Assembly (NCBI GenBank): GCA_965368975.1
Contig: CBDUPA010000006.1
Location: forward strand, 1-64,000
DNA: 64,000 nucleotides
Source: an uncultured bacterium
Lineage (GTDB): Bacteria; Acidobacteriota; Thermoanaerobaculia; Multivoradales; JAHZIX01
Reading direction: 5' to 3'
The notes beneath the pieces were generated by a model. That model worked only from the letters and a program-made list of their open reading frames with translations, had not been told where the DNA came from and searched no databases. Every line of letters begins with the position of its first letter. Within the stretch, counting starts at the first letter, position 1. The position numbers were made by a program, and so were the translations under genes. Positions 1-64,000 of this stretch are shown here, in pieces.

Positions 1-1
1 G

Positions 2-3000
2 TGGACGGCGCCGGACGAGCTGGATTGCCTGGCGTCGCGCGGGATCGAACGTCTCGATGTCGAGACCTTGCCGCTCCTGGCCGCGGATGCGAATCTGGGC
101 GCGCTGGCCGCGAAACTGCCCCGTGTCGACGATCGCAACCTGGTCTACGTCGTCTTCACCTCCGGCTCGACCGGCCGGCCGAAAGGCGTCGAGGCGGTGC
201 ACCGGGCGGTGGTGCGGTTGGTGCGCGACGGCGACTTTGCCGACTTCGGACCGGAAACCGTGCTGGTGCAGGTGGCGCCGGTCGCCTTCGACGCCTCGAC
301 GCTCGAGATCTGGGCGACGCTGGCCGGTGGTGGGCGACTGGTGATTCCGCCGCGGGCGGGCATCTCCCTGTCCGAGCTGGCTCGCTGGATCCGGCGTCAC
401 GGCGCGACGGTGCAGTGGATCACGACCGGATTTTTCCACCAGATGGTCGATGCCGAGGTCGAGACGCTGCGGCGCCTGGGACAGATTCTCACCGGCGGTG
501 AAGTGCTGTCGCCGGGGCACGTAGGACGCTTGCTGAGCACCGGCTTCAGCGGGCACGTCACCAATTTCTACGGACCGACCGAGAACACTACCTTCACCAC
601 CTTCTACCCGCTGCTCCACGCCGACTTCGACATGGTGGCGAGTCCGATCGGCAAGCCGATTGCACGCACCTATGTGGTTGTCCTGGCGTCTCCCTGGGAG
701 CAGGCTGCTGAGGGCGAGCCCGGTGAATTGGCCTGCGGAGGGGACGGCCTGGCGCGGGACTACCTGGGACGGCCAGCGCGCACGGCGGCCAGTTTCGTGC
801 CGGATCCGTGGTCGAACACGCCAGGTGCGCGCCTCTACCGCAGCGGCGACCTGGTACGCCAGCGCGGCGACGGTGTGGTCGAGTTCCTGGGGCGCCTCGA
901 CGCGCAGGTCAAGGTGCGGGGCTTCCGCATCGAGCCGGGGGAGGTCGAGGCGGCGCTGCGGGCACTGCCGGCGGTGGGCGATGCGGTCGTCGTGGCCCGC
1001 CGCGACGGCACCGAGGCGGGCGGTAGTTCGAGTCTGGTGGGGTACATCGTCCCGGCAGCGGAGCTGCTGGCAAGGCCCACCATCCCGGCAGCGGAGCTGC
1101 CGGAGCGAGATGAACCGCAGGGCCAGGGTAACGAGGTCGAGCCGAGCACAGCCGACGAAACCGCAGATGTTCCCGCAGATCACCTCGACCACTGGCAGCG
1201 CCTGTTCGACGACATCTACGCCGCCGACCGCGACCTCGAAGACGTTGCCTTCGATCGCATCGGCTGGGACAGCAACTACACTGGCCAGCCGATCCCGCAG
1301 GAAGAGATGCAAGAGTGGCTGCGTGGCACCCTCGACGACCTGCGGCAGCTGCAGCCGAAGCGGGTGCTGGAGGTCGGCTGCGGTACCGGCATGGTGCTCT
1401 TCGGGGTCGCTGGCGTCTGTGATCGCTACGTCGGCATTGACCTGTCACCGCAGGTCGTCGCGGACCTGCAACAGCGCGTGGCGGCGGCACGGGCGCGTGC
1501 CGAGGAGAGCGGCGGTCGACTGGCCGAGGTCGAGTTGCACTGCAGCGCGGCACACGACGCCTCTGCCTGGCGCCACCAGCGCTTCGACACCACGGTGCTC
1601 AATTCGGTGCTGCAGTACTTCCCGGACATGGACTACTTGGCCGGCGTGGTGCGCAACATGATCGCGGTCACCGAGGACGGCGGTGCGGTCTACGTCGGCG
1701 ACGTGCGCAGCTTCCCTTTGCTGGAGCTGTGCAACACTTCGCTGGCGCTCTTCCGAGCCGCGGACGACCTGCCGCTGGCGGCGCTGCAGCACGAGGTGCG
1801 CCGGCGCACGTTGCAGGAGAACGAGCTGACCGTCGACCCAGCTTTCTTCTTCGAGCTGGCGCGCCGTGATCCGCGCATCACGGCTGTGGAGATCCACGTA
1901 CCGCAGGGCCGGGCACACAATGAACTGACCCGGTTCCGGTATTCGGCGGTGCTGCGCGTCGGTCCCGCATCAGGTTCGTCTGGCGGTCGTGACACCGCTG
2001 CCTGCCGTGATATTCCCTGGCAAGATGTTGCTTGGCGAGACGGCCGTGGCTTGACCCACCTCGACGCGCTGCGTCGCGAACTCGATGCGGCCCGGCGCCA
2101 GGGGGTGTTGACCATGGCCTTGCGCGGTCTGCCCAACGCCCGGCTGGCCCCGGACGTCGCGGCGCGCCAGCGGCTCGACGAACTCCTGGCGGCTGGCGAG
2201 CACGAGGAGCTGCGGCTGGCGCGGGCCGGCGAGTTGCGGCGGGCGGTGGCCCACGTTCCCGGGCTCGAACCACTGGACGTGCGCGAACTCGGGGCCGAAC
2301 TCGGATTTCAAGTGTTCCTCGGCTGGAGCCAGCAGGGAGACGAAGGCCGCTTCGAAGCCCTGTTCGACGCCACTGGCACGGCCACCACGTGCCCGCCGCT
2401 GCCCGAGGCCTGGGAGCCGGAAGCCCTGGCATCGGAATCTGCTTCGTCGAGCTCGAGCCGGCTTGGCTGGGGTCGCTTCGGCAATGATGCCCACCGCGGC
2501 GAGCGCATTCGAGAACTGGTGCCCGAGCTGCGCAGCGCGCTGGCCGGGCGCCTGCCCGAGCACATGGTGCCGTCTAGCCTGGTGCTGCTCGACGAGCTGC
2601 CGCTCAAGTCCAACGGCAAGGTGGACCCCGCCCGCCTGCCGCAGCCCGAGGTCGTGACGCGCGCCGCACAGCTGACGCCGCCGCGCACCGCGCTGGAGCA
2701 GGCACTGGCCGAGCTGTGGTGCGAGCTACTGCACCTGGATGAGGTCGGCATCCACGAACGTTTCGCTGACCTCGGCGGCCACTCGCTGCTGGCCACCCGC
2801 CTGCTCGCCCGCATTCGCGAGTTGACCGGCGTCGCGTTGCCACTCGGCCGCCTCTTCGAGCTGCCGACCATCGCGCAGTTGGCATCAGAGATCGAGACCG
2901 AGGGCGGCGGTCTGTCGGTGTCGCCCGAGAGTGTCCCATTGCAGGCTGCGGGACCCGAGCAGCCGGCACCGCTCAGCTTCGGCCAGGAGCAGCTGTGGTT

Positions 3001-6000
3001 CCTGGCGCGCCTGGTGCCGGACAACCCCTTCTACAACGTACCGCTGGTGCTCGAGCTGACCGGCAGGCTCGAGGTGGCGGCCTTGCAGACGGCGCTCGGT
3101 GAGCTGCTGCAGCGTCACGAGGTGCTGCGCGCCGAGATCCGCGTCGATGAAAGCGGGGTGTCCGAGCAGCAGGCCGTCGCGGTGCCGAGGGTACTGTTGC
3201 CGGTGGTCGACTTGGGATGGCTGAGGGCTGCCAGGGCTGAAGTCGGGGCGAGCATCATCGCCGGGGAACTCGACCGCTTGCAACAGCGTGAGGCCCTGCG
3301 GCCCCTGCGCCTGACGCCGCCACCCTTGGTGCGCGCGACGCTGGTGCGCTGGGGCGAGCACGCCCGCCTATGGCTGACCGTGCATCACATCGCCATCGAC
3401 GGCCGTTCCCTGCACGTTCTGCTCGACGACCTGGCCGCTCTCTACCGGGCCGCCTGTGCCGGCCGTGACGCGGGGCTGACGCCGCTGCCGGTGCAGTACG
3501 GAGACTTCGCACGCTGGCAGCGGGGAGCCTTCGTCGCCAACCAAGCCGATCGCCTGGAAAAGGATCTGGACGCCTGGCGCCAGTACCTGCAGGCTGCACC
3601 CGAGGTAATCGAACTGCCGGTGGATCATCCCGTGCCGGCGGTCCCTACGTTCCGGGCACGCCTGCGGCAGGTGCAGCTGTCGCGACGTCAGCAGGCACGA
3701 CTGCAGGAACTCGCTGACGCCGCCGACGCCAGCCTGTACATGGCGTTGTTCGCCGTCACCGCCGCCTGGCTGCGTCGCCATGGTGCGGCGCGCGATCTGG
3801 TGCTGGGTACGCCGCTGGGCGGTCGCCCGCATCCGCGGCTGGAGCCGTTGATCGGCTTCTTCGTCCAATCGCTGCCGGTGCGCCTGGACGCCCCCCTCGA
3901 TCTCGCCTTCGAGCGCTTGCTCGAGCGCGTGCGGCGCGCGCTGGTCGACACCTGGGCCCTGCCCGAGGTGCCCTTCGAGAAGCTGGTCGAAGAGCTGCAG
4001 CCGGCACGACAACCTGGGCAGAATCCCTTGCTGCAAGCGGTCGTTGGCTTCAACCAGCCGCTGCCGGCGCCGGATCTCAGCCCTGAGGTCGGCAAGAGCT
4101 TGACGAGCGCGCCCGCCTATCTCGAGCTGCGCACCACCCGCTTCGACCTCGAAGTGCACTTCGAACCGCACAGCACCGACGGCATCACTGGCTTGATGGT
4201 CGCCAGTGTGGACCGCTTTGAGGCTGCGACGGTCGAACGCCTGGCGATGCACTGGCAGCGCTTGATGACGGCCATCCTGGAGCGTCCGGATGCGCCGCTC
4301 TGGCGGCTCGACATGCTCGCCGCTGCCGAACGCCAGCAACTGCTGCACAGCTGGGCGGGAGGTCCCGAGGTCACTCGGGACGAGCGACTGGAAATGTCGT
4401 TGGAGGCGCTGTTCCTGCGCGCCGCCGATCGCGTCCCGGACGCGGTGGCACTGACCCAGGGCCGCCGCCATCACAGCTACGCTGGAGTGCGGGCGATGGC
4501 GGGGCGCATCGCTGATGGGCTGCGACGAAGCGGCGTCCAGGAGGGCGTAGCCGCGGCGGAGGCGCGCATTGTCGTGTCGCTGCCGCGTTCGCCGGAGCAG
4601 ATCGCGGCCGTGCTGGGCGTGCTGCTGGTGGGCGGTGTCTACGTGCCGCTCGATCCAGACGACCCTGAGCCGCGTCGACGTCGGCTGCTGGAAGAGTTGC
4701 GGCCGGCCGCCGTACTCGACGCCGAATCCTGTCCTCCAGCCCTGGTCGCGGGTCGTTCGCCGCACCTGACTGCCGTCGAGACGGGGCGCGAGACTGGGCA
4801 CGGGATCTGGCGCGAGACTGCACGGCCCGGTGGCGATCGGCTGGCCTACGTCCTTTTCACCTCTGGCTCCTCGGGCGTGCCCAAGGGCGTCGCGGTGCCG
4901 CACCGTGCCGTTGCCCGCCTGGTTCTGGCGGCCGACTACGTCGACCTGGGGCCCGAGCAGGTGATGTTCCAAGCCGCACCCCTGAGCTTCGACGCCTCGA
5001 CCTTCGAACTTTGGGGCGCGCTCGTCTGGGGTGGCCGCCTGGCCATGATGCCGCCGGGCCCACCGTCGCTGCAGACGCTCGATCGGCAGCTGCAACGCCA
5101 AGCGGTGAGTGTGACCTTCCTGACCACGACGCTGTTCAATCAGCTGGTGGATCTGGGCCTGCCCCTGGAGGCGGGAGCGGGCCTGGACCGTGTGGCTCAG
5201 GTGCTCACCGGCGGCGAGGCGATGTCGGCCACCCATGCTCGGCGGCTGCTGCAACGAGGTTTCCGCGGCCGGCTGAGCAACGTCTACGGCCCGACCGAGA
5301 ACACCACCTTCTCGACCCTGGAGGCGATCACGCCCGGCTCGCCGCAAGCCGCCATCAGTATCGGCCGGTCGATACCCCATACGCTGGTGCGCGTTCTCGG
5401 TCCCCGCGGAGAACTCGTTTCCGTCGGCGTCGGTGGGCAGCTGGCGCTGGCGGGTGCCGGCCTGGCCCGGGGCTATCTGGACCGTCCCGCGCGCACCGCC
5501 GCCAGCTTCGTGCCGGACGCCTTCGCCGCACATGCCGCTGCCGGCTCGCGCTCGTACTTGACCGGTGACTTGGTGCGCTGGCTGGCCGATGGTCGTCTCG
5601 ATTTTCTCGGCCGCTTCGACCACCAGGTCAAGGTGCGGGGTTTCCGTATCGAGCCCGAAGAAGTCGAAGCAGCGTTGACGGCGCATCCGGAGGTGCTGGC
5701 GGCGGCGGCCCTGGCGGTCAGCGGTGCGACCGCGGGGGACCGCAGCTTGGTGGCCTGTATCGTGACGGCCGGTGCTGACACCGCCGTACCGACACTGCGT
5801 CGTTGGCTGAGCAGCCGCCTACCGTCGCATCTGGTGCCGTCGCGCCTCTTGACGCTACCCAGCCTGCCGCTCAACGCCACCGGCAAGCTGGATCGCCGCG
5901 CCCTCGAACTCGTCGTGCGGGAGCGGCAGGTGCAGGAACCGCTCGCACAAGGAGCAAGCACCGCCGGACCGGTACCACCGCGCACGCCAATGGAAGAGCT

Positions 6001-9000
6001 GGTGGCGGGTGTGTGGCGCGAGCTGCTGGGTAGCACCGCCGCCACGGACGTCCACGCCTCCTTCTTCGACCTCGGTGGCCACTCGCTGCTGGTGACGCAG
6101 GCGATCACGCGTCTGCTGCGTCTCACTGGTGTCGAGCTGCCTCTGGCCGAGGTCTTTGCGCACCCGACCGTCGCTGAGCTGGCACGGGCGGTGGAGCAGC
6201 GGCTGGCGTCCGGGGTCGATCCGGAGGCCGAGACCTCGGTGCCACCGCTGGTGTCTCTCTCGGCCTCGGAGCGCGCCAGCGACGAAACCCTCACCGCACC
6301 GCTGTCCTTCGCGCAACGTCGGCTCTGGTTCGTCGGCCAGCTCGTGCCCAACAGCCCGATGTACAACGTGCCCCAGGTGCTCGACCTGGAGAGCCAACAC
6401 GGCGCCCTCGATCCGGAGCTCCTGCGTCGACTGTACTGGGGTTTGCGCCTGCTGCACGCCCGCCACGATGCCTTGCGGTGCCGTGTCGTGGCTTCCGAAA
6501 GTGAGCCCTACCAGCTCGTACCGCCTGCCGGTTCCTGGAGTCCGACCAGCGTAGATCTACGCGGCCTGCCCGCCTCGGTCGCAGAGGTCGAGGCCGTCCG
6601 CCTGCGTCGGCGCGAAGCGCAGCGACCCTTCCTCGACGATGCGTTCCACGGCGACGCGTCGCCCTGGCGTGCCGTGCTGGTGTTGCAAGATCCTCGGCGT
6701 TGCCAGCTACTCCTGACCCTGCACCACATCGCTGCCGACGGCTGGTCGGTCGATGTCTTGCTACGGGAACTCGGCCAGTTGTGCCGATCTGGAGTGCCTT
6801 TCGCCAAGCCTAGTACCGCACCTGACGCTGCACCTACCGGCGCCTTGGCACCGCTGCCGCTGCGCTATGCCGACTATGCACGGTGGCAGCGCAGCATCTG
6901 GAGCCGCGGCATCCTCGACGCGCACCTCGCTTGGTGGCGCGACCGGCTGCAGGATCTGCCATCGCTGCTGGCCCTGCCCACGGACCGTCCAAGACCGGCA
7001 CGGCCCAGCTTTCGCGGTGCGCACTACCAGGCACGGTTGACGCCAGCCCAGGTCGAGGGTCTGGAGGCCTTCGGTCGAGCGCACGGGGCCACGCCTTTCA
7101 TGGTGCTCGTGTCTGCCTTCCAGGCACTGCTGTGGCGGCTCACCGGTCGGCGCGACATCGTGCTCGGCACACCGATCGCCGGCCGCGATCACCTGGAGCT
7201 GGAGGGGCTCGTCGGCTGTTTCGTCAACACCTTGGTGCTGCGCAGCGAGGTGATGCCACAGCTCACCGTCGAGCGATTGCTGGAGGCGACGCGTGCCACC
7301 TGTTTGCAGGCCTATGCCCACGGCGCCGTGCCCTTCGAGCTGCTGGTAGAAGCGTTGCAGCCCGAGCGGCGTCTCAGCCACCAACCGCTGGTGCAGGTGG
7401 CGCTCGGCGTGCAGCCCGAAACGCCGGCCCCGCAGTTGCCGGGAGTGCGGGTGCGCCGTGCCTGGAGCGGGCTCGACACCGCGCGCCTGGACCTGACTCT
7501 GTCCATCGATCTCTCGGCCGGCGACGGTGCGCGCCTTTGGTGGGAGTACAGCACCGAACTCTTCGACGCCACGACCCTGATGCGCTGGGATCGTAGTCTG
7601 CGTCGCGTGTTGGCCAGCTGGGTGCCCACCAAACCCACGCGCCATTCCACGCACAAGCCCCCGCACGCGAATGACGTGCCAGCCGACTCTGTAGGGACCT
7701 CAACTGCCGATCCAGCAGCCCTGCTGCTGCGAGACCTGGATTGGCTCGATCGCAGTGAGCAGCACCAGCTGTTGCAGGCCTGGGCTTGCCTGCCGGCTGG
7801 CACCGCCTACCAGTCGCGGCCGGTGTTGCAGGCGGTAGCTTCGGTGGTCGCGGCACAGCCGCACGCGACGGCCCTGGTTTGGAGCTCTGCAGGCGGTCGG
7901 CCGGAACACCATCTCAGCTACGGTGAACTCGATCGCCGTTCCCGCCTGCTGGCCGCCACGCTGGCGACCACGCTGCGCCGCCGTGCTTCCGGACCGGGGA
8001 CGCCGGTCGGCTTGTGTACCGGTCGAGGCGGCGAGATGACCCTGGGAGCGCTGGCGATCCTGCGGGCCGGCGGCGCCTTCGTGCCGCTCGACCCCGCGCA
8101 CCCACCGCGCCGCTTGATCTGGCAGCTACAGGATGCCGGGGCACCGCTGGCCGTGGTCTCCGCCGCTGGTGAGCACACCCTGGGCGGCGGCTTTCCGTGC
8201 TTGCGAGTGGATCGAGTGCCGGCGACGGACAGCAGTGAGAGGCTTGACGTGGTGCCGCCTCACGCATGGCAACTCGCCTACGTTCTCTACACTTCGGGCT
8301 CGACCGGCCGCCCGAAGGGCTCCGAGGCGACGCACGGCAACCTGGCGCACCTGGTGGCCATGGCGCACAGCTTCCACACTCCGGCCGCCGGTGAGCGCAC
8401 CGCGCAGACCGTCGGCCCGGCGTTCGATGTCACCTTGCTCGAAGTGTGGCCGCAGCTGGTACGCGGCGCCACGTTGTGCGTACCGCCGCCGGACATCGTG
8501 ACCTCGCCGCCGGTTCTCTTGCCGTGGATGCGCAGGCAGCGAATCCTCGGAGCCTACATGGCGACACCGGTCGCCGAAGCGCTGGCGGCGGAGCCCGGCG
8601 CCGCGGAGCTGCCGCTGCGCTATCTGTGCACGGGGGGGTCGCGCCTGCACGCTATCCCTCGAAGCGACCTTCCGTGGCGCCTGCTGAACATCTACGGGCT
8701 GAGCGAGACGACGGTGGTGCTGACGCGCGAATGGGTACGGCTCGGCGCGGCCGAGCAGCCGGCGATCGGGCGGCCGGTACCGGGTATCGACCTCCACGTG
8801 CTGGATCCCGACTTCGAACTCACGCCGCCCGGAGTGCCGGGGCAGCTGTGCGCCGGTGGCACTGGCCTGTCGCGCGGCTATCTCGGCCGGCCTGCGCTGA
8901 CGGCCGACAAGTTCCGTCCGCATCCCTTCGCCGGCCGCATTGCCTCGACGGAACCGCTGGCCGGTGAGCGAGGGTCCGGCGCTCGTCTCTGCCTGACCGG

Positions 9001-12000
9001 CGACCTCGTGCGCTGGCGCGCGGATGGGCGTCTCGACTTCCTTTCGCGCATTGACCACCAGGTCAAGCTGCGCGGTCTGCGCATCGAGCTGGGCGAGATC
9101 GAAGCCGTGCTGCGGCGCCAGGACACGGTCGCGGAAGCGGTGGTGATCCTGCAGGAGGACAGTCTGCAGCGCTTGCTCGGGTATGTCGTTCCTGCCGCGG
9201 GGGCTACCGAAGGCGCGTCGCTCGACATGGGCGCCTTGCGCAAGGCTCTGGCGCAGGAAGTCCCCGATTACATGGTGCCGGCAGTGCTGCAGGTGCTGCC
9301 GGAGCTACCGCTCAACGCCAATGGCAAGCTCGACATCGCCCGCTTGCCGCGGCCGGAAGTGGACGCCACCGAGGCGGCGCGTGCGCCGGTCACCCCGATG
9401 GAACGACTGCTCGCCGGCCTCTGGCGCGAGGTTCTCAGCGACGCCGCGCCGGCTGAGCTGAGTCGCGACCAGGACTTCTTCGCCCTCGGTGGCCACTCGT
9501 TGCTGGCCGCACGCCTGACCTCCCGTCTGCGCCAGCGCTTGCACGTCGAGGTACCGGTACGCCTGCTGTTCGAGGCACCGACACTGGCTGAGCAGGCCGA
9601 GTACATCGAGCAGCTACGCGCCGGTCCGCGGCCGGTGCCGTCGCTGAGTGCCGAGCTGGTCGCTACGGAGTCGGGCGCTCTCGAGTCGACTGGAAGGGAC
9701 AGCGCACCGCTGTCCCTGGGGCAAGAGCGCTTGTGGCTGCTGCACCGCATGCAGCCCTCATCGCCGGTCTACAACATGCCCATGACTCTCGATCTCCCGG
9801 CGGACGTACGGCCCGCCGCCGTGACGCGGGCCGTCGGTGAGCTGATCCACCGTCATGCCGTGCTGCGAACGACCTACGAAGAAGCCGCTGATGGCCAGCC
9901 ACGGCAGCGCATCGCGCCCCCCATGCCGAGGGTCGACGGGTCGCGGGTCGCTCTACCCTGGATCGATCTGGGCCGGCTCGGCCGGGCTGCCGGCTCTGAG
10001 GCCGAGCGCCTCGGGCGACAGGAAGCGCGCCTGCCGTTCGACCTGCAGTGTGGTCCGCTGGCTCGCTTCATCCTGCTACGCCTGCCGCCGGGCGAAACCT
10101 ACGGCGCGCACCTGCTGCTCAACCTGCACCACAGCATCGCGGACGGCTGGTCCCTGGAGCTGCTACCGCGTGAGCTGGCGAACGCCTACCGTCGGGCTTG
10201 TGGTGCACGCGCCCAGCCGCTGGCACCCCTACCGATCAGCTATGCCGACTTCGCGCGCTGGCAGCGCCAGCGCCTGGAGAACGATCTGCAAGCCCAGTTG
10301 AGCTGGTGGTGTGACGCGCTGCAAGGGGTGCCGCAGGTTCTGGAGCTGCCGATCGATCACCCACGGCCACCGGTGCAGAGCTTGCAGGGTGCCCAACACG
10401 AAGTGCACCTGGACGCGCATGTCCTCGACGCTCTCGATGGAATCGGGCGTCAGCACGGCTGCAGTCGCTTCATGACCCTTCTGGCGCTCTTCCAGGCGCT
10501 GCTCTTCCGCTACACCGGTGCTTCGGACATCGTCGTCGGCTCGCCGGTCGCGGCGCGTACGCGGCCCGAACTCGAGCCGCTGCTCGGTTTCTTCGTCAAC
10601 AACCTGGTGCTGCGTGCGCGCTGCCGCGGCGGCTTGCCGTTCGAGCAGCTACTCGACCAGGTTCGCGACACCTGCCTCGACGCGCTCGCGCACCAGGACG
10701 TCCCCTTCGAGCGCCTGGTGGAAGCACTGCAGCCCGAACGCAATCCGTCCCTGACGCCGCTGTTCCAGGTCGTCTTCGTGGTCCAGGACGCGGTGCAAGA
10801 AGGGCTGGAGTGGCCGCTGGCAGCTACCGCCGGGCCTGCTGCCCACCGTGCGCGCCTGCGCGAGCGTGACCTTGGCAGCGCCAAGTTCGATCTCACGCTG
10901 ACGCTGCCCCGCGCTGCTGGGGCGACGGTCGGGTCGCTCGAATACGACACCGCCCTCCTTGACCCGGTCACCATCCACCGCTGGGCCGGGCATCTGCGCA
11001 CCCTGCTGGCTGGCGCGGCGGCGAGACCGTCGACGCCCCTGGATCGACTGCCCTTGCTCACCAGCGCCGAGCGGCACCAGTTGCACCACGAGTGGAGCGC
11101 ACCGGAGAAGACCGTACCGGCGCGCGAGGCACGGCGCACGCACGCCTTCGAGCCGGTGCACTTGCGCTTCCATGCCCACGCCGCCGCAACGCCGGGCCGA
11201 CCCGCCGTCGTCGATCCGGCCGGCAGCTGGAGCTATGGCGACCTCGACCGTCTGGCCCTCCAGCTGGCGCGGCAGCTACGCCGTCTGGGCGTCGGACCGG
11301 AAGTGCGCGTCGCGCTTTGCTTACCGCGCGGCCGACGCTCCGTCCTCGGCATGCTGGCCAGCCTCTATGCCGGCGGTGGCTTCCTCAGCCTGGACCCCGA
11401 GCACCCCGCGGAGCGCCTGCGCTTCCAGCTGCAAGATACTGCTGCTCGCGACGGTGCCGTCCGTGACGATACTGTCCGTGTCCTGCTCGTCGAGCCGCGG
11501 CTGGCGGTGGCCGAGGCACTGACTGGGGATCTGCCGTCGTCGATCACAGTGCTGCGTCTCGAAGGGGAGCCAGTCTTGTCTTCTACTACTGGGGCTGCAG
11601 GTACTGGGGCTGGCGATTGGCCGCGCATCCTGGCCGCACGGGAGACAGCTGAGCCTGGGCTGCCGGACGTTCCCGCGGCCGGCCAGCTCGCCTATGCCTG
11701 CTACACCTCGGGCTCGACCGGCCACCCGAAGGGCGTGGTCTTGACGCACGCCGGCCTGGCCGCGCAGTTGGACAACTTCCAGGGATCGTATGGCCCGAGG
11801 GCCGGCGAGCGCATGGGGCATGCAGCTGGCCTGGCCTTCGACGTCACCGTCTTCGAGGTCTGGGTGGCCCTGGCCGCGGGGGCCACCGTCTGCGTGCCGC
11901 CCGAGAACGTGCGCGTCAGTGCGCCGGGCATGCTCCGGTGGATGACCGAGCAACGTCTCGACGTCTGCGTCCTCACGACCGCGCTGGCTGAGCTGGCCCT

Positions 12001-13171
12001 GGCTGAGCTGGCCCTGGCTGAGTTGGTCGCGGCTGAGCTCGAAGCGTCGCGCTCCACCTCGTCTCGCAGTGAGCCTGACCTCCTCGGTAGCCTGCGACTC
12101 CTGTACACCGGTGGGGACCGTTTGCGCCGGCGCCCAACGTCGCCCCAGCCGTTCGAGTTTCTCAACCTCTATGGTCCGACCGAGAACACCGTCATCGCCA
12201 CGGTGGGCCCCGTCGCCTCAGCTGAAGCAGCTCCTGACGCAGAGGCGCCCCTGCTCGGCCGTGCCGTGGCCAGCACCTGCGTTCGCCTGCTGGACGCGGC
12301 GCAACGAGCGGTGCCGACCGGAGTGCCCGGCGAAGCGCTGCTCGGTGGTGTCACGCTCGCTCGCGGCTACCTCGGACGTCCCGCCCTTACGGCTGCTGCC
12401 TTCGTGCCCGACCCCTACAGCCCGGTGCCCGGTGCCCGTCTCTACCGCACGGGGGACCTGATGCGTTGGAAGAGCGACGGTCAGCTCGACTTCCTCGGTC
12501 GCGTTGACCACCAAGTGCAGCTGCGTGGCTATCGCGTCGAGCTGGGTGAGATCGAGACCATCCTAGGCCGGCATCCTCAGGTGCGCGATGCCGCCGTCTT
12601 GCTGCGCTCCAACAACGGGGAATCCTACCTGGCGGCGTACCTGGTGCCGATGAACGGCACAACGCTGTCGGTCGAAGAGCTGCGCGTCTACCTGGCGCGC
12701 AGCCTGCCCGCTTTCATGGTGCCGGCCCACTACCGCAGTCTCGACGCCCTGCCCCTGAACCGCAGCGGCAAGCTCGACCGTGCCCGCCTCGCCCAGTTGA
12801 CCGTCGACGTCACTCGCGCTGAGCATGTGGCTGCCCGCACCGAGCTGGAGCGGATGCTCACCGACCTGTGGCGGGAAGTCCTGGGGTTGGAGCGCGTCGG
12901 CGTCTACGACAATTTCTTCGACCTCGGAGGGCACTCGTTGCTGCTGGCGCGCCTGCATTCGCGGCTGCAAACCACCCTCGGCCGGCAAGTCGAGATGATG
13001 GACCTCTTCCGCTTCACCACCATCCACCAGCTCGCCCGCCATCTCGACGCCGGTGGCGAGGCCACTGAGGCGACCCGAGAAGCTCAAGCTTCCACCCGCG
13101 ACCGTGCCGCCGGACGTCGCGCCGCGGCGAGAGCGGCGGCGTCGAGGCGCGGGTTGCCGCGCCACACCTGA
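2..13171 (+). CDS. NRPS1, 5'-truncated: A[N-methyltransferase]-T-C-A-T-C-A-T-C-A-T with a basic C-terminal docking tail and no TE
   Basis: The frame is open from position 2 (WTAPDELDCL...), so the real start lies upstream of the window. It has four A domains (A3 motifs FTSGSTGRPKG, FTSGSSGVPKG, YTSGSTGRPKG, YTSGSTGHPKG) and an MT (VLEVGCGTG, LNSVLQYFP; about 1190-2500) inserted between A8 and A9 of the first. There are four GGHS carrier sites (about 2774, 6074, 9488, 12927) and three LCL-type C domains (HHIAIDG, HHIAADG, HHSIADG). Confidence 0.97.
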   Translation, partial: WTAPDELDCLASRGIERLDVETLPLLAADANLGALAAKLPRVDDRNLVYVVFTSGSTGRPKGVEAVHRAVVRLVRDGDFADFGPETVLVQVAPVAFDASTLEIWATLAGGGRLVIPPRAGISLSELARWIRRHGATVQWITTGFFHQMVDAEVETLRRLGQILTGGEVLSPGHVGRLLSTGFSGHVTNFYGPTENTTFTTFYPLLHADFDMVASPIGKPIARTYVVVLASPWEQAAEGEPGELACGGDGLARDYLGRPARTAASFVPDPWSNTPGARLYRSGDLVRQRGDGVVEFLGRLDAQVKVRGFRIEPGEVEAALRALPAVGDAVVVARRDGTEAGGSSSLVGYIVPAAELLARPTIPAAELPERDEPQGQGNEVEPSTADETADVPADHLDHWQRLFDDIYAADRDLEDVAFDRIGWDSNYTGQPIPQEEMQEWLRGTLDDLRQLQPKRVLEVGCGTGMVLFGVAGVCDRYVGIDLSPQVVADLQQRVAAARARAEESGGRLAEVELHCSAAHDASAWRHQRFDTTVLNSVLQYFPDMDYLAGVVRNMIAVTEDGGAVYVGDVRSFPLLELCNTSLALFRAADDLPLAALQHEVRRRTLQENELTVDPAFFFELARRDPRITAVEIHVPQGRAHNELTRFRYSAVLRVGPASGSSGGRDTAACRDIPWQDVAWRDGRGLTHLDALRRELDAARRQGVLTMALRGLPNARLAPDVAARQRLDELLAAGEHEELRLARAGELRRAVAHVPGLEPLDVRELGAELGFQVFLGWSQQGDEGRFEALFDATGTATTCPPLPEAWEPEALASESASSSSSRLGWGRFGNDAHRGERIRELVPELRSALAGRLPEHMVPSSLVLLDELPLKSNGKVDPARLPQPEVVTRAAQLTPPRTALEQALAELWCELLHLDEVGIHERFADLGGHSLLATRLLARIRELTGVALPLGRLFELPTIAQLASEIETEGGGLSVSPESVPLQAAGPEQPAPLSFGQEQLWFLARLVPDNPFYNVPLVLELTGRLEVAALQTALGELLQRHEVLRAEIRVDESGVSEQQAVAVPRVLLPVVDLGWLRAARAEVGASIIAGELDRLQQREALRPLRLTPPPLVRATLVRWGEHARLWLTVHHIAIDGRSLHVLLDDLAALYRAACAGRDAGLTPLPVQYGDFARWQRGAFVANQADRLEKDLDAWRQYLQAAPEVIELPVDHPVPAVPTFRARLRQVQLSRRQQARLQELADAADASLYMALFAVTAAWLRRHGAARDLVLGTPLGGRPHPRLEPLIGFFVQSLPVRLDAPLDLAFERLLERVRRALVDTWALPEVPFEKLVEELQPARQPGQNPLLQAVVGFNQPLPAPDLSPEVGKSLTSAPAYLELRTTRFDLEVHFEPHSTDGITGLMVASVDRFEAATVERLAMHWQRLMTAILERPDAPLWRLDMLAAAERQQLLHSWAGGPEVTRDERLEMSLEALFLRAADRVPDAVALTQGRRHHSYAGVRAMAGRIADGLRRSGVQEGVAAAEARIVVSLPRSPEQIAAVLGVLLVGGVYVPLDPDDPEPRRRRLLEELRPAAVLDAESCPPALVAGRSPHLTAVETGRETGHGIWRETARPGGDRLAYVLFTSGSSGVPKGVAVPHRAVARLVLAADYVDLGPEQVMFQAAPLSFDASTFELWGALVWGGRLAMMPPGPPSLQTLDRQLQRQAVSVTFLTTTLFNQLVDLGLPLEAGAGLDRVAQVLTGGEAMSATHARRLLQRGFRGRLSNVYGPTENTTFSTLEAITPGSPQAAISIGRSIPHTLVRVLGPRGELVSVGVGGQLALAGAGLARGYLDRPARTAASFVPDAFAAHAAAGSRSYLTGDLVRWLADGRLDFLGRFDHQVKVRGFRIEPEEVEAALTAHPEVLAAAALAVSGATAGDRSLVACIVTAGADTAVPTLRRWLSSRLPSHLVPSRLLTLPSLPLNATGKLDRRALELVVRERQVQEPLAQGASTAGPVPPRTPMEELVAGVWRELLGSTAATDVHASFFDLGGHSLLVTQAITRLLRLTGVELPLAEVFAHPTVAELARAVEQRLASGVDPEAETSVPPLVSLSASERASDETLTAPLSFAQRRLWFVGQLVPNSPMYNVPQVLDLESQHGALDPELLRRLYWGLRLLHARHDALRCRVVASESEPYQLVPPAGSWSPTSVDLRGLPASVAEVEAVRLRRREAQRPFLDDAFHGDASPWRAVLVLQDPRRCQLLLTLHHIAADGWSVDVLLRELGQLCRSGVPFAKPSTAPDAAPTGALAPLPLRYADYARWQRSIWSRGILDAHLAWWRDRLQDLPSLLALPTDRPRPARPSFRGAHYQARLTPAQVEGLEAFGRAHGATPFMVLVSAFQALLWRLTGRRDIVLGTPIAGRDHLELEGLVGCFVNTLVLRSEVMPQLTVERLLEATRATCLQAYAHGAVPFELLVEALQPERRLSHQPLVQVALGVQPETPAPQLPGVRVRRAWSGLDTARLDLTLSIDLSAGDGARLWWEYSTELFDATTLMRWDRSLRRVLASWVPTKPTRHSTHKPPHANDVPADSVGTSTADPAALLLRDLDWLDRSEQHQLLQAWACLPAGTAYQSRPVLQAVASVVAAQPHATALVWSSAGGRPEHHLSYGELDRRSRLLAATLATTLRRRASGPGTPVGLCTGRGGEMTLGALAILRAGGAFVPLDPAHPPRRLIWQLQDAGAPLAVVSAAGEHTLGGGFPCLRVDRVPATDSSERLDVVPPHAWQLAYVLYTSGSTGRPKGSEATHGNLAHLVAMAHSFHTPAAGERTAQTVGPAFDVTLLEVWPQLVRGATLCVPPPDIVTSPPVLLPWMRRQRILGAYMATPVAEALAAEPGAAELPLRYLCTGGSRLHAIPRSDLPWRLLNIYGLSETTVVLTREWVRLGAAEQPAIGRPVPGIDLHVLDPDFELTPPGVPGQLCAGGTGLSRGYLGRPALTADKFRPHPFAGRIASTEPLAGERGSGARLCLTGDLVRWRADGRLDFLSRIDHQVKLRGLRIELGEIEAVLRRQDTVAEAVVILQEDSLQRLLGYVVPAAGATEGASLDMGALRKALAQEVPDYMVPAVLQVLPELPLNANGKLDIARLPRPEVDATEAARAPVTPMERLLAGLWREVLSDAAPAELSRDQDFFALGGHSLLAARLTSRLRQRLHVEVPVRLLFEAPTLAEQAEYIEQLRAGPRPVPSLSAELVATESGALESTGRDSAPLSLGQERLWLLHRMQPSSPVYNMPMTLDLPADVRPAAVTRAVGELIHRHAVLRTTYEEAADGQPRQRIAPPMPRVDGSRVALPWIDLGRLGRAAGSEAERLGRQEARLPFDLQCGPLARFILLRLPPGETYGAHLLLNLHHSIADGWSLELLPRELANAYRRACGARAQPLAPLPISYADFARWQRQRLENDLQAQLSWWCDALQGVPQVLELPIDHPRPPVQSLQGAQHEVHLDAHVLDALDGIGRQHGCSRFMTLLALFQALLFRYTGASDIVVGSPVAARTRPELEPLLGFFVNNLVLRARCRGGLPFEQLLDQVRDTCLDALAHQDVPFERLVEALQPERNPSLTPLFQVVFVVQDAVQEGLEWPLAATAGPAAHRARLRERDLGSAKFDLTLTLPRAAGATVGSLEYDTALLDPVTIHRWAGHLRTLLAGAAARPSTPLDRLPLLTSAERHQLHHEWSAPEKTVPAREARRTHAFEPVHLRFHAHAAATPGRPAVVDPAGSWSYGDLDRLALQLARQLRRLGVGPEVRVALCLPRGRRSVLGMLASLYAGGGFLSLDPEHPAERLRFQLQDTAARDGAVRDDTVRVLLVEPRLAVAEALTGDLPSSITVLRLEGEPVLSSTTGAAGTGAGDWPRILAARETAEPGLPDVPAAGQLAYACYTSGSTGHPKGVVLTHAGLAAQLDNFQGSYGPRAGERMGHAAGLAFDVTVFEVWVALAAGATVCVPPENVRVSAPGMLRWMTEQRLDVCVLTTALAELALAELALAELVAAELEASRSTSSRSEPDLLGSLRLLYTGGDRLRRRPTSPQPFEFLNLYGPTENTVIATVGPVASAEAAPDAEAPLLGRAVASTCVRLLDAAQRAVPTGVPGEALLGGVTLARGYLGRPALTAAAFVPDPYSPVPGARLYRTGDLMRWKSDGQLDFLGRVDHQVQLRGYRVELGEIETILGRHPQVRDAAVLLRSNNGESYLAAYLVPMNGTTLSVEELRVYLARSLPAFMVPAHYRSLDALPLNRSGKLDRARLAQLTVDVTRAEHVAARTELERMLTDLWREVLGLERVGVYDNFFDLGGHSLLLARLHSRLQTTLGRQVEMMDLFRFTTIHQLARHLDAGGEATEATREAQASTRDRAAGRRAAARAAASRRGLPRHT
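11984..12040 (+). repeat. In-frame 15-bp tandem repeat (LAELA, about 4 units) inside NRPS1 A4
   Basis: ctggctgagctggcc x2, then ctggctgagttggtc and gcggctgagctc. Confidence 0.9.
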
Positions 13172-13294
13172 GCCCGTACCTCGAGGGGGAGTCTCGCCAC
13201 GGTTGCTTGCCGTGGTAGCATAAATTGCTTTGGCTGACTGCAGCGGCTCTTCATGACTGCCACCTCTGGCATTGCGATCCTCAGGACCCACCTC

Positions 13295-14467
13295 ATGCCC
13301 AATCCCTCCGTTACCGGCTCTTCCCTGCCCGTTCTCGACAACCCCGCCAGCCCTGGTTTCGACGGACCCGGCTTGGACAGCACCGCCACGTCGACCGCGA
13401 CGATCTGGCGCGTCGATCCCTATCTGCACATCGGTCCCGACCGTCTCTACAACCCGCACACGGACTTGACGCTGCAGCAAGGTGAACCTGGCTACGCGCG
13501 CCTGCGCCAGCTGGTCGAGAGCGGAGCGCCGGTCGGCACGCCCGAAGGGGAGTTGACGATGCTGGCCGACGCTGGCTGGTTGGTACCGCCGGGGGTCAAC
13601 GCGGACCTGATGTACCGCATCAAGTTCGTGTCGCTGGAAGCCCACACCGTGTGCAACCAGGCGTGCTACTTCTGCCCGGTGTCGATTGCGCCGCGCGAGC
13701 CGTACTTCATGCCGATGGAGACCTACGAGCGTATCGTGGGTGAGATCGCGGCACTGAACGAGCCGGTCGAAGCGGTGTTCATGATCAGCTACAACGAACC
13801 GACGGCCGACTCCCGCTTCCTGGACCAGGTGCGCTGCCTGAAGAATGCCGGACTGAGTCCCGCGACGCTGACCAACGGCACCGGCCTGACGCCCAAGCGC
13901 ATCGACGAGCTCGTGGAACTGGGCGGCCTGCGCTTTCTGTCGATCAACATCTCGACCCTCGACCGCGATCGCTACAAGAACGATCGTGGCCGGGACCACG
14001 TGACGCAGGTGCTGCGCAACCTGGACTACGCCAAGGATCGTCCGGTAGGCGAAGACATGGACATCGTCGTCCTGGGCACCGGCAACGAGGCGCACAAGTC
14101 GGACTTCGAGGCGATCCGCGACCGCTTCGCCGGCAGCCGTTTCAACACCAAGTACTTCGAGGTCAACGACCGCGCTGGTTATCTGCAGATCGGCCACACT
14201 GGCAAGAACGATCAGCGTCAGCTGTGCGGCTGCGACCACATGGGCTCGCGGCCGGTCCAGCAGCTGCACATCAACCCGTACGGCCAGCTGATCCTGTGCT
14301 GCCAGGACTACGACGAGACCGAGATCGTCGGCGACCTACGCGAGCAGACGCTGCGCGAAGCGCTGGTCGGTGAGGGTTTTGTCCGCGCCCGCCGCCGTGT
14401 CTATGGCCTGGAGAGGGCGCCGGACAACTTCATTTGCCACAACTGCCGCTTCGCGCTGAAGCGCTAG
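13295..14467 (+). CDS. Radical SAM enzyme with C-terminal SPASM/twitch-type Fe-S domain
   Basis: CxxxCxxC motif (VCNQACYFC) and TNG motif. C-terminal cysteines in CGCDH...INPYGQLILCCQD...ICHNC. ATG 13295 has AGGA 8 nt upstream; 13253 is an alternative start. Confidence 0.9.
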   Translation: MPNPSVTGSSLPVLDNPASPGFDGPGLDSTATSTATIWRVDPYLHIGPDRLYNPHTDLTLQQGEPGYARLRQLVESGAPVGTPEGELTMLADAGWLVPPGVNADLMYRIKFVSLEAHTVCNQACYFCPVSIAPREPYFMPMETYERIVGEIAALNEPVEAVFMISYNEPTADSRFLDQVRCLKNAGLSPATLTNGTGLTPKRIDELVELGGLRFLSINISTLDRDRYKNDRGRDHVTQVLRNLDYAKDRPVGEDMDIVVLGTGNEAHKSDFEAIRDRFAGSRFNTKYFEVNDRAGYLQIGHTGKNDQRQLCGCDHMGSRPVQQLHINPYGQLILCCQDYDETEIVGDLREQTLREALVGEGFVRARRRVYGLERAPDNFICHNCRFALKR

Positions 14468-14488
14468 CCTGGCGTCACGCGACCGGTC

Positions 14489-15472
14489 ATGAAACCCCTT
14501 CGATCCTCCCACGACCTCGTCTTGCTGTGCGCCCTGGCGGTGGCCGCGGTGGCCGGGATCGTGGCGATCGGAGCCGCACCTGGCGAGGCCGTCTCTCATC
14601 GAGTCGCGCACGAGCCGGCCGCGCAAGCTCCAGCCGGAGTGGGACCTGGATTCGACCTGGCACGCGTGACCTGGACGGCTCTGCACTACGAGGTCGGTAC
14701 ATGGCTGGGATCGGCTCGTTCGCAGATTCGGTTCGAGGCCGCGCCATCGGCCCTCGCCCAGCTGCGGCAGCCCGAGGCGGAGAGCGCGGCCAAGGGGACA
14801 CCAGCGACTTCAGCCCCCGGAAATCTGTGGTTGCTGCAGCTCGATTCGTCGTACTGGGGACGCTCGGAGAGCGAGCGCGTGTGGCTAGATGCCGCGAATG
14901 GTGCTGCCTTGCAGCGGACGAGTTCGAAGTCGAGTCAGGACAAGACCTACCGCTTCACCGACGCTGGTGTGTGGGCGGTGCGGACGAAGAAGCCGTCCGG
15001 GGTCGAGAATGACTGGTTCGTCGACTATCCGTCCGGCTTGCCGCAGTGCGCGGTGGTGTCGGAGCCCGGTGTTCTCTTCTACTTGCTGGCCGTCGCGCCA
15101 CCGGCCGAAGGTGAGATGCTGCGGCGCTGTGTCTATGCCAAGAAGGGGCTGCACCTGCTGGAGATCCAGCATGTCGGCGAGGTGCAGATCGAGGTCGAGT
15201 TCGATGAGCATCTCGCCGATGGCCGCCAGCGTCGCCGCGCAGGCGACGTAACGGCGGTGCGCTACGCGGTACGCACGAAGTTTCTTGCCACCACGCGTGA
15301 CGACGAGAAGGGCGCCGCGCTACGCTTGCTGGGCCTGGAAGGCGATCTCGAGATCGACGTCGAGCCGCGACTGCGCTTGCCGTTGCAGGTGTGCGGAGAC
15401 CTACCGCGCGTCGGTAACGTTACCGTGCGTCTGACGCGCGCGGAGCTGCGCCCCCTTTCTGAACAGCGATGA
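14489..15472 (+). CDS. Hypothetical exported beta-rich protein (possibly DUF3108-like)
   Basis: 327 aa ORF with an N-terminal hydrophobic signal or anchor, tightly spaced between the radical SAM and GT2 genes. Confidence 0.6.
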   Translation: MKPLRSSHDLVLLCALAVAAVAGIVAIGAAPGEAVSHRVAHEPAAQAPAGVGPGFDLARVTWTALHYEVGTWLGSARSQIRFEAAPSALAQLRQPEAESAAKGTPATSAPGNLWLLQLDSSYWGRSESERVWLDAANGAALQRTSSKSSQDKTYRFTDAGVWAVRTKKPSGVENDWFVDYPSGLPQCAVVSEPGVLFYLLAVAPPAEGEMLRRCVYAKKGLHLLEIQHVGEVQIEVEFDEHLADGRQRRRAGDVTAVRYAVRTKFLATTRDDEKGAALRLLGLEGDLEIDVEPRLRLPLQVCGDLPRVGNVTVRLTRAELRPLSEQR

Positions 15473-15496
15473 GCGAGTAGAGGAGCACGGCAGAGC

Positions 15497-16810
15497 GTGG
15501 ACAAGGTTTCCGTGGCGATTTTGAGCTGGAACGGCCGCCAGCACTTGCAGGTGTGCCTGGACGCTCTGCAGCAGCAACAGGATCCCGGGATCGACTGGAA
15601 CGTCGTGGTGCTCGACAACGGCTCGACGGACGGTACCGGCGAGTGGTTGCGCCGCACCCATCCGGGTGTGCGCCTGGTCGAGAGTCGGGTCAACCTCGGC
15701 TTCTGCGGCGGCTATAACCGGCTGATCGACGCCGTCGACGGGGACGCGGTCGCGCTGCTCAACAACGACACGCGGCCGCAGCCACAGTGGCTGGCGGCAC
15801 TGGTCGAAGGACTGCGCACGGCGCCGAAGGATGTCGCCGCCGTCTCGGGCCGGATCGTCGACTGGCAGGGCGAACGACTGGACTTCGGTCGTGGTGTCCG
15901 CACCTTCGACGGCCACGCTTTCCAGCTCGACTTCCGTCGCCCCCTGAGCGAGGCCCGTGCACCACGCGACGGCGAGGAAGTTGCCTTCGCCTGCGGCGGC
16001 AACATGCTGATCCGCCGCCGTTCCTTCCAGCAAGCCGGCGGTTTCGATCCGGCCTTCTTCGCCTACCTGGAAGACGTCGACCTGGGCTGGCGTCTGTGGT
16101 CGGGCGGCGAGCGTATCGTCTGCGCGCCGGAGGCGGTGGTGCATCACCGTTCCAGCGCAACGAGCGACCTCTTGGGGCACTTCAACCGCGGCTTCCTGTT
16201 CGAGCGCAACGCTTTTCTGGTGGCGCACAAGAACTATGAGGACGGGCTCTGGCAGCAGGTGATGCCGGCGGTACTCCTGACCTTCGCGTCGCGGGCACAG
16301 GCGATGCTGGAGGAGAACAATCCCGGCGGCTGGCAGCTGGCCCTCGACCCCTACGCTGGCGCCATTGCCAACACCGCCAGCCGGCGTTCCGACGGCGCGG
16401 CCCGGCGCCCCGCACCGTCACCGCCGCCGCCGGACGGTTGGCTGCGTCGATGGCGCCGCTACGGACCACGAGAGTTCGTCGGTCGCGCGCTGCTCAGGGT
16501 GGCGCGCAAGATCTGGCCCGCCGCGCCCGACATGCTCAGCCCGCACCTGAGCGATCCGCGCAGTGTTGCGCAGCTGCGTGTGCAGGCGTTCCTGTTGCGT
16601 CACCTCGAGGAAGCGGCGGCTGCGCGTGCCAAGGTGCAGGCCCGCCGCTCGCGTCCGGACGCCGAGATCTTCGAACGCTTCCCGGCGTACTTGGTGCCGA
16701 CCTATCCGGGAGATGCCGCGCTGTTTGCGGATCCAGGCTTCCGGGAATGGTTGCCCGAGGCTTTGCCGTTGAAAGAAGCGACGCTGGCCGAGCTGATGGC
16801 CACGGACTGA
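15497..16810 (+). CDS. Glycosyltransferase family 2
   Basis: VSVAILSWNG, VVVLDNGSTDG, NLGFCGGYN, LLNND, GGFDPAFFAYLEDVDLGWR motifs; GTG start with AGAGGAG upstream. Confidence 0.92.
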   Translation: MDKVSVAILSWNGRQHLQVCLDALQQQQDPGIDWNVVVLDNGSTDGTGEWLRRTHPGVRLVESRVNLGFCGGYNRLIDAVDGDAVALLNNDTRPQPQWLAALVEGLRTAPKDVAAVSGRIVDWQGERLDFGRGVRTFDGHAFQLDFRRPLSEARAPRDGEEVAFACGGNMLIRRRSFQQAGGFDPAFFAYLEDVDLGWRLWSGGERIVCAPEAVVHHRSSATSDLLGHFNRGFLFERNAFLVAHKNYEDGLWQQVMPAVLLTFASRAQAMLEENNPGGWQLALDPYAGAIANTASRRSDGAARRPAPSPPPPDGWLRRWRRYGPREFVGRALLRVARKIWPAAPDMLSPHLSDPRSVAQLRVQAFLLRHLEEAAAARAKVQARRSRPDAEIFERFPAYLVPTYPGDAALFADPGFREWLPEALPLKEATLAELMATD

Positions 16811-16849
16811 TGTTCAACGACTAGCCACCAGGGATGCTGGGAGGTAGCC

Positions 16850-17605
16850 ATGACATTCCATCGAGTCTGGATCCTCGCGTTGTCTGTGCTGCTGCCGACA
16901 GCTGCTCTGGCACAACCAGGCTGGACCGGTGCTGGCTTGGGCTTCTCGTCCGACATCGTGGCCAGACTGGCGAAGGTCGAGCGCCTGCTGGAGAAAGACA
17001 AGTGGGACAAGGCCCAGCGAGAGATCGACGAGCAGGTCGAGAAAGCGCTGGAGCGAGGGGCCTACAATGCCGTCTCGGGCAGTGATGTGGCTGTCTTGAT
17101 GACCCTACAGGCCTTGATCCAAGTGCAGCGTGGCGAGCGCGAGGACGGCTTGTGGACCTGGTACATCGCGCAGAACCTCGACCGCGGCGTACTGCGCATT
17201 CGCCGCTTCGCCGTGTACGGTGAGCCCTGGGAGTTCCTCTCGGCGAATCCCTTGCGCCAGTGGGATGGCTCGGTGCGTGGTCGGCCCATTCGCACGCAGC
17301 AGGAGTTGCGCTCGGATTGGGATGTCGAATTCACGCCACCGGTGGTCAAGGAAGAGAAAGATGCCGAGTTCTGGCGACCGTTTCAGCGCCTGGACCGCGA
17401 GCTGCGCTTCTATGCTCAGGTGATCGTCGACCGCGAGGGTAAGACGGATCAACCCGTGGTGCTCGACGGACTCGAATACCCGCTGCTGGTGTACTTCGGG
17501 GTGATAGGGCTCCGCGACTGGCGCTACGAGCCCGGCACCGTCGATGGTGAGCCGGCGGAAATGTTCGAGGAAGTCGAGCTGCGGCTGCGCCAGCGCCGCT
17601 GGTAG
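16850..17605 (+). CDS. Exported protein with TonB C-terminal-like domain
   Basis: GGAGG RBS and signal peptide. The C-terminus PPVVK...VIVDREGK...LRDWRYEPGTVDGEP resembles TonB_C. Confidence 0.65.
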   Translation: MTFHRVWILALSVLLPTAALAQPGWTGAGLGFSSDIVARLAKVERLLEKDKWDKAQREIDEQVEKALERGAYNAVSGSDVAVLMTLQALIQVQRGEREDGLWTWYIAQNLDRGVLRIRRFAVYGEPWEFLSANPLRQWDGSVRGRPIRTQQELRSDWDVEFTPPVVKEEKDAEFWRPFQRLDRELRFYAQVIVDREGKTDQPVVLDGLEYPLLVYFGVIGLRDWRYEPGTVDGEPAEMFEEVELRLRQRRW

Positions 17606-17607
17606 CG

Positions 17608-19143
17608 TTAGCTGCTGATCGTCACCAGGGTGCCGTTGGTGTAGCTGCGCAGGAAGGCCTCGACCACGTCCGGGTCGAACTGCTTGCCGGCGCAGCGGCG
17701 GAACTCCTCGAACACTTCCACTTCCGAGAAGTTGCGCCGGTAGGCACGGCTGGAGGTCATGGCGTCGTAGGCGTCGGCGACGGCGATGACGCGGTCGAGC
17801 AGCGGGATCTCGGTGCCCTTGAGGCCGCTTGGATAGCCACTGCCGTCCCAGTGTTCCTGGTGATGGCGCACGATGTCGACCACCTCGCCAATGTCCTCGA
17901 TGTTCTTGACGATGTCCGCCCCGATGTCGGGGTGGCGGCGCATCTCTTTCATCTCTTCGTCGGTCAGTTTGCCGGGCTTGCGCAGGATCGCCTCGGGAAT
18001 GCCGATCTTGCCGATGTCGTGTAGCAGGCCGGCCAGGCGCAGCGTTTGCAGCTGGTCGCTGTCGAGTTCCATCTCGCGAGCAATCGCCAGCGCGTAGCGG
18101 GTCACGCGCTCGGTGTGGCCACGGGTGTACTCGTCCTTGGCTTCGAGGCTCGACACCAGCGCCTGGATGACGCTGTAGAACAGCCGGTCCTGGCGTTCGA
18201 TCAGCATTGCCCGTTCGAGCGCGACGCCAGCCATGCGGCCAAGGGCGGTCAGCAGGTTGACGTCGTCTTCCTCGAAGGCGCCGCTGGCCTGCGTGTTGTC
18301 GACATACAGAGCGCCCAGGATCTGCTTCTTCGACTCCAGCGGCACGCACACCGCCGAGCGGATGCGGTGGCGGAAAATGCTGCTTCCGGTACCGGCGGAG
18401 TTGAGGCCGGACAGTGCGTCGCGCAGCACGATCGATTTGCCCTTGTCGATGCACTCGTTGAGTACCGTACGGCTGAGCGCCAGGCCGCCGGTGTTTTCCT
18501 CTTCCGGCGTACGCACGGTGGCTGGAGCCAGCTCGCCCGTCTCGGTGTTGCGCAAAATCAGGAAGCCGCGGGTGGCGGAGAGAACCTCCATGGCCTTCTC
18601 GACAATGCCTTCGAGAATGGCGGCGCGATCGGTCTCGGCGCTGAGCAGCGCTCCCACCTCGTAGATCGCTTGCAGCTGGTTGCTGGTGCGTTCGGCCTGG
18701 CGGAAGCGCAACTCGTCTTCCGAGATTCGCCTCTCGAATTCTGGCCGTACCAGGACACCGCCGTCTTCGACCAACTCGATGGTGCCGGTGCCCGGATTGC
18801 TGATACCGTCTTCGGGTTCGGGTAGTTCGAGGAAGCGCAGCCGCAGCCTGCCGGCGCACACCAGATCTTGTGGTGTCAGACGAGCGTCCTGCTCGGTCGA
18901 ATCGTTGACGCGAACGCCAGCCGCGAGTGCACGCACGCGGAAGCCGCCGTCCTCTCCGGAGATCTCCAAGTGCTGCGGGGCCAGCTGCTGATCATCGAAA
19001 ACAATGTTACAGCTAGGCGCATTGCCGATGATTACTCGGTCGTCGGGTTGCAGGAGAAAAGACTCACCTTGCCGGCTGCCGTCCATGACGATGAGCTTGC
19101 CGGTGTGTGCGCGAGGCAAGGGTGGGGGGAGAGGAGCTGCCAC
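17608..19143 (-). CDS. FHA-GAF-HD-GYP protein (c-di-GMP phosphodiesterase)
   Basis: N-terminal FHA-like region and a GAF region (SAVCVPL...LGALYVDN). HD-GYP motifs YTRGHTERV, LLHDIGKIGIP, HHQEHWDGSGYPSGL, VADAYDAMTS. Confidence 0.92.
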   Translation of the reverse strand: MAAPLPPPLPRAHTGKLIVMDGSRQGESFLLQPDDRVIIGNAPSCNIVFDDQQLAPQHLEISGEDGGFRVRALAAGVRVNDSTEQDARLTPQDLVCAGRLRLRFLELPEPEDGISNPGTGTIELVEDGGVLVRPEFERRISEDELRFRQAERTSNQLQAIYEVGALLSAETDRAAILEGIVEKAMEVLSATRGFLILRNTETGELAPATVRTPEEENTGGLALSRTVLNECIDKGKSIVLRDALSGLNSAGTGSSIFRHRIRSAVCVPLESKKQILGALYVDNTQASGAFEEDDVNLLTALGRMAGVALERAMLIERQDRLFYSVIQALVSSLEAKDEYTRGHTERVTRYALAIAREMELDSDQLQTLRLAGLLHDIGKIGIPEAILRKPGKLTDEEMKEMRRHPDIGADIVKNIEDIGEVVDIVRHHQEHWDGSGYPSGLKGTEIPLLDRVIAVADAYDAMTSSRAYRRNFSEVEVFEEFRRCAGKQFDPDVVEAFLRSYTNGTLVTISS

Positions 19144-19190
19144 AGCTAAGTCAGTCTATGCCGTTCCTGACGGTGTTGCAAGGAGCGTAG

Positions 19191-21029
19191 GTGACGGAAG
19201 AGCGGAAGAGATTACTGAAATCCAGATACTTTGCCATGGGCTCCTTGTTGTTGCCGCTATGTGCGGGAGTGGCCCTCCGGCTATGGGGGCTTGGACGCCA
19301 GGTTCTGGGCGGCGACGAGCTACACGTACTACGCGCGCTGTTGGTGTCCACTTGGCGCGAAACGCTAACCACCTACCGGACGGCAGACCCGTGCTTGCCG
19401 CTCAGCGGTCTGTACCGAGCTCTGCTGGAAGCTGGCGTGCCGCTGACGGAATGGACCCTGCGCCTACCGGTGCTGTTGGCCGGACTGGCTTCCATCCTGG
19501 TCCTGCCGTGGTGCTTGCGGCCATGGGTGGATCGGCGAACGCGCACCGTCTTCGCTTGGCTGTTGGCACTGTCGCCACTGCTGGTGCTCTACAGTCGAAT
19601 CGCCCGTCCCTACGCCATCATCATGCTCCTCAGCTTTGTCGCGCTGGTCGCCTTCCTACGCTGGTGGCAGGGTGCGGCATGGCGTCTGGGCTGGCTCTAC
19701 GCGTTGCTGGCGTCGCTGTGTGGATACTTCCACTTGGTCACCCTGCCGTTACTAGCGGCACCGTTCGCCTTCGCCACGGCGGACTTGCTCTTGATCCGTC
19801 GCTCGGACCGCGAAGAAGGCGGGGAGAGGCGTCGGGAGCGGAGCCGTGGCTGGGCTGACTTGTGGCTGCTCGGGATCGCTACCCTGGCCGCACTGGCCCT
19901 TTGGCTGGTGCCCGCGTCCTCGTCGCTGCGGCGCCTGCTGGAGAGCAAGAGCGGCGCGGGGCGGATCGACTTCGACGTCGTGCTGCCGACGCTCCAGCAG
20001 CAGATGGGAACCTCCTTGCTGCCGGTCGCGCTGGGGCTTTTTGCTGTTGCGCTCTTTGGCGGGTGGAGGTTGTACCGGGCACACGGTCGTTGTGCTGCCT
20101 TCGTGCTGACCGCGTTGATCGTGCAGGTGGTCGGGCTGGCGTTCCTGGCTCCGCTCGGCCTGGAGCGCTCGGTGATCCTCAACCGTTATCTACTACCGCT
20201 GACGCCGTGGTTGCTCCTTGGACTGGCGGCGGGCGCGTGTCGCCTGTGGGATCTGCTCGCAGCCAGGTTGGTGGCGCGCTGGCCTCGCGTGCCGCTTGTG
20301 CGAGGCGTGCCTCTGCCTGGGGAGGGGCCAACTGGGGAATTCCGCAAGGCTGGGTTTCTGGCCGCTTTGCTCCTGGCCGCCGGGTTGTTGGTCCTGGTTG
20401 CCGTGAGTCCTTTCGTCGTGCGGCCGGGGGACCTCTCCGCGGGGATCTCGTCTGCCGACTTCTATCTGCACAGCAGCTTCGTCCACCACCGTGACGCGCT
20501 GGTCTTCGAGGAACCGCTGCCGTGGTTGCCGGGGGAGTTCCTACCCGACGTCTACCGGCAGGTGCGTACCAGCGCCAAGCCCGCGGACGAGGTGCTGGAA
20601 GTGCCGGTGCGCCAAGCCTGGCGGTTCGCGCGCGCCGTCTACGTCTACCAGCGCTTCCATGGCCAGCCGGTACGCGCGGGCACCTTCGAGCAGGGCTTGT
20701 GTCTCGATCGTTGGTCGTTGCGCAATCTGCTGTGTGCGCGTCGCGACGAAGCCGACGCCTTGATCCTGGATGTGGAGCGGCTGCGCGAGTTGGGTGTGCG
20801 CTTTCTGATCGTGCATCTGGATCCGGAGGCCGAAGAGCTGGCTCTGCTGCGGGAGCTGGGTCGCCCCGTGCCGCGTGAACGTCGAGACCCCGACCGCTGG
20901 GACAAGGTCGAGCAAGAGGCTTGGGAGCTCTTCCGGGCTTTCCGGCGCCGCTGGGGCAAGCCGCACGTGCGCGAGGAGACGATCGCGATGTGGGATCTGA
21001 GCCGTCTCGACGGGGGAGACGGTCGCTAA
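19191..21029 (+). CDS. GT-C fold membrane glycosyltransferase-like protein (ArnT/PMT, GT39/GT83-like)
   Basis: Multiple TM helices; LRLWGL...DE motif in the first loop; LRLP, LLALSPLLVLYSRIARPY and RYLLP signatures. Confidence 0.75.
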   Translation: MTEERKRLLKSRYFAMGSLLLPLCAGVALRLWGLGRQVLGGDELHVLRALLVSTWRETLTTYRTADPCLPLSGLYRALLEAGVPLTEWTLRLPVLLAGLASILVLPWCLRPWVDRRTRTVFAWLLALSPLLVLYSRIARPYAIIMLLSFVALVAFLRWWQGAAWRLGWLYALLASLCGYFHLVTLPLLAAPFAFATADLLLIRRSDREEGGERRRERSRGWADLWLLGIATLAALALWLVPASSSLRRLLESKSGAGRIDFDVVLPTLQQQMGTSLLPVALGLFAVALFGGWRLYRAHGRCAAFVLTALIVQVVGLAFLAPLGLERSVILNRYLLPLTPWLLLGLAAGACRLWDLLAARLVARWPRVPLVRGVPLPGEGPTGEFRKAGFLAALLLAAGLLVLVAVSPFVVRPGDLSAGISSADFYLHSSFVHHRDALVFEEPLPWLPGEFLPDVYRQVRTSAKPADEVLEVPVRQAWRFARAVYVYQRFHGQPVRAGTFEQGLCLDRWSLRNLLCARRDEADALILDVERLRELGVRFLIVHLDPEAEELALLRELGRPVPRERRDPDRWDKVEQEAWELFRAFRRRWGKPHVREETIAMWDLSRLDGGDGR

Positions 21030-21145
21030 ATCCCGGTCGCTAAGTCCCGACCCCTAGTTCCGACCTCGATCAAGAACTTGGGTTTGCTCTCATTGCCCGC
21101 CGAGGGTTCTCGCTTGCGAGAATTCAGGTAGGCTCGATCATCTAC

Positions 21146-24100
21146 ATGCAAGATCTCGCTGAACGTCTCGCGTCCTTGCCGCCGGAGCACCGTGCGCTGT
21201 TGGAGCAGCGCTTGCGGTCCAAGGGCATTGCTGTGCCGATTGCCGAGCCGACACTGCAGCGACTGGGCCTGTCGCGGGCCAAGGCGTCCATGGACCAGGA
21301 ACGGCTGTGGTTCATCGATCGGCTGGTCGGGGGGCACCCTGCGTACAACGTCAGCACCTCGTTTCTGATCGACGCCACCCAGCATGCATCGGCAGCGGGT
21401 TTGAACGCCGGAGCTTTGGTGCGAGCGGTACGGGAGATGGTGCGCCGACACGAGGCGTTGCGCACACGCTTCGAGCTCGACGGCGACGAACTGCTGCAAG
21501 TCGTCGAGCCGGACATGGCCCTGGTCGTGCCGCTGGTGGACCTGTCGCGCCTGCCCGCCGAGCGGGCCCATCGCCTGTCACGGGCGCTCGGTTTGCATCG
21601 TGCCCGACAGCTCTTCGACCTCGGATGTACACCGTTGCTGCGCTGCACTCTGGTGCGTGTCACCAGGGATTGCTACTACCTGCCGGTCACCATGCACCAC
21701 ACGGTGACGGATCACATCTCGAGCCACATCGTCGCGCACGAGTTGCCGGCGCTCTATGCCGCCTACGTCGATGGGCGTCCCAGTCCCCTGCCGGAGCCGG
21801 AGTTCCAGTACATCGACTACTCGGTGTGGCAGCGCGAGCTGTGGCAGGGCGAGACGCTGGAGACGACGCTGGCCTACTGGCGCGAGCAGCTGGCGGGAAC
21901 GTCGGGCGTGCTCGACCTGCCGACCGATCGACCACGGCCGGCTGTGCAGACGGTCAACGGGGGCCGCTGGGACGTGCGTATCTCGTCGGCACTGACGGAG
22001 GCGTTCCGTGACATCGGCCGGCGCGTCAACGTGACGCCGTTCGTCGGTGTGCTGGCACTGCAGAAGCTGCTGCTCAGCCGGCACTGTGGCCAGCGTGACG
22101 TTATCGTCGCCTCGCCCGGCGCCAACCGTGACCGCGTCGAGCTGGAGCAGATTTTCGGCTTCTTCCTCAACATGTTGATCTTCCGCTCGGTGCTCGACCC
22201 GGAGGTCTCGTTCCTCAGCCTGCTGGAGAGCGAGCGCGCTGTCACCATGGGAGCGATGGCGCATCAGGAGCTGCCCTTCGCGCGCCTGGTCGAGGAGCTG
22301 GTACCGGAGCGCGACACGAGCCGCAACGCCCTCTTCCAAGTGTCACTGATCTATCTCGAAGGCGCCGAGATGCAGAGCACCGAGGGCCTGCAGTGGAGCA
22401 GCGAGGGTCTGGGCAACAACACCGCCCGCTTCGATTTCACTCTTGCCTTGTGGAACTACGCCAGCGGCTTCGAGGGCGTGCTGGAGTACAACTCGGATCT
22501 CTTCGATGCCACCACCATGGGCCGTTGGGTCGGCCACTTCGAGTGCCTGATGCGCGCCGTGGTCGAGAATCCCGAGGCGCCGATCGGCCAGTTGCAATTG
22601 TGGACGTTGGCCGAGCGTCAGCAGGCCCTGGTCGAGTGGCAGGCTCAGCCTCGAGGGCAGACGAGCGCAGGCAGTCCCGGGTTGCTCGATCTGCTGGCCC
22701 GTGGCCGCGATGCGCGTCCAGATGCGGCAGCGCTGGTCTTCGGCCAGCGGGTGCTGAGTCACGGAGAACTGTGGCGGCGCGTCGAGGCTCTGGCGGAAGT
22801 CCTGCGCCGTCGAGGTGTCGGGCCGGACGTGCGCGTTGGCCTGTGCTGCAGCCGCTCGGAAAGAATGGTGGTGGCTTTGCTAGCGGTGCTGCGGGCCGGT
22901 GGCGCCTACGTGCCGCTCGATCCGTCGCACCCTCCGCGCCGCCTGGCCTACGTGCTCGAAGACGTGCAAGCCTCTCTACTGCTGGCGGACACTCGAGGCC
23001 GCACCGTGCTCGGCGACCTGCTACCCGCGGCCTTGCCGGTGCTGGGACTGGGTGGCTGGGACGCGCAAGTGGCTTCCGTCGAGCCGTCGAGCGGAGCGGT
23101 ACCGTCGGGCAGAGCAGTACCGGCAAACGGAGCAGTACCCTCGAGCCAGCTCGCCTACGTCATCTACACCTCCGGCTCGACCGGCCGGCCCAAGGGCGTG
23201 CAGATCCCGCGTGGTGCGATGGTCAACTTCCTCATCTCGATGGCGCGTCGGCCGGGTCTCGCCCCCGACGACGTATTCGCTGCCGTCACCACCCTGGCTT
23301 TCGACATCGCGGTGCTCGAACTCCTGCTGCCGCTGCTGCAAGGAGCCACTGTCCACGTGCTATCGCCGGTCGTCTCCGCGGATCCCAGGCGTCTGGCCCG
23401 TGCGCTGGAGCTCAGCGCCGCGACGGTGATGCAGGCGACGCCCGCGACCTGGCGTCTGCTGGTCGAGAGCGGTCAACTGGACGGCCGGCTGCACGGGCAG
23501 CTGCGCGTGCTGTGCGGTGGCGAGGCCCTGCCGGATGACCTGGCTCGACGGCTGCGGCTGCGTGCGGCCGAGGTGTGGAACCTCTTCGGTCCCACCGAGA
23601 CCACCGTGTGGTCGGCGGTCGAACCGTTGCAGGGTGGGCTACAGGAGCCAGGTGAGGCACGCGTGACGCTCGGCCGGCCGATCGATGGCACCCGCATCCA
23701 CCTGCTCGACCCACGCCGCCAGCCGGTGCCGATCGGCGTGACCGGTGAGCTGTATATTGGCGGTGCCGGCCTGGCCCGCAGCTACCATGGCCGTGCGGCG
23801 CTCACCGCGGAAGTGTTCACTCCGGACCCGTTCTCGGCAGCCGGTGCACGTCTCTACCGCACCGGCGACCTGGCACGCCAGCTGGCCGATGGGCGGTTGC
23901 ACTTCCTAGGTCGCCGCGACCACCAGGTGAAGGTGCGTGGGTTCCGCATCGAACTGGGCGAGATCGAGGCGTGCTTGCGGCAGCTGCCGGAGGTGCGCGA
24001 GGCGGTGGTGTTGGTCGTCGGCCAGGGTCGTGGAGACCAGCGCCTGACGGCGTTCCTGGTCCCTGCGCACGCTCCTGCACGGCACGCAGGTGTCGAGGAA

Positions 24101-27100
24101 CCCGTCCCGCCCCCAGCCGAGCCGCCCCCAGCCGAGCCGCTCCCAGCCGAGCCGCCACACACCGAGCTACCGGCGGAGCGGTTCGCAGAACACCTCGCCG
24201 GTGACTTGCCACCCTACATGATCCCGAGCGCCTGGCAGATTCTCGACACCCTGCCGCTGACGCCCAATGGCAAGGTCGATCGCAAGGCCTTGCTCCAGCA
24301 GGCCACCCGCGCCACGGGGGGCGCGTCGGGACAGGGGCAGGGGCGGCCGCCGTCCGGCGCTCTGGAAGAAGTGCTGGCGGGCATCTGGGCAAGCACACTG
24401 GGGATCGAGGGCGTGGGTGCCGAGCAGAGCTTCTTCCGCCTCGGCGGTCATTCGCTGCTGGCGGCACAGCTGGTGTCGAGGCTACGCGATGTCCTGGGCG
24501 CCGACGTGCCGCTCAACGCGGTCTTCGAAGCTCCCACCGTCGCCGCCATGGCGCGGAGGATTGGCCAGCACTGGGCCGCCTCGGTGCCTCCGCTGCGACC
24601 TCTGCCACGCGATGCCCGCGGCGTGCCGCTCGAGCCGCCGCCGCTGTCCTTCGCGCAGCAGCGACTGTGGTTCCTCGACCGTCTGCTACCGGGCAACACC
24701 GCGTACAACGTGTTCAGCCCTCTGCGCCTGCTCGGCTCGCTGTACGTCGACCGCCTGCACCAGGCTCTCGGACAGATCGTGGCGCGCCACGAGGTGCTGC
24801 GGACCCGCTATACAGAACCAGCAGAGGTAGAGCTCTCCGAGCTACGGGAGAGGGCTGAGCGGCCGCCGCGGCAGGTCCTAGATCCAGCGTCCCCGGCGTC
24901 GAGCTGGCCGCTGCCCGTCCTCGATCTGAGTGGCCTGCCGGCCGAGCGTCGCACGGCCGCGCTCGAAGACTTGCTCGATATCGAAGCCGGCCGCGTCTTC
25001 GACCTCGCCCGCGGACCCATTCTGCGCACGAGCCTGGTGCGTCTCGCCGGTCGCGAGGAAGCTGGCGACAAGGAGGTGTGTGTCGGCAAGTGGGTCTATC
25101 GCGACCACGTACTGCTGCTCAGCCTCCATCACATCGCCGTCGATGGCTGGTCCGGCGGCGTCTTGCTCGACGAGCTGGCACGTCTCTACGCCGGAGAGAC
25201 ACTACCGCCCCTCGCTTTGCAGTACGCGGACTTCGCCCTCTGGCAGCGCCGATGGCTAGGCGGAGAAGAGGGGTTGAGCGGAGAAGAGGGATGGAACGGG
25301 CAAGAGCGTGCGGCGCAGGTCGATTGGTGGCGCCGGCAACTGCAGGGAGCCCCGAACCTGTTGGACCTGCCGCTCGACCGCCCGCGTCCGTCACTGGAAT
25401 CCTTCCAGGGTGGCTTGCGCGAGATTCGCCTGGGTCGCGACCTGCGAGCCCGCCTGGAGCAGCGAGCCCGAGAGCTGGATGCGACGCCGTTCATGCTGCT
25501 GCTGGCCGGCTGGCTCGTGCTGCTGTGGCGCCTGACCGGTCAGCGCGACCTACCGGTCGGCAGCGCGGTCGCCAATCGCGGCGGCAGCTCCGAGCTGGAG
25601 CGCTTGATCGGCCTGTTCGTCAACTTGCTGGTGCTGCGCGTGCAGGTCGGGTCCGGCAGCTTCGAACAGCTGTTGGCCGCCGTGCGCGAGACGGTCGTTG
25701 GGGCCTTCAGCCACCAGGATCTCCCCTTCGAGGCGTTGGTCGACGACCTGCGAGTGGAGCGCAGCCTGAGCCACAATCCGCTGGTTCAAGTGATGCTCAG
25801 TTTGCTCGACTTTCCGCGCCAGGGTCGTCAGGTGGCCGGTGGTGGCGTGCCGGGTCTCGAGATCCAGCCGCTGCGCCAGGAGCTGGACACGGGGACGGCC
25901 AAGTTCGACCTGACCCTCTTCTTGTGGCCCGATGCGGCGGTGGAGGACAGCGAGCCCGCATCCGCCGACTGGGTCTGCGCCCTGGAGTACAACCGCGACC
26001 TGTTCGACGCGACCACCGTGGCTCGCTGGTTGGCTGGCTGGCGCCAGCTGCTACTGGCGGCCGTGGAAACTCCCGGAGGCGCGCTGGAGCAACTGCCCTG
26101 GTTCGCCCGAGCCGAGCGTCATCAATTGCTGCGCGAGTGGCCCGAGAGCGCTCAAACACAGGCAACGCAGGCGATACAGGCGTCGCCGCGCTACCTGCAC
26201 CAGTGGGTCGAACACCATGCACAGCAGCGGCCCCACGCCATCGCGGTGCTCCACCGTCGCGGGGCACTGACCTATGGTGCTCTGGTCCAGCGGGCGTGGG
26301 CTTTGGCGCGGCGGTTGAGAGCCTTGGGGGTCGGGCCCGAGACGCGCGTCGGTGTCTGTCTTGGCCGCCGGCCGGGGTTCTTGGTGGCGGTCGTGGGAGT
26401 TCTGCAAGCCGGAGCGGCCTGGGTACCGCTGGATCCCGAGTATCCAGCGGCCCGCCTCGACTTCCTGATCCGAGATGCCAGGGTGCAGGCCCTGATCTCG
26501 GAGGCTTCCGTGCCGCTGCCGTCTCTGCCGCCCGATGTGGCCTTCCTGAACGTCGATGCGGCCAGCCTGGATGTTGATGCGGCCAGCCTGGACGAAACTC
26601 CGGCCGATGTGCTTGTCTCCGGCCTCGATGCGGAGCATCCCGCGTACGTGATCTACACCTCCGGTTCGACGGGCACGCCGAAGGGCGTGGTGATTCCGCA
26701 CCGGGCGCTCAACGGCCTGCGCGAGCGCGTACGCAGGGTGGTCGACCCGGGACCGGCCGACCGTGTACTGCAGTTCTTCTCGACCAGCTTCGATGCCTCG
26801 GTGCTCGAAATCACGCTCGCCCTCGGCTTCGGTGCGACCCTGCACCTGGCCGAGCGTGAGGAACGCTGGGCCGGGCCGCCGCTGGCCCGCCTGCTGGCCG
26901 AGAGAGCACCGACGCTGGCGGTGATGCCGCCGTCGGCCCTGGAGTTGACGCCAGCTCCCGGACCCCGCTCGCTGCGCACGCTGATGATCGGCGGCGAGGC
27001 CTGGACGCACCGCCTGGTCGACGCCTGGAGCCTGGACGCCGCGGCGAAGGGTGCGCCTCGTCGTCTGCTCAACACTTACGGACCGGCGGAAGCCGCGGTG

Positions 27101-30100
27101 ATCGTGACGCTCGGTCCCTGTCCCGCGGGCCGCGATCCCCTGCTCGGCGGGTCGCTGCCCGGCGTGCGACTGTACGTGGTCGATCCGCGGCTCGACCTCC
27201 TGCCCGCCGGGGTGCCGGGCGAACTGGTCGCCGGCGGCGATGGCCTTGCGCGCGGCTACCTGGCGCGGCCGGGTCTCACCGCGCGTGCCTTCGTTCCCGA
27301 TCCCTTCGGCGACCCGTCCGGTGATGCGATCGGCGAGCGCCTGTACCGGATCGGCGACCTGGTGCGTCGCCTCGGTGATGGCCAGCTGGACTTCCTGGGC
27401 CGCATCGACCACCAGGTGCAGGTGCGTGGCCACCGCGTTGAGCTGGGCGAGATCGAAGCTGTGCTGGAGGCGCAGCCGCAGGTCTCTCGGGCGGTTGTAC
27501 TCGTAGAGCCCAGCACGTCGGGTGCCGAGGCACGCTTGGTGGCCTGCTTGGTGCCCCAGCTAGAAGCGGCAGGCGGCGAAGGCGAGGCCCAGCTGAGCCA
27601 GTGGCAAGACCTATTCGACGACCTCTACCGCGGCGAGGCTCTGGACATCGCGTCCGCGAGCACCGCGACCTTCGACCTGGTGGGCTGGGAAAGCACCTAC
27701 ACCGGCCGCGCCATCCCCGAGGCCGAAATGGCGCGCTGGCTGCAGGACACCGTCGACGGCGTGCTGGCGCTCGGTCCCGGCCGGGTACTGGAGATCGGCT
27801 GCGGCACCGGCATGGTGCTGTTCCGGGTGGCGCCCTACTCCGGTAGTGCTGCTTCCAGCAGCTCAGATAAGGGCGCGGCCTACGTCGGCACCGACATCTC
27901 GGCGCCGGTCCTGGAGCAGCTGGACCGCCGCCTGGCACAGGTCCCTGACCTGCCAGCGATCGAGCTACAGCAGCGCGCCGCGCACGACTTCAGCGGCCTG
28001 CCACTCGCCGGTTTCGATACCGTCGTGCTCAACTCGGTGGCGCAGTACTTCCCCAGCGTGCACTACCTGGCCGAGGTGCTGGAGGGTGCGGTCGCGGTGA
28101 CGCGCGATGGCGGTGCCGTGTTCGTCGGTGACCTCCGGTCGCTACCTCTGCTCGATGCCTTCCATGCCTCGGTGACCCTGTTCCGAGCGGACGACGACGT
28201 GCCGGTCGCGACGCTGCGTCGGCAGCTGGAGCAGCGCCGGCTGCAGGAGAATGAGCTGGCGGTCGACCCGGCCTTCTTCTTTGCCCTGGCCGAACACCTT
28301 CCGCGGCTGAGGGCGGTCGAGATCCGACCCAAACGCGGTCGCGACGCCAACGAGCTGATCCGCTTCCGCTACCAGGTAGTCCTCCATGTGGGTGCGGCGT
28401 CCGCGGCTCCGGAGATCGCTTGGGAAGATGGACGCGGTTTCGATCTGCCGTCCCTGCGCCGTCGTCTGCAAGCCGCGCGTGCGGCGGGCGAGCCTCAGGT
28501 CGCCGTGCGCGACTTGAGCAACGCGCGGGTGGCGGCCGACGCTCGGCTGCTCGCTCTGCTGGTGGACAGGGACGCCACGACCACGGCTGGCGAACTGCGT
28601 CGCCACGCCGGCGAGGCTTCCGGTGTCGATCCCGAGGCGCTGTGCGAGCTGGCCGAAGAGCTGGGCTACGAGGCCCGCCTGGGCTGGAGCCGGCCGGGGA
28701 CCGAGGGTCGCTTCGAGAGTCTCCTCCTTCGCTTGCCAGCAGGCTTGCACGTTCGTGCGGGCTGCCCGCCGCTGCCCGAGGCCCTGTCTAGTCAAGGGGA
28801 TGACTGGGCCGCCTACGGCAATGATCCCGGCCGCGGCGCGCGGGCCCGGCAGCTGGTGCCGGAGCTGCGGGAAGCGTTGGCAGCAACCTTGCCGGAAGCC
28901 ATGGTGCCAGCCTCCTTCGTGCTGCTCGACGCTCTGCCGCTGACCGCCAACGACAAGGTCGACCGTGCCGAGCTGGCGCGTCTGGCGGCGGCGAGGTCGA
29001 GGCTCGCCGGGTCCAGGTCGTCGGGCAGTGCCCGGCTGCCGTATAGCGAGCTGGAGCGCACACTGGCCGAGCTGTGGCGGGAGCTACTGGGTGTCGAGCG
29101 CGTGGCGGTGGACGACAACTTCTTCCACCTGGGTGGGCACTCCCTGCTGGCGACGCAGCTGGTGTCGCGGCTGCACGAACGTCTGGAGGTCGAGCTACCG
29201 CTGCGGACCGTCTTCGAGGCGCCGGTGCTGAGTGAGCTGGCGGCGCGCCTCGAGGTGCTGCTGGCGGCCGGTACTCGGGCACCGCGGGCCGGTCTCACGG
29301 CCACTGCTGCGGACGGCGAGGTACCGCTGTCCTTCGCCCAGCAACGCTTGTGGTTCCTCGATCGCCTGGTGCCGGACAACCCGTTCTACAACATGTTCAG
29401 TCCCGTGCAGTTGAGCGGCCGGCTCGACGCGCCGGCCCTGCAGCGCACGCTCGACACCATCGTGCGCCGTCACGCGGTGTTGCGCACGCGCTTCGTCGCA
29501 CGCCAGGGGCAGGCACGGCAGGTGATCGACCCTCACCGCCCCGTGGTGCTGCCGCGGGTCGATCTCGGCCGCCTGTCCGAGTCTGCCGCCGATGGCTGCC
29601 TGACGATCCTGGTGCAGCAGGAGCGCTTGCGTCCCTTCCGCCTCGACGCCGAGTGGCCGCTGCGCGCGGTGCTGGTGCGCCGGGGGCCCGAGTCTCATGC
29701 CCTGCTGCTCAACGTGCACCACATCGCGGCGGACGGCTGGTCGATGGGCGTTTTCTTCGGCGAGCTCGGCCTGCTCTACAACGGAGCCGAACCGGCGCCC
29801 TTGCCCTGCCAGTATGCCGACTTCGCGGTCTGGCAGCGGCAGTGGCTGTGTGGTGACAACCTGGAACGCCAGCTCGGCTACTGGCGACGACAGCTGGCGG
29901 ATGTACCGCCGTCCCTGGATCTGCCCTTCGATCGCCCACGCCCGGCGGTCGAGCGTTTCCGCGGCGGCGTGGTGAGTTTCGACCTACCACCCGCCACTAC
30001 CGCATCGGTGCTGGAGCTGGCCCAGCGCCTGAGCGTCACACCCTCGATGCTGTTGCTCAGCGTCTACAAGGTGCTGCTAGCGCGGCTCAGCGGTCAGCGG

Positions 30101-33100
30101 GACCTGGCGGTGGGCAGCGCCATTGCCAACCGCACGCGCGCCGAAGTCGAGGATCTGATCGGCTTCTTCGTCAACACCTTGGTGCTGCGCACGTCGCTGG
30201 CGGCCGACACCTTCGAGCAGGTCGTCGCCCGCGTGCGCGACGTCTCTCTGGCCGCCTATGCGCACCAGGATCTGCCCTTCGAGATGCTGGTGGAGGAGTT
30301 GCAGGTGGAGCGCAGCCTGAGCCGCAATCCACTGTGCCAGGTGATGTACGGCTTCCACAATTTCCCCTGGCGGACGCAGCAGCTACACGGCCTGCGTCTG
30401 GAGACGCTGGAGACGCCGGGCATCGACACCGGCACGGCCAAGTTCGATCTGACGCTCTTCCTGTGGCAAGAACAGCCAGCTGGGAACTCTCCATTTGAAC
30501 TTCGAGCTTCACTCGAGTTCAGCCGTGATCTGTTCGACACCACCACTATCCAGCGCCTGGGCCGCACCTTCCGGACGCTGACCGCCGCCGCCGTCGCCGC
30601 GCCGGACCAGCTGGTCGACCGCCTGCCCCTGCTCGCGGCCGCCGAGGTGCACGCCCTGCTGTGCGAGCACCACACGCCGACTTCGTGCTCCACCGGGGCG
30701 CTGGGACCGGCCGAGGCCATGCTGGGAGAGACCACGCTGGGAGAGACCGTCACCGACCGCTTCGCGGCCCAGGTAGAGGACACTCCGGACGCTGTCGCGG
30801 TGGTGGAGGGTCGGCGCGCCTGGACCTATGCCGGCCTGTACCAGCGTGCCCGGGCCTGGGCGGGCGAGCTCGAGGCGACCCGCGAGATCCCCGCCGCCCT
30901 GGTCACTGGTCGCAACCGGTACCTGGTCCTGGGCGCCCTCGCCGCACTGCTCGCCGGCCGCCCGTACCTGCCGCTCGACCCTGCCAATCCGCAAGAGCGC
31001 CTCGCGCAGCTGCTCGAAGACGCTCGCGTCGATGTCCTGTTTACGCGCGAGAGCGAGCTGCCCTTCTTGCCCGACACGCAAGCTCGTGCCCTCGTTCTCG
31101 ACGTTGTCGACAGCGATCCCGTTCCCGTGCCGCGGGATGTGAAGGGTGCAGCTGTGTCGCACGTGGACTCGGGAAGCGCCGCCTACGTCATCTACACCTC
31201 TGGCTCCACCGGCCGGCCCAAGGGGGTCGTCGTATCGCATGGGGCTTTACTCAACCTGATCGATTGGCACCAGGCCGAGTACGGCAGTTCCCCGAGAACT
31301 CGAACGGCGGTCACCGCCGGTCCCGCCTTCGACGCCTCCGTGTGGGAGCTGTGGCCAACCCTGCTCCGTGGCGGTTGCCTGCTTTTTCCGCCCGATGCGG
31401 TGCGCACGGATCCCGCTCGCCTGGGGATGTGGCTGTGCCGCCACCATGTCGACCGGGTGTTTCTGGCGACGCCGCTGGCCGAAGCCTGCCTCGAAGCCTG
31501 GGGGCTGAACGCGGGGGGGGGCGACCGGCGGCCGCGACTGCGGACCCTGCTCACCGGTGGAGACCGCCTGCACCGTGGAGCTGTGCGAGCGGGTGCGGCG
31601 CTGCTCGACGAGATGCAGCTGGTCAATCACTACGGCCCCACCGAGAACGCTGTCGTCGCCACCTTCGACCGGGTCGATGCCGCTGCGGCCAGAGCCACAC
31701 ACGATCCGCCCATCGGCCGCCCGATCCTCGGGGTCATCGCGCACGTCCTCGACGCGTACCAGCAGCCTGTGCCGCTTGGTATGCACGGCGAGCTGTGCCT
31801 CGGCGGTGCGTCGCTGGCGCGCGGCTACCTACACCGTCCGGCGCGCACGGCGGGTGTCTTCGTGCCCGACTGCGTGACGCCAGTGGCGCGAGATCCGCAG
31901 ACCTGTACCCTGAAGAAAGGGGGCGGCCGTCTCTATCGCACTGGCGACCTGGTACGCCGCCTGGCCGACGGCCGGCTCGACTTCCTCGGCCGGTTCGACC
32001 GCCAGGTCAAGGTACGGGGCGTACGCGTCGAGTTGGGGGAGATCGAGGCCGTGCTGGCGGCGTATCCGGTGGTGCGGCAGGTGGCCGTGGTACCAGTTGC
32101 CGGAGCCGTGCCCCTGCGACTGGCCGCCTGTGTTGTACCCAGCACTGCGGGCAGCCAGTTCGACGACGAGCCCGCGGCGCGCCTGGAACTCTACGAGCAG
32201 CAGGTCGACGACTGGACCGAGATGTTCGACGAGATCTACGACGATGGCCGCGAGGTGCGCGACCTGGGGCTCGACACGGTCGGCTGGAACAGCAATTACA
32301 CCGGTGAGCCCCTGTCCGAAGCTGAGATGCGCGAGTGGCTGGATGACACCGTCGAGCGCATTCTCGGGCTGCGTCCGCGCGATGTGCTGGAGATCGGCGT
32401 CGGTACCGGCATGGTGTTGCAGCGGGTGGCGCCGCACTGCCGCCGCTACCTGGGCACCGACGTCTCGACGCGGGCCCTCACCGATCTGCTGATGACCCTC
32501 GGTACGGCGCCGGAGCCGCTGCCCGTCGAGTTGCTGCAGCGGCCGGCACACGTTTTCGAGGGTCTCGGGGCCGGCAGCTTGGATACCGTCCTCCTCAACT
32601 CGGTGGTGCAGTACTTCCCGAGCGCCGAATACCTGGCCCAGGTGCTGGAGCGGGCGATCGACTGCCTGGCACCCGGTGGAGCCGTCTTCCTGGGCGACAT
32701 CCGCAGCCTGCCCCTGCTCGCGCGCTTCCACCTGTCCGTCGAGTTATACCAGGCGCCGGACGCCTTGCCCGTGGAGCAACTGCGCCGCCGACTCACCGAG
32801 CGCGGGCTGCAGGAAAACGAGCTAGCGGTCGCCCCGGCCTTCTTCCACGTCCTGGCGGCGCGACTGAACCGGGCCCATGCCGAGCGGCCCGGTCCTCGGA
32901 AGCACGTGACGGTCGAGATCTACCCCAAGCACGGCCGCACGTGCAACGAGATGACCGCCTTCCGCTACCAGGTGGTGTTGCGCGTCGAGGTGTCCGGGCA
33001 CGAGGGTCCGGCGCAGCCGCCGTGCCAGCCTGATTGGCAGGCGGGTGCCGATCTCGACCGGGTGACGCTGCGCCAGCAGCTCGAAGCCAGCGCACGCGTG

Positions 33101-36100
33101 CCGCGAGACGTGGTGGCCTGGACGCGACTGCCCAACGCGCGCGTGCGGCGGGAAACGCTCGCCGCACGCTGGCTGCGGCGTGCCGCATCCAAGCAGACGG
33201 CTACCGTCGCCGACCTGCGGCGCCATCTCGACACCCTCGAAGCCGGCGGCGAGATGGCTGGCTTCGAGCCGGACGAGTTGGTCGAGCTGGGACGGGAGCT
33301 AGGCTTCCACGTGCACGTTGGCTGGAGTCACCACGATGCGGAGGGTCATCTGGATGTGATCTTCCAGCGCCGCACGCCGGGCGAGAGCGCGGAGGTAGTC
33401 GAGCAGTGGCAGCGCGCGGCGGCACGCCTGTCCGTCGAGCACACAGTCCCTCGCGACAGGTTGGCCAACGATCCGATCGCTGGTCAGCAGGCACGCGAGC
33501 TGGTACCCGAGCTGCGCAACTGGTTGGGTCACAAGCTGCCGGACGCCTGGATTCCGTCGGCATTCCGGCTGTTCGAAGCCCTGCCGGTGACCGCCAATGG
33601 CAAGCTAGACCGCACCGTTCTGCAGCGCAGCGTCTCGGAAGGAGGGGCCATTTGCGCAGCCGAGCGCACGGGTGGTGCCCCGGAGACCGTGGTCGAGGTG
33701 GCACTGGCGGAGATCTGGTGCCAGCTGCTGGGCGTCGAGCAGGTCTCGTTGCAGGACAGCTTCTTCCAGCTCGGCGGCCATTCACTGCTCGCCACGCAGC
33801 TCACCTTCCGGCTGCGCGAACGCCTCGGCGTCGAGCTACCGCTGCGCGCCGTGTTCGAGGCACCGACGCTGGGGCAGCTGGCCGAGCGTCTCCAGCAAGT
33901 CCTGCAGTCGCAGGCAGGCTCGGAAGGCGCGGTCGAGATACTACCGGCCTCGAAGGAATTGGACGCCCATGTCGCGCCGCTGTCCTTCGCCCAGCAGCGC
34001 TTGTGGTTCCTCGATCGCCTGGTTCCGGACAGCGCGTCCTACAACATCTTCGGTCCGGTGGCGCTGCGCGGACCGCTCGATGTACAGCGGCTGCAGCGTG
34101 CCTTGCGGCGTATCGTCGAACGCCACGCCACCTTGCGCACGACCTTCCCGGAGCGGTTGCGCTCCGAAGCGGGCGAGCCGTTGCAGCAGGTCGCTGCCCG
34201 CGCGTCCGTCGCTCGGACCTGTGTCAACTTGCCTTGTGTCGATCTGCGGTCCTTGGCACCTGGTGCTCGGGACGCCGAGTTGCAAGCTCGCGTCAGCGCC
34301 GAGCGTCACCGGTCCTTCGATTTGGGGCACGGCCCGATGCTGCGTTTGTGTCTACTGCGGCTGGAGGTCGAGCACCATGTGCTGCTGCTCAACATCCACC
34401 ACATCGCCGCCGATGGCTGGTCGTTGATGATCTTCTTCCGCGAGCTGGGCGCCTTCTACGGCGAGCTGGCTCACAACGCTCGGCCCGATACTCTGACTCC
34501 CGAGCTGCCGGTGCAGTACACGGACTTCGCGCGCTGGCAGCGGGCGCGCCTGACCGGCGCTCTTCGTCAGGCGGAACTCGATTTCTGGCGCCGCCAGCTG
34601 GCCGGTGCGCCGCCCGTGTTGCCGCTGCCGCTCGACCGGCCGCGGCCCTCCACGCCGAGCTTGCGCGGTGGCTTGGTCGAACGCCGTCTGCACGTGGGGA
34701 CGGCGCTGGCGCAGCGCTGCCGGCAGCTCGACGCGACACCGTCGATGCTGCTGCTCGCCGTCTTTGCCGCCCTCTTGCAGCGTTACGGCGCCGGTGCTGA
34801 CCTGCCGATCGGCAGCGCCGTTGCGGGCCGCGATCGCCTGGAGGTCGAGCACCTGATCGGCTTCTTCGTCAATGTGCTGGTGTTGCGTCTCCAGCCGTCA
34901 CGGCGGGCGTCGTTTGCCCGCCTGGTGGCGCAGGCACGGCGAGTGTCGGTCGAGGGTTACGCGCACCAGGAGTTGCCGTTCGAGATGCTGGTGGAGGAGC
35001 TGAGCGCGGAAGACGGAATGGAGCGCAGCCTGGGGCGCAATCCGCTGTGCCAGGTAATGTTCGACTACCTGGACTTCCCGCAGATGCCGTCGACGACGTT
35101 GACGGCCGAGAGGGAAGGAGCCTCGGCGCTGCGGCTCGAAGCGGTGCCAGGCAAGGCGGACACCGGAACCGCCAAGTTCGACCTGACGCTGCTGCTGGCG
35201 CGCCTTCCCACACCCGATGGCGATGCCGACGCCGCGCCCACACAGGAACTGACCGCCAGCCTGGAATTCAATCTCGACCTCTTCGACGCCACCACCGGCG
35301 AGCGTCTGCTGCGTCACTTCGAGCGCCTGCTCCTCGGTGCCCTCGCCGACCCGGATCTGCCGCTCGCCGAGCTGCCGCTGCTCAGCAGCGGCGAGCGTGA
35401 ACAGCTGCTGCGCCAGTGGCTGGACGTTCCTGCTCCGCGCGCTCACGCTCTCGACGGCCTGTCACTGCCGGCGGCGGTGCACCGTCGTGGGCAGGAGTCA
35501 CCGGAGCGCATCGCGGTCGTCGATGCGGTCGTCGGTGGTGGAAGCTCCGTCGACCGACACCTCAGCTATGGCGAGTTGAGCCGCCGTGCGGTGGGTCTGG
35601 TGCACGAGCTGCGCTCGAAGCTCGGGGCGGTCCCGGAACCCGTGGTCGGGCTCCTGGCCGGAGCCAGTTCTGACCTGGTGATCGGTGCCCTAGCCTCCTG
35701 GTGGGCGGGGGCCGCCTACCTGCCCCTGGACCCACAGGTGCCGCTGCCTCGATTGGAACTGGCGGCACGCAGCGTGGCGGTCGTGGTACCGAGCGCGCCG
35801 CACCTGGAGCCCGCACGGGCCTTGGTCCGTGCGCTGGGTTGCGAGCTCGTGGACGTGTCCCGAGGGCCCGATGGAAGGATGCCGGAACGGGGAAGCCGGG
35901 TCGACGTAGCGCACTCCCCGGAAGCAGAACTGGCCTACATCGTCACCACCTCCGGCTCTACCGGCATCCCCAAGGCCGTCGCCATTCCGCATGGGGCTCT
36001 GCGTCAAAGAATCGCCTGGCACCTCGACGCCTACGCCGTGACGTCCGCCGACCGCACCGTCGCCCTCTCGGCCCCCTCCTTCGATGCGTCTGTCTGGGAC

Positions 36101-39100
36101 CTGTGGCCATCGCTGAGCGCGGGCGCCTGCCTCTGCTTCGCGCCCCGCGAGATCGCGGCCGATCCGGGCCGCCTGGTGCCGTGGCTGCAGGCACGGCGCA
36201 TCGATCTCGGCTTCCTGTCGACAGCGGTGGCGGAAGCCGTCGTTGGCGAGTCGCACCTTCTGCGGGATCCTTTGCCGCTACGGGCCCTGCTCACCGGCGG
36301 GGATCGCCTGCACCGGGGCGCCCTGCAACACGTGTCGAGGCTACACAAGACCTCGCTGGTCAATCACTATGGCCCGTCCGAAGCGACCATCCTGGTGACC
36401 GCTGGCAGCGTGTCCGAGACTGCGGCGACCGAGCCTTGGGACCCGCCGCTCGGCCGCCCGCTGCCTGACGTGAGTCTGCGGATACTCGATGCCACCGAGG
36501 CCCCGTGCCCAGGGGACTTGGTACCTATCGGTGTCCCCGGCGAGTTGTGGATCGGCGGCGGGCGAGACGGTCTGGCCCGCGGCTATCTGCAGGATCCGCG
36601 GCGCACCGCCGAGAGCTTCTTGCCCGACGGTCTGAGTCGCGCACCCGGTGCACGCCTGTACCGCAGCGGCGACCTGGTGCGCTGGCGGCGCGGCGGTCAG
36701 CTCGATTTCCTCGGTCGCACCGACTTCCAGGTGCAGCTCCAGGGTGTGCGCACCGAGCCCGCCGAAGTCGAGACGGCGCTGGTGCAGCACCCAGCGGTAC
36801 GCGCCGCTGCGGTGGTCGCGGTAGTACCGCGAGCCGGTTCGGACCGCAGCGTGACGACCCACGGCGTGAGCCTGGCCGCCTTTGTCACCGTCGAGCCAAC
36901 GACACCGGACGAACCGGCCTCTTCCCGATCTGCCGATACGCAATCTTTGGATCTGCGTTCCTGGCTGGTTGGGCGTCTGCCGCGCGCCATGGTGCCGGCA
37001 CGCGTCGAGGTGCTGGACGCACTGCCCGTCACCCGGCACGGCAAGATCGACCGTGCGGCTTTGTCCGAACGGGTGGACCAAGGGTCGACCGTCGAGCACC
37101 GTCCGCCGATCTCGACCACCGAAAGGCAGCTGGCCGAGTTGTGGCGAGAGCTGCTCGAGGCTCAGGTCCCGGGGCTGGACGACGACTTCTTCCAGCTCGG
37201 CGGTCATTCCCTGCTCGCTACGCGCCTCACCTCGCGCTTGCGCGAAGGGATGCAGCTCGAGGTACCTCTGCAGGCCCTCTTCGAATACCCGACCCTGGGT
37301 GCGCTGGCCGCTCACCTCGACCAGGTGCGCCGCGACCAGACGAGGGACGACGTGGCTGTACCGCCGCTCATCCCGCTGCCGCGCGATGTCGCAGGCTTGC
37401 CCGTCGAACCGCCACCGCTCTCCTACGCCCAACGTCGTCTGTGGTTCCTCTCCTTGCTGCCCGGCTTTTCCGCGGCCTACCACGTCGGCTTGCCCAGCCG
37501 TCTCGAGGGTTCGCTACACGTCGCTGCTCTGAGCCGTGCCCTGAGCGCCATCGTCGCGCGCCACGAGGTGCTACGCACCAGCTTCCGGCGGCACGACGAC
37601 GTCAACGACGGGGAGCCCTACCAGCACATCACGGTGCCGGGTCGCTGGTCGCTGCCGGTCGTTGATCTGCGGGGGCTGAACCTTGCCGATACCAGTGCTA
37701 CCGATGCCAGTGCTACCGAGACCAGTGCTACCGATGCCATCGCGTCGAGTCTGGCGGCGCGCGAGGCACACCTTGCCTTCGACCTCGAACACGGCCCGCT
37801 GCTGCGCTGTGTGCTGGTGCGTCAGAGCGCCGAGCGTCACCTGCTGCTACTCACCCTGCACCACGTGATCGCCGACGGCTGGTCGCTGTCGGTGCTGCGG
37901 CGCGAGCTGGAGACCCTGTACTCGGCCCAGTACTCGACCCTGTGCACGGCGGACCTCGCCGAACCCGCGTCGCTGCCTCCGGTATCCGAACTCCTGGACC
38001 GTCTGCCCCCCTTGCCCGTGCACTACGCGGACTACGCCGTCTGGCAGCGCGGCTTCCTCGAAGGCACGGACGTGAGCACCGGTGCGATCTCGCGGCAGCT
38101 CGACTACTGGCGCCAGCAACTCGACGGCGCCTCCGAGCTGGAATTGCCCACGGACCGTCCCCGCGCCGCCTCAGCGGGACGTCGCGGCGGGATCGTGCCA
38201 CTGCGACTGCCAGCGTCGGTAACCTCGGCGCTGGGGCAGCTGGGAGCGGACACTGGCGCCACCCGCTTCATGGTCTTGCTACCCTTGATCGCCGCCTTCC
38301 TGGGGCGCCTGAACGGGGCACTGGCGGGTACGCCGATAGACATCTCAGAAGGTCGGCACGACGTCGTTCTCGGTTCGCCGGTCGCGGGTCGAGGTCGCCG
38401 GGAGATCGAGGATCTGATCGGCTTCTTCGTCAACACTTTGCCCCTGCGCTGCCGCATGGGGACACCCTCGGAGACCACCAGCCGGCAGCTGATCGTCCAG
38501 TCTCGCCAGACCGTCCTGGAAGCCTTTGCGCACCAGGAGCTGCCGTTCGAGAAGCTGGTCGACGAACTGCAGCTGGTCCGCGATCCACGGCGCAATCCAC
38601 TGTTCCAGGTGATCTTCGCGCTCCAGCAGGCCGAGCAGATGCAAGCGCCACGGCTAGAGGGGATCGACAGCCAGCCGATCGGCCTCGGCGAGGCTACTAC
38701 CCGCTTCGACCTGGAGCTCTACCTCACCGAGGTGGAGACAGTGCTGGCCGGTGCCCTGGTCTACAGCCGCGACCTCTTCGACGCAACGACCGCGCTGCGC
38801 TGGGCCGGTCAGCTGCAGACCCTGCTGAGCTACGCCGCTGCCGCGCCGGACGCGCCGCTAGCGTCGCTGCCGACGATGACGCCGGCGCAGCAGCAGCAGG
38901 TGACCTGGGAGTGGGCGGACGCCGGCCAATCTCTGCAGCGTGAGAGCGAGTTCCCGGACCACCTCGACCGCATCGCCGTCGTCCATGGCGACCAACGCCT
39001 CAGCTACCGTGAACTGCACCGCCGCGCCGCGCTCGTGGCTCGCCACCTGCAATCGAGCGCTGTCGGTATCGGCCCGGAGCAGGTCGTCGGCGTTTGCATG

Positions 39101-40833
39101 CCGCGCACGCCAGACCTGGTGGTGGCGATCCTCGGCGTGCTGGCCAGCGGTGCCGCCTACCTGCCGCTGGACCCGGCCTATCCCGAGGAGCGGCTGCGCT
39201 TCATGCAGCAAGACGCTGCCACGCAGCTGGTGCTCCATTCTCTGCAGGATGTCGACTTCGGGGCGGATGTCGCCTTCGAGGCTGAGTGCGCGCCGGGGGC
39301 CCGCGACTTCGAGCCGTGGAATGTGGCCGACCCCGACCACCCCGCGTACGTCATCTATACCTCGGGCTCCACCGGCCGGCCCAAAGGCGTCGTTATCCCG
39401 CGTTCTGCAACGGCTGCGTTGCTGGCGTGGACCCGCACGGCCTTCCCGTCAGAGCACCTGCGCGGCATGCTGGCGCTCACCTCCGTCAGCTTCGACATCT
39501 CCGTCATCGAGCTGCTGGCCCCGCTGAGCGCTGGTGGCACCGTGCTCTTGGTCGACAACGCGCTGCAGCGCGCGGCCCTGCGGGCGCCCGAGGAAGTGAC
39601 GCTGGCCATCGTGGTGCCTTCGGTGATGAACGAATGGTTGACGGTCGGCGAGCTGCCGCCAGCCTTGCGCACGCTGGCGCTGGGGGGCGAGGCGCTGCCG
39701 GCGGCGCTGGTCGAACGGGTGCGCTCGCGCACGGATGCCGAGCTGTGGAATCTCTACGGACCGACCGAGGACACCACCTGCTCGACGGCGGTGCGCTTAC
39801 CTGCAAAGCCATCAGCCCGCGCACCATCGATCGGCCGCCCACTCGCCGGTGGTGGCGGAGACGTACGCCTGCTCGACGGTCGTCTACGGCCGGTGGCTGC
39901 GGGCGAGGTCGGAGAAGTCTGCCTGGGCGGGGCCGGCATTGCGCGCGGCTACCTGGGTCGCCCCGCTCTCACCGCTGAGCGCTTCGTGCCGGATCCGTTC
40001 CGTGCTCTCTTGGAGAGCAGGGCGCACGGGCGCCTCTACCGTACCGGTGACCTCGGTCGCTGGCGCGCCGACGGTGGAGTCGAGTTCCTCGGTCGCCGTG
40101 ATCACCAGGTCAAGCTGCGCGGCTTCCGCATCGAACTCGGTGAGATCGAGGCCGCCCTGCTCGAACACCCCGACGTGCTCGAGGCGGCAGCCCTGGTCGT
40201 CACGACCGGATCGGTGGCACGGCTGCTCGCCTGGGTGACGCCAGAGCCGTCCGTCGACAAGTTGGCCGTCGACAAGTTGTCCGTCGATCAGCTAGCCGCC
40301 GACAAGCTGTCCGCCGTGCACGACGAACTACGTCGACGCCTGCCCGCGCACCTGGTGCCAGAGCAGGTCGAAGCCCTACCTGCCTTGCCACGCACCGCCA
40401 GCGGCAAGCTCGACCGCCGTACCCTGGCGCTGCGAGCCGCCCAGCGCGCGCCGAGTCCGGAGACGCTGCGTGCCGGAGGCACCGCCAGCGACGACTTGGA
40501 GCGGCGCCTGGCCAGCGTCTGGGCCGACGTGCTCGAACTCGACGCCGCGGCCCTGGGCGTCGACGCCAACTTCTTCGAATTAGGTGGCAACTCCTTCCAG
40601 ATGGTGCGTCTGCAGGCACGCCTCCAGCAAGAGCTGAGCGTCGAAGTCGCGACGCTGCCGACGGGTGAACTGAGCCTGGTCGACCTGTTCCAGGCGCCGA
40701 CCATCCGCAGCCTGGCGGCGCGCCTGCGAGCGCCAGACTCGGGCAAGGCGGTGGAGAAGGGCGAGCGCCTGGCCGATCAGCGCAAACAAGCCCACGGCCG
40801 CCTGGCGCGCCTGTCGCAACGGAGGCGTGGCTC

Positions 40834-40837
<4 letters not shown>
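21146..40837 (+). CDS. NRPS2, five modules: C*-A-T-C-A[MT]-T-C-A[MT]-T-C-A-T-C-A-T
   Basis: 6563 aa with five A domains. N-MTs lie at about 27600-28850 (VLEIGCGTG, LNSVAQYFP) and 32200-33500 (VLEIGVGTG, LNSVVQYFP). Carrier sites are GGHS x4 (about 24443, 29132, 33773, 37199) and a terminal GGNS (about 40583). The first C has an atypical HHTVTDH motif. Confidence 0.97.
24107..24166 (+). repeat. In-frame 15-bp tandem repeat (PPPAE x4) in NRPS2 A1
   Basis: ccgcccccagccgag x2, ccgctcccagccgag, ccgccacacaccgag. Confidence 0.9.
26552..26593 (+). repeat. In-frame 21-bp duplication (VDAASLD x2) in NRPS2 A2
   Basis: gtcgatgcggccagcctggat / gttgatgcggccagcctggac. Confidence 0.88.
37688..37738 (+). 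repeat. In-frame 15-bp tandem repeat (DTSAT/DASAT/ETSAT) in NRPS2 C5
   Basis: gataccagtgctacc, gatgccagtgctacc, gagaccagtgctacc, gatgcc. Confidence 0.9.
40250..40315 (+). repeat. In-frame 15-bp tandem repeat (SVDKL/AVDKL/SVDQL/AADKL) in NRPS2 A5
   Basis: tccgtcgacaagttg, gccgtcgacaagttg, tccgtcgatcagcta, gccgccgacaagctg. Confidence 0.88.
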
Positions 40838-48279
<7,442 letters not shown>

Positions 48280-48323
48280 CTTTCCTGCTGGAACCCTGAA
48301 TATCCGCTACAATCGGTCGCGCT

Positions 48324-49376
48324 ATGGCCTGGTTGTTCAAGCGGAAATTCCGCCTCACATCCCTGGCCACCTCCGGCGGCTGAGCGGCTAAGGTAGGTCC
48401 GGGGGACCTGTCGGAGATGGTACAGAAACTTGGCGTCATTCTTGGGGAGAACGAGCGAGTACTCGTGGGGCCCGAGACGGCGGACGATGCTGGTGTGTAC
48501 CTGCACAATGGCACGGCGCTGGTGGCGACGGCGGACTTCATCACTCCGGTGTGCGACGACCCGAGGCGCTATGGACGGGTGGCGGCGGCGAATGCGCTGT
48601 CGGATGTGTACGCGATGGGTGGGGAAGTGCTGTTCGCCCTCAACCTGTGTTGCTTCCCCGAGGTTCGCGTGCCGGAAGGCACCTTCACTGAGATCCTGGA
48701 AGGCGCGGCCGAGAAGATCAAGGAGGCCGGCGGCGCGCTGCTCGGTGGGCATTCGGTACGCGACCAGGAGCTCAAGTTCGGCCTGTCGGTGGTGGGCCAT
48801 ACGGACCCGGAACGCATGCTGACCAACGCGGGTGCGCAGCCGGGAGACCGTTTGCTACTCACCAAGCCGCTGGGCACAGGGGTGCTGATCAACGCCTACA
48901 AGTTCGACAAGCTGGACGCTGAAGGCCTGGAGCCGGCGCTGCGCTGGATGGAGACGCTGAACGCGGTCGCGTCGCGTCTGGCGCTGCAGCACGGGGCGCA
49001 CGGGGCGACCGACGTCACCGGTTTCGGCCTGGCCGGGCATGGCCTGGAGATGGCGCAGGCGTCCGGTACGACGCTGTGCGTGCGCTTTGCCGACGTGCCG
49101 TTCTACGAGGCCTTCTACGACCTGGTGAAGCGCGGCATCTCGACCGGCTGCACGGAGGCCAACGAGGCCAACGTCAGCGCTTTCTTCGACGACCAGGCAG
49201 GGCTGAGCAAGGCGCAACGAGAGTTGCTGGTCGACCCGCAGACATCCGGCGGTCTGCTGTTGGCGGTGCCCGCCGAAACGTCCGCGGCGTTGCTCGATGC
49301 GCTGTGCTCCGAGGGGCTACCCGCCGCTGACATCGGCGAGGTCGTCGACGGGCCGCCCCGGTTCACGGTGCTCTAG
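48324..49376 (+). CDS. selD: Selenide, water dikinase (selenophosphate synthetase); selenocysteine-containing (UGA at 48381-48383)
   Basis: From ATG 48324 it reads MAWLFKRKFRLTSLATSGG-U-AAKVGPGDLSEMVQ, in frame with ORF 48417-49376. U-x-x-K is the SelD catalytic motif. The body has DDAGVY, TADFITPV, ANALSDVYAMGG, GGHS, TDVTGFGL and DPQTSGGLL. Confidence 0.95.
48392..48412 (+). promoter_or_regulatory. Putative bacterial SECIS hairpin for selD UGA recoding
   Basis: GGTAGGTCC-GGG-GGACCTGTC stem-loop; the G-containing apical loop begins about 17 nt after the UGA. Confidence 0.7.
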
Positions 49377-49395
49377 TCTCAAGAAGAACGCGGGC

Positions 49396-50502
49396 TCAGG
49401 AAGAGCGCCGGTAGGCCATCGCCTCGGCGACGCGCTGCTTGGCCAGGGCCATCGCGGCTTCGTACGGCATCTGCTTGTGGCTGCGCGCCAGCTCCAGCAC
49501 CTCGCGCGTGTTCTCGCTGATCTTCTCTTCGATCGTCTCGAAGGCGCGACGCTGCGTGCCGCCGTGGAACTCGACGGAAGCGCAGATGACGCCGCCGGCG
49601 TTGGCCACGATGTCGGGTACGGACAGGATGCCGCGGCCGTGGACGATGCGCTCGGCCTTGGAAGTGACGGGGATGTTGGCGCCCTGCAGGATCATCTTGC
49701 ACTGCAAGTGGGCGACATTGGTTTCGTCAATCACGTCGGGTCGAGCGGCAGGTACCAGGATGTCGCACGGAATGCTGATGAAGGCGCCCCGGTCGAATTT
49801 TTCGGGAGCGTCGTAGTCGGTGACGCGGCCGGTCTCGGCCTTGATCTCGATCAGCTTGTCAATGTCGATACCGTTTGGATCGTGGATCGTGCCGTCGAGG
49901 TCGCTGGCGGCCACCAGCACGGCACCGCGTTGGGCCAGGTAGCGGGCGGCGTGCGAGCCGACGTTGCCGAAGCCCTGGATCACGACGCGTGCACCCTCCA
50001 TCTCGAAGTCGCAGTATTCCTGCGCCACTTCGGCGCAGATCGCCAGACCGTAGCCGGTAGCGCCGATCTGGTCGAGCGGAATCCCTCCCAGCACTTTGGA
50101 GAGGCCGACCGAGCGACCGATCTCGTCGCGGATCCAGCCCATGGCGACTTCGTCTGTTCCCATGTCGGGTCCCGGGATGTAGCCGGTCAGGTTCTTGATC
50201 GCGCGCGCGAACTGGCGGATCAGGGTTTCTTTGTTGGGCACGTCCGGTGCCGCCAGGATGCCCGACTTGCCGCCGCCGTGTGGCAGGCCGGCGAGAGCGT
50301 TCTTCCAGGTCATGGCACGGGCGAGTCGGAAGACCTCGTTGGTGGTGACGTCCGGGGCCATGCGGATGCCGCCGATACCCGGGCCAGCGGCGGTGTTGTC
50401 GACCACGACGATGCCTCGGAGGCCGCAGCGTGGCTCATAGATGTAAACGACTTTTTCGGGGCCGTATTCGTCAGCGAAGGCCTCGAATACCATCTCGCTC
50501 AT
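49396..50502 (-). CDS. Glu/Leu/Phe/Val dehydrogenase family protein
   Basis: GPGIGGIR, LARAMTWKNA, GGGKS, PGPDMGT, ATGYG, IQGFGNVG and PDIVANAGGV motifs. Start placed at MSEMVF (GGAG RBS) rather than the ORF-track start. Confidence 0.93.
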   Translation of the reverse strand: MSEMVFEAFADEYGPEKVVYIYEPRCGLRGIVVVDNTAAGPGIGGIRMAPDVTTNEVFRLARAMTWKNALAGLPHGGGKSGILAAPDVPNKETLIRQFARAIKNLTGYIPGPDMGTDEVAMGWIRDEIGRSVGLSKVLGGIPLDQIGATGYGLAICAEVAQEYCDFEMEGARVVIQGFGNVGSHAARYLAQRGAVLVAASDLDGTIHDPNGIDIDKLIEIKAETGRVTDYDAPEKFDRGAFISIPCDILVPAARPDVIDETNVAHLQCKMILQGANIPVTSKAERIVHGRGILSVPDIVANAGGVICASVEFHGGTQRRAFETIEEKISENTREVLELARSHKQMPYEAAMALAKQRVAEAMAYRRSS

Positions 50503-50729
50503 CAGTTGCTCCAGTTCGATAGCAGGTCGGCAAGAAAGTCCGTGGGTGTCGAGGAGGCAGGAGAAACCAAGGTAAACCTCTACTTGCAAAGTATATCCAA
50601 GATCCTTGCCTCAACGGTGCGGTGGGTTCATTCGTTAAAGGGAGTGACCGTAACGGTGCTCGAGGATCGCGACCCTCTTCCTTCCTTCCGACAACCTCCC
50701 GAGACGAACTCTCGAGCAAGGAGAGAACT

Positions 50730-51563
50730 ATGAGACTCACTCTGTCTTCCGTGACGACGGTCGCTTCCCATTTCCTGGTGGCTGCGCTTCTCGTGTCGAC
50801 GGCGATGCCCGTGCACGCTACCGACGAGGTGAACCAGCTGCACCGCCTCGACCACCTCGACGAAAGCTCCGCTGAAGCCCTGGTGCTGGACTTCTGTGAT
50901 GGCTTGCCCATGGGTGTCGTCTGCAACATCCGCGAGACGACTCCCAGCCAGATCTTGGTAACCGCCAAGCCAGAGCAGCAGGCGCGCATTCGCCGCCTGC
51001 TCGGAGAGCACGACATCGTGCGCACTCGCACGTTCCAGGTCGTGGTGGTGCGCGCTTCGGCTGCCAGCGGCGAAGGAATCGCTGCGGACGTACCCGCCAA
51101 TGTGCACGCTGCTCTGCAGGGCCTGACCGAGCTGCTGCCGTTCGGTGGCTTCGAGCTGGTCGATGCCGGTGTGCTCAACACGACCCACGAGGGAACGATC
51201 CGGCTGGCGGGCTCGGACGGTGAGACCTACCGTGCGTCTCTGAACTTTCACAACCATGGTGAGCAGGTCCTGGTCCGCGAGTTTCAGATGAGCGCCTATT
51301 TCCAAGACCGACCTTCCGCGAGCGCGCCTTCCGCGGCGGCGAACTACTCGCTGGCTGGTGCGAATGGTGCGACGACGGCGTCCACCAATTCGAGCGACAC
51401 CTCGCGATCTTCGCAGCGGGTCCGGCAACGGGTTGTTTCGACCAATCTGGGCCTGCAGCTGGGACAGACGATGGTCGTGGGTACCGCCAAGCTGGGTAGT
51501 GCAGACGAGCCGCTGGTGGTCTTGCTCACGGCTCTGCCGGAAGTTCCTTCAGGGACTCGGTAG
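50730..51563 (+). CDS. Hypothetical exported protein (weak secretin/NolW-like appearance)
   Basis: AGGAGAG RBS before ATG 50730, signal peptide, beta-rich body with an S/T-rich insert. Confidence 0.6.
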   Translation: MRLTLSSVTTVASHFLVAALLVSTAMPVHATDEVNQLHRLDHLDESSAEALVLDFCDGLPMGVVCNIRETTPSQILVTAKPEQQARIRRLLGEHDIVRTRTFQVVVVRASAASGEGIAADVPANVHAALQGLTELLPFGGFELVDAGVLNTTHEGTIRLAGSDGETYRASLNFHNHGEQVLVREFQMSAYFQDRPSASAPSAAANYSLAGANGATTASTNSSDTSRSSQRVRQRVVSTNLGLQLGQTMVVGTAKLGSADEPLVVLLTALPEVPSGTR

Positions 51564-52629
51564 ACCCTGTCGTCAAGGCCTGCTCGAGGGCCTCGAACGG
51601 CTCCGTCTCATTCGAGGTCACGACCCGCCGGATCACCTCGACGACCGCCCGCGGCTGCCCGTCGTGGGCGGTCCAGAGGCGGTCGAGGAGGTCGAGCCGC
51701 TGGCGGTAGATGCGGGCAGCGACGACGCTGGCGTTGTTGAGTGGCTGCACGGCGAGCTGTGGGCCGTCATAGACTTCGAACTCCTCGGCCAAGGCACCTC
51801 CGAGCTCGATGCGTGCGGTGTCGAAGGCTTGCCGGCGTTGCGTGTCGAGATCCGCGGAGGCCGACGCGTAGAGTGTGGTGAGACGTCCCGCCAGCCGTTG
51901 GTAGAAGTCGGCCAAGCGCTGCTCGTCGCGCCACCAGCCGGCAGCGCGCGCCGCGAGCTCGGGTTCGCCGCGCAGGCGGAAGAAGAGTTCAGCTCCGCGC
52001 AAGCCGATCAGCTGTGCGTAGCTCTCGTTGAACCCGACGTGGTCGGGCACCCATAGCGAGTTGTGTGAGATCTCGTGCAGCACCGTCGACACCAGGGTGA
52101 CGGGGTCGTCGCTGAGCGCCGTCGATAACAGCGGGTCGGGGAACCAGCCGAGGGTGGAGAAGGCGGAGGCCGTGCGTACGTAGGTGTCCAGGCCGCGCGC
52201 TTGCAGCCGTTCGGCCTCGCGGCGGGCTGCGGCCTGATCGAAGAAGCCTTTGTAGGGAACCGCACCGACGACCGGATACCACCAAGAGTAGGCCTCCAAC
52301 CGGTCGCGTGGACTGGCGGAGACGACCCACAGCAGCGGACCGTCACCGATCTCCGAGAAGGTCGTGTAGGTGTTGCCAGCCTCGAGACCGCGCTGTGCGG
52401 CGAACTCTCGAGCTTGGCGCACCCATTCCAATTGCTCGCGCCGTGCGGCTGGCAGCCGGGGGTCGCCGAGTACCGCGTCGAGGGGCCGCCGGTGCGCCAG
52501 GATGCGGGCTTCCTGCCAGGCGGCGTGCAGCACGAAGCGCGCTTCCCGGCTGACGGCAAGAGTCAGCAGCAGCAAGACGAGGACGGCGAGGACGGCACGG
52601 TGGAACAGCTTGCGGCGCTTCGGTGTCAT
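51526..52629 (-). CDS. Putative zinc aminopeptidase (DUF2265-like)
   Basis: WWYPVVGAVPYKGFF, AFSTLGWFPDP, HEISH (HExxH), FNES; N-terminal anchor. Confidence 0.85.
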   Translation of the reverse strand: MTPKRRKLFHRAVLAVLVLLLLTLAVSREARFVLHAAWQEARILAHRRPLDAVLGDPRLPAARREQLEWVRQAREFAAQRGLEAGNTYTTFSEIGDGPLLWVVSASPRDRLEAYSWWYPVVGAVPYKGFFDQAAARREAERLQARGLDTYVRTASAFSTLGWFPDPLLSTALSDDPVTLVSTVLHEISHNSLWVPDHVGFNESYAQLIGLRGAELFFRLRGEPELAARAAGWWRDEQRLADFYQRLAGRLTTLYASASADLDTQRRQAFDTARIELGGALAEEFEVYDGPQLAVQPLNNASVVAARIYRQRLDLLDRLWTAHDGQPRAVVEVIRRVVTSNETEPFEALEQALTTGSTESLKELPAEP

Positions 52630-52721
52630 GGGTCGTAGGTCAGTGTGTTGGAAATTGAAGGTTCATGACAACATCGACCGCATGGCGATCTGGCTGAGCA
52701 ATTCTGTTAGCGTAACGCTCT

Positions 52722-54032
52722 ATGGAGATCGAGCTCAAACCTTGTTTTGCCGACCCGGTCCTGAACGTCATGAACTTCCTCAACGAGGTGGTTCTACGCT
52801 ATCCGGAGGCCATTTCCTTTGCGCCCGGGCGGCCGGCGGAAAGTTTCTTCGACGTCGAAGCCAGCTTGGACGAGATCGGTCGCTTCGTCGATCATCGCTG
52901 TGAGCAGCTCGGCTGGTCGCGGCCGCGGGTGCTCGGTGATCTGGGGCAGTACAACAAGACCAACGGGATTATCAACGATCTGATCGCCCGTCACCTGGAG
53001 CTGGACGAGAACATCCGCATCCGGCCGGAGGCGGTGGTCGTCACCTGCGGTTGCCAGGAAGGGATGAACGTCTTGCTGGCGGCTTTGTTCGAGCCGGGCC
53101 GCGACGTGCTGCTATCCAGCGACCCGACGTACATCGGAATCACGGGGCTGGCGGATATCTTGGGTATCGAAGTGGTACCGGTACGGGCGGGCGATCACGG
53201 TGTCGAGCCCGACGTACTGGCCGCCGCCGTCGAGCAGGTGCGTCGCGCCGGCAAGCGACCGCGGGCCTTTTACGACGTGCCGGACTTCAACAATCCGATG
53301 GGAACCAGCATGCCGCTGCCAGCCCGCCACGCGATTCTGAAGCTGGCGCACAGCGAGGACATGCTGATCTTCGAGGACAACCCGTACGGCATGTTCGCCT
53401 ACGATGGCGAGCCGCAGCCGACGCTCAAATCACTCGACGAGCACGGCGTCGTGATCTACATGGGGACCTTTTCGAAGACGCTCTTCCCGGGCTTGCGGGT
53501 CGGCTATCTCGTTGCCGATCAGGCGGCACGTGTGAACACGCACGGGGAGGAGGCGCTTGGCGACGCTCAGGTGCTGGCGGCGGAGCTCTCCAAGGTCAAG
53601 AGCCTGACGTCGGTGACCACCTCGCCACTGCTGCAGGCGATGGTCGGCGGCACCCTGCTGCGCACCGGTGGTTCGCTGCAGGCGTTGATGGGTGACAAGA
53701 TCGCGCACTATAAGAAGAACCGCGACAGCATGTTGAGCGCCCTGGAACGGCACCTGGGAGGTGTCGAAGGTGTGCGCTGGAATCGCCCCGCGGGTGGTTT
53801 CTTTCTCACGGTCTATCTGCCGTTCGTCTTCGACGAGCGTTGCCTGCGGCGGTGCGCGGAGGAGTTCGGTGTGATTGTGTGCCCGATGTCTGACTTCGCT
53901 CGGACAGAGGGTTGTGAGCGAATGATTCGTCTGTCGTTCAGCTATGTGACGCCGGAACAGATTGAAGCAGGAATCGAACGTCTGTCGCGCTTTGTGCGCG
54001 GCACGGTCCAAGACGGAAACTCTCGGGACTGA
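52722..54032 (+). CDS. PLP-dependent class I aminotransferase, HpgT/(di)hydroxyphenylglycine transaminase-like
   Basis: The N-terminus DPVLNVMNFLNEVVLRYPEAISFAPGRP..FFD and QYNKTNGII...LELDENI resemble glycopeptide HpgT as I recall it. PLP motifs PDFNNPMG, EDNPYG and GTFSKTLFPGLRVG are present. Confidence 0.82.
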   Translation: MEIELKPCFADPVLNVMNFLNEVVLRYPEAISFAPGRPAESFFDVEASLDEIGRFVDHRCEQLGWSRPRVLGDLGQYNKTNGIINDLIARHLELDENIRIRPEAVVVTCGCQEGMNVLLAALFEPGRDVLLSSDPTYIGITGLADILGIEVVPVRAGDHGVEPDVLAAAVEQVRRAGKRPRAFYDVPDFNNPMGTSMPLPARHAILKLAHSEDMLIFEDNPYGMFAYDGEPQPTLKSLDEHGVVIYMGTFSKTLFPGLRVGYLVADQAARVNTHGEEALGDAQVLAAELSKVKSLTSVTTSPLLQAMVGGTLLRTGGSLQALMGDKIAHYKKNRDSMLSALERHLGGVEGVRWNRPAGGFFLTVYLPFVFDERCLRRCAEEFGVIVCPMSDFARTEGCERMIRLSFSYVTPEQIEAGIERLSRFVRGTVQDGNSRD

Positions 54033-54065
54033 TCTCTGATCTAGAAATACTGTAGGAGGAGCCTT

Positions 54066-54572
54066 ATGTCCAATACAGCTGCATCGAGCCTGGCCAAGCA
54101 AGCGGTCAACATCGATCACGTGGCCATCGCGGTAAGAGACCTGGAAGAAGCCATCAAGTACTACCGAGACGTGATGGGATTCGAGCTGGATGGGCGGCGC
54201 GAGACGAAGGGGAAGAAGACGGCGATGATCTCAGCCGTCATGAAGGCCGGCCCGCTGACGTTTGTGCTGATCCAGGGTACATCGCCGGAGTCGCAAGTCT
54301 CGCGTTATGTCGAAAAGTACGGCCCGGGCGTTCAGCACATCGCCATCGGCCTGGACGGTCTGCCGAGCGTGGCCGATCGACTCAAGGAAGATGGTATGGA
54401 CTTCGACACGAACGTCATCAAGGGTAATGGTCTGCTGCAGATCTTCAGCCACCGCGAGGAGAACTCCGGCATGATGTTTGAGTTTATCGAGCACGTTGAG
54501 CCAGACGGCGACTTCTCGGACGAGAGCGTCCAGAACCTGTTCGAGCAGCTGGAAGAGAAGGACGCGTTCTGA
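54066..54572 (+). CDS. VOC-family metalloenzyme resembling the isolated C-terminal catalytic domain of HPPD/HmaS
   Basis: AGGAGG RBS; IDHVAIAV, SQVSRYVEKYGPGVQHIA, LLQIFS, FEFIE, F...VQNLFEQLE (His/His/Glu triad pattern). Confidence 0.8.
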   Translation: MSNTAASSLAKQAVNIDHVAIAVRDLEEAIKYYRDVMGFELDGRRETKGKKTAMISAVMKAGPLTFVLIQGTSPESQVSRYVEKYGPGVQHIAIGLDGLPSVADRLKEDGMDFDTNVIKGNGLLQIFSHREENSGMMFEFIEHVEPDGDFSDESVQNLFEQLEEKDAF

Positions 54573-54624
54573 GGCAGGCCGATTCTGGGTAGGGCACCCA
54601 CACCGGGATGCCCCTACCGCGCAC

Positions 54625-54658
54625 CAAAAAGGGCACCCAACGTTGGGTGCCCTTTTTG
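54625..54658. terminator. Bidirectional rho-independent terminator
   Basis: Perfect 34-bp palindrome CAAAAAGGGCACCCAACGTTGGGTGCCCTTTTTG between convergent genes, with U-tracts on both strands. Confidence 0.92.
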
Positions 54659-54699
54659 CATGGTGCCGGCGTCTCGCCGGTACGTCGATTGGCTGTCGG

Positions 54700-55911
54700 T
54701 TATTGGCCGACCAGGTTGTTGACCCGGATCTTGGCTTCGCCGAGCAGGGTCTCGCCGCCCACGTCGTCGATCACGATGACCTGGACGTTGCGATCACCGT
54801 CAGTGTAGGCGGTGCTGTCCAGCACGTAGTGGAAACCCGAGACCGCGGCACTCGGATAACTGGGATAGAACTCGGCGACGGAGGGTCGCGGGAAGCCGTA
54901 GCTGGCGAAACCGGCGAGCTCGCCGTCGACGTACACCCGAATCTCGTCGATACCTTCCCAGTCGACAACCCAACCGGTGACCAGGACGTCACCGTTGTAT
55001 TGGTGGCCGTTGATCGGTTGGCCGATGCGTCCGATAGCGCCTTCGTTGTCGACGTCCTCGTCGCACAGGAAGACGACCGGGATCTCGTCGATGTTGGCGA
55101 CCTGGCCGGAAATGTCACCGGCGCGGATGGTCAGCACGTTGAAGCCGCGGACGAAGCCGTAGTCGATCAAGGCACCGATATCGAGAGCGAAGCGGAAGCC
55201 GGAGTTGGGTGAGTCTTTGAGGTTCGGGAAGCGCTCTTCGATGTCCAGGCGCGTCAGGCCGAGGCAGTCGGTCAGGCCGCCGGTCTCGTCAGCGAAGTAG
55301 CAGCCGGTGCGCGTGTTGGCGATGATCGAGCCGTTGATCAGCAGTTCGACGTACCCCATCCCCTCGTCCCCCGTCTCGATGCCGGCATCCAGCGCCCAAC
55401 CGTTGACGATCGAGTAGCGGCGGTCGGGGTCGGTGACGTCGCAGGTGCCGAACAGCTGCGCGTCCTCGTTGGGGAAGTCGATGCGGCCGAACGGCACCAA
55501 CGTATGAACGGTGTTGGTGAATTCGAGCGTCTTGGCACGCAGAAACCGCTCTTCACCACTGTTGGTGATCACGCGCGGTCGCACTTCGTGCAGGCCGTTG
55601 TTGTAGCGCGTGGTGTCGAGACGGAACGCGAAGCCGGCGTTGGCCGAGTCCGGATAACCGGGAAAGCGGTTCTCGACGTCCGGGCGGCTGCGGCCGTAGC
55701 GTGCACGGCCGACGGAGACGCCGTCGACGAAGATGTCGACCCGCCGGACGCCGTCGTCGTCGAGGGCCCAGCCGTGGAGAGCGATCACGCCTCCGCCCGC
55801 GGTGGTGCCGCCGACGATGCCGCCAAAGCCTCCGCGCGGAGCCTCGGCCAGTCCGGGACTGGCGACCAGCAGGGTGAGGATGGTCAGGGTGAGCAGGATG
55901 GGTTGCCTCAT
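54700..55911 (-). CDS. Secreted protein with three Ig-like GWALD/GWVVD repeats
   Basis: Signal peptide; repeated units G.I..P...GW[AV][LV]D..G...V...[VI][DN]G...R.[DS][VI]...P.....GF...LD. Confidence 0.75.
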   Translation of the reverse strand: MRQPILLTLTILTLLVASPGLAEAPRGGFGGIVGGTTAGGGVIALHGWALDDDGVRRVDIFVDGVSVGRARYGRSRPDVENRFPGYPDSANAGFAFRLDTTRYNNGLHEVRPRVITNSGEERFLRAKTLEFTNTVHTLVPFGRIDFPNEDAQLFGTCDVTDPDRRYSIVNGWALDAGIETGDEGMGYVELLINGSIIANTRTGCYFADETGGLTDCLGLTRLDIEERFPNLKDSPNSGFRFALDIGALIDYGFVRGFNVLTIRAGDISGQVANIDEIPVVFLCDEDVDNEGAIGRIGQPINGHQYNGDVLVTGWVVDWEGIDEIRVYVDGELAGFASYGFPRPSVAEFYPSYPSAAVSGFHYVLDSTAYTDGDRNVQVIVIDDVGGETLLGEAKIRVNNLVGQ

Positions 55912-56078
55912 TTTGGTTCCCTTTTCCGAATTATCTTCCGCGGGAGGGGCTTCGAGTCGAAATTCGCGAGGATACTTTATCGTTTTCTATGCGTCAGGGT
56001 CAATAAGCCTTCATGACATTTCCGCATTTTCCGTCGCGGAATGCCCTGGAATCAGGTGTTGGCTGGTCACGGTGGCGG

Positions 56079-57071
56079 TCAGTTGCCTTGCAGACCTGTA
56101 GAACAGCCATCGAGATAGCGGCAGACAAGGTCGGGCAAGCGGGCGACGTCGTAGCCGCCTTCCAGCACCGACAACAGCCGTCCCGAGCAGGTCTGGCGCG
56201 CCAGCTTGGCGACCGCATAGCCGAGCTGTTCGAAAGCGTCGAGGCTGACGCGCAGGCCACCCAGCGGGTCTTCGTCCCACGCGTCGAAGCCGGCGGACAG
56301 GATCAGTGCCTCCGGCGCAAAGGCCTCGAGGCCCGGCAAGATGCGCTCATCGAGGGCTTCGAAGAACGCCTCGTCGCCGTCACCCGCGCGGAGCGGTACA
56401 TTGAGGGTCGTGCCGACTCCGTCACCGCGGCCGCGCTCTTCAGCCAGGCCAGTACCGGGGTAGAAGGGGTGCTGGTGCGTGCTGGCGTAGAAGACGTCGC
56501 CCCGGTTTTCGAACAGGTGCTGGGTGCCGTTGCCGTGGTGGACGTCGAAGTCGAAGATGGCGATCCGTTGCAGACCGTGCTGGCGCCGCAGGTGCTCGGC
56601 CGCGACGGCGGCGTTGTTGAAGAAGCAGAAGCCCATGGCGAGAGCCTTTTCGGCGTGGTGGCCGGGAGGGCGCACGGCGGCGAAGGCGTGCCGTGGGGGA
56701 GCTTCAGGGGTGGTGTCGGCAGCGCACCTGTTGGCAGCGCACATGTCGGCAGCAGAGAGGGCCGTTTCGACGGCACCCCAGGCGGCCTCCCAGGTGTGGG
56801 GACAGAGCGGATTGTCCGCCGAATCCAGCAGGCTGTCACCCCGCTCGACAGCTCGTTCGAAACGCTCGACGTAAGCCGGGTCGTGCACCTGCTCGACGCG
56901 TTCGCGTGCCTGTGGGTGGCTGCACGTCTCTTGCAAGCCCCAGCCCCGCTCGCTGGCCCGCGCGCGCAGCGTCTGCAGGATGTTGTGCAGACGGTCGGGA
57001 CGCTCCGGATAGCCGGGGGTGTCGTGCAGCAAGCAGCGAGGGTCGGTGAAGATGTGGGTCGAGACGGTCAT
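56079..57071 (-). CDS. Histone deacetylase-family (Zn-dependent) amidohydrolase
   Basis: PERPDRL, RPPGHHA, GFCFFNN, DFDVHHGNGT, SAGFD, LEGGY. Confidence 0.95.
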   Translation of the reverse strand: MTVSTHIFTDPRCLLHDTPGYPERPDRLHNILQTLRARASERGWGLQETCSHPQARERVEQVHDPAYVERFERAVERGDSLLDSADNPLCPHTWEAAWGAVETALSAADMCAANRCAADTTPEAPPRHAFAAVRPPGHHAEKALAMGFCFFNNAAVAAEHLRRQHGLQRIAIFDFDVHHGNGTQHLFENRGDVFYASTHQHPFYPGTGLAEERGRGDGVGTTLNVPLRAGDGDEAFFEALDERILPGLEAFAPEALILSAGFDAWDEDPLGGLRVSLDAFEQLGYAVAKLARQTCSGRLLSVLEGGYDVARLPDLVCRYLDGCSTGLQGN

Positions 57072-57154
57072 GATATTGCCATGCTATCCCAGACACACGA
57101 AGGGCGGAGTCCGAAGACTCCGCCCACAGTGACAAACGGACTCGGCCGATCAGC

Positions 57155-58531
57155 TCAGCCGCGCGGCACGCGGGTCTGGCGGCTCGGTCCTTCGGGTTCC
57201 GGTGTCGGTGCCGGTTGCGGAGCCTGGACATTGTCGACGCCGAGGGTCCACAGCAGGTTCTGCCAGCCCTTGGCCGAGATCTTGGCCTGGGCCGCCTGCG
57301 CCGCCGTCACCGGCAGAGCGCCACCGCCACCACCGGCGCCACCGAAGATGAACGGGGCCAGGTTGACGTAGGGGATGTCGTCCTGGAAGGTGGCGTTGAT
57401 GGCGTCGATGAACTCGTTGGCGATGTAGGCGTAGCCGAAGCTGGTCGGGTGCACGCCGTCGTACGAGAACACGCCGCCGGTCAGGAAGTCGGTACCGAAG
57501 TCGACACCGCCGACGATGATGCCTTCCGTCTGCAACTCGGTGAGAATCGAGTTGATGTCGACGAAGGCGGCACCGAGCTGGTTGGCCGTGGCGGCGATGA
57601 TCGAGTTGTAGGCATTGACACGGTCGGCGATGATCGCCTTCTCGTTAGCGTCCAGGATCACCTGGTCCGGCAGCGGCAGGCCGGTACCGCCCAGTTGCGC
57701 GGGGATACCGATGCCCTGGCCGAGCAGGGTAGTTGCAGGTAGCAGGACCGAGTCGGCGAGGCTGAGCGGGCCGTTGGGACCGATCAGCGGCACTGGCGCG
57801 CCGCCCACCAGTACCGGCTCGTTGGTGGCCGGGTTGACCACCACCGGCGGCACCGTGGTGACGTAGGGGATGCTGGTGACGTTGGGCAGGTTGGCCAACA
57901 CCATACGGGCGCCGGTCGAAGCCAGGGCGCCGGCGATGGTCGCGTACTTGGCCTGGAACTCGGCGGCCGGAGTGATGGTGACGCCTTCGATCACCAGGCC
58001 AGAGGTGGCAGCACCCAGGACATCGTTGTTGCCAATCCACAGCGACACGAAGGTCGGTTGCAGGAAGATGCCCTGCTCCAGCTGCGTGCCGAGGCCGCGC
58101 AGGACCAAGTCGTGCAGGCCGCCGTCGCTGACAGTGCTCAGCACGTCATTGACGTCCGCGCCGGGCACCGCCAGGTTGTTGTAGGGGCGCTGCAGGAACA
58201 GGTTGAGCGGTTGTCCGGAGCCGGCAGGGACGGTGAAGCTCACGCCCGGCACCAGGGTGGCCAGCTGCAGCGGCGCCGGGATGCCCGGCGGGCTGATCAG
58301 GGGTTGCTCGAACGGGATCACGCCGTTGGTCGCCTGCTGGCTGAGCAGAGCCGGATAGCTGTTGGCCTGCACGGTGTTGACCCAGCCGCTGCTGGAGAAG
58401 CCAGCGGTCAGGCTGTCGCCGATCGCGACATAGCGCGTCATGTCCACCTGAGCGGTCAGGGGGAGCGTGGTAAGCAGCGCGGCCAGCAGCAAGACGGCGC
58501 TGGCGGGCACGCTGAGGGTGGAACGTTTCAT
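57155..58531 (-). CDS. Secreted SGNH/GDSL lipase/esterase
   Basis: GDSLTAG, NLAVPG, WIGNND, DGVHP motifs; GGAGG RBS before ATG 58531; signal peptide. Confidence 0.92.
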   Translation of the reverse strand: MKRSTLSVPASAVLLLAALLTTLPLTAQVDMTRYVAIGDSLTAGFSSSGWVNTVQANSYPALLSQQATNGVIPFEQPLISPPGIPAPLQLATLVPGVSFTVPAGSGQPLNLFLQRPYNNLAVPGADVNDVLSTVSDGGLHDLVLRGLGTQLEQGIFLQPTFVSLWIGNNDVLGAATSGLVIEGVTITPAAEFQAKYATIAGALASTGARMVLANLPNVTSIPYVTTVPPVVVNPATNEPVLVGGAPVPLIGPNGPLSLADSVLLPATTLLGQGIGIPAQLGGTGLPLPDQVILDANEKAIIADRVNAYNSIIAATANQLGAAFVDINSILTELQTEGIIVGGVDFGTDFLTGGVFSYDGVHPTSFGYAYIANEFIDAINATFQDDIPYVNLAPFIFGGAGGGGGALPVTAAQAAQAKISAKGWQNLLWTLGVDNVQAPQPAPTPEPEGPSRQTRVPRG

Positions 58532-58592
58532 ACTTCCTCCGTACGGTCTTTTCACGTCTTGAACTCTTCGAATCGTGAGGCGTGTGCGCGGC

Positions 58593-59891
58593 TCACCAGT
58601 TGAGGGTCAGACCCACCAGCCAGGCATCGGTCTCGTAGGTACCGTTGAAACCGTCGCGGTTGGTGCTGGTGCTGCGCTTGTCAGCGTCCAGGTACATGAC
58701 GGCGAAGTCCAGCAGACCGCTGGCGGTGCCGTAGCCGAAGGTGAAGCCCTTGCGCTCGGCGTCCGGCAGCAGCGGGCCCACCGACTCGTCCGGCTGCGGT
58801 GACTCGTCGAGCACGAAGCCGAAGCGAAGCTGAGCGTTGCTGCGCAGGTCGTAGCGGAAGCCGATGCGGTAGTTGTACGCATCCTCGTAGTTCTGCGGTA
58901 CGTCGGAGCTGAGGTCCGGGCGCGACGGGAAGGTCAGAGGCAGCACGTCGAAGCTGCTCCAGCCGGTCCAGTTGACGTCGACTTCGGTGAGCAGCCGGTG
59001 GGTCAGGCGCAGGGCGAGGCCGACGCTGAGCTGGTCCGGGAACTCGACCGAAGTCTCGACCGGGATCGAGCTGCCGATCGGCAGGGTCGCGGCGATCGCG
59101 GCGTCGAGCTGCGGGTTGCCGGTGGCGACCTGCGAGAAGGCGCCGTCACCGCCGTAGTCGATCTCGATCTTGCTGCGGTAGGAGACGCCGAAGGAGACGT
59201 TCTGGTTGAGCTTGTGAAGAAAGCCGACGTTCCAACCGATGCCGCTGTCCCTGTCACTCTCGAGCTGCACGCCAGCGGCGTCCACGACCCCGAAGGTGAA
59301 GGGGTTGACGGTCGGGATGCGGCGCTGCAACTCGACGGTCGAGAAGCGGCCGACGACGCCGAAGCCGATGCCGGTGTTGGGCGTCGGGCGCCAGGCCACG
59401 GCGGCGTTGAGGTCGATCACCGTCAGCTCGGCGAGCTGGCTGATGTAGCGACCGGCGAAGTCGTTCGGGTTCTCCCATTCGGTCTTGAGGCCGAAGGGGC
59501 TGTTGAGCGCCAGGCCGAGATTCCAGGTCTCGGTCAGCGGCCGGATGTAGTAGATGTGCGGCGGGAAGGCATCGAGGTCTTCCATGCGCGTCGAGTAGCC
59601 TTCACCAGGGAAAGGATTCTCACCCTGGAAGCGCGAGCCGTTGACGCCGATGTACGTCAGGCCGGCGCTGAATTTCTGTTCTTCGAAGAACGCGACGCCG
59701 CCCAGGTTGTGAAACATGGCCGAGGGGTCGTCGGCCTGAGCGGTGAAGGCGCCGGCCATGCCCATGGCCTTGCTGCCTTGTTCAAAGATGCCGAAGGCCG
59801 CGCCGTGAGCGGCCGTGCCGCCGAATGTGAATGCTGTCGCCAGCATCAGCGTCACCGCTGGCAGGAGCGGTGCAGAGATTCGCCTGCGCAT
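58593..59891 (-). CDS. FadL/OmpP1/TodX-family outer-membrane transporter
   Basis: AAFGIFEQGSKAMGMAGAFTAQADDPSAMFHN hatch motif, SPFGL, PLLPDAER, C-terminal aromatic residue. Confidence 0.9.
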   Translation of the reverse strand: MRRRISAPLLPAVTLMLATAFTFGGTAAHGAAFGIFEQGSKAMGMAGAFTAQADDPSAMFHNLGGVAFFEEQKFSAGLTYIGVNGSRFQGENPFPGEGYSTRMEDLDAFPPHIYYIRPLTETWNLGLALNSPFGLKTEWENPNDFAGRYISQLAELTVIDLNAAVAWRPTPNTGIGFGVVGRFSTVELQRRIPTVNPFTFGVVDAAGVQLESDRDSGIGWNVGFLHKLNQNVSFGVSYRSKIEIDYGGDGAFSQVATGNPQLDAAIAATLPIGSSIPVETSVEFPDQLSVGLALRLTHRLLTEVDVNWTGWSSFDVLPLTFPSRPDLSSDVPQNYEDAYNYRIGFRYDLRSNAQLRFGFVLDESPQPDESVGPLLPDAERKGFTFGYGTASGLLDFAVMYLDADKRSTSTNRDGFNGTYETDAWLVGLTLNW

Positions 59892-60125
59892 GCAGATCCT
59901 CCTATGGTCGAAAACGAGCCGGCGAAACGTCCGCCGGCCGGGTTGCTTGGCTTTCCGGACCCTGGCTGCCGGGCGGCTGCCGATGTCCGGTATATGGAGT
60001 CGCGGTCAAGATGTATAGAGTCGAAGTGCGGAAACTGAGGTCTAGAATTTTCTATAACAATGGGGTTTCGACTGTAGTTGATGCCTTGCGGGGTGTCAAC
60101 GGCTCCCGGCTGCGGTAGCATGGCA

Positions 60126-61124
60126 ATGATGATGCGCCAAAAATGCTTGCAAACGCTCGATTCCGACATCCCGAACCAGGCTTGTGGAGGCGCTGACGGG
60201 GACTCCAGCGCACGGTTGCGGACCCGCCGTGGCCGGCTCTGTCTGCCGGCGCTGCTGGCGTTGGCTTCGTGGCTCCTCGTCGGCCCGGTCCCAGCCTACG
60301 GCCAACAGCCGCTGGGACCCGTCGAGCAGGGTTCGATGGACACCCTGCTGACCTTGCCGGGCGACACGGTCGTCGGGCGCTATGCACCGGGGGCGCTCGA
60401 TCGTGCGGCTCGGTTGCAGGTGCGTCTGATGGCCTTGCACAAGCAACTGAACGATTGGCAGTCTTTCAAGACCCGGCTCGGCTTGTTCGTGCTCGACCAG
60501 GAAACCTGGACGGGCCAGAAGCTGGCACGCCCCTATGGCTTCCCGGTGCGTGTCGGGCCGTTAGCGGTCGCGGTCCCAGCTTGGGGCAACGCCGCGACGG
60601 TGACACTGTGGCAGGATCTGCTCGGCCCCGTGCTGGCCGCGGCGCCCGACTTCTCGGTTCGCGGCACCCCGCAGGAAGTGGCGACCGTCGCGCTGGCGGA
60701 CACTTTCGCGCAGTTGGAGATGTGCCGCGCCTACATCGAGCGGCAGCGCTTGACCGTCGCCGCCGAGCCCTGGCTGGCAGACATTTTGGCCCACGCGGTG
60801 TGCATCACTGCTGACCGTGAGGGTCCACTACCGCCGGCCGTGGATCTGGTCTCGACCCTCGAAGCGGTGGCCAGCCGCGTGCCGCCCGCCACCACCCTCA
60901 GTGGCTACGAGCCGCACATGGAGCTGCGCTCGTGGCTCGGCTACCAGGCTCGTTTCGCCGTCGCTGGCGAATTGATGTGGCAGGAGCACGGCCGGCGCAC
61001 GGTGAAGAAACTCTTCCGACTCCACCGCAAGAAAGGTTCTGCGCTGACCTTTGGTGACCTCCTGGACGAGTGGCCTCAACTGCGCGGCTGGCGTGCAGAG
61101 GCCTTCGCCGCGGTGGGTAGCTGA
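60126..61124 (+). CDS. Hypothetical exported/membrane-anchored protein
   Basis: Long ORF with a hydrophobic stretch (LCLPALLALASWLLVGP); start uncertain (60078-60132). Confidence 0.6.
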   Translation: MMMRQKCLQTLDSDIPNQACGGADGDSSARLRTRRGRLCLPALLALASWLLVGPVPAYGQQPLGPVEQGSMDTLLTLPGDTVVGRYAPGALDRAARLQVRLMALHKQLNDWQSFKTRLGLFVLDQETWTGQKLARPYGFPVRVGPLAVAVPAWGNAATVTLWQDLLGPVLAAAPDFSVRGTPQEVATVALADTFAQLEMCRAYIERQRLTVAAEPWLADILAHAVCITADREGPLPPAVDLVSTLEAVASRVPPATTLSGYEPHMELRSWLGYQARFAVAGELMWQEHGRRTVKKLFRLHRKKGSALTFGDLLDEWPQLRGWRAEAFAAVGS

Positions 61125-61193
61125 GGCGCGGAGACAGCGACCGCCAGAGTCACCGAATAGGCACCCGTGAGTGCACGGCGCGGCGCTCCAGAG

Positions 61194-61230
61194 TGTCCGA
61201 TTTTGGGACAGTGCGTCCCGGAATCGGGCG
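61194..61230 (+). promoter_or_regulatory. Tandem palindromic enhancer (UAS) sites for an NtrC-type sigma54 activator
   Basis: TGTCC-N7-GGACA (61194-61210) and the imperfect copy CGTCC-N7-GGGCG (61214-61230), 20 bp apart, about 80-110 bp upstream of a -24/-12 element. Confidence 0.65.
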
Positions 61231-61306
61231 CCAACACGCTGAAACAAGGGCTGGTCTTGCGCGTAGAGGTCAGGTAGACTGGCGACTCTGCCGCGCCGGC
61301 TCCACC

Positions 61307-61321
61307 TGGCACAAACCTTGC
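61307..61321 (+). promoter_or_regulatory. Sigma54 (-24/-12) promoter
   Basis: TGGCAC-AAACC-TTGC matches TGGCAC-N5-TTGC with exact spacing, about 30 bp before the efflux adaptor start. Confidence 0.85.
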
Positions 61322-61353
61322 CCTGAAGTATAGACCCTTGGAGGAACGTAACC

Positions 61354-62607
61354 GTGGATATACCGCGCGAAGGACATGCTGAGAAAGTACGCAGGAAACG
61401 CATCCTATATGCCATCCTGACCGTTGCCGCGATCACTATCGTCACCGTAGCCCTGGCTCGCCTGGAGCCTGCTGCGCCGACAGTGGAGCGGTCCACGCTG
61501 TACCTCGGCACCGTCGAGCGAGGCGAGATGCTGCGCGAAGTACGCGGTCCCGGTAACCTGGTTCCCGAGGAGCGGCGGTGGATTCCGGCCCGCACCCAGG
61601 GCCGTGTCGAGCACATCATCATCAAGCCCGGCACCGAGGTTCTGCAAGGGACGCCGATCATCGAGTTGAGCAACCCGGACGTCGAGCAGCAGTTCCGCGA
61701 CGCCGAGTTGCAGCTGCGCGCGGCGCAGGCGAACTACGAGGATCTGCGTGTGCGTTTGGAGAGCGACCTGCTCAATCAGCGCGCCGCGGCAGCCGCGATC
61801 GAAGCCGATTATCAGGCCGCCCAACTCGACGCCGAGGCCAATGAAGAATTGGCCAAGGACGGCTTGGTGCCGGACATCGAGCTGCGTCGTTCGCGCATCC
61901 GCGCCGAGCAGTTGAAGAACCGCAACGAGATCGAGAAGGAGCGCCTGGCCAAGACAGCAGAGTCGCTGGAGGCGCAGCTCAACTCTCAGCGAGCGCAGCT
62001 GGAGCAGTCGCGAGAGCTCTACAACCTGCGCAAGGAAGAGCAAGACTCTCTGATCGTGCGCTCGCCGCTCAGCGGCGTGCTGCAGGTGGTGCCGGTGGAA
62101 GAAGGTGAGCAAGTCGCCCCGGGTGCCAACCTGGCCCGTGTCGCGATGCCCGATCGTCTGATGGCAGAGCTGCGCATCGCCGAGACCCAGGCCAAGGACA
62201 TCCAGGTCGGCCAGCTGGCCACCATCGACACCCGCAACGGCGTCATTCCTGGCAACGTTCGCCGGATCGACCCGGCGGCCCAGGAAGGCACGGTGACGGT
62301 CGAGGTCGAGTTGACCGGTGAGTTGCCGCGTGGCGCCCGCCCCGACCTGAGTGTCGACGGCGTGATCGAGATCGAGCGCTTGGCGAACGTGCTGCACGTT
62401 CTGCGCCCGGCCTACGGCCAGGCCAACAGCAAGATCAGCCTGTTCAAGCTCAGCGAGGACGGCAGCCGCGCACAGCGCGTCCAGGTCCAGCTTGGCCGCA
62501 GTTCCGTCAGTACCTTCGAGATCGTCGAGGGCTTGCAAGAAGGCGACGCGGTGATCCTTTCGGACACCTCGCAGTACGACTCCTTCGATCGCCTGAACGT
62601 AGACTGA
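61354..62607 (+). CDS. Efflux periplasmic adaptor (HlyD/MacA-like membrane fusion protein)
   Basis: GGAGG RBS with GTG start; N-terminal TM; lipoyl half-motifs GRVEHIIIKPG and VRSPLSGV; coiled coil; GLQEGDAVI. Confidence 0.93.
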   Translation: MDIPREGHAEKVRRKRILYAILTVAAITIVTVALARLEPAAPTVERSTLYLGTVERGEMLREVRGPGNLVPEERRWIPARTQGRVEHIIIKPGTEVLQGTPIIELSNPDVEQQFRDAELQLRAAQANYEDLRVRLESDLLNQRAAAAAIEADYQAAQLDAEANEELAKDGLVPDIELRRSRIRAEQLKNRNEIEKERLAKTAESLEAQLNSQRAQLEQSRELYNLRKEEQDSLIVRSPLSGVLQVVPVEEGEQVAPGANLARVAMPDRLMAELRIAETQAKDIQVGQLATIDTRNGVIPGNVRRIDPAAQEGTVTVEVELTGELPRGARPDLSVDGVIEIERLANVLHVLRPAYGQANSKISLFKLSEDGSRAQRVQVQLGRSSVSTFEIVEGLQEGDAVILSDTSQYDSFDRLNVD

Positions 62608-62702
62608 ACGGAATGAGTCGGCGCCGATGAAACAAAACCTTGCCCGGCGTCGTCTAATTTGAGGAACGAGGAACGGAACCCGAAATCTGAGGAGAGAAAC
62701 CC

Positions 62703-63410
62703 ATGAGCGAGTCCACCCAGTCCCTGCTACACCTGGATGGCATCAAGAAGGTCTTCCTGACCGACGAAGTCGAAACCCATGCCTTGGCCGGCATTCACAT
62801 GGATATCCAGAAGGGCGAGTACGTCTCGATCTCCGGGCCGTCGGGTTGCGGTAAGTCGACCCTGCTGTCCATTCTGGGACTGCTGGACACGCCGAGCGAC
62901 GGTGAGTACATCCTCAACGGCCACTCCGTGGCCCGCCTGAGCATGGCCGACCGCGCGCGTATCCGGAACCGCGAGATCGGCTTCATCTTCCAGGCGTTCA
63001 ACCTGATCGGCGACCTGACCGTCTACGAGAACGTCGAACTACCCCTGACCTACCGCGGCATGGGCGGCGCCGAGCGCAAGGAGCGCGTGGCCAAGGCCCT
63101 CGAGCGTGTCGGCATGGCGCACCGCATGAAGCACTATCCGTCGCAACTCTCCGGTGGTCAGCAGCAGCGCGTTGCCGTGGCGCGCGCGGTGGTCGGCGAC
63201 CCGGCCATCCTGCTCGCCGACGAGCCGACCGGTAACCTCGACTCGACCAACGGCGAAGCCGTGATGGACCTGATGAGAGAGTTGCACAAGGCCGGTTCCA
63301 CCATCTGCATGGTGACCCACGATCCGCGCTACGCCAGCTACGCTGACCGCACCATTCGCCTGTTCGACGGCCGTATCGTCGAAGAGGGCGGCCAGACCGA
63401 AGAGGGCTGA
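62703..63410 (+). CDS. ABC transporter ATP-binding protein (LolD/MacB-like)
   Basis: Walker A GPSGCGKS, LSGGQQQR, Walker B LLADEPTGNLD, VTHD. Confidence 0.96.
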   Translation: MSESTQSLLHLDGIKKVFLTDEVETHALAGIHMDIQKGEYVSISGPSGCGKSTLLSILGLLDTPSDGEYILNGHSVARLSMADRARIRNREIGFIFQAFNLIGDLTVYENVELPLTYRGMGGAERKERVAKALERVGMAHRMKHYPSQLSGGQQQRVAVARAVVGDPAILLADEPTGNLDSTNGEAVMDLMRELHKAGSTICMVTHDPRYASYADRTIRLFDGRIVEEGGQTEEG

Positions 63411-63657
63411 ACCCCCGCTCGCGCCGACGGCCCAGCGGCTCACCTAGATGGAGGGCCGCTGCCCGGCGGCAATCTGTGGCTGCGTCCCAACCATCTGAAT
63501 CCTGAAACAGACTCTCCCTCGGAGCGGGTGCCCGGTAAAGGCCGGTGTGCCTGCACGGGGTTCGTCTGTCCGCGGCGAGATCGTGTGCTGGCCATTGTTG
63601 CTCGCCGTCTTCGAGTTGTCCGTCGTCCTCGAGTTGCAAGAGTGAAGTGGAGATCCT

Positions 63658-64000
63658 ATGCAGCCTCTGATCCGCCTCGACAATCTCGACCGCTTCTACG
63701 AGACCGGTTTCGGTCGTACCTTCGTGCTGCGTCGCATCAGCCTCGAAGTGCAGCAGGGCGAGTTCATCTCGATTATGGGACCCTCGGGTGCCGGCAAGTC
63801 GACGCTGCTGCACATCCTCGGCATGCTCGACAACGAGTGGGAAGGCGAGTACTACCTGGACGGCAATGCGGTGCACGAGCTGAAGCGCAAGAAGCGCAAC
63901 GAGCTGCACAAGCAATACGTCGGCTTCGTCTTCCAGAGCTACCATTTGCTCGACGACCTCACCGTCTACGAGAACCTGGAGCTGCCGCTGTCCTACAAGG
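63658..64000 (+). CDS. Second ABC transporter ATP-binding protein, 3'-truncated (absent from the ORF track)
   Basis: GGAG RBS and ATG 63658: MQPLIRLDNLDRFY...GEFISIMGPSGAGKSTLLHILG...GFVFQSYHLLDDLTVYENLELPL, running off the window. Confidence 0.93.
   Translation, partial: MQPLIRLDNLDRFYETGFGRTFVLRRISLEVQQGEFISIMGPSGAGKSTLLHILGMLDNEWEGEYYLDGNAVHELKRKKRNELHKQYVGFVFQSYHLLDDLTVYENLELPLSYK

Follow-up and report, generated by a model that had tools for sequence, protein, structure and literature searches.

Non-canonical condensation domains at two junctions of an acidobacterial NRPS line: apparent NRPS-PKS-NRPS joints without a PKS

Both inter-protein junctions of a three-protein NRPS line encoded in the window (the whole 64,000-nucleotide stretch analysed, base 1 of which is base 1 of contig C6) have the appearance of NRPS-PKS-NRPS joints that lack their PKS and would work through functional C domains of the LCL kind, a reading to which we assign a probability of roughly 60%. 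It follows from the pairing found at each junction, where a T domain of KS-feeding type stands upstream and a C domain from a PKS-following lineage stands downstream (Table 1). The C domains that open NRPS2 and NRPS3 are sister paralogues in a small, well-supported and distinct subgroup. They are very probably ordinary LCL-type condensers, with no part in epimerisation or dehydration.

Table 1. Features of the assembly line and of the orphan PKS locus; positions are those of the window unless another contig is named, and the PF00668 cut-off is 30.6 bits
Feature	Position	Strand	Description
NRPS1	2..13171	+	A(MT)-T-C-A-T-C-A-T-C-A-T; 5' end cut by the contig end
Last T domain of NRPS1 (T4), basic C-terminal tail	12821..13168	+	KS-feeding T type, profile difference +17.4
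NRPS2, 6563 aa	21146..40837	+	C-A-T-C-A(MT)-T-C-A(MT)-T-C-A-T-C-A-T
NRPS2 N-terminal docking helix	21146..21226	+	L-x-P-E-x-R-x-L-L-E type; 19/27 residues identical to NRPS3 helix
NRPS2 C1 condensation domain	21242..22639	+	Pfam PF00668, 271 bits
NRPS2 C1, C1 motif SMDQERLW	21287-21310	+	translation, motif scan
NRPS2 C1, C3 motif HHTVTDH	21695-21715	+	translation, motif scan
Last T domain of NRPS2 (T5; GGNSF), basic tail	40478..40834	+	KS-feeding T type, profile difference +13.1
NRPS3, 2481 aa	40834..48279	+	C-A-T-C-A-T-TE; PF00975 listed
NRPS3 N-terminal docking helix	40834..40914	+	TTG start overlaps NRPS2 stop codon
NRPS3 C1 condensation domain	40939..42303	+	Pfam PF00668, 255 bits
NRPS3 C1, C1 motif SIDQDRLW	40993-41016	+	translation, motif scan
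NRPS3 C1, C3 motif AHIFFDH	41380-41400	+	translation, motif scan
Candidate orphan KS-AT-KR-ACP	genome G000, contig C2, 365539-370557		stand-alone PKS module
Luciferase-like monooxygenase adjoining the orphan PKS	genome G000, contig C2, 370561-371805		bears docking helix

The preliminary description of this DNA had drawn attention to a DH ending of the C3 motif and an S-x-D-Q form of the C1 motif in both junction domains, and translation and motif scanning bear this out; the range it singled out, 21290-22570, falls within NRPS2 C1. The second His and the Asp of C3 are retained in both domains, and the first His is Ala in NRPS3 C1. All eight internal C domains of the line have S-x-[AG]-Q in C1, and HHxxxDG is found in seven of them (three in NRPS1, four in NRPS2), the remaining one, NRPS3 C2, reading HHILSDA. 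The xHxxxDH form is rare: the junction pair accounts for its only two occurrences among 229 C-like matches in the 7.1 Mb genome, and a sample of 1216 full C domains drawn from 262 further NRPSs has it three times, excluding a chance match. As had also been noted, the window has no E domain, since each of the ten matches to a C-domain profile, all in the three NRPSs, is followed by an A domain.

In structure and similarity searches the solved domains nearest to these two are of the LCL class. The AF2 model of NRPS2 C1 (pLDDT 94.9, pTM 0.92) retrieves C domains as all of its top Foldseek matches, with TM scores of 0.83-0.88 to solved LCL structures, and the leading matches in both Foldseek and phmmer are the LCL domains Txo2, TycC5-6, Txo1 and DhbF, with E values from 3e-74 (Txo2) to 6e-55 across the best solved LCL chains. 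The C1 motif of LCL domains is S-x-A-Q-x-R-(L/M)-(W/Y)-x-L, every position of which is matched by both junction domains except for the replacement of Ala by Asp. In trees the pair falls inside the main body of C domains preceded by A-T, the classes having been assigned from gene context and nearest solved structures rather than from curated LCL, DCL, dual and modAA references. The closing Gly of HHxxxDG is a weak criterion for LCL identity, because it is missing in 228 of the 1216 external full C domains, including whole NRPS lines in which each C domain reads DE or DR. One published account likewise writes the C3 motif as HHxxxD, with no Gly (PMC10212144).

The same motif invites a different interpretation, in which the His after Asp acts as in the E/C domains of Pseudomonas and inverts the last donor residue, offsetting the missing E domains. 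HHxxxDH is indeed reported as the typical form in the dual E/C domains of Pseudomonas lipopeptide synthetases (PMC10531924), and NRPS2 C1 matches that form in full; its extension to the junction pair does not hold. NRPS3 C1 is AHxxxDH, lacking the first His, and the C1 motifs of both domains are LCL-like rather than of the S-P-x-Q-x-G type. Neither domain contains the second dual E/C motif, HH[I/L]xxxxGD, as had been described, in a scan that lacked a positive control because it also gave no match among 1419 full domains. The DH pair does not belong to the DCL/dual-like clade, which branches outside the LCL-like mass; the pair is at a tree distance of 4.49 from the sole DH domain of that clade and 2.2-3.0 from seven other C domains checked in the LCL-like mass. 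In addition, the Trp and Arg members of the lineage take polyketide donors, which offer no alpha-amino stereocentre to invert. Dual E/C activity is therefore highly improbable, and a rule equating HHxxxDH with dual E/C would falsely predict D residues in this product.

Dehydration of the last donor residue to a dehydroamino acid, as in modAA domains, would fit the non-canonical C3 and C5 motifs of the junction domains, but we regard it as scarcely credible. Similarity to the modAA domains of AmbB (E 1.4e-16) and McyA (2.5e-19) is far weaker than to Txo2, and the donor modules have the A-domain codes DVFVYGLVI and DIIIAGLTC, which differ from the Ser and Thr codes and are not known to match any substrate code. 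These codes were taken from an alignment, with positions in GrsA numbering; on the same footing, NRPS2 A1 (DILQLGLVW) would be specific for Gly and two acceptor A domains of DW type for Thr. The extra chemistry that the preliminary description had entertained is thus not borne out for either junction.

The His after Asp appears instead to be half of a paired change, in which Asp replaces the Ala of C1, and His, Trp, Arg or Leu stands in place of the Gly of C3. An x-D-Q form of C1 is present in 12 of 1460 full C domains (one of them from genome G189), and 11 of the 12 lack the C3 Gly, a count that overstates the evidence because it reflects perhaps five or six independent lineages; among the 1448 C domains without x-D-Q, the C3 Gly is missing in 265. 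A contact between Asp50 of the C1 motif and His190 of the C3 motif is proposed. The DH pair is sister in all four trees (support 0.958, 0.946, 92.5 and 97.8), and it groups with HHxxxDW domains in the same four (0.986, 0.988, 96.2 and 75), the later ML trees having been built with IQ-TREE -fast and SH-aLRT. Domains with xHxxxDR are sister to the pair in two trees (0.874, 88.8), but in the third ML tree nodes of 0-64 support separate them, so that this wider grouping is unstable. The 262 proteins from database searches are a sample of C domains, ranked by summed multi-domain score and not chosen as the nearest single-domain relatives. A non-exhaustive literature search yielded no description of the subgroup.

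Gene context ties this lineage to PKS donors. Eight of nine subgroup members in the trees lie at protein N-termini. One (D204) begins 55 nt downstream of a KS-AT-KR-ACP gene, another (D202) is fused downstream of a KS-AT-KR-ACP module, a third (D190) has such a module 4.7 kb upstream, and a PKS also lies upstream of all the DR and DW relatives in six further genomes (G229, G211, G340, G352, G011 and G021). Altogether 9 of 12 subgroup members follow a PKS, one (D136) has no nearby synthase, and the remaining two are the DH domains themselves, which show both motif changes and the grouping with HHxxxDW domains but lack an upstream KS-AT-KR-ACP donor, their upstream partners being NRPS T domains. 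Neighbours of the subgroup relatives run NRPS, PKS, monooxygenase, NRPS. The subgroup was also considered as a general PKS-interface type and rejected in that role, because the canonical DG is kept by 15 of the 18 C domains that a PKS module precedes in cis. In this genome, 9 of 14 such cis cases start approximately 1030-1140 residues past the start of the KS, a spacing into which, judged by length, a KR would not fit; the DW case starts 1661 residues past it.

The donor side of each junction was assessed with a score for T domains, the KS-type minus the C-type profile, which in leave-one-out testing is positive for 15 of 15 KS-feeding T domains and negative for 121 of 122 C-feeding ones. It also transfers to four other genomes, where four of four T domains before PKS genes are positive, and three of three internal T domains before a C domain, together with one PKS ACP, are negative. 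By this measure the last T domains of NRPS1 and NRPS2 are both of the KS-feeding type. The tail of NRPS2 carries a charge of +7 over its last 30 residues. Tails of at least +5 precede a KS in four of eight adjacent gene pairs, a C-like domain in three (one of them NRPS2 to NRPS3) and an A domain in one, and nine of ten acidic tails are followed by a C domain.

On the acceptor side, the same docking helix followed by the C1 motif occurs in 16 proteins of the genome, of which 11 have HHxxxDG, three DW and two DH. The proposal that the junction domains form a distinct subclass at inter-protein junctions stands as regards the subclass, by virtue of both motif changes and the tree support, and finds no support as regards DH as a junction marker. 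A control search in other phyla, which relied mainly on the helix pattern and covered nine loci, found DG in six of the seven C domains behind the same helix and DE in one.

The KS profile finds no KS in the long reading frames of contig C6, and no PKS family was found in the other window genes scanned. Most likely, the PKS genes would have been lost and the chain would now pass directly from T to C, from NRPS1 to NRPS2 and from NRPS2 to NRPS3, with an ordinary amide bond formed via the conserved second His of C3. The paired change marks a small lineage whose other members, where their context is visible, receive the donor chain from a KS-AT-KR-ACP module by way of its ACP. Basic tails facing a mildly basic docking helix make no obvious docking pair, and direct hand-over, to which we would give even odds, is thus a step that we infer.

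A stand-alone KS-AT-KR-ACP module encoded elsewhere could instead take the chain from the KS-type T domain, extend it by two carbons and pass it to the DH-type C domain at one or both junctions, handing over a statine-like beta-hydroxy-gamma-aminoacyl chain. Although unlikely overall, this arrangement would explain why, as judged from the T profile and the C trees, the donor and the acceptor at each junction both belong to PKS-pairing types, and the genome contains an orphan module that might serve (Table 1), with no A-domain gene inside about 15 kb and with an acidic L-L-x-E-I-E-x-L-S tail of the sort that precedes C-domain helices. The helix of the adjoining monooxygenase shares 17 of 27 residues with that of NRPS2 and as many with that of NRPS3, and it is the nearest in the genome to the NRPS2 helix after that of the other DH protein; for the NRPS3 helix, however, another on contig C16 (18/27) is equally near or nearer, and the margin of similarity is small, 17 versus 15 of 27. 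Since the two DH helices keep their 19/27 identity despite only 41% identity between the C1 domains, a single shared partner would fit; the neighbouring NRPS, PKS, monooxygenase and NRPS genes of the relatives also speak for the trans arrangement. Several features argue against it. The NRPS2 and NRPS3 genes have 4 nt in common, as is usual between direct partners, and the stretch before the orphan KS has no clear acidic character, in contrast to the N-termini of KSs that follow basic tails. The orphan module also has another possible client in a DW-type NRPS on contig C1, itself without a PKS neighbour. Recruitment of this one PKS and its helix-bearing monooxygenase at both junctions, yielding two statine-like and possibly alpha-oxidised units, is less likely still, and no case is known to us in which a single module serves two junctions within the same line. 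If true, it would make the DH-type C and KS-type T domains docking and catalytic adaptors for one shared PKS module.

Loss of the PKS might also have left the junctions in decay, with mismatched T and C domains passing the chain poorly and the cluster silent or its products truncated. The T type, tail and C type are indeed mismatched at both junctions. Among 40 relatives the cluster has no close orthologue, the best match to NRPS2 C1 reaching 45% identity; parts of the relatives' clusters searched against this genome by tblastn recover similar building blocks and no orthologous cluster. The profile search of the phylum covered 301 genomes, with the best five matches taken per genome. Decay is nonetheless quite improbable, given that the frames of NRPS1, NRPS2 and NRPS3 are unbroken over 13, 19.7 and 7.4 kb and that the core motifs, catalytic His and Asp included, are all kept. 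The docking helices are moreover better conserved than the C domains behind them, which points to selection.

Both sides of such junctions can therefore be read, because KS-feeding and C-feeding T domains part cleanly by profile and one C-domain lineage tracks with KS-AT-KR-ACP donors. Read together, they reveal two points in this line at which one would expect a PKS module and none is present. They would represent either a natural module excision that left a coherent line, which is relevant to assembly-line engineering, or a module supplied in trans, and under either reading the predicted product structure is altered at two positions.

Compared with known systems, the junction pair shares with Pseudomonas dual E/C domains the HHxxxDH form of C3 (PMC10531924), and differs from them in the missing second motif, the C1 motif and the clade. 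With the CmodAA domains of AmbB/AmbE and McyA it has in common the condensation fold and non-canonical active-site surroundings, but the similarity is distant and the donor modules are not Ser/Thr-like. Closer parallels are found at statine-type PKS-to-NRPS interfaces, where the nearest DH relatives (HHxxxDW, xHxxxDR) occur behind KS-AT-KR-ACP modules and share with the pair the N-terminal docking helix and the C1 Asp; the window differs in having NRPS T domains as donors in place of a PKS module, and His rather than Trp or Arg. Statine-type module logic, in some cases with an FMN/luciferase-like monooxygenase, is discussed for pepstatin and myxoglucamide in PMC13638107, whose C domains comprise interface, dual-like and DCL classes, the DH subgroup not being among those described there. 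Relative to the LCL domains Txo2 (6P1J), Txo1 (6OYF), TycC5-6 (2JGP) and DhbF (5U89), the pair has Asp for Ala in C1 and His-Ile/Val for Gly-Trp in C3, NRPS3 C1 has Ala for the first His, and the Asn of the C5 motif F-V-N-T is variable across the lineage. The fold and core motif set are nevertheless common to both, and LCL systems and junction domains alike retain the second His and the Asp and are followed by an A domain.

Three NRPS genes, all on the plus strand, lie in the window, which is the first 64 kb of one contig of a high-GC, 7.1-Mb genome, and the gap of ~8 kb between NRPS1 and NRPS2 is occupied by other genes. The C-domain profile gives ten hits in NRPS1-3, each followed by an A domain, confirming that the line has no E domain. 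A radical SAM enzyme in such an E-domain-free cluster might affect stereochemistry or crosslinks. The NRPS genes hold in-frame tandem repeats (units of 15 to 30 nt, 16 arrays in 48 kb). The assembly-line load of the genome is extreme: condensation-like hits number 229 and A-domain core motifs 189, and the longest single reading frames reach 14804 codons.

Coordinates of features in the window and of PKS-associated genes elsewhere
Feature	Position	Strand	Remarks
NRPS1	2-13171	+	A(MT)-T-C-A-T-C-A-T-C-A-T; 5' part missing at contig end
Radical SAM/SPASM protein	13253-14467		between NRPS1 and NRPS2
ORF without family	14489-15472		between NRPS1 and NRPS2
Family 2 glycosyltransferase	15497-16810		between NRPS1 and NRPS2
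ORF without family	16850-17605		between NRPS1 and NRPS2
FHA-GAF-HD regulator	17608-19143	minus	between NRPS1 and NRPS2
612-aa ORF	19191-21029		no Pfam match; ends 117 nt ahead of NRPS2; two stop-free frames, 18 nt apart
NRPS2	21146-40837	+	C-A-T-C-A(MT)-T-C-A(MT)-T-C-A-T-C-A-T
C3 motif of first C domain, NRPS2	21695-21715		HHTVTDH
NRPS3	40834-48279	+	C-A-T-C-A-T-TE; TTG start overlapping NRPS2 stop codon
C3 motif of first C domain, NRPS3	41380-41400		AHIFFDH
Genes 3' of NRPS3	48417-54032		AIR-synthase-related protein, family-less ORF, putative aminopeptidase (minus strand), class I/II aminotransferase
Tandem-repeat sites (among others)	46309-46380, 40245-40313, 24107-24167, 11984-12039		last A domain of NRPS3: 15-nt unit in 4.8 copies, giving L-H-T-A-P repeats
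Orphan KS-AT-KR-ACP gene with monooxygenase, contig C2 of the same genome	365539-371805		locus L060
Luciferase-like monooxygenase of the orphan gene pair, contig C2	6162-7406		position in locus L060
Luciferase-like monooxygenase, genome G229	3023-4318		position in locus L059

The first C domains of NRPS2 and NRPS3 (the DH pair) carry the C3 motifs of the preliminary description together with its C1 motifs, SMDQERLW and SIDQDRLW, and the internal C domains have HHxxxDG in seven cases and HHILSDA in one. The xHxxxDH form is found in 2 of 229 C-like hits of this genome and, in an outside sample of 1216 full C domains taken from 262 large NRPSs, in 3. Absence of the C3 Gly is by itself nothing special, because 228 of the 1216 outside domains also lack it (A 117, R 25, E 20, L 18, D 18, F 14, H 3 and others follow the Asp) and several synthetases have DE or DR throughout their C domains. 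A recent survey gives the motif simply as HHxxxD (PMC10212144).

Both DH domains give full-length condensation matches in Pfam. The AF2 model of the NRPS2 domain is confident (pLDDT 94.9, pTM 0.92), and its closest relatives by structure and sequence are the LCL domains Txo2, TycC5-6, Txo1 and DhbF; similarity to AmbB and McyA is far weaker, which argues against the dehydration proposed earlier. A tree of 454 C domains places the DH pair within the large LCL-like group, outside which lie the domains with S-P-x-Q-x-G-type C1 motifs (starter, DCL or dual-like) and a lipoinitiation-like DF/DL group. The sole sampled DH domain with a dual-like C1 motif is placed in the dual-like clade, apart from the DH pair. 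This placement speaks against epimerisation, also proposed, as does the absence from both domains of the second dual E/C motif, HH(I/L)xxxxGD, already noted and found again in a scan of a data set in which no positive control occurs.

The DH pair are each other's closest relatives (42% identity) and sisters in four of four trees (support 0.958 and 0.946, SH-aLRT 92.5 and 97.8), and they group with HHxxxDW domains in all four (0.986, 0.988, 96.2 and 75). In two trees, a set of xHxxxDR domains encoded elsewhere in the phylum is sister to the DH pair (0.874, 88.8); this wider grouping is likely but not firm, because the DR set parts from the pair once four more sequences are added, with intervening nodes of 0-64 support. 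Common to DH, DW and DR domains is an Asp in the C1 motif. Among 1460 full domains, the C3 Gly is absent from 11 of 12 with this Asp versus 265 of 1448 without it; the 12, one of which is from an unpublished genome (G189), represent perhaps five or six independent lineages. In the modelled NRPS2 domain, the Asp belongs to the opening turn of helix 1 and the C3 His begins helix 4, directly past the active-site loop, suggesting that the two positions pack together as small Ala does on Gly in ordinary domains.

Of the proposed distinct subclass at inter-protein junctions, the subgroup stands, on the four trees and the C1 Asp, and the junction specificity is not supported. The docking helix at the N-terminus of NRPS2 and NRPS3 recurs often in the genome, where 16 proteins with the helix and then a C1 motif comprise 11 HHxxxDG, 3 DW and 2 DH, and it also precedes C domains in cyanobacteria, Pirellulaceae, Hydrogenedentota and Longimicrobiaceae (6 canonical DG, 1 DE). 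Because the same helix mostly precedes canonical domains, a reading of DH as a marker of junctions as such is not supported. Among 26 adjacent synthase gene pairs of the genome, acidic tails (charge -5 or lower) are followed by a C-domain-starting protein in nine of ten cases; the eight tails of charge +5 or more are followed by KS in four, a C-like domain in three, NRPS2-to-NRPS3 among them, and an A domain in one. A simple docking rule describes these pairs: acidic tails of the L-L-x-E-I-E-x-L-S-D-E type precede proteins with a helix plus C domain at their start, and Arg-rich basic tails mostly a KS-first protein with an acidic N-terminus. The NRPS1 tail is also basic.

The carrier domains of the two kinds separate by profile. 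Scored by leave-one-out as the difference between a KS-feeding (n=15) and a C-feeding (n=122) profile, all 15 KS-feeding T domains are positive (+4.5 to +27.4) and 121 of 122 C-feeding ones negative, the highest reaching +1.6. The last T domains of NRPS1 and NRPS2 score +17.4 and +13.1, and that before the NRPS3 TE -34.5; in four other genomes, scores run from +9.3 to +21.6 for the T domains that precede PKS genes and from -39.8 to -56.3 for internal carriers. KS-feeding carriers are marked by G-G-H-S-L-L-L and D-L-F-Q-[FY]-P-T, C-feeding ones by G-G-H-S-L-L-A and L-F-E-A-P-T. Another junction off the rule is seen on contig C5, where an NRPS ending near 222 kb, with a KS-type terminal T domain (+9.0) and a basic tail, precedes a 585-aa free-standing C protein (ORF O1200, HHIAIDA).

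Lineage members with visible upstream context receive from a PKS module, which is present in 9 of 12; the remaining three are a single domain with no synthase nearby (D136) and the two DH domains of the window. In the genome of the window, one gene with a DW domain at its start begins 55 nt after a KS-AT-KR-ACP gene, a second DW domain forms one protein with a preceding module of this type, and for a third a gene of this type lies 4.7 kb upstream. A DW domain is likewise fused behind a PKS module in genome G011, and a PKS gene lies upstream in G021. In G229, G211, G340 and G352 the order is basic-tailed NRPS, acidic-tailed PKS, luciferase-like monooxygenase with its own docking helix and DR-starting NRPS, with a haem-oxygenase-like gene before the last in G229 and G211. 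An established route to statine-like and alpha-ketoamide units is for a PKS to extend a peptidyl chain and for FMN-dependent alpha-oxidation to follow (PMC13638107). Stand-alone monooxygenases of this kind occur at loci L059, L060, L074 and L078; their helix is of the same N-terminal type as that of the C domains, which suggests that they dock on the tail of the PKS carrier and oxidise the chain attached there. The lineage is not a general PKS-interface type, since canonical motifs are found in 15 of the 18 C domains that follow a PKS module in cis.

At both window junctions, a KS-feeding T domain faces a C domain of a PKS-donor lineage, and this mismatch is the noteworthy part of the finding. 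No PKS was found in the window, and the simplest account is that PKS genes were lost at both junctions and that the chain would now be handed directly from T to C, the His variant then being specific to the new pairing. The main rival is a PKS module acting in trans. A candidate is the orphan KS-AT-KR-ACP gene on contig C2, which has an acidic docking tail, no A-domain gene found within ~15 kb and, directly following, a monooxygenase whose docking helix is identical at 17/27 positions to that of NRPS2 and at 17/27 to that of NRPS3. The NRPS2 and NRPS3 helices are themselves 19/27 identical, with the domains behind them at only 41%, which is compatible with one partner in common or with recent duplication.

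The view that HHxxxDH is typical of dual E/C domains does have a source, for Pseudomonas lipopeptides (PMC10531924), but does not carry over to the DH pair, which lies in the LCL-like group: the HHxxxDH form is common to the Pseudomonas domains and the NRPS2 domain, whereas the second dual E/C motif is not in the DH pair.
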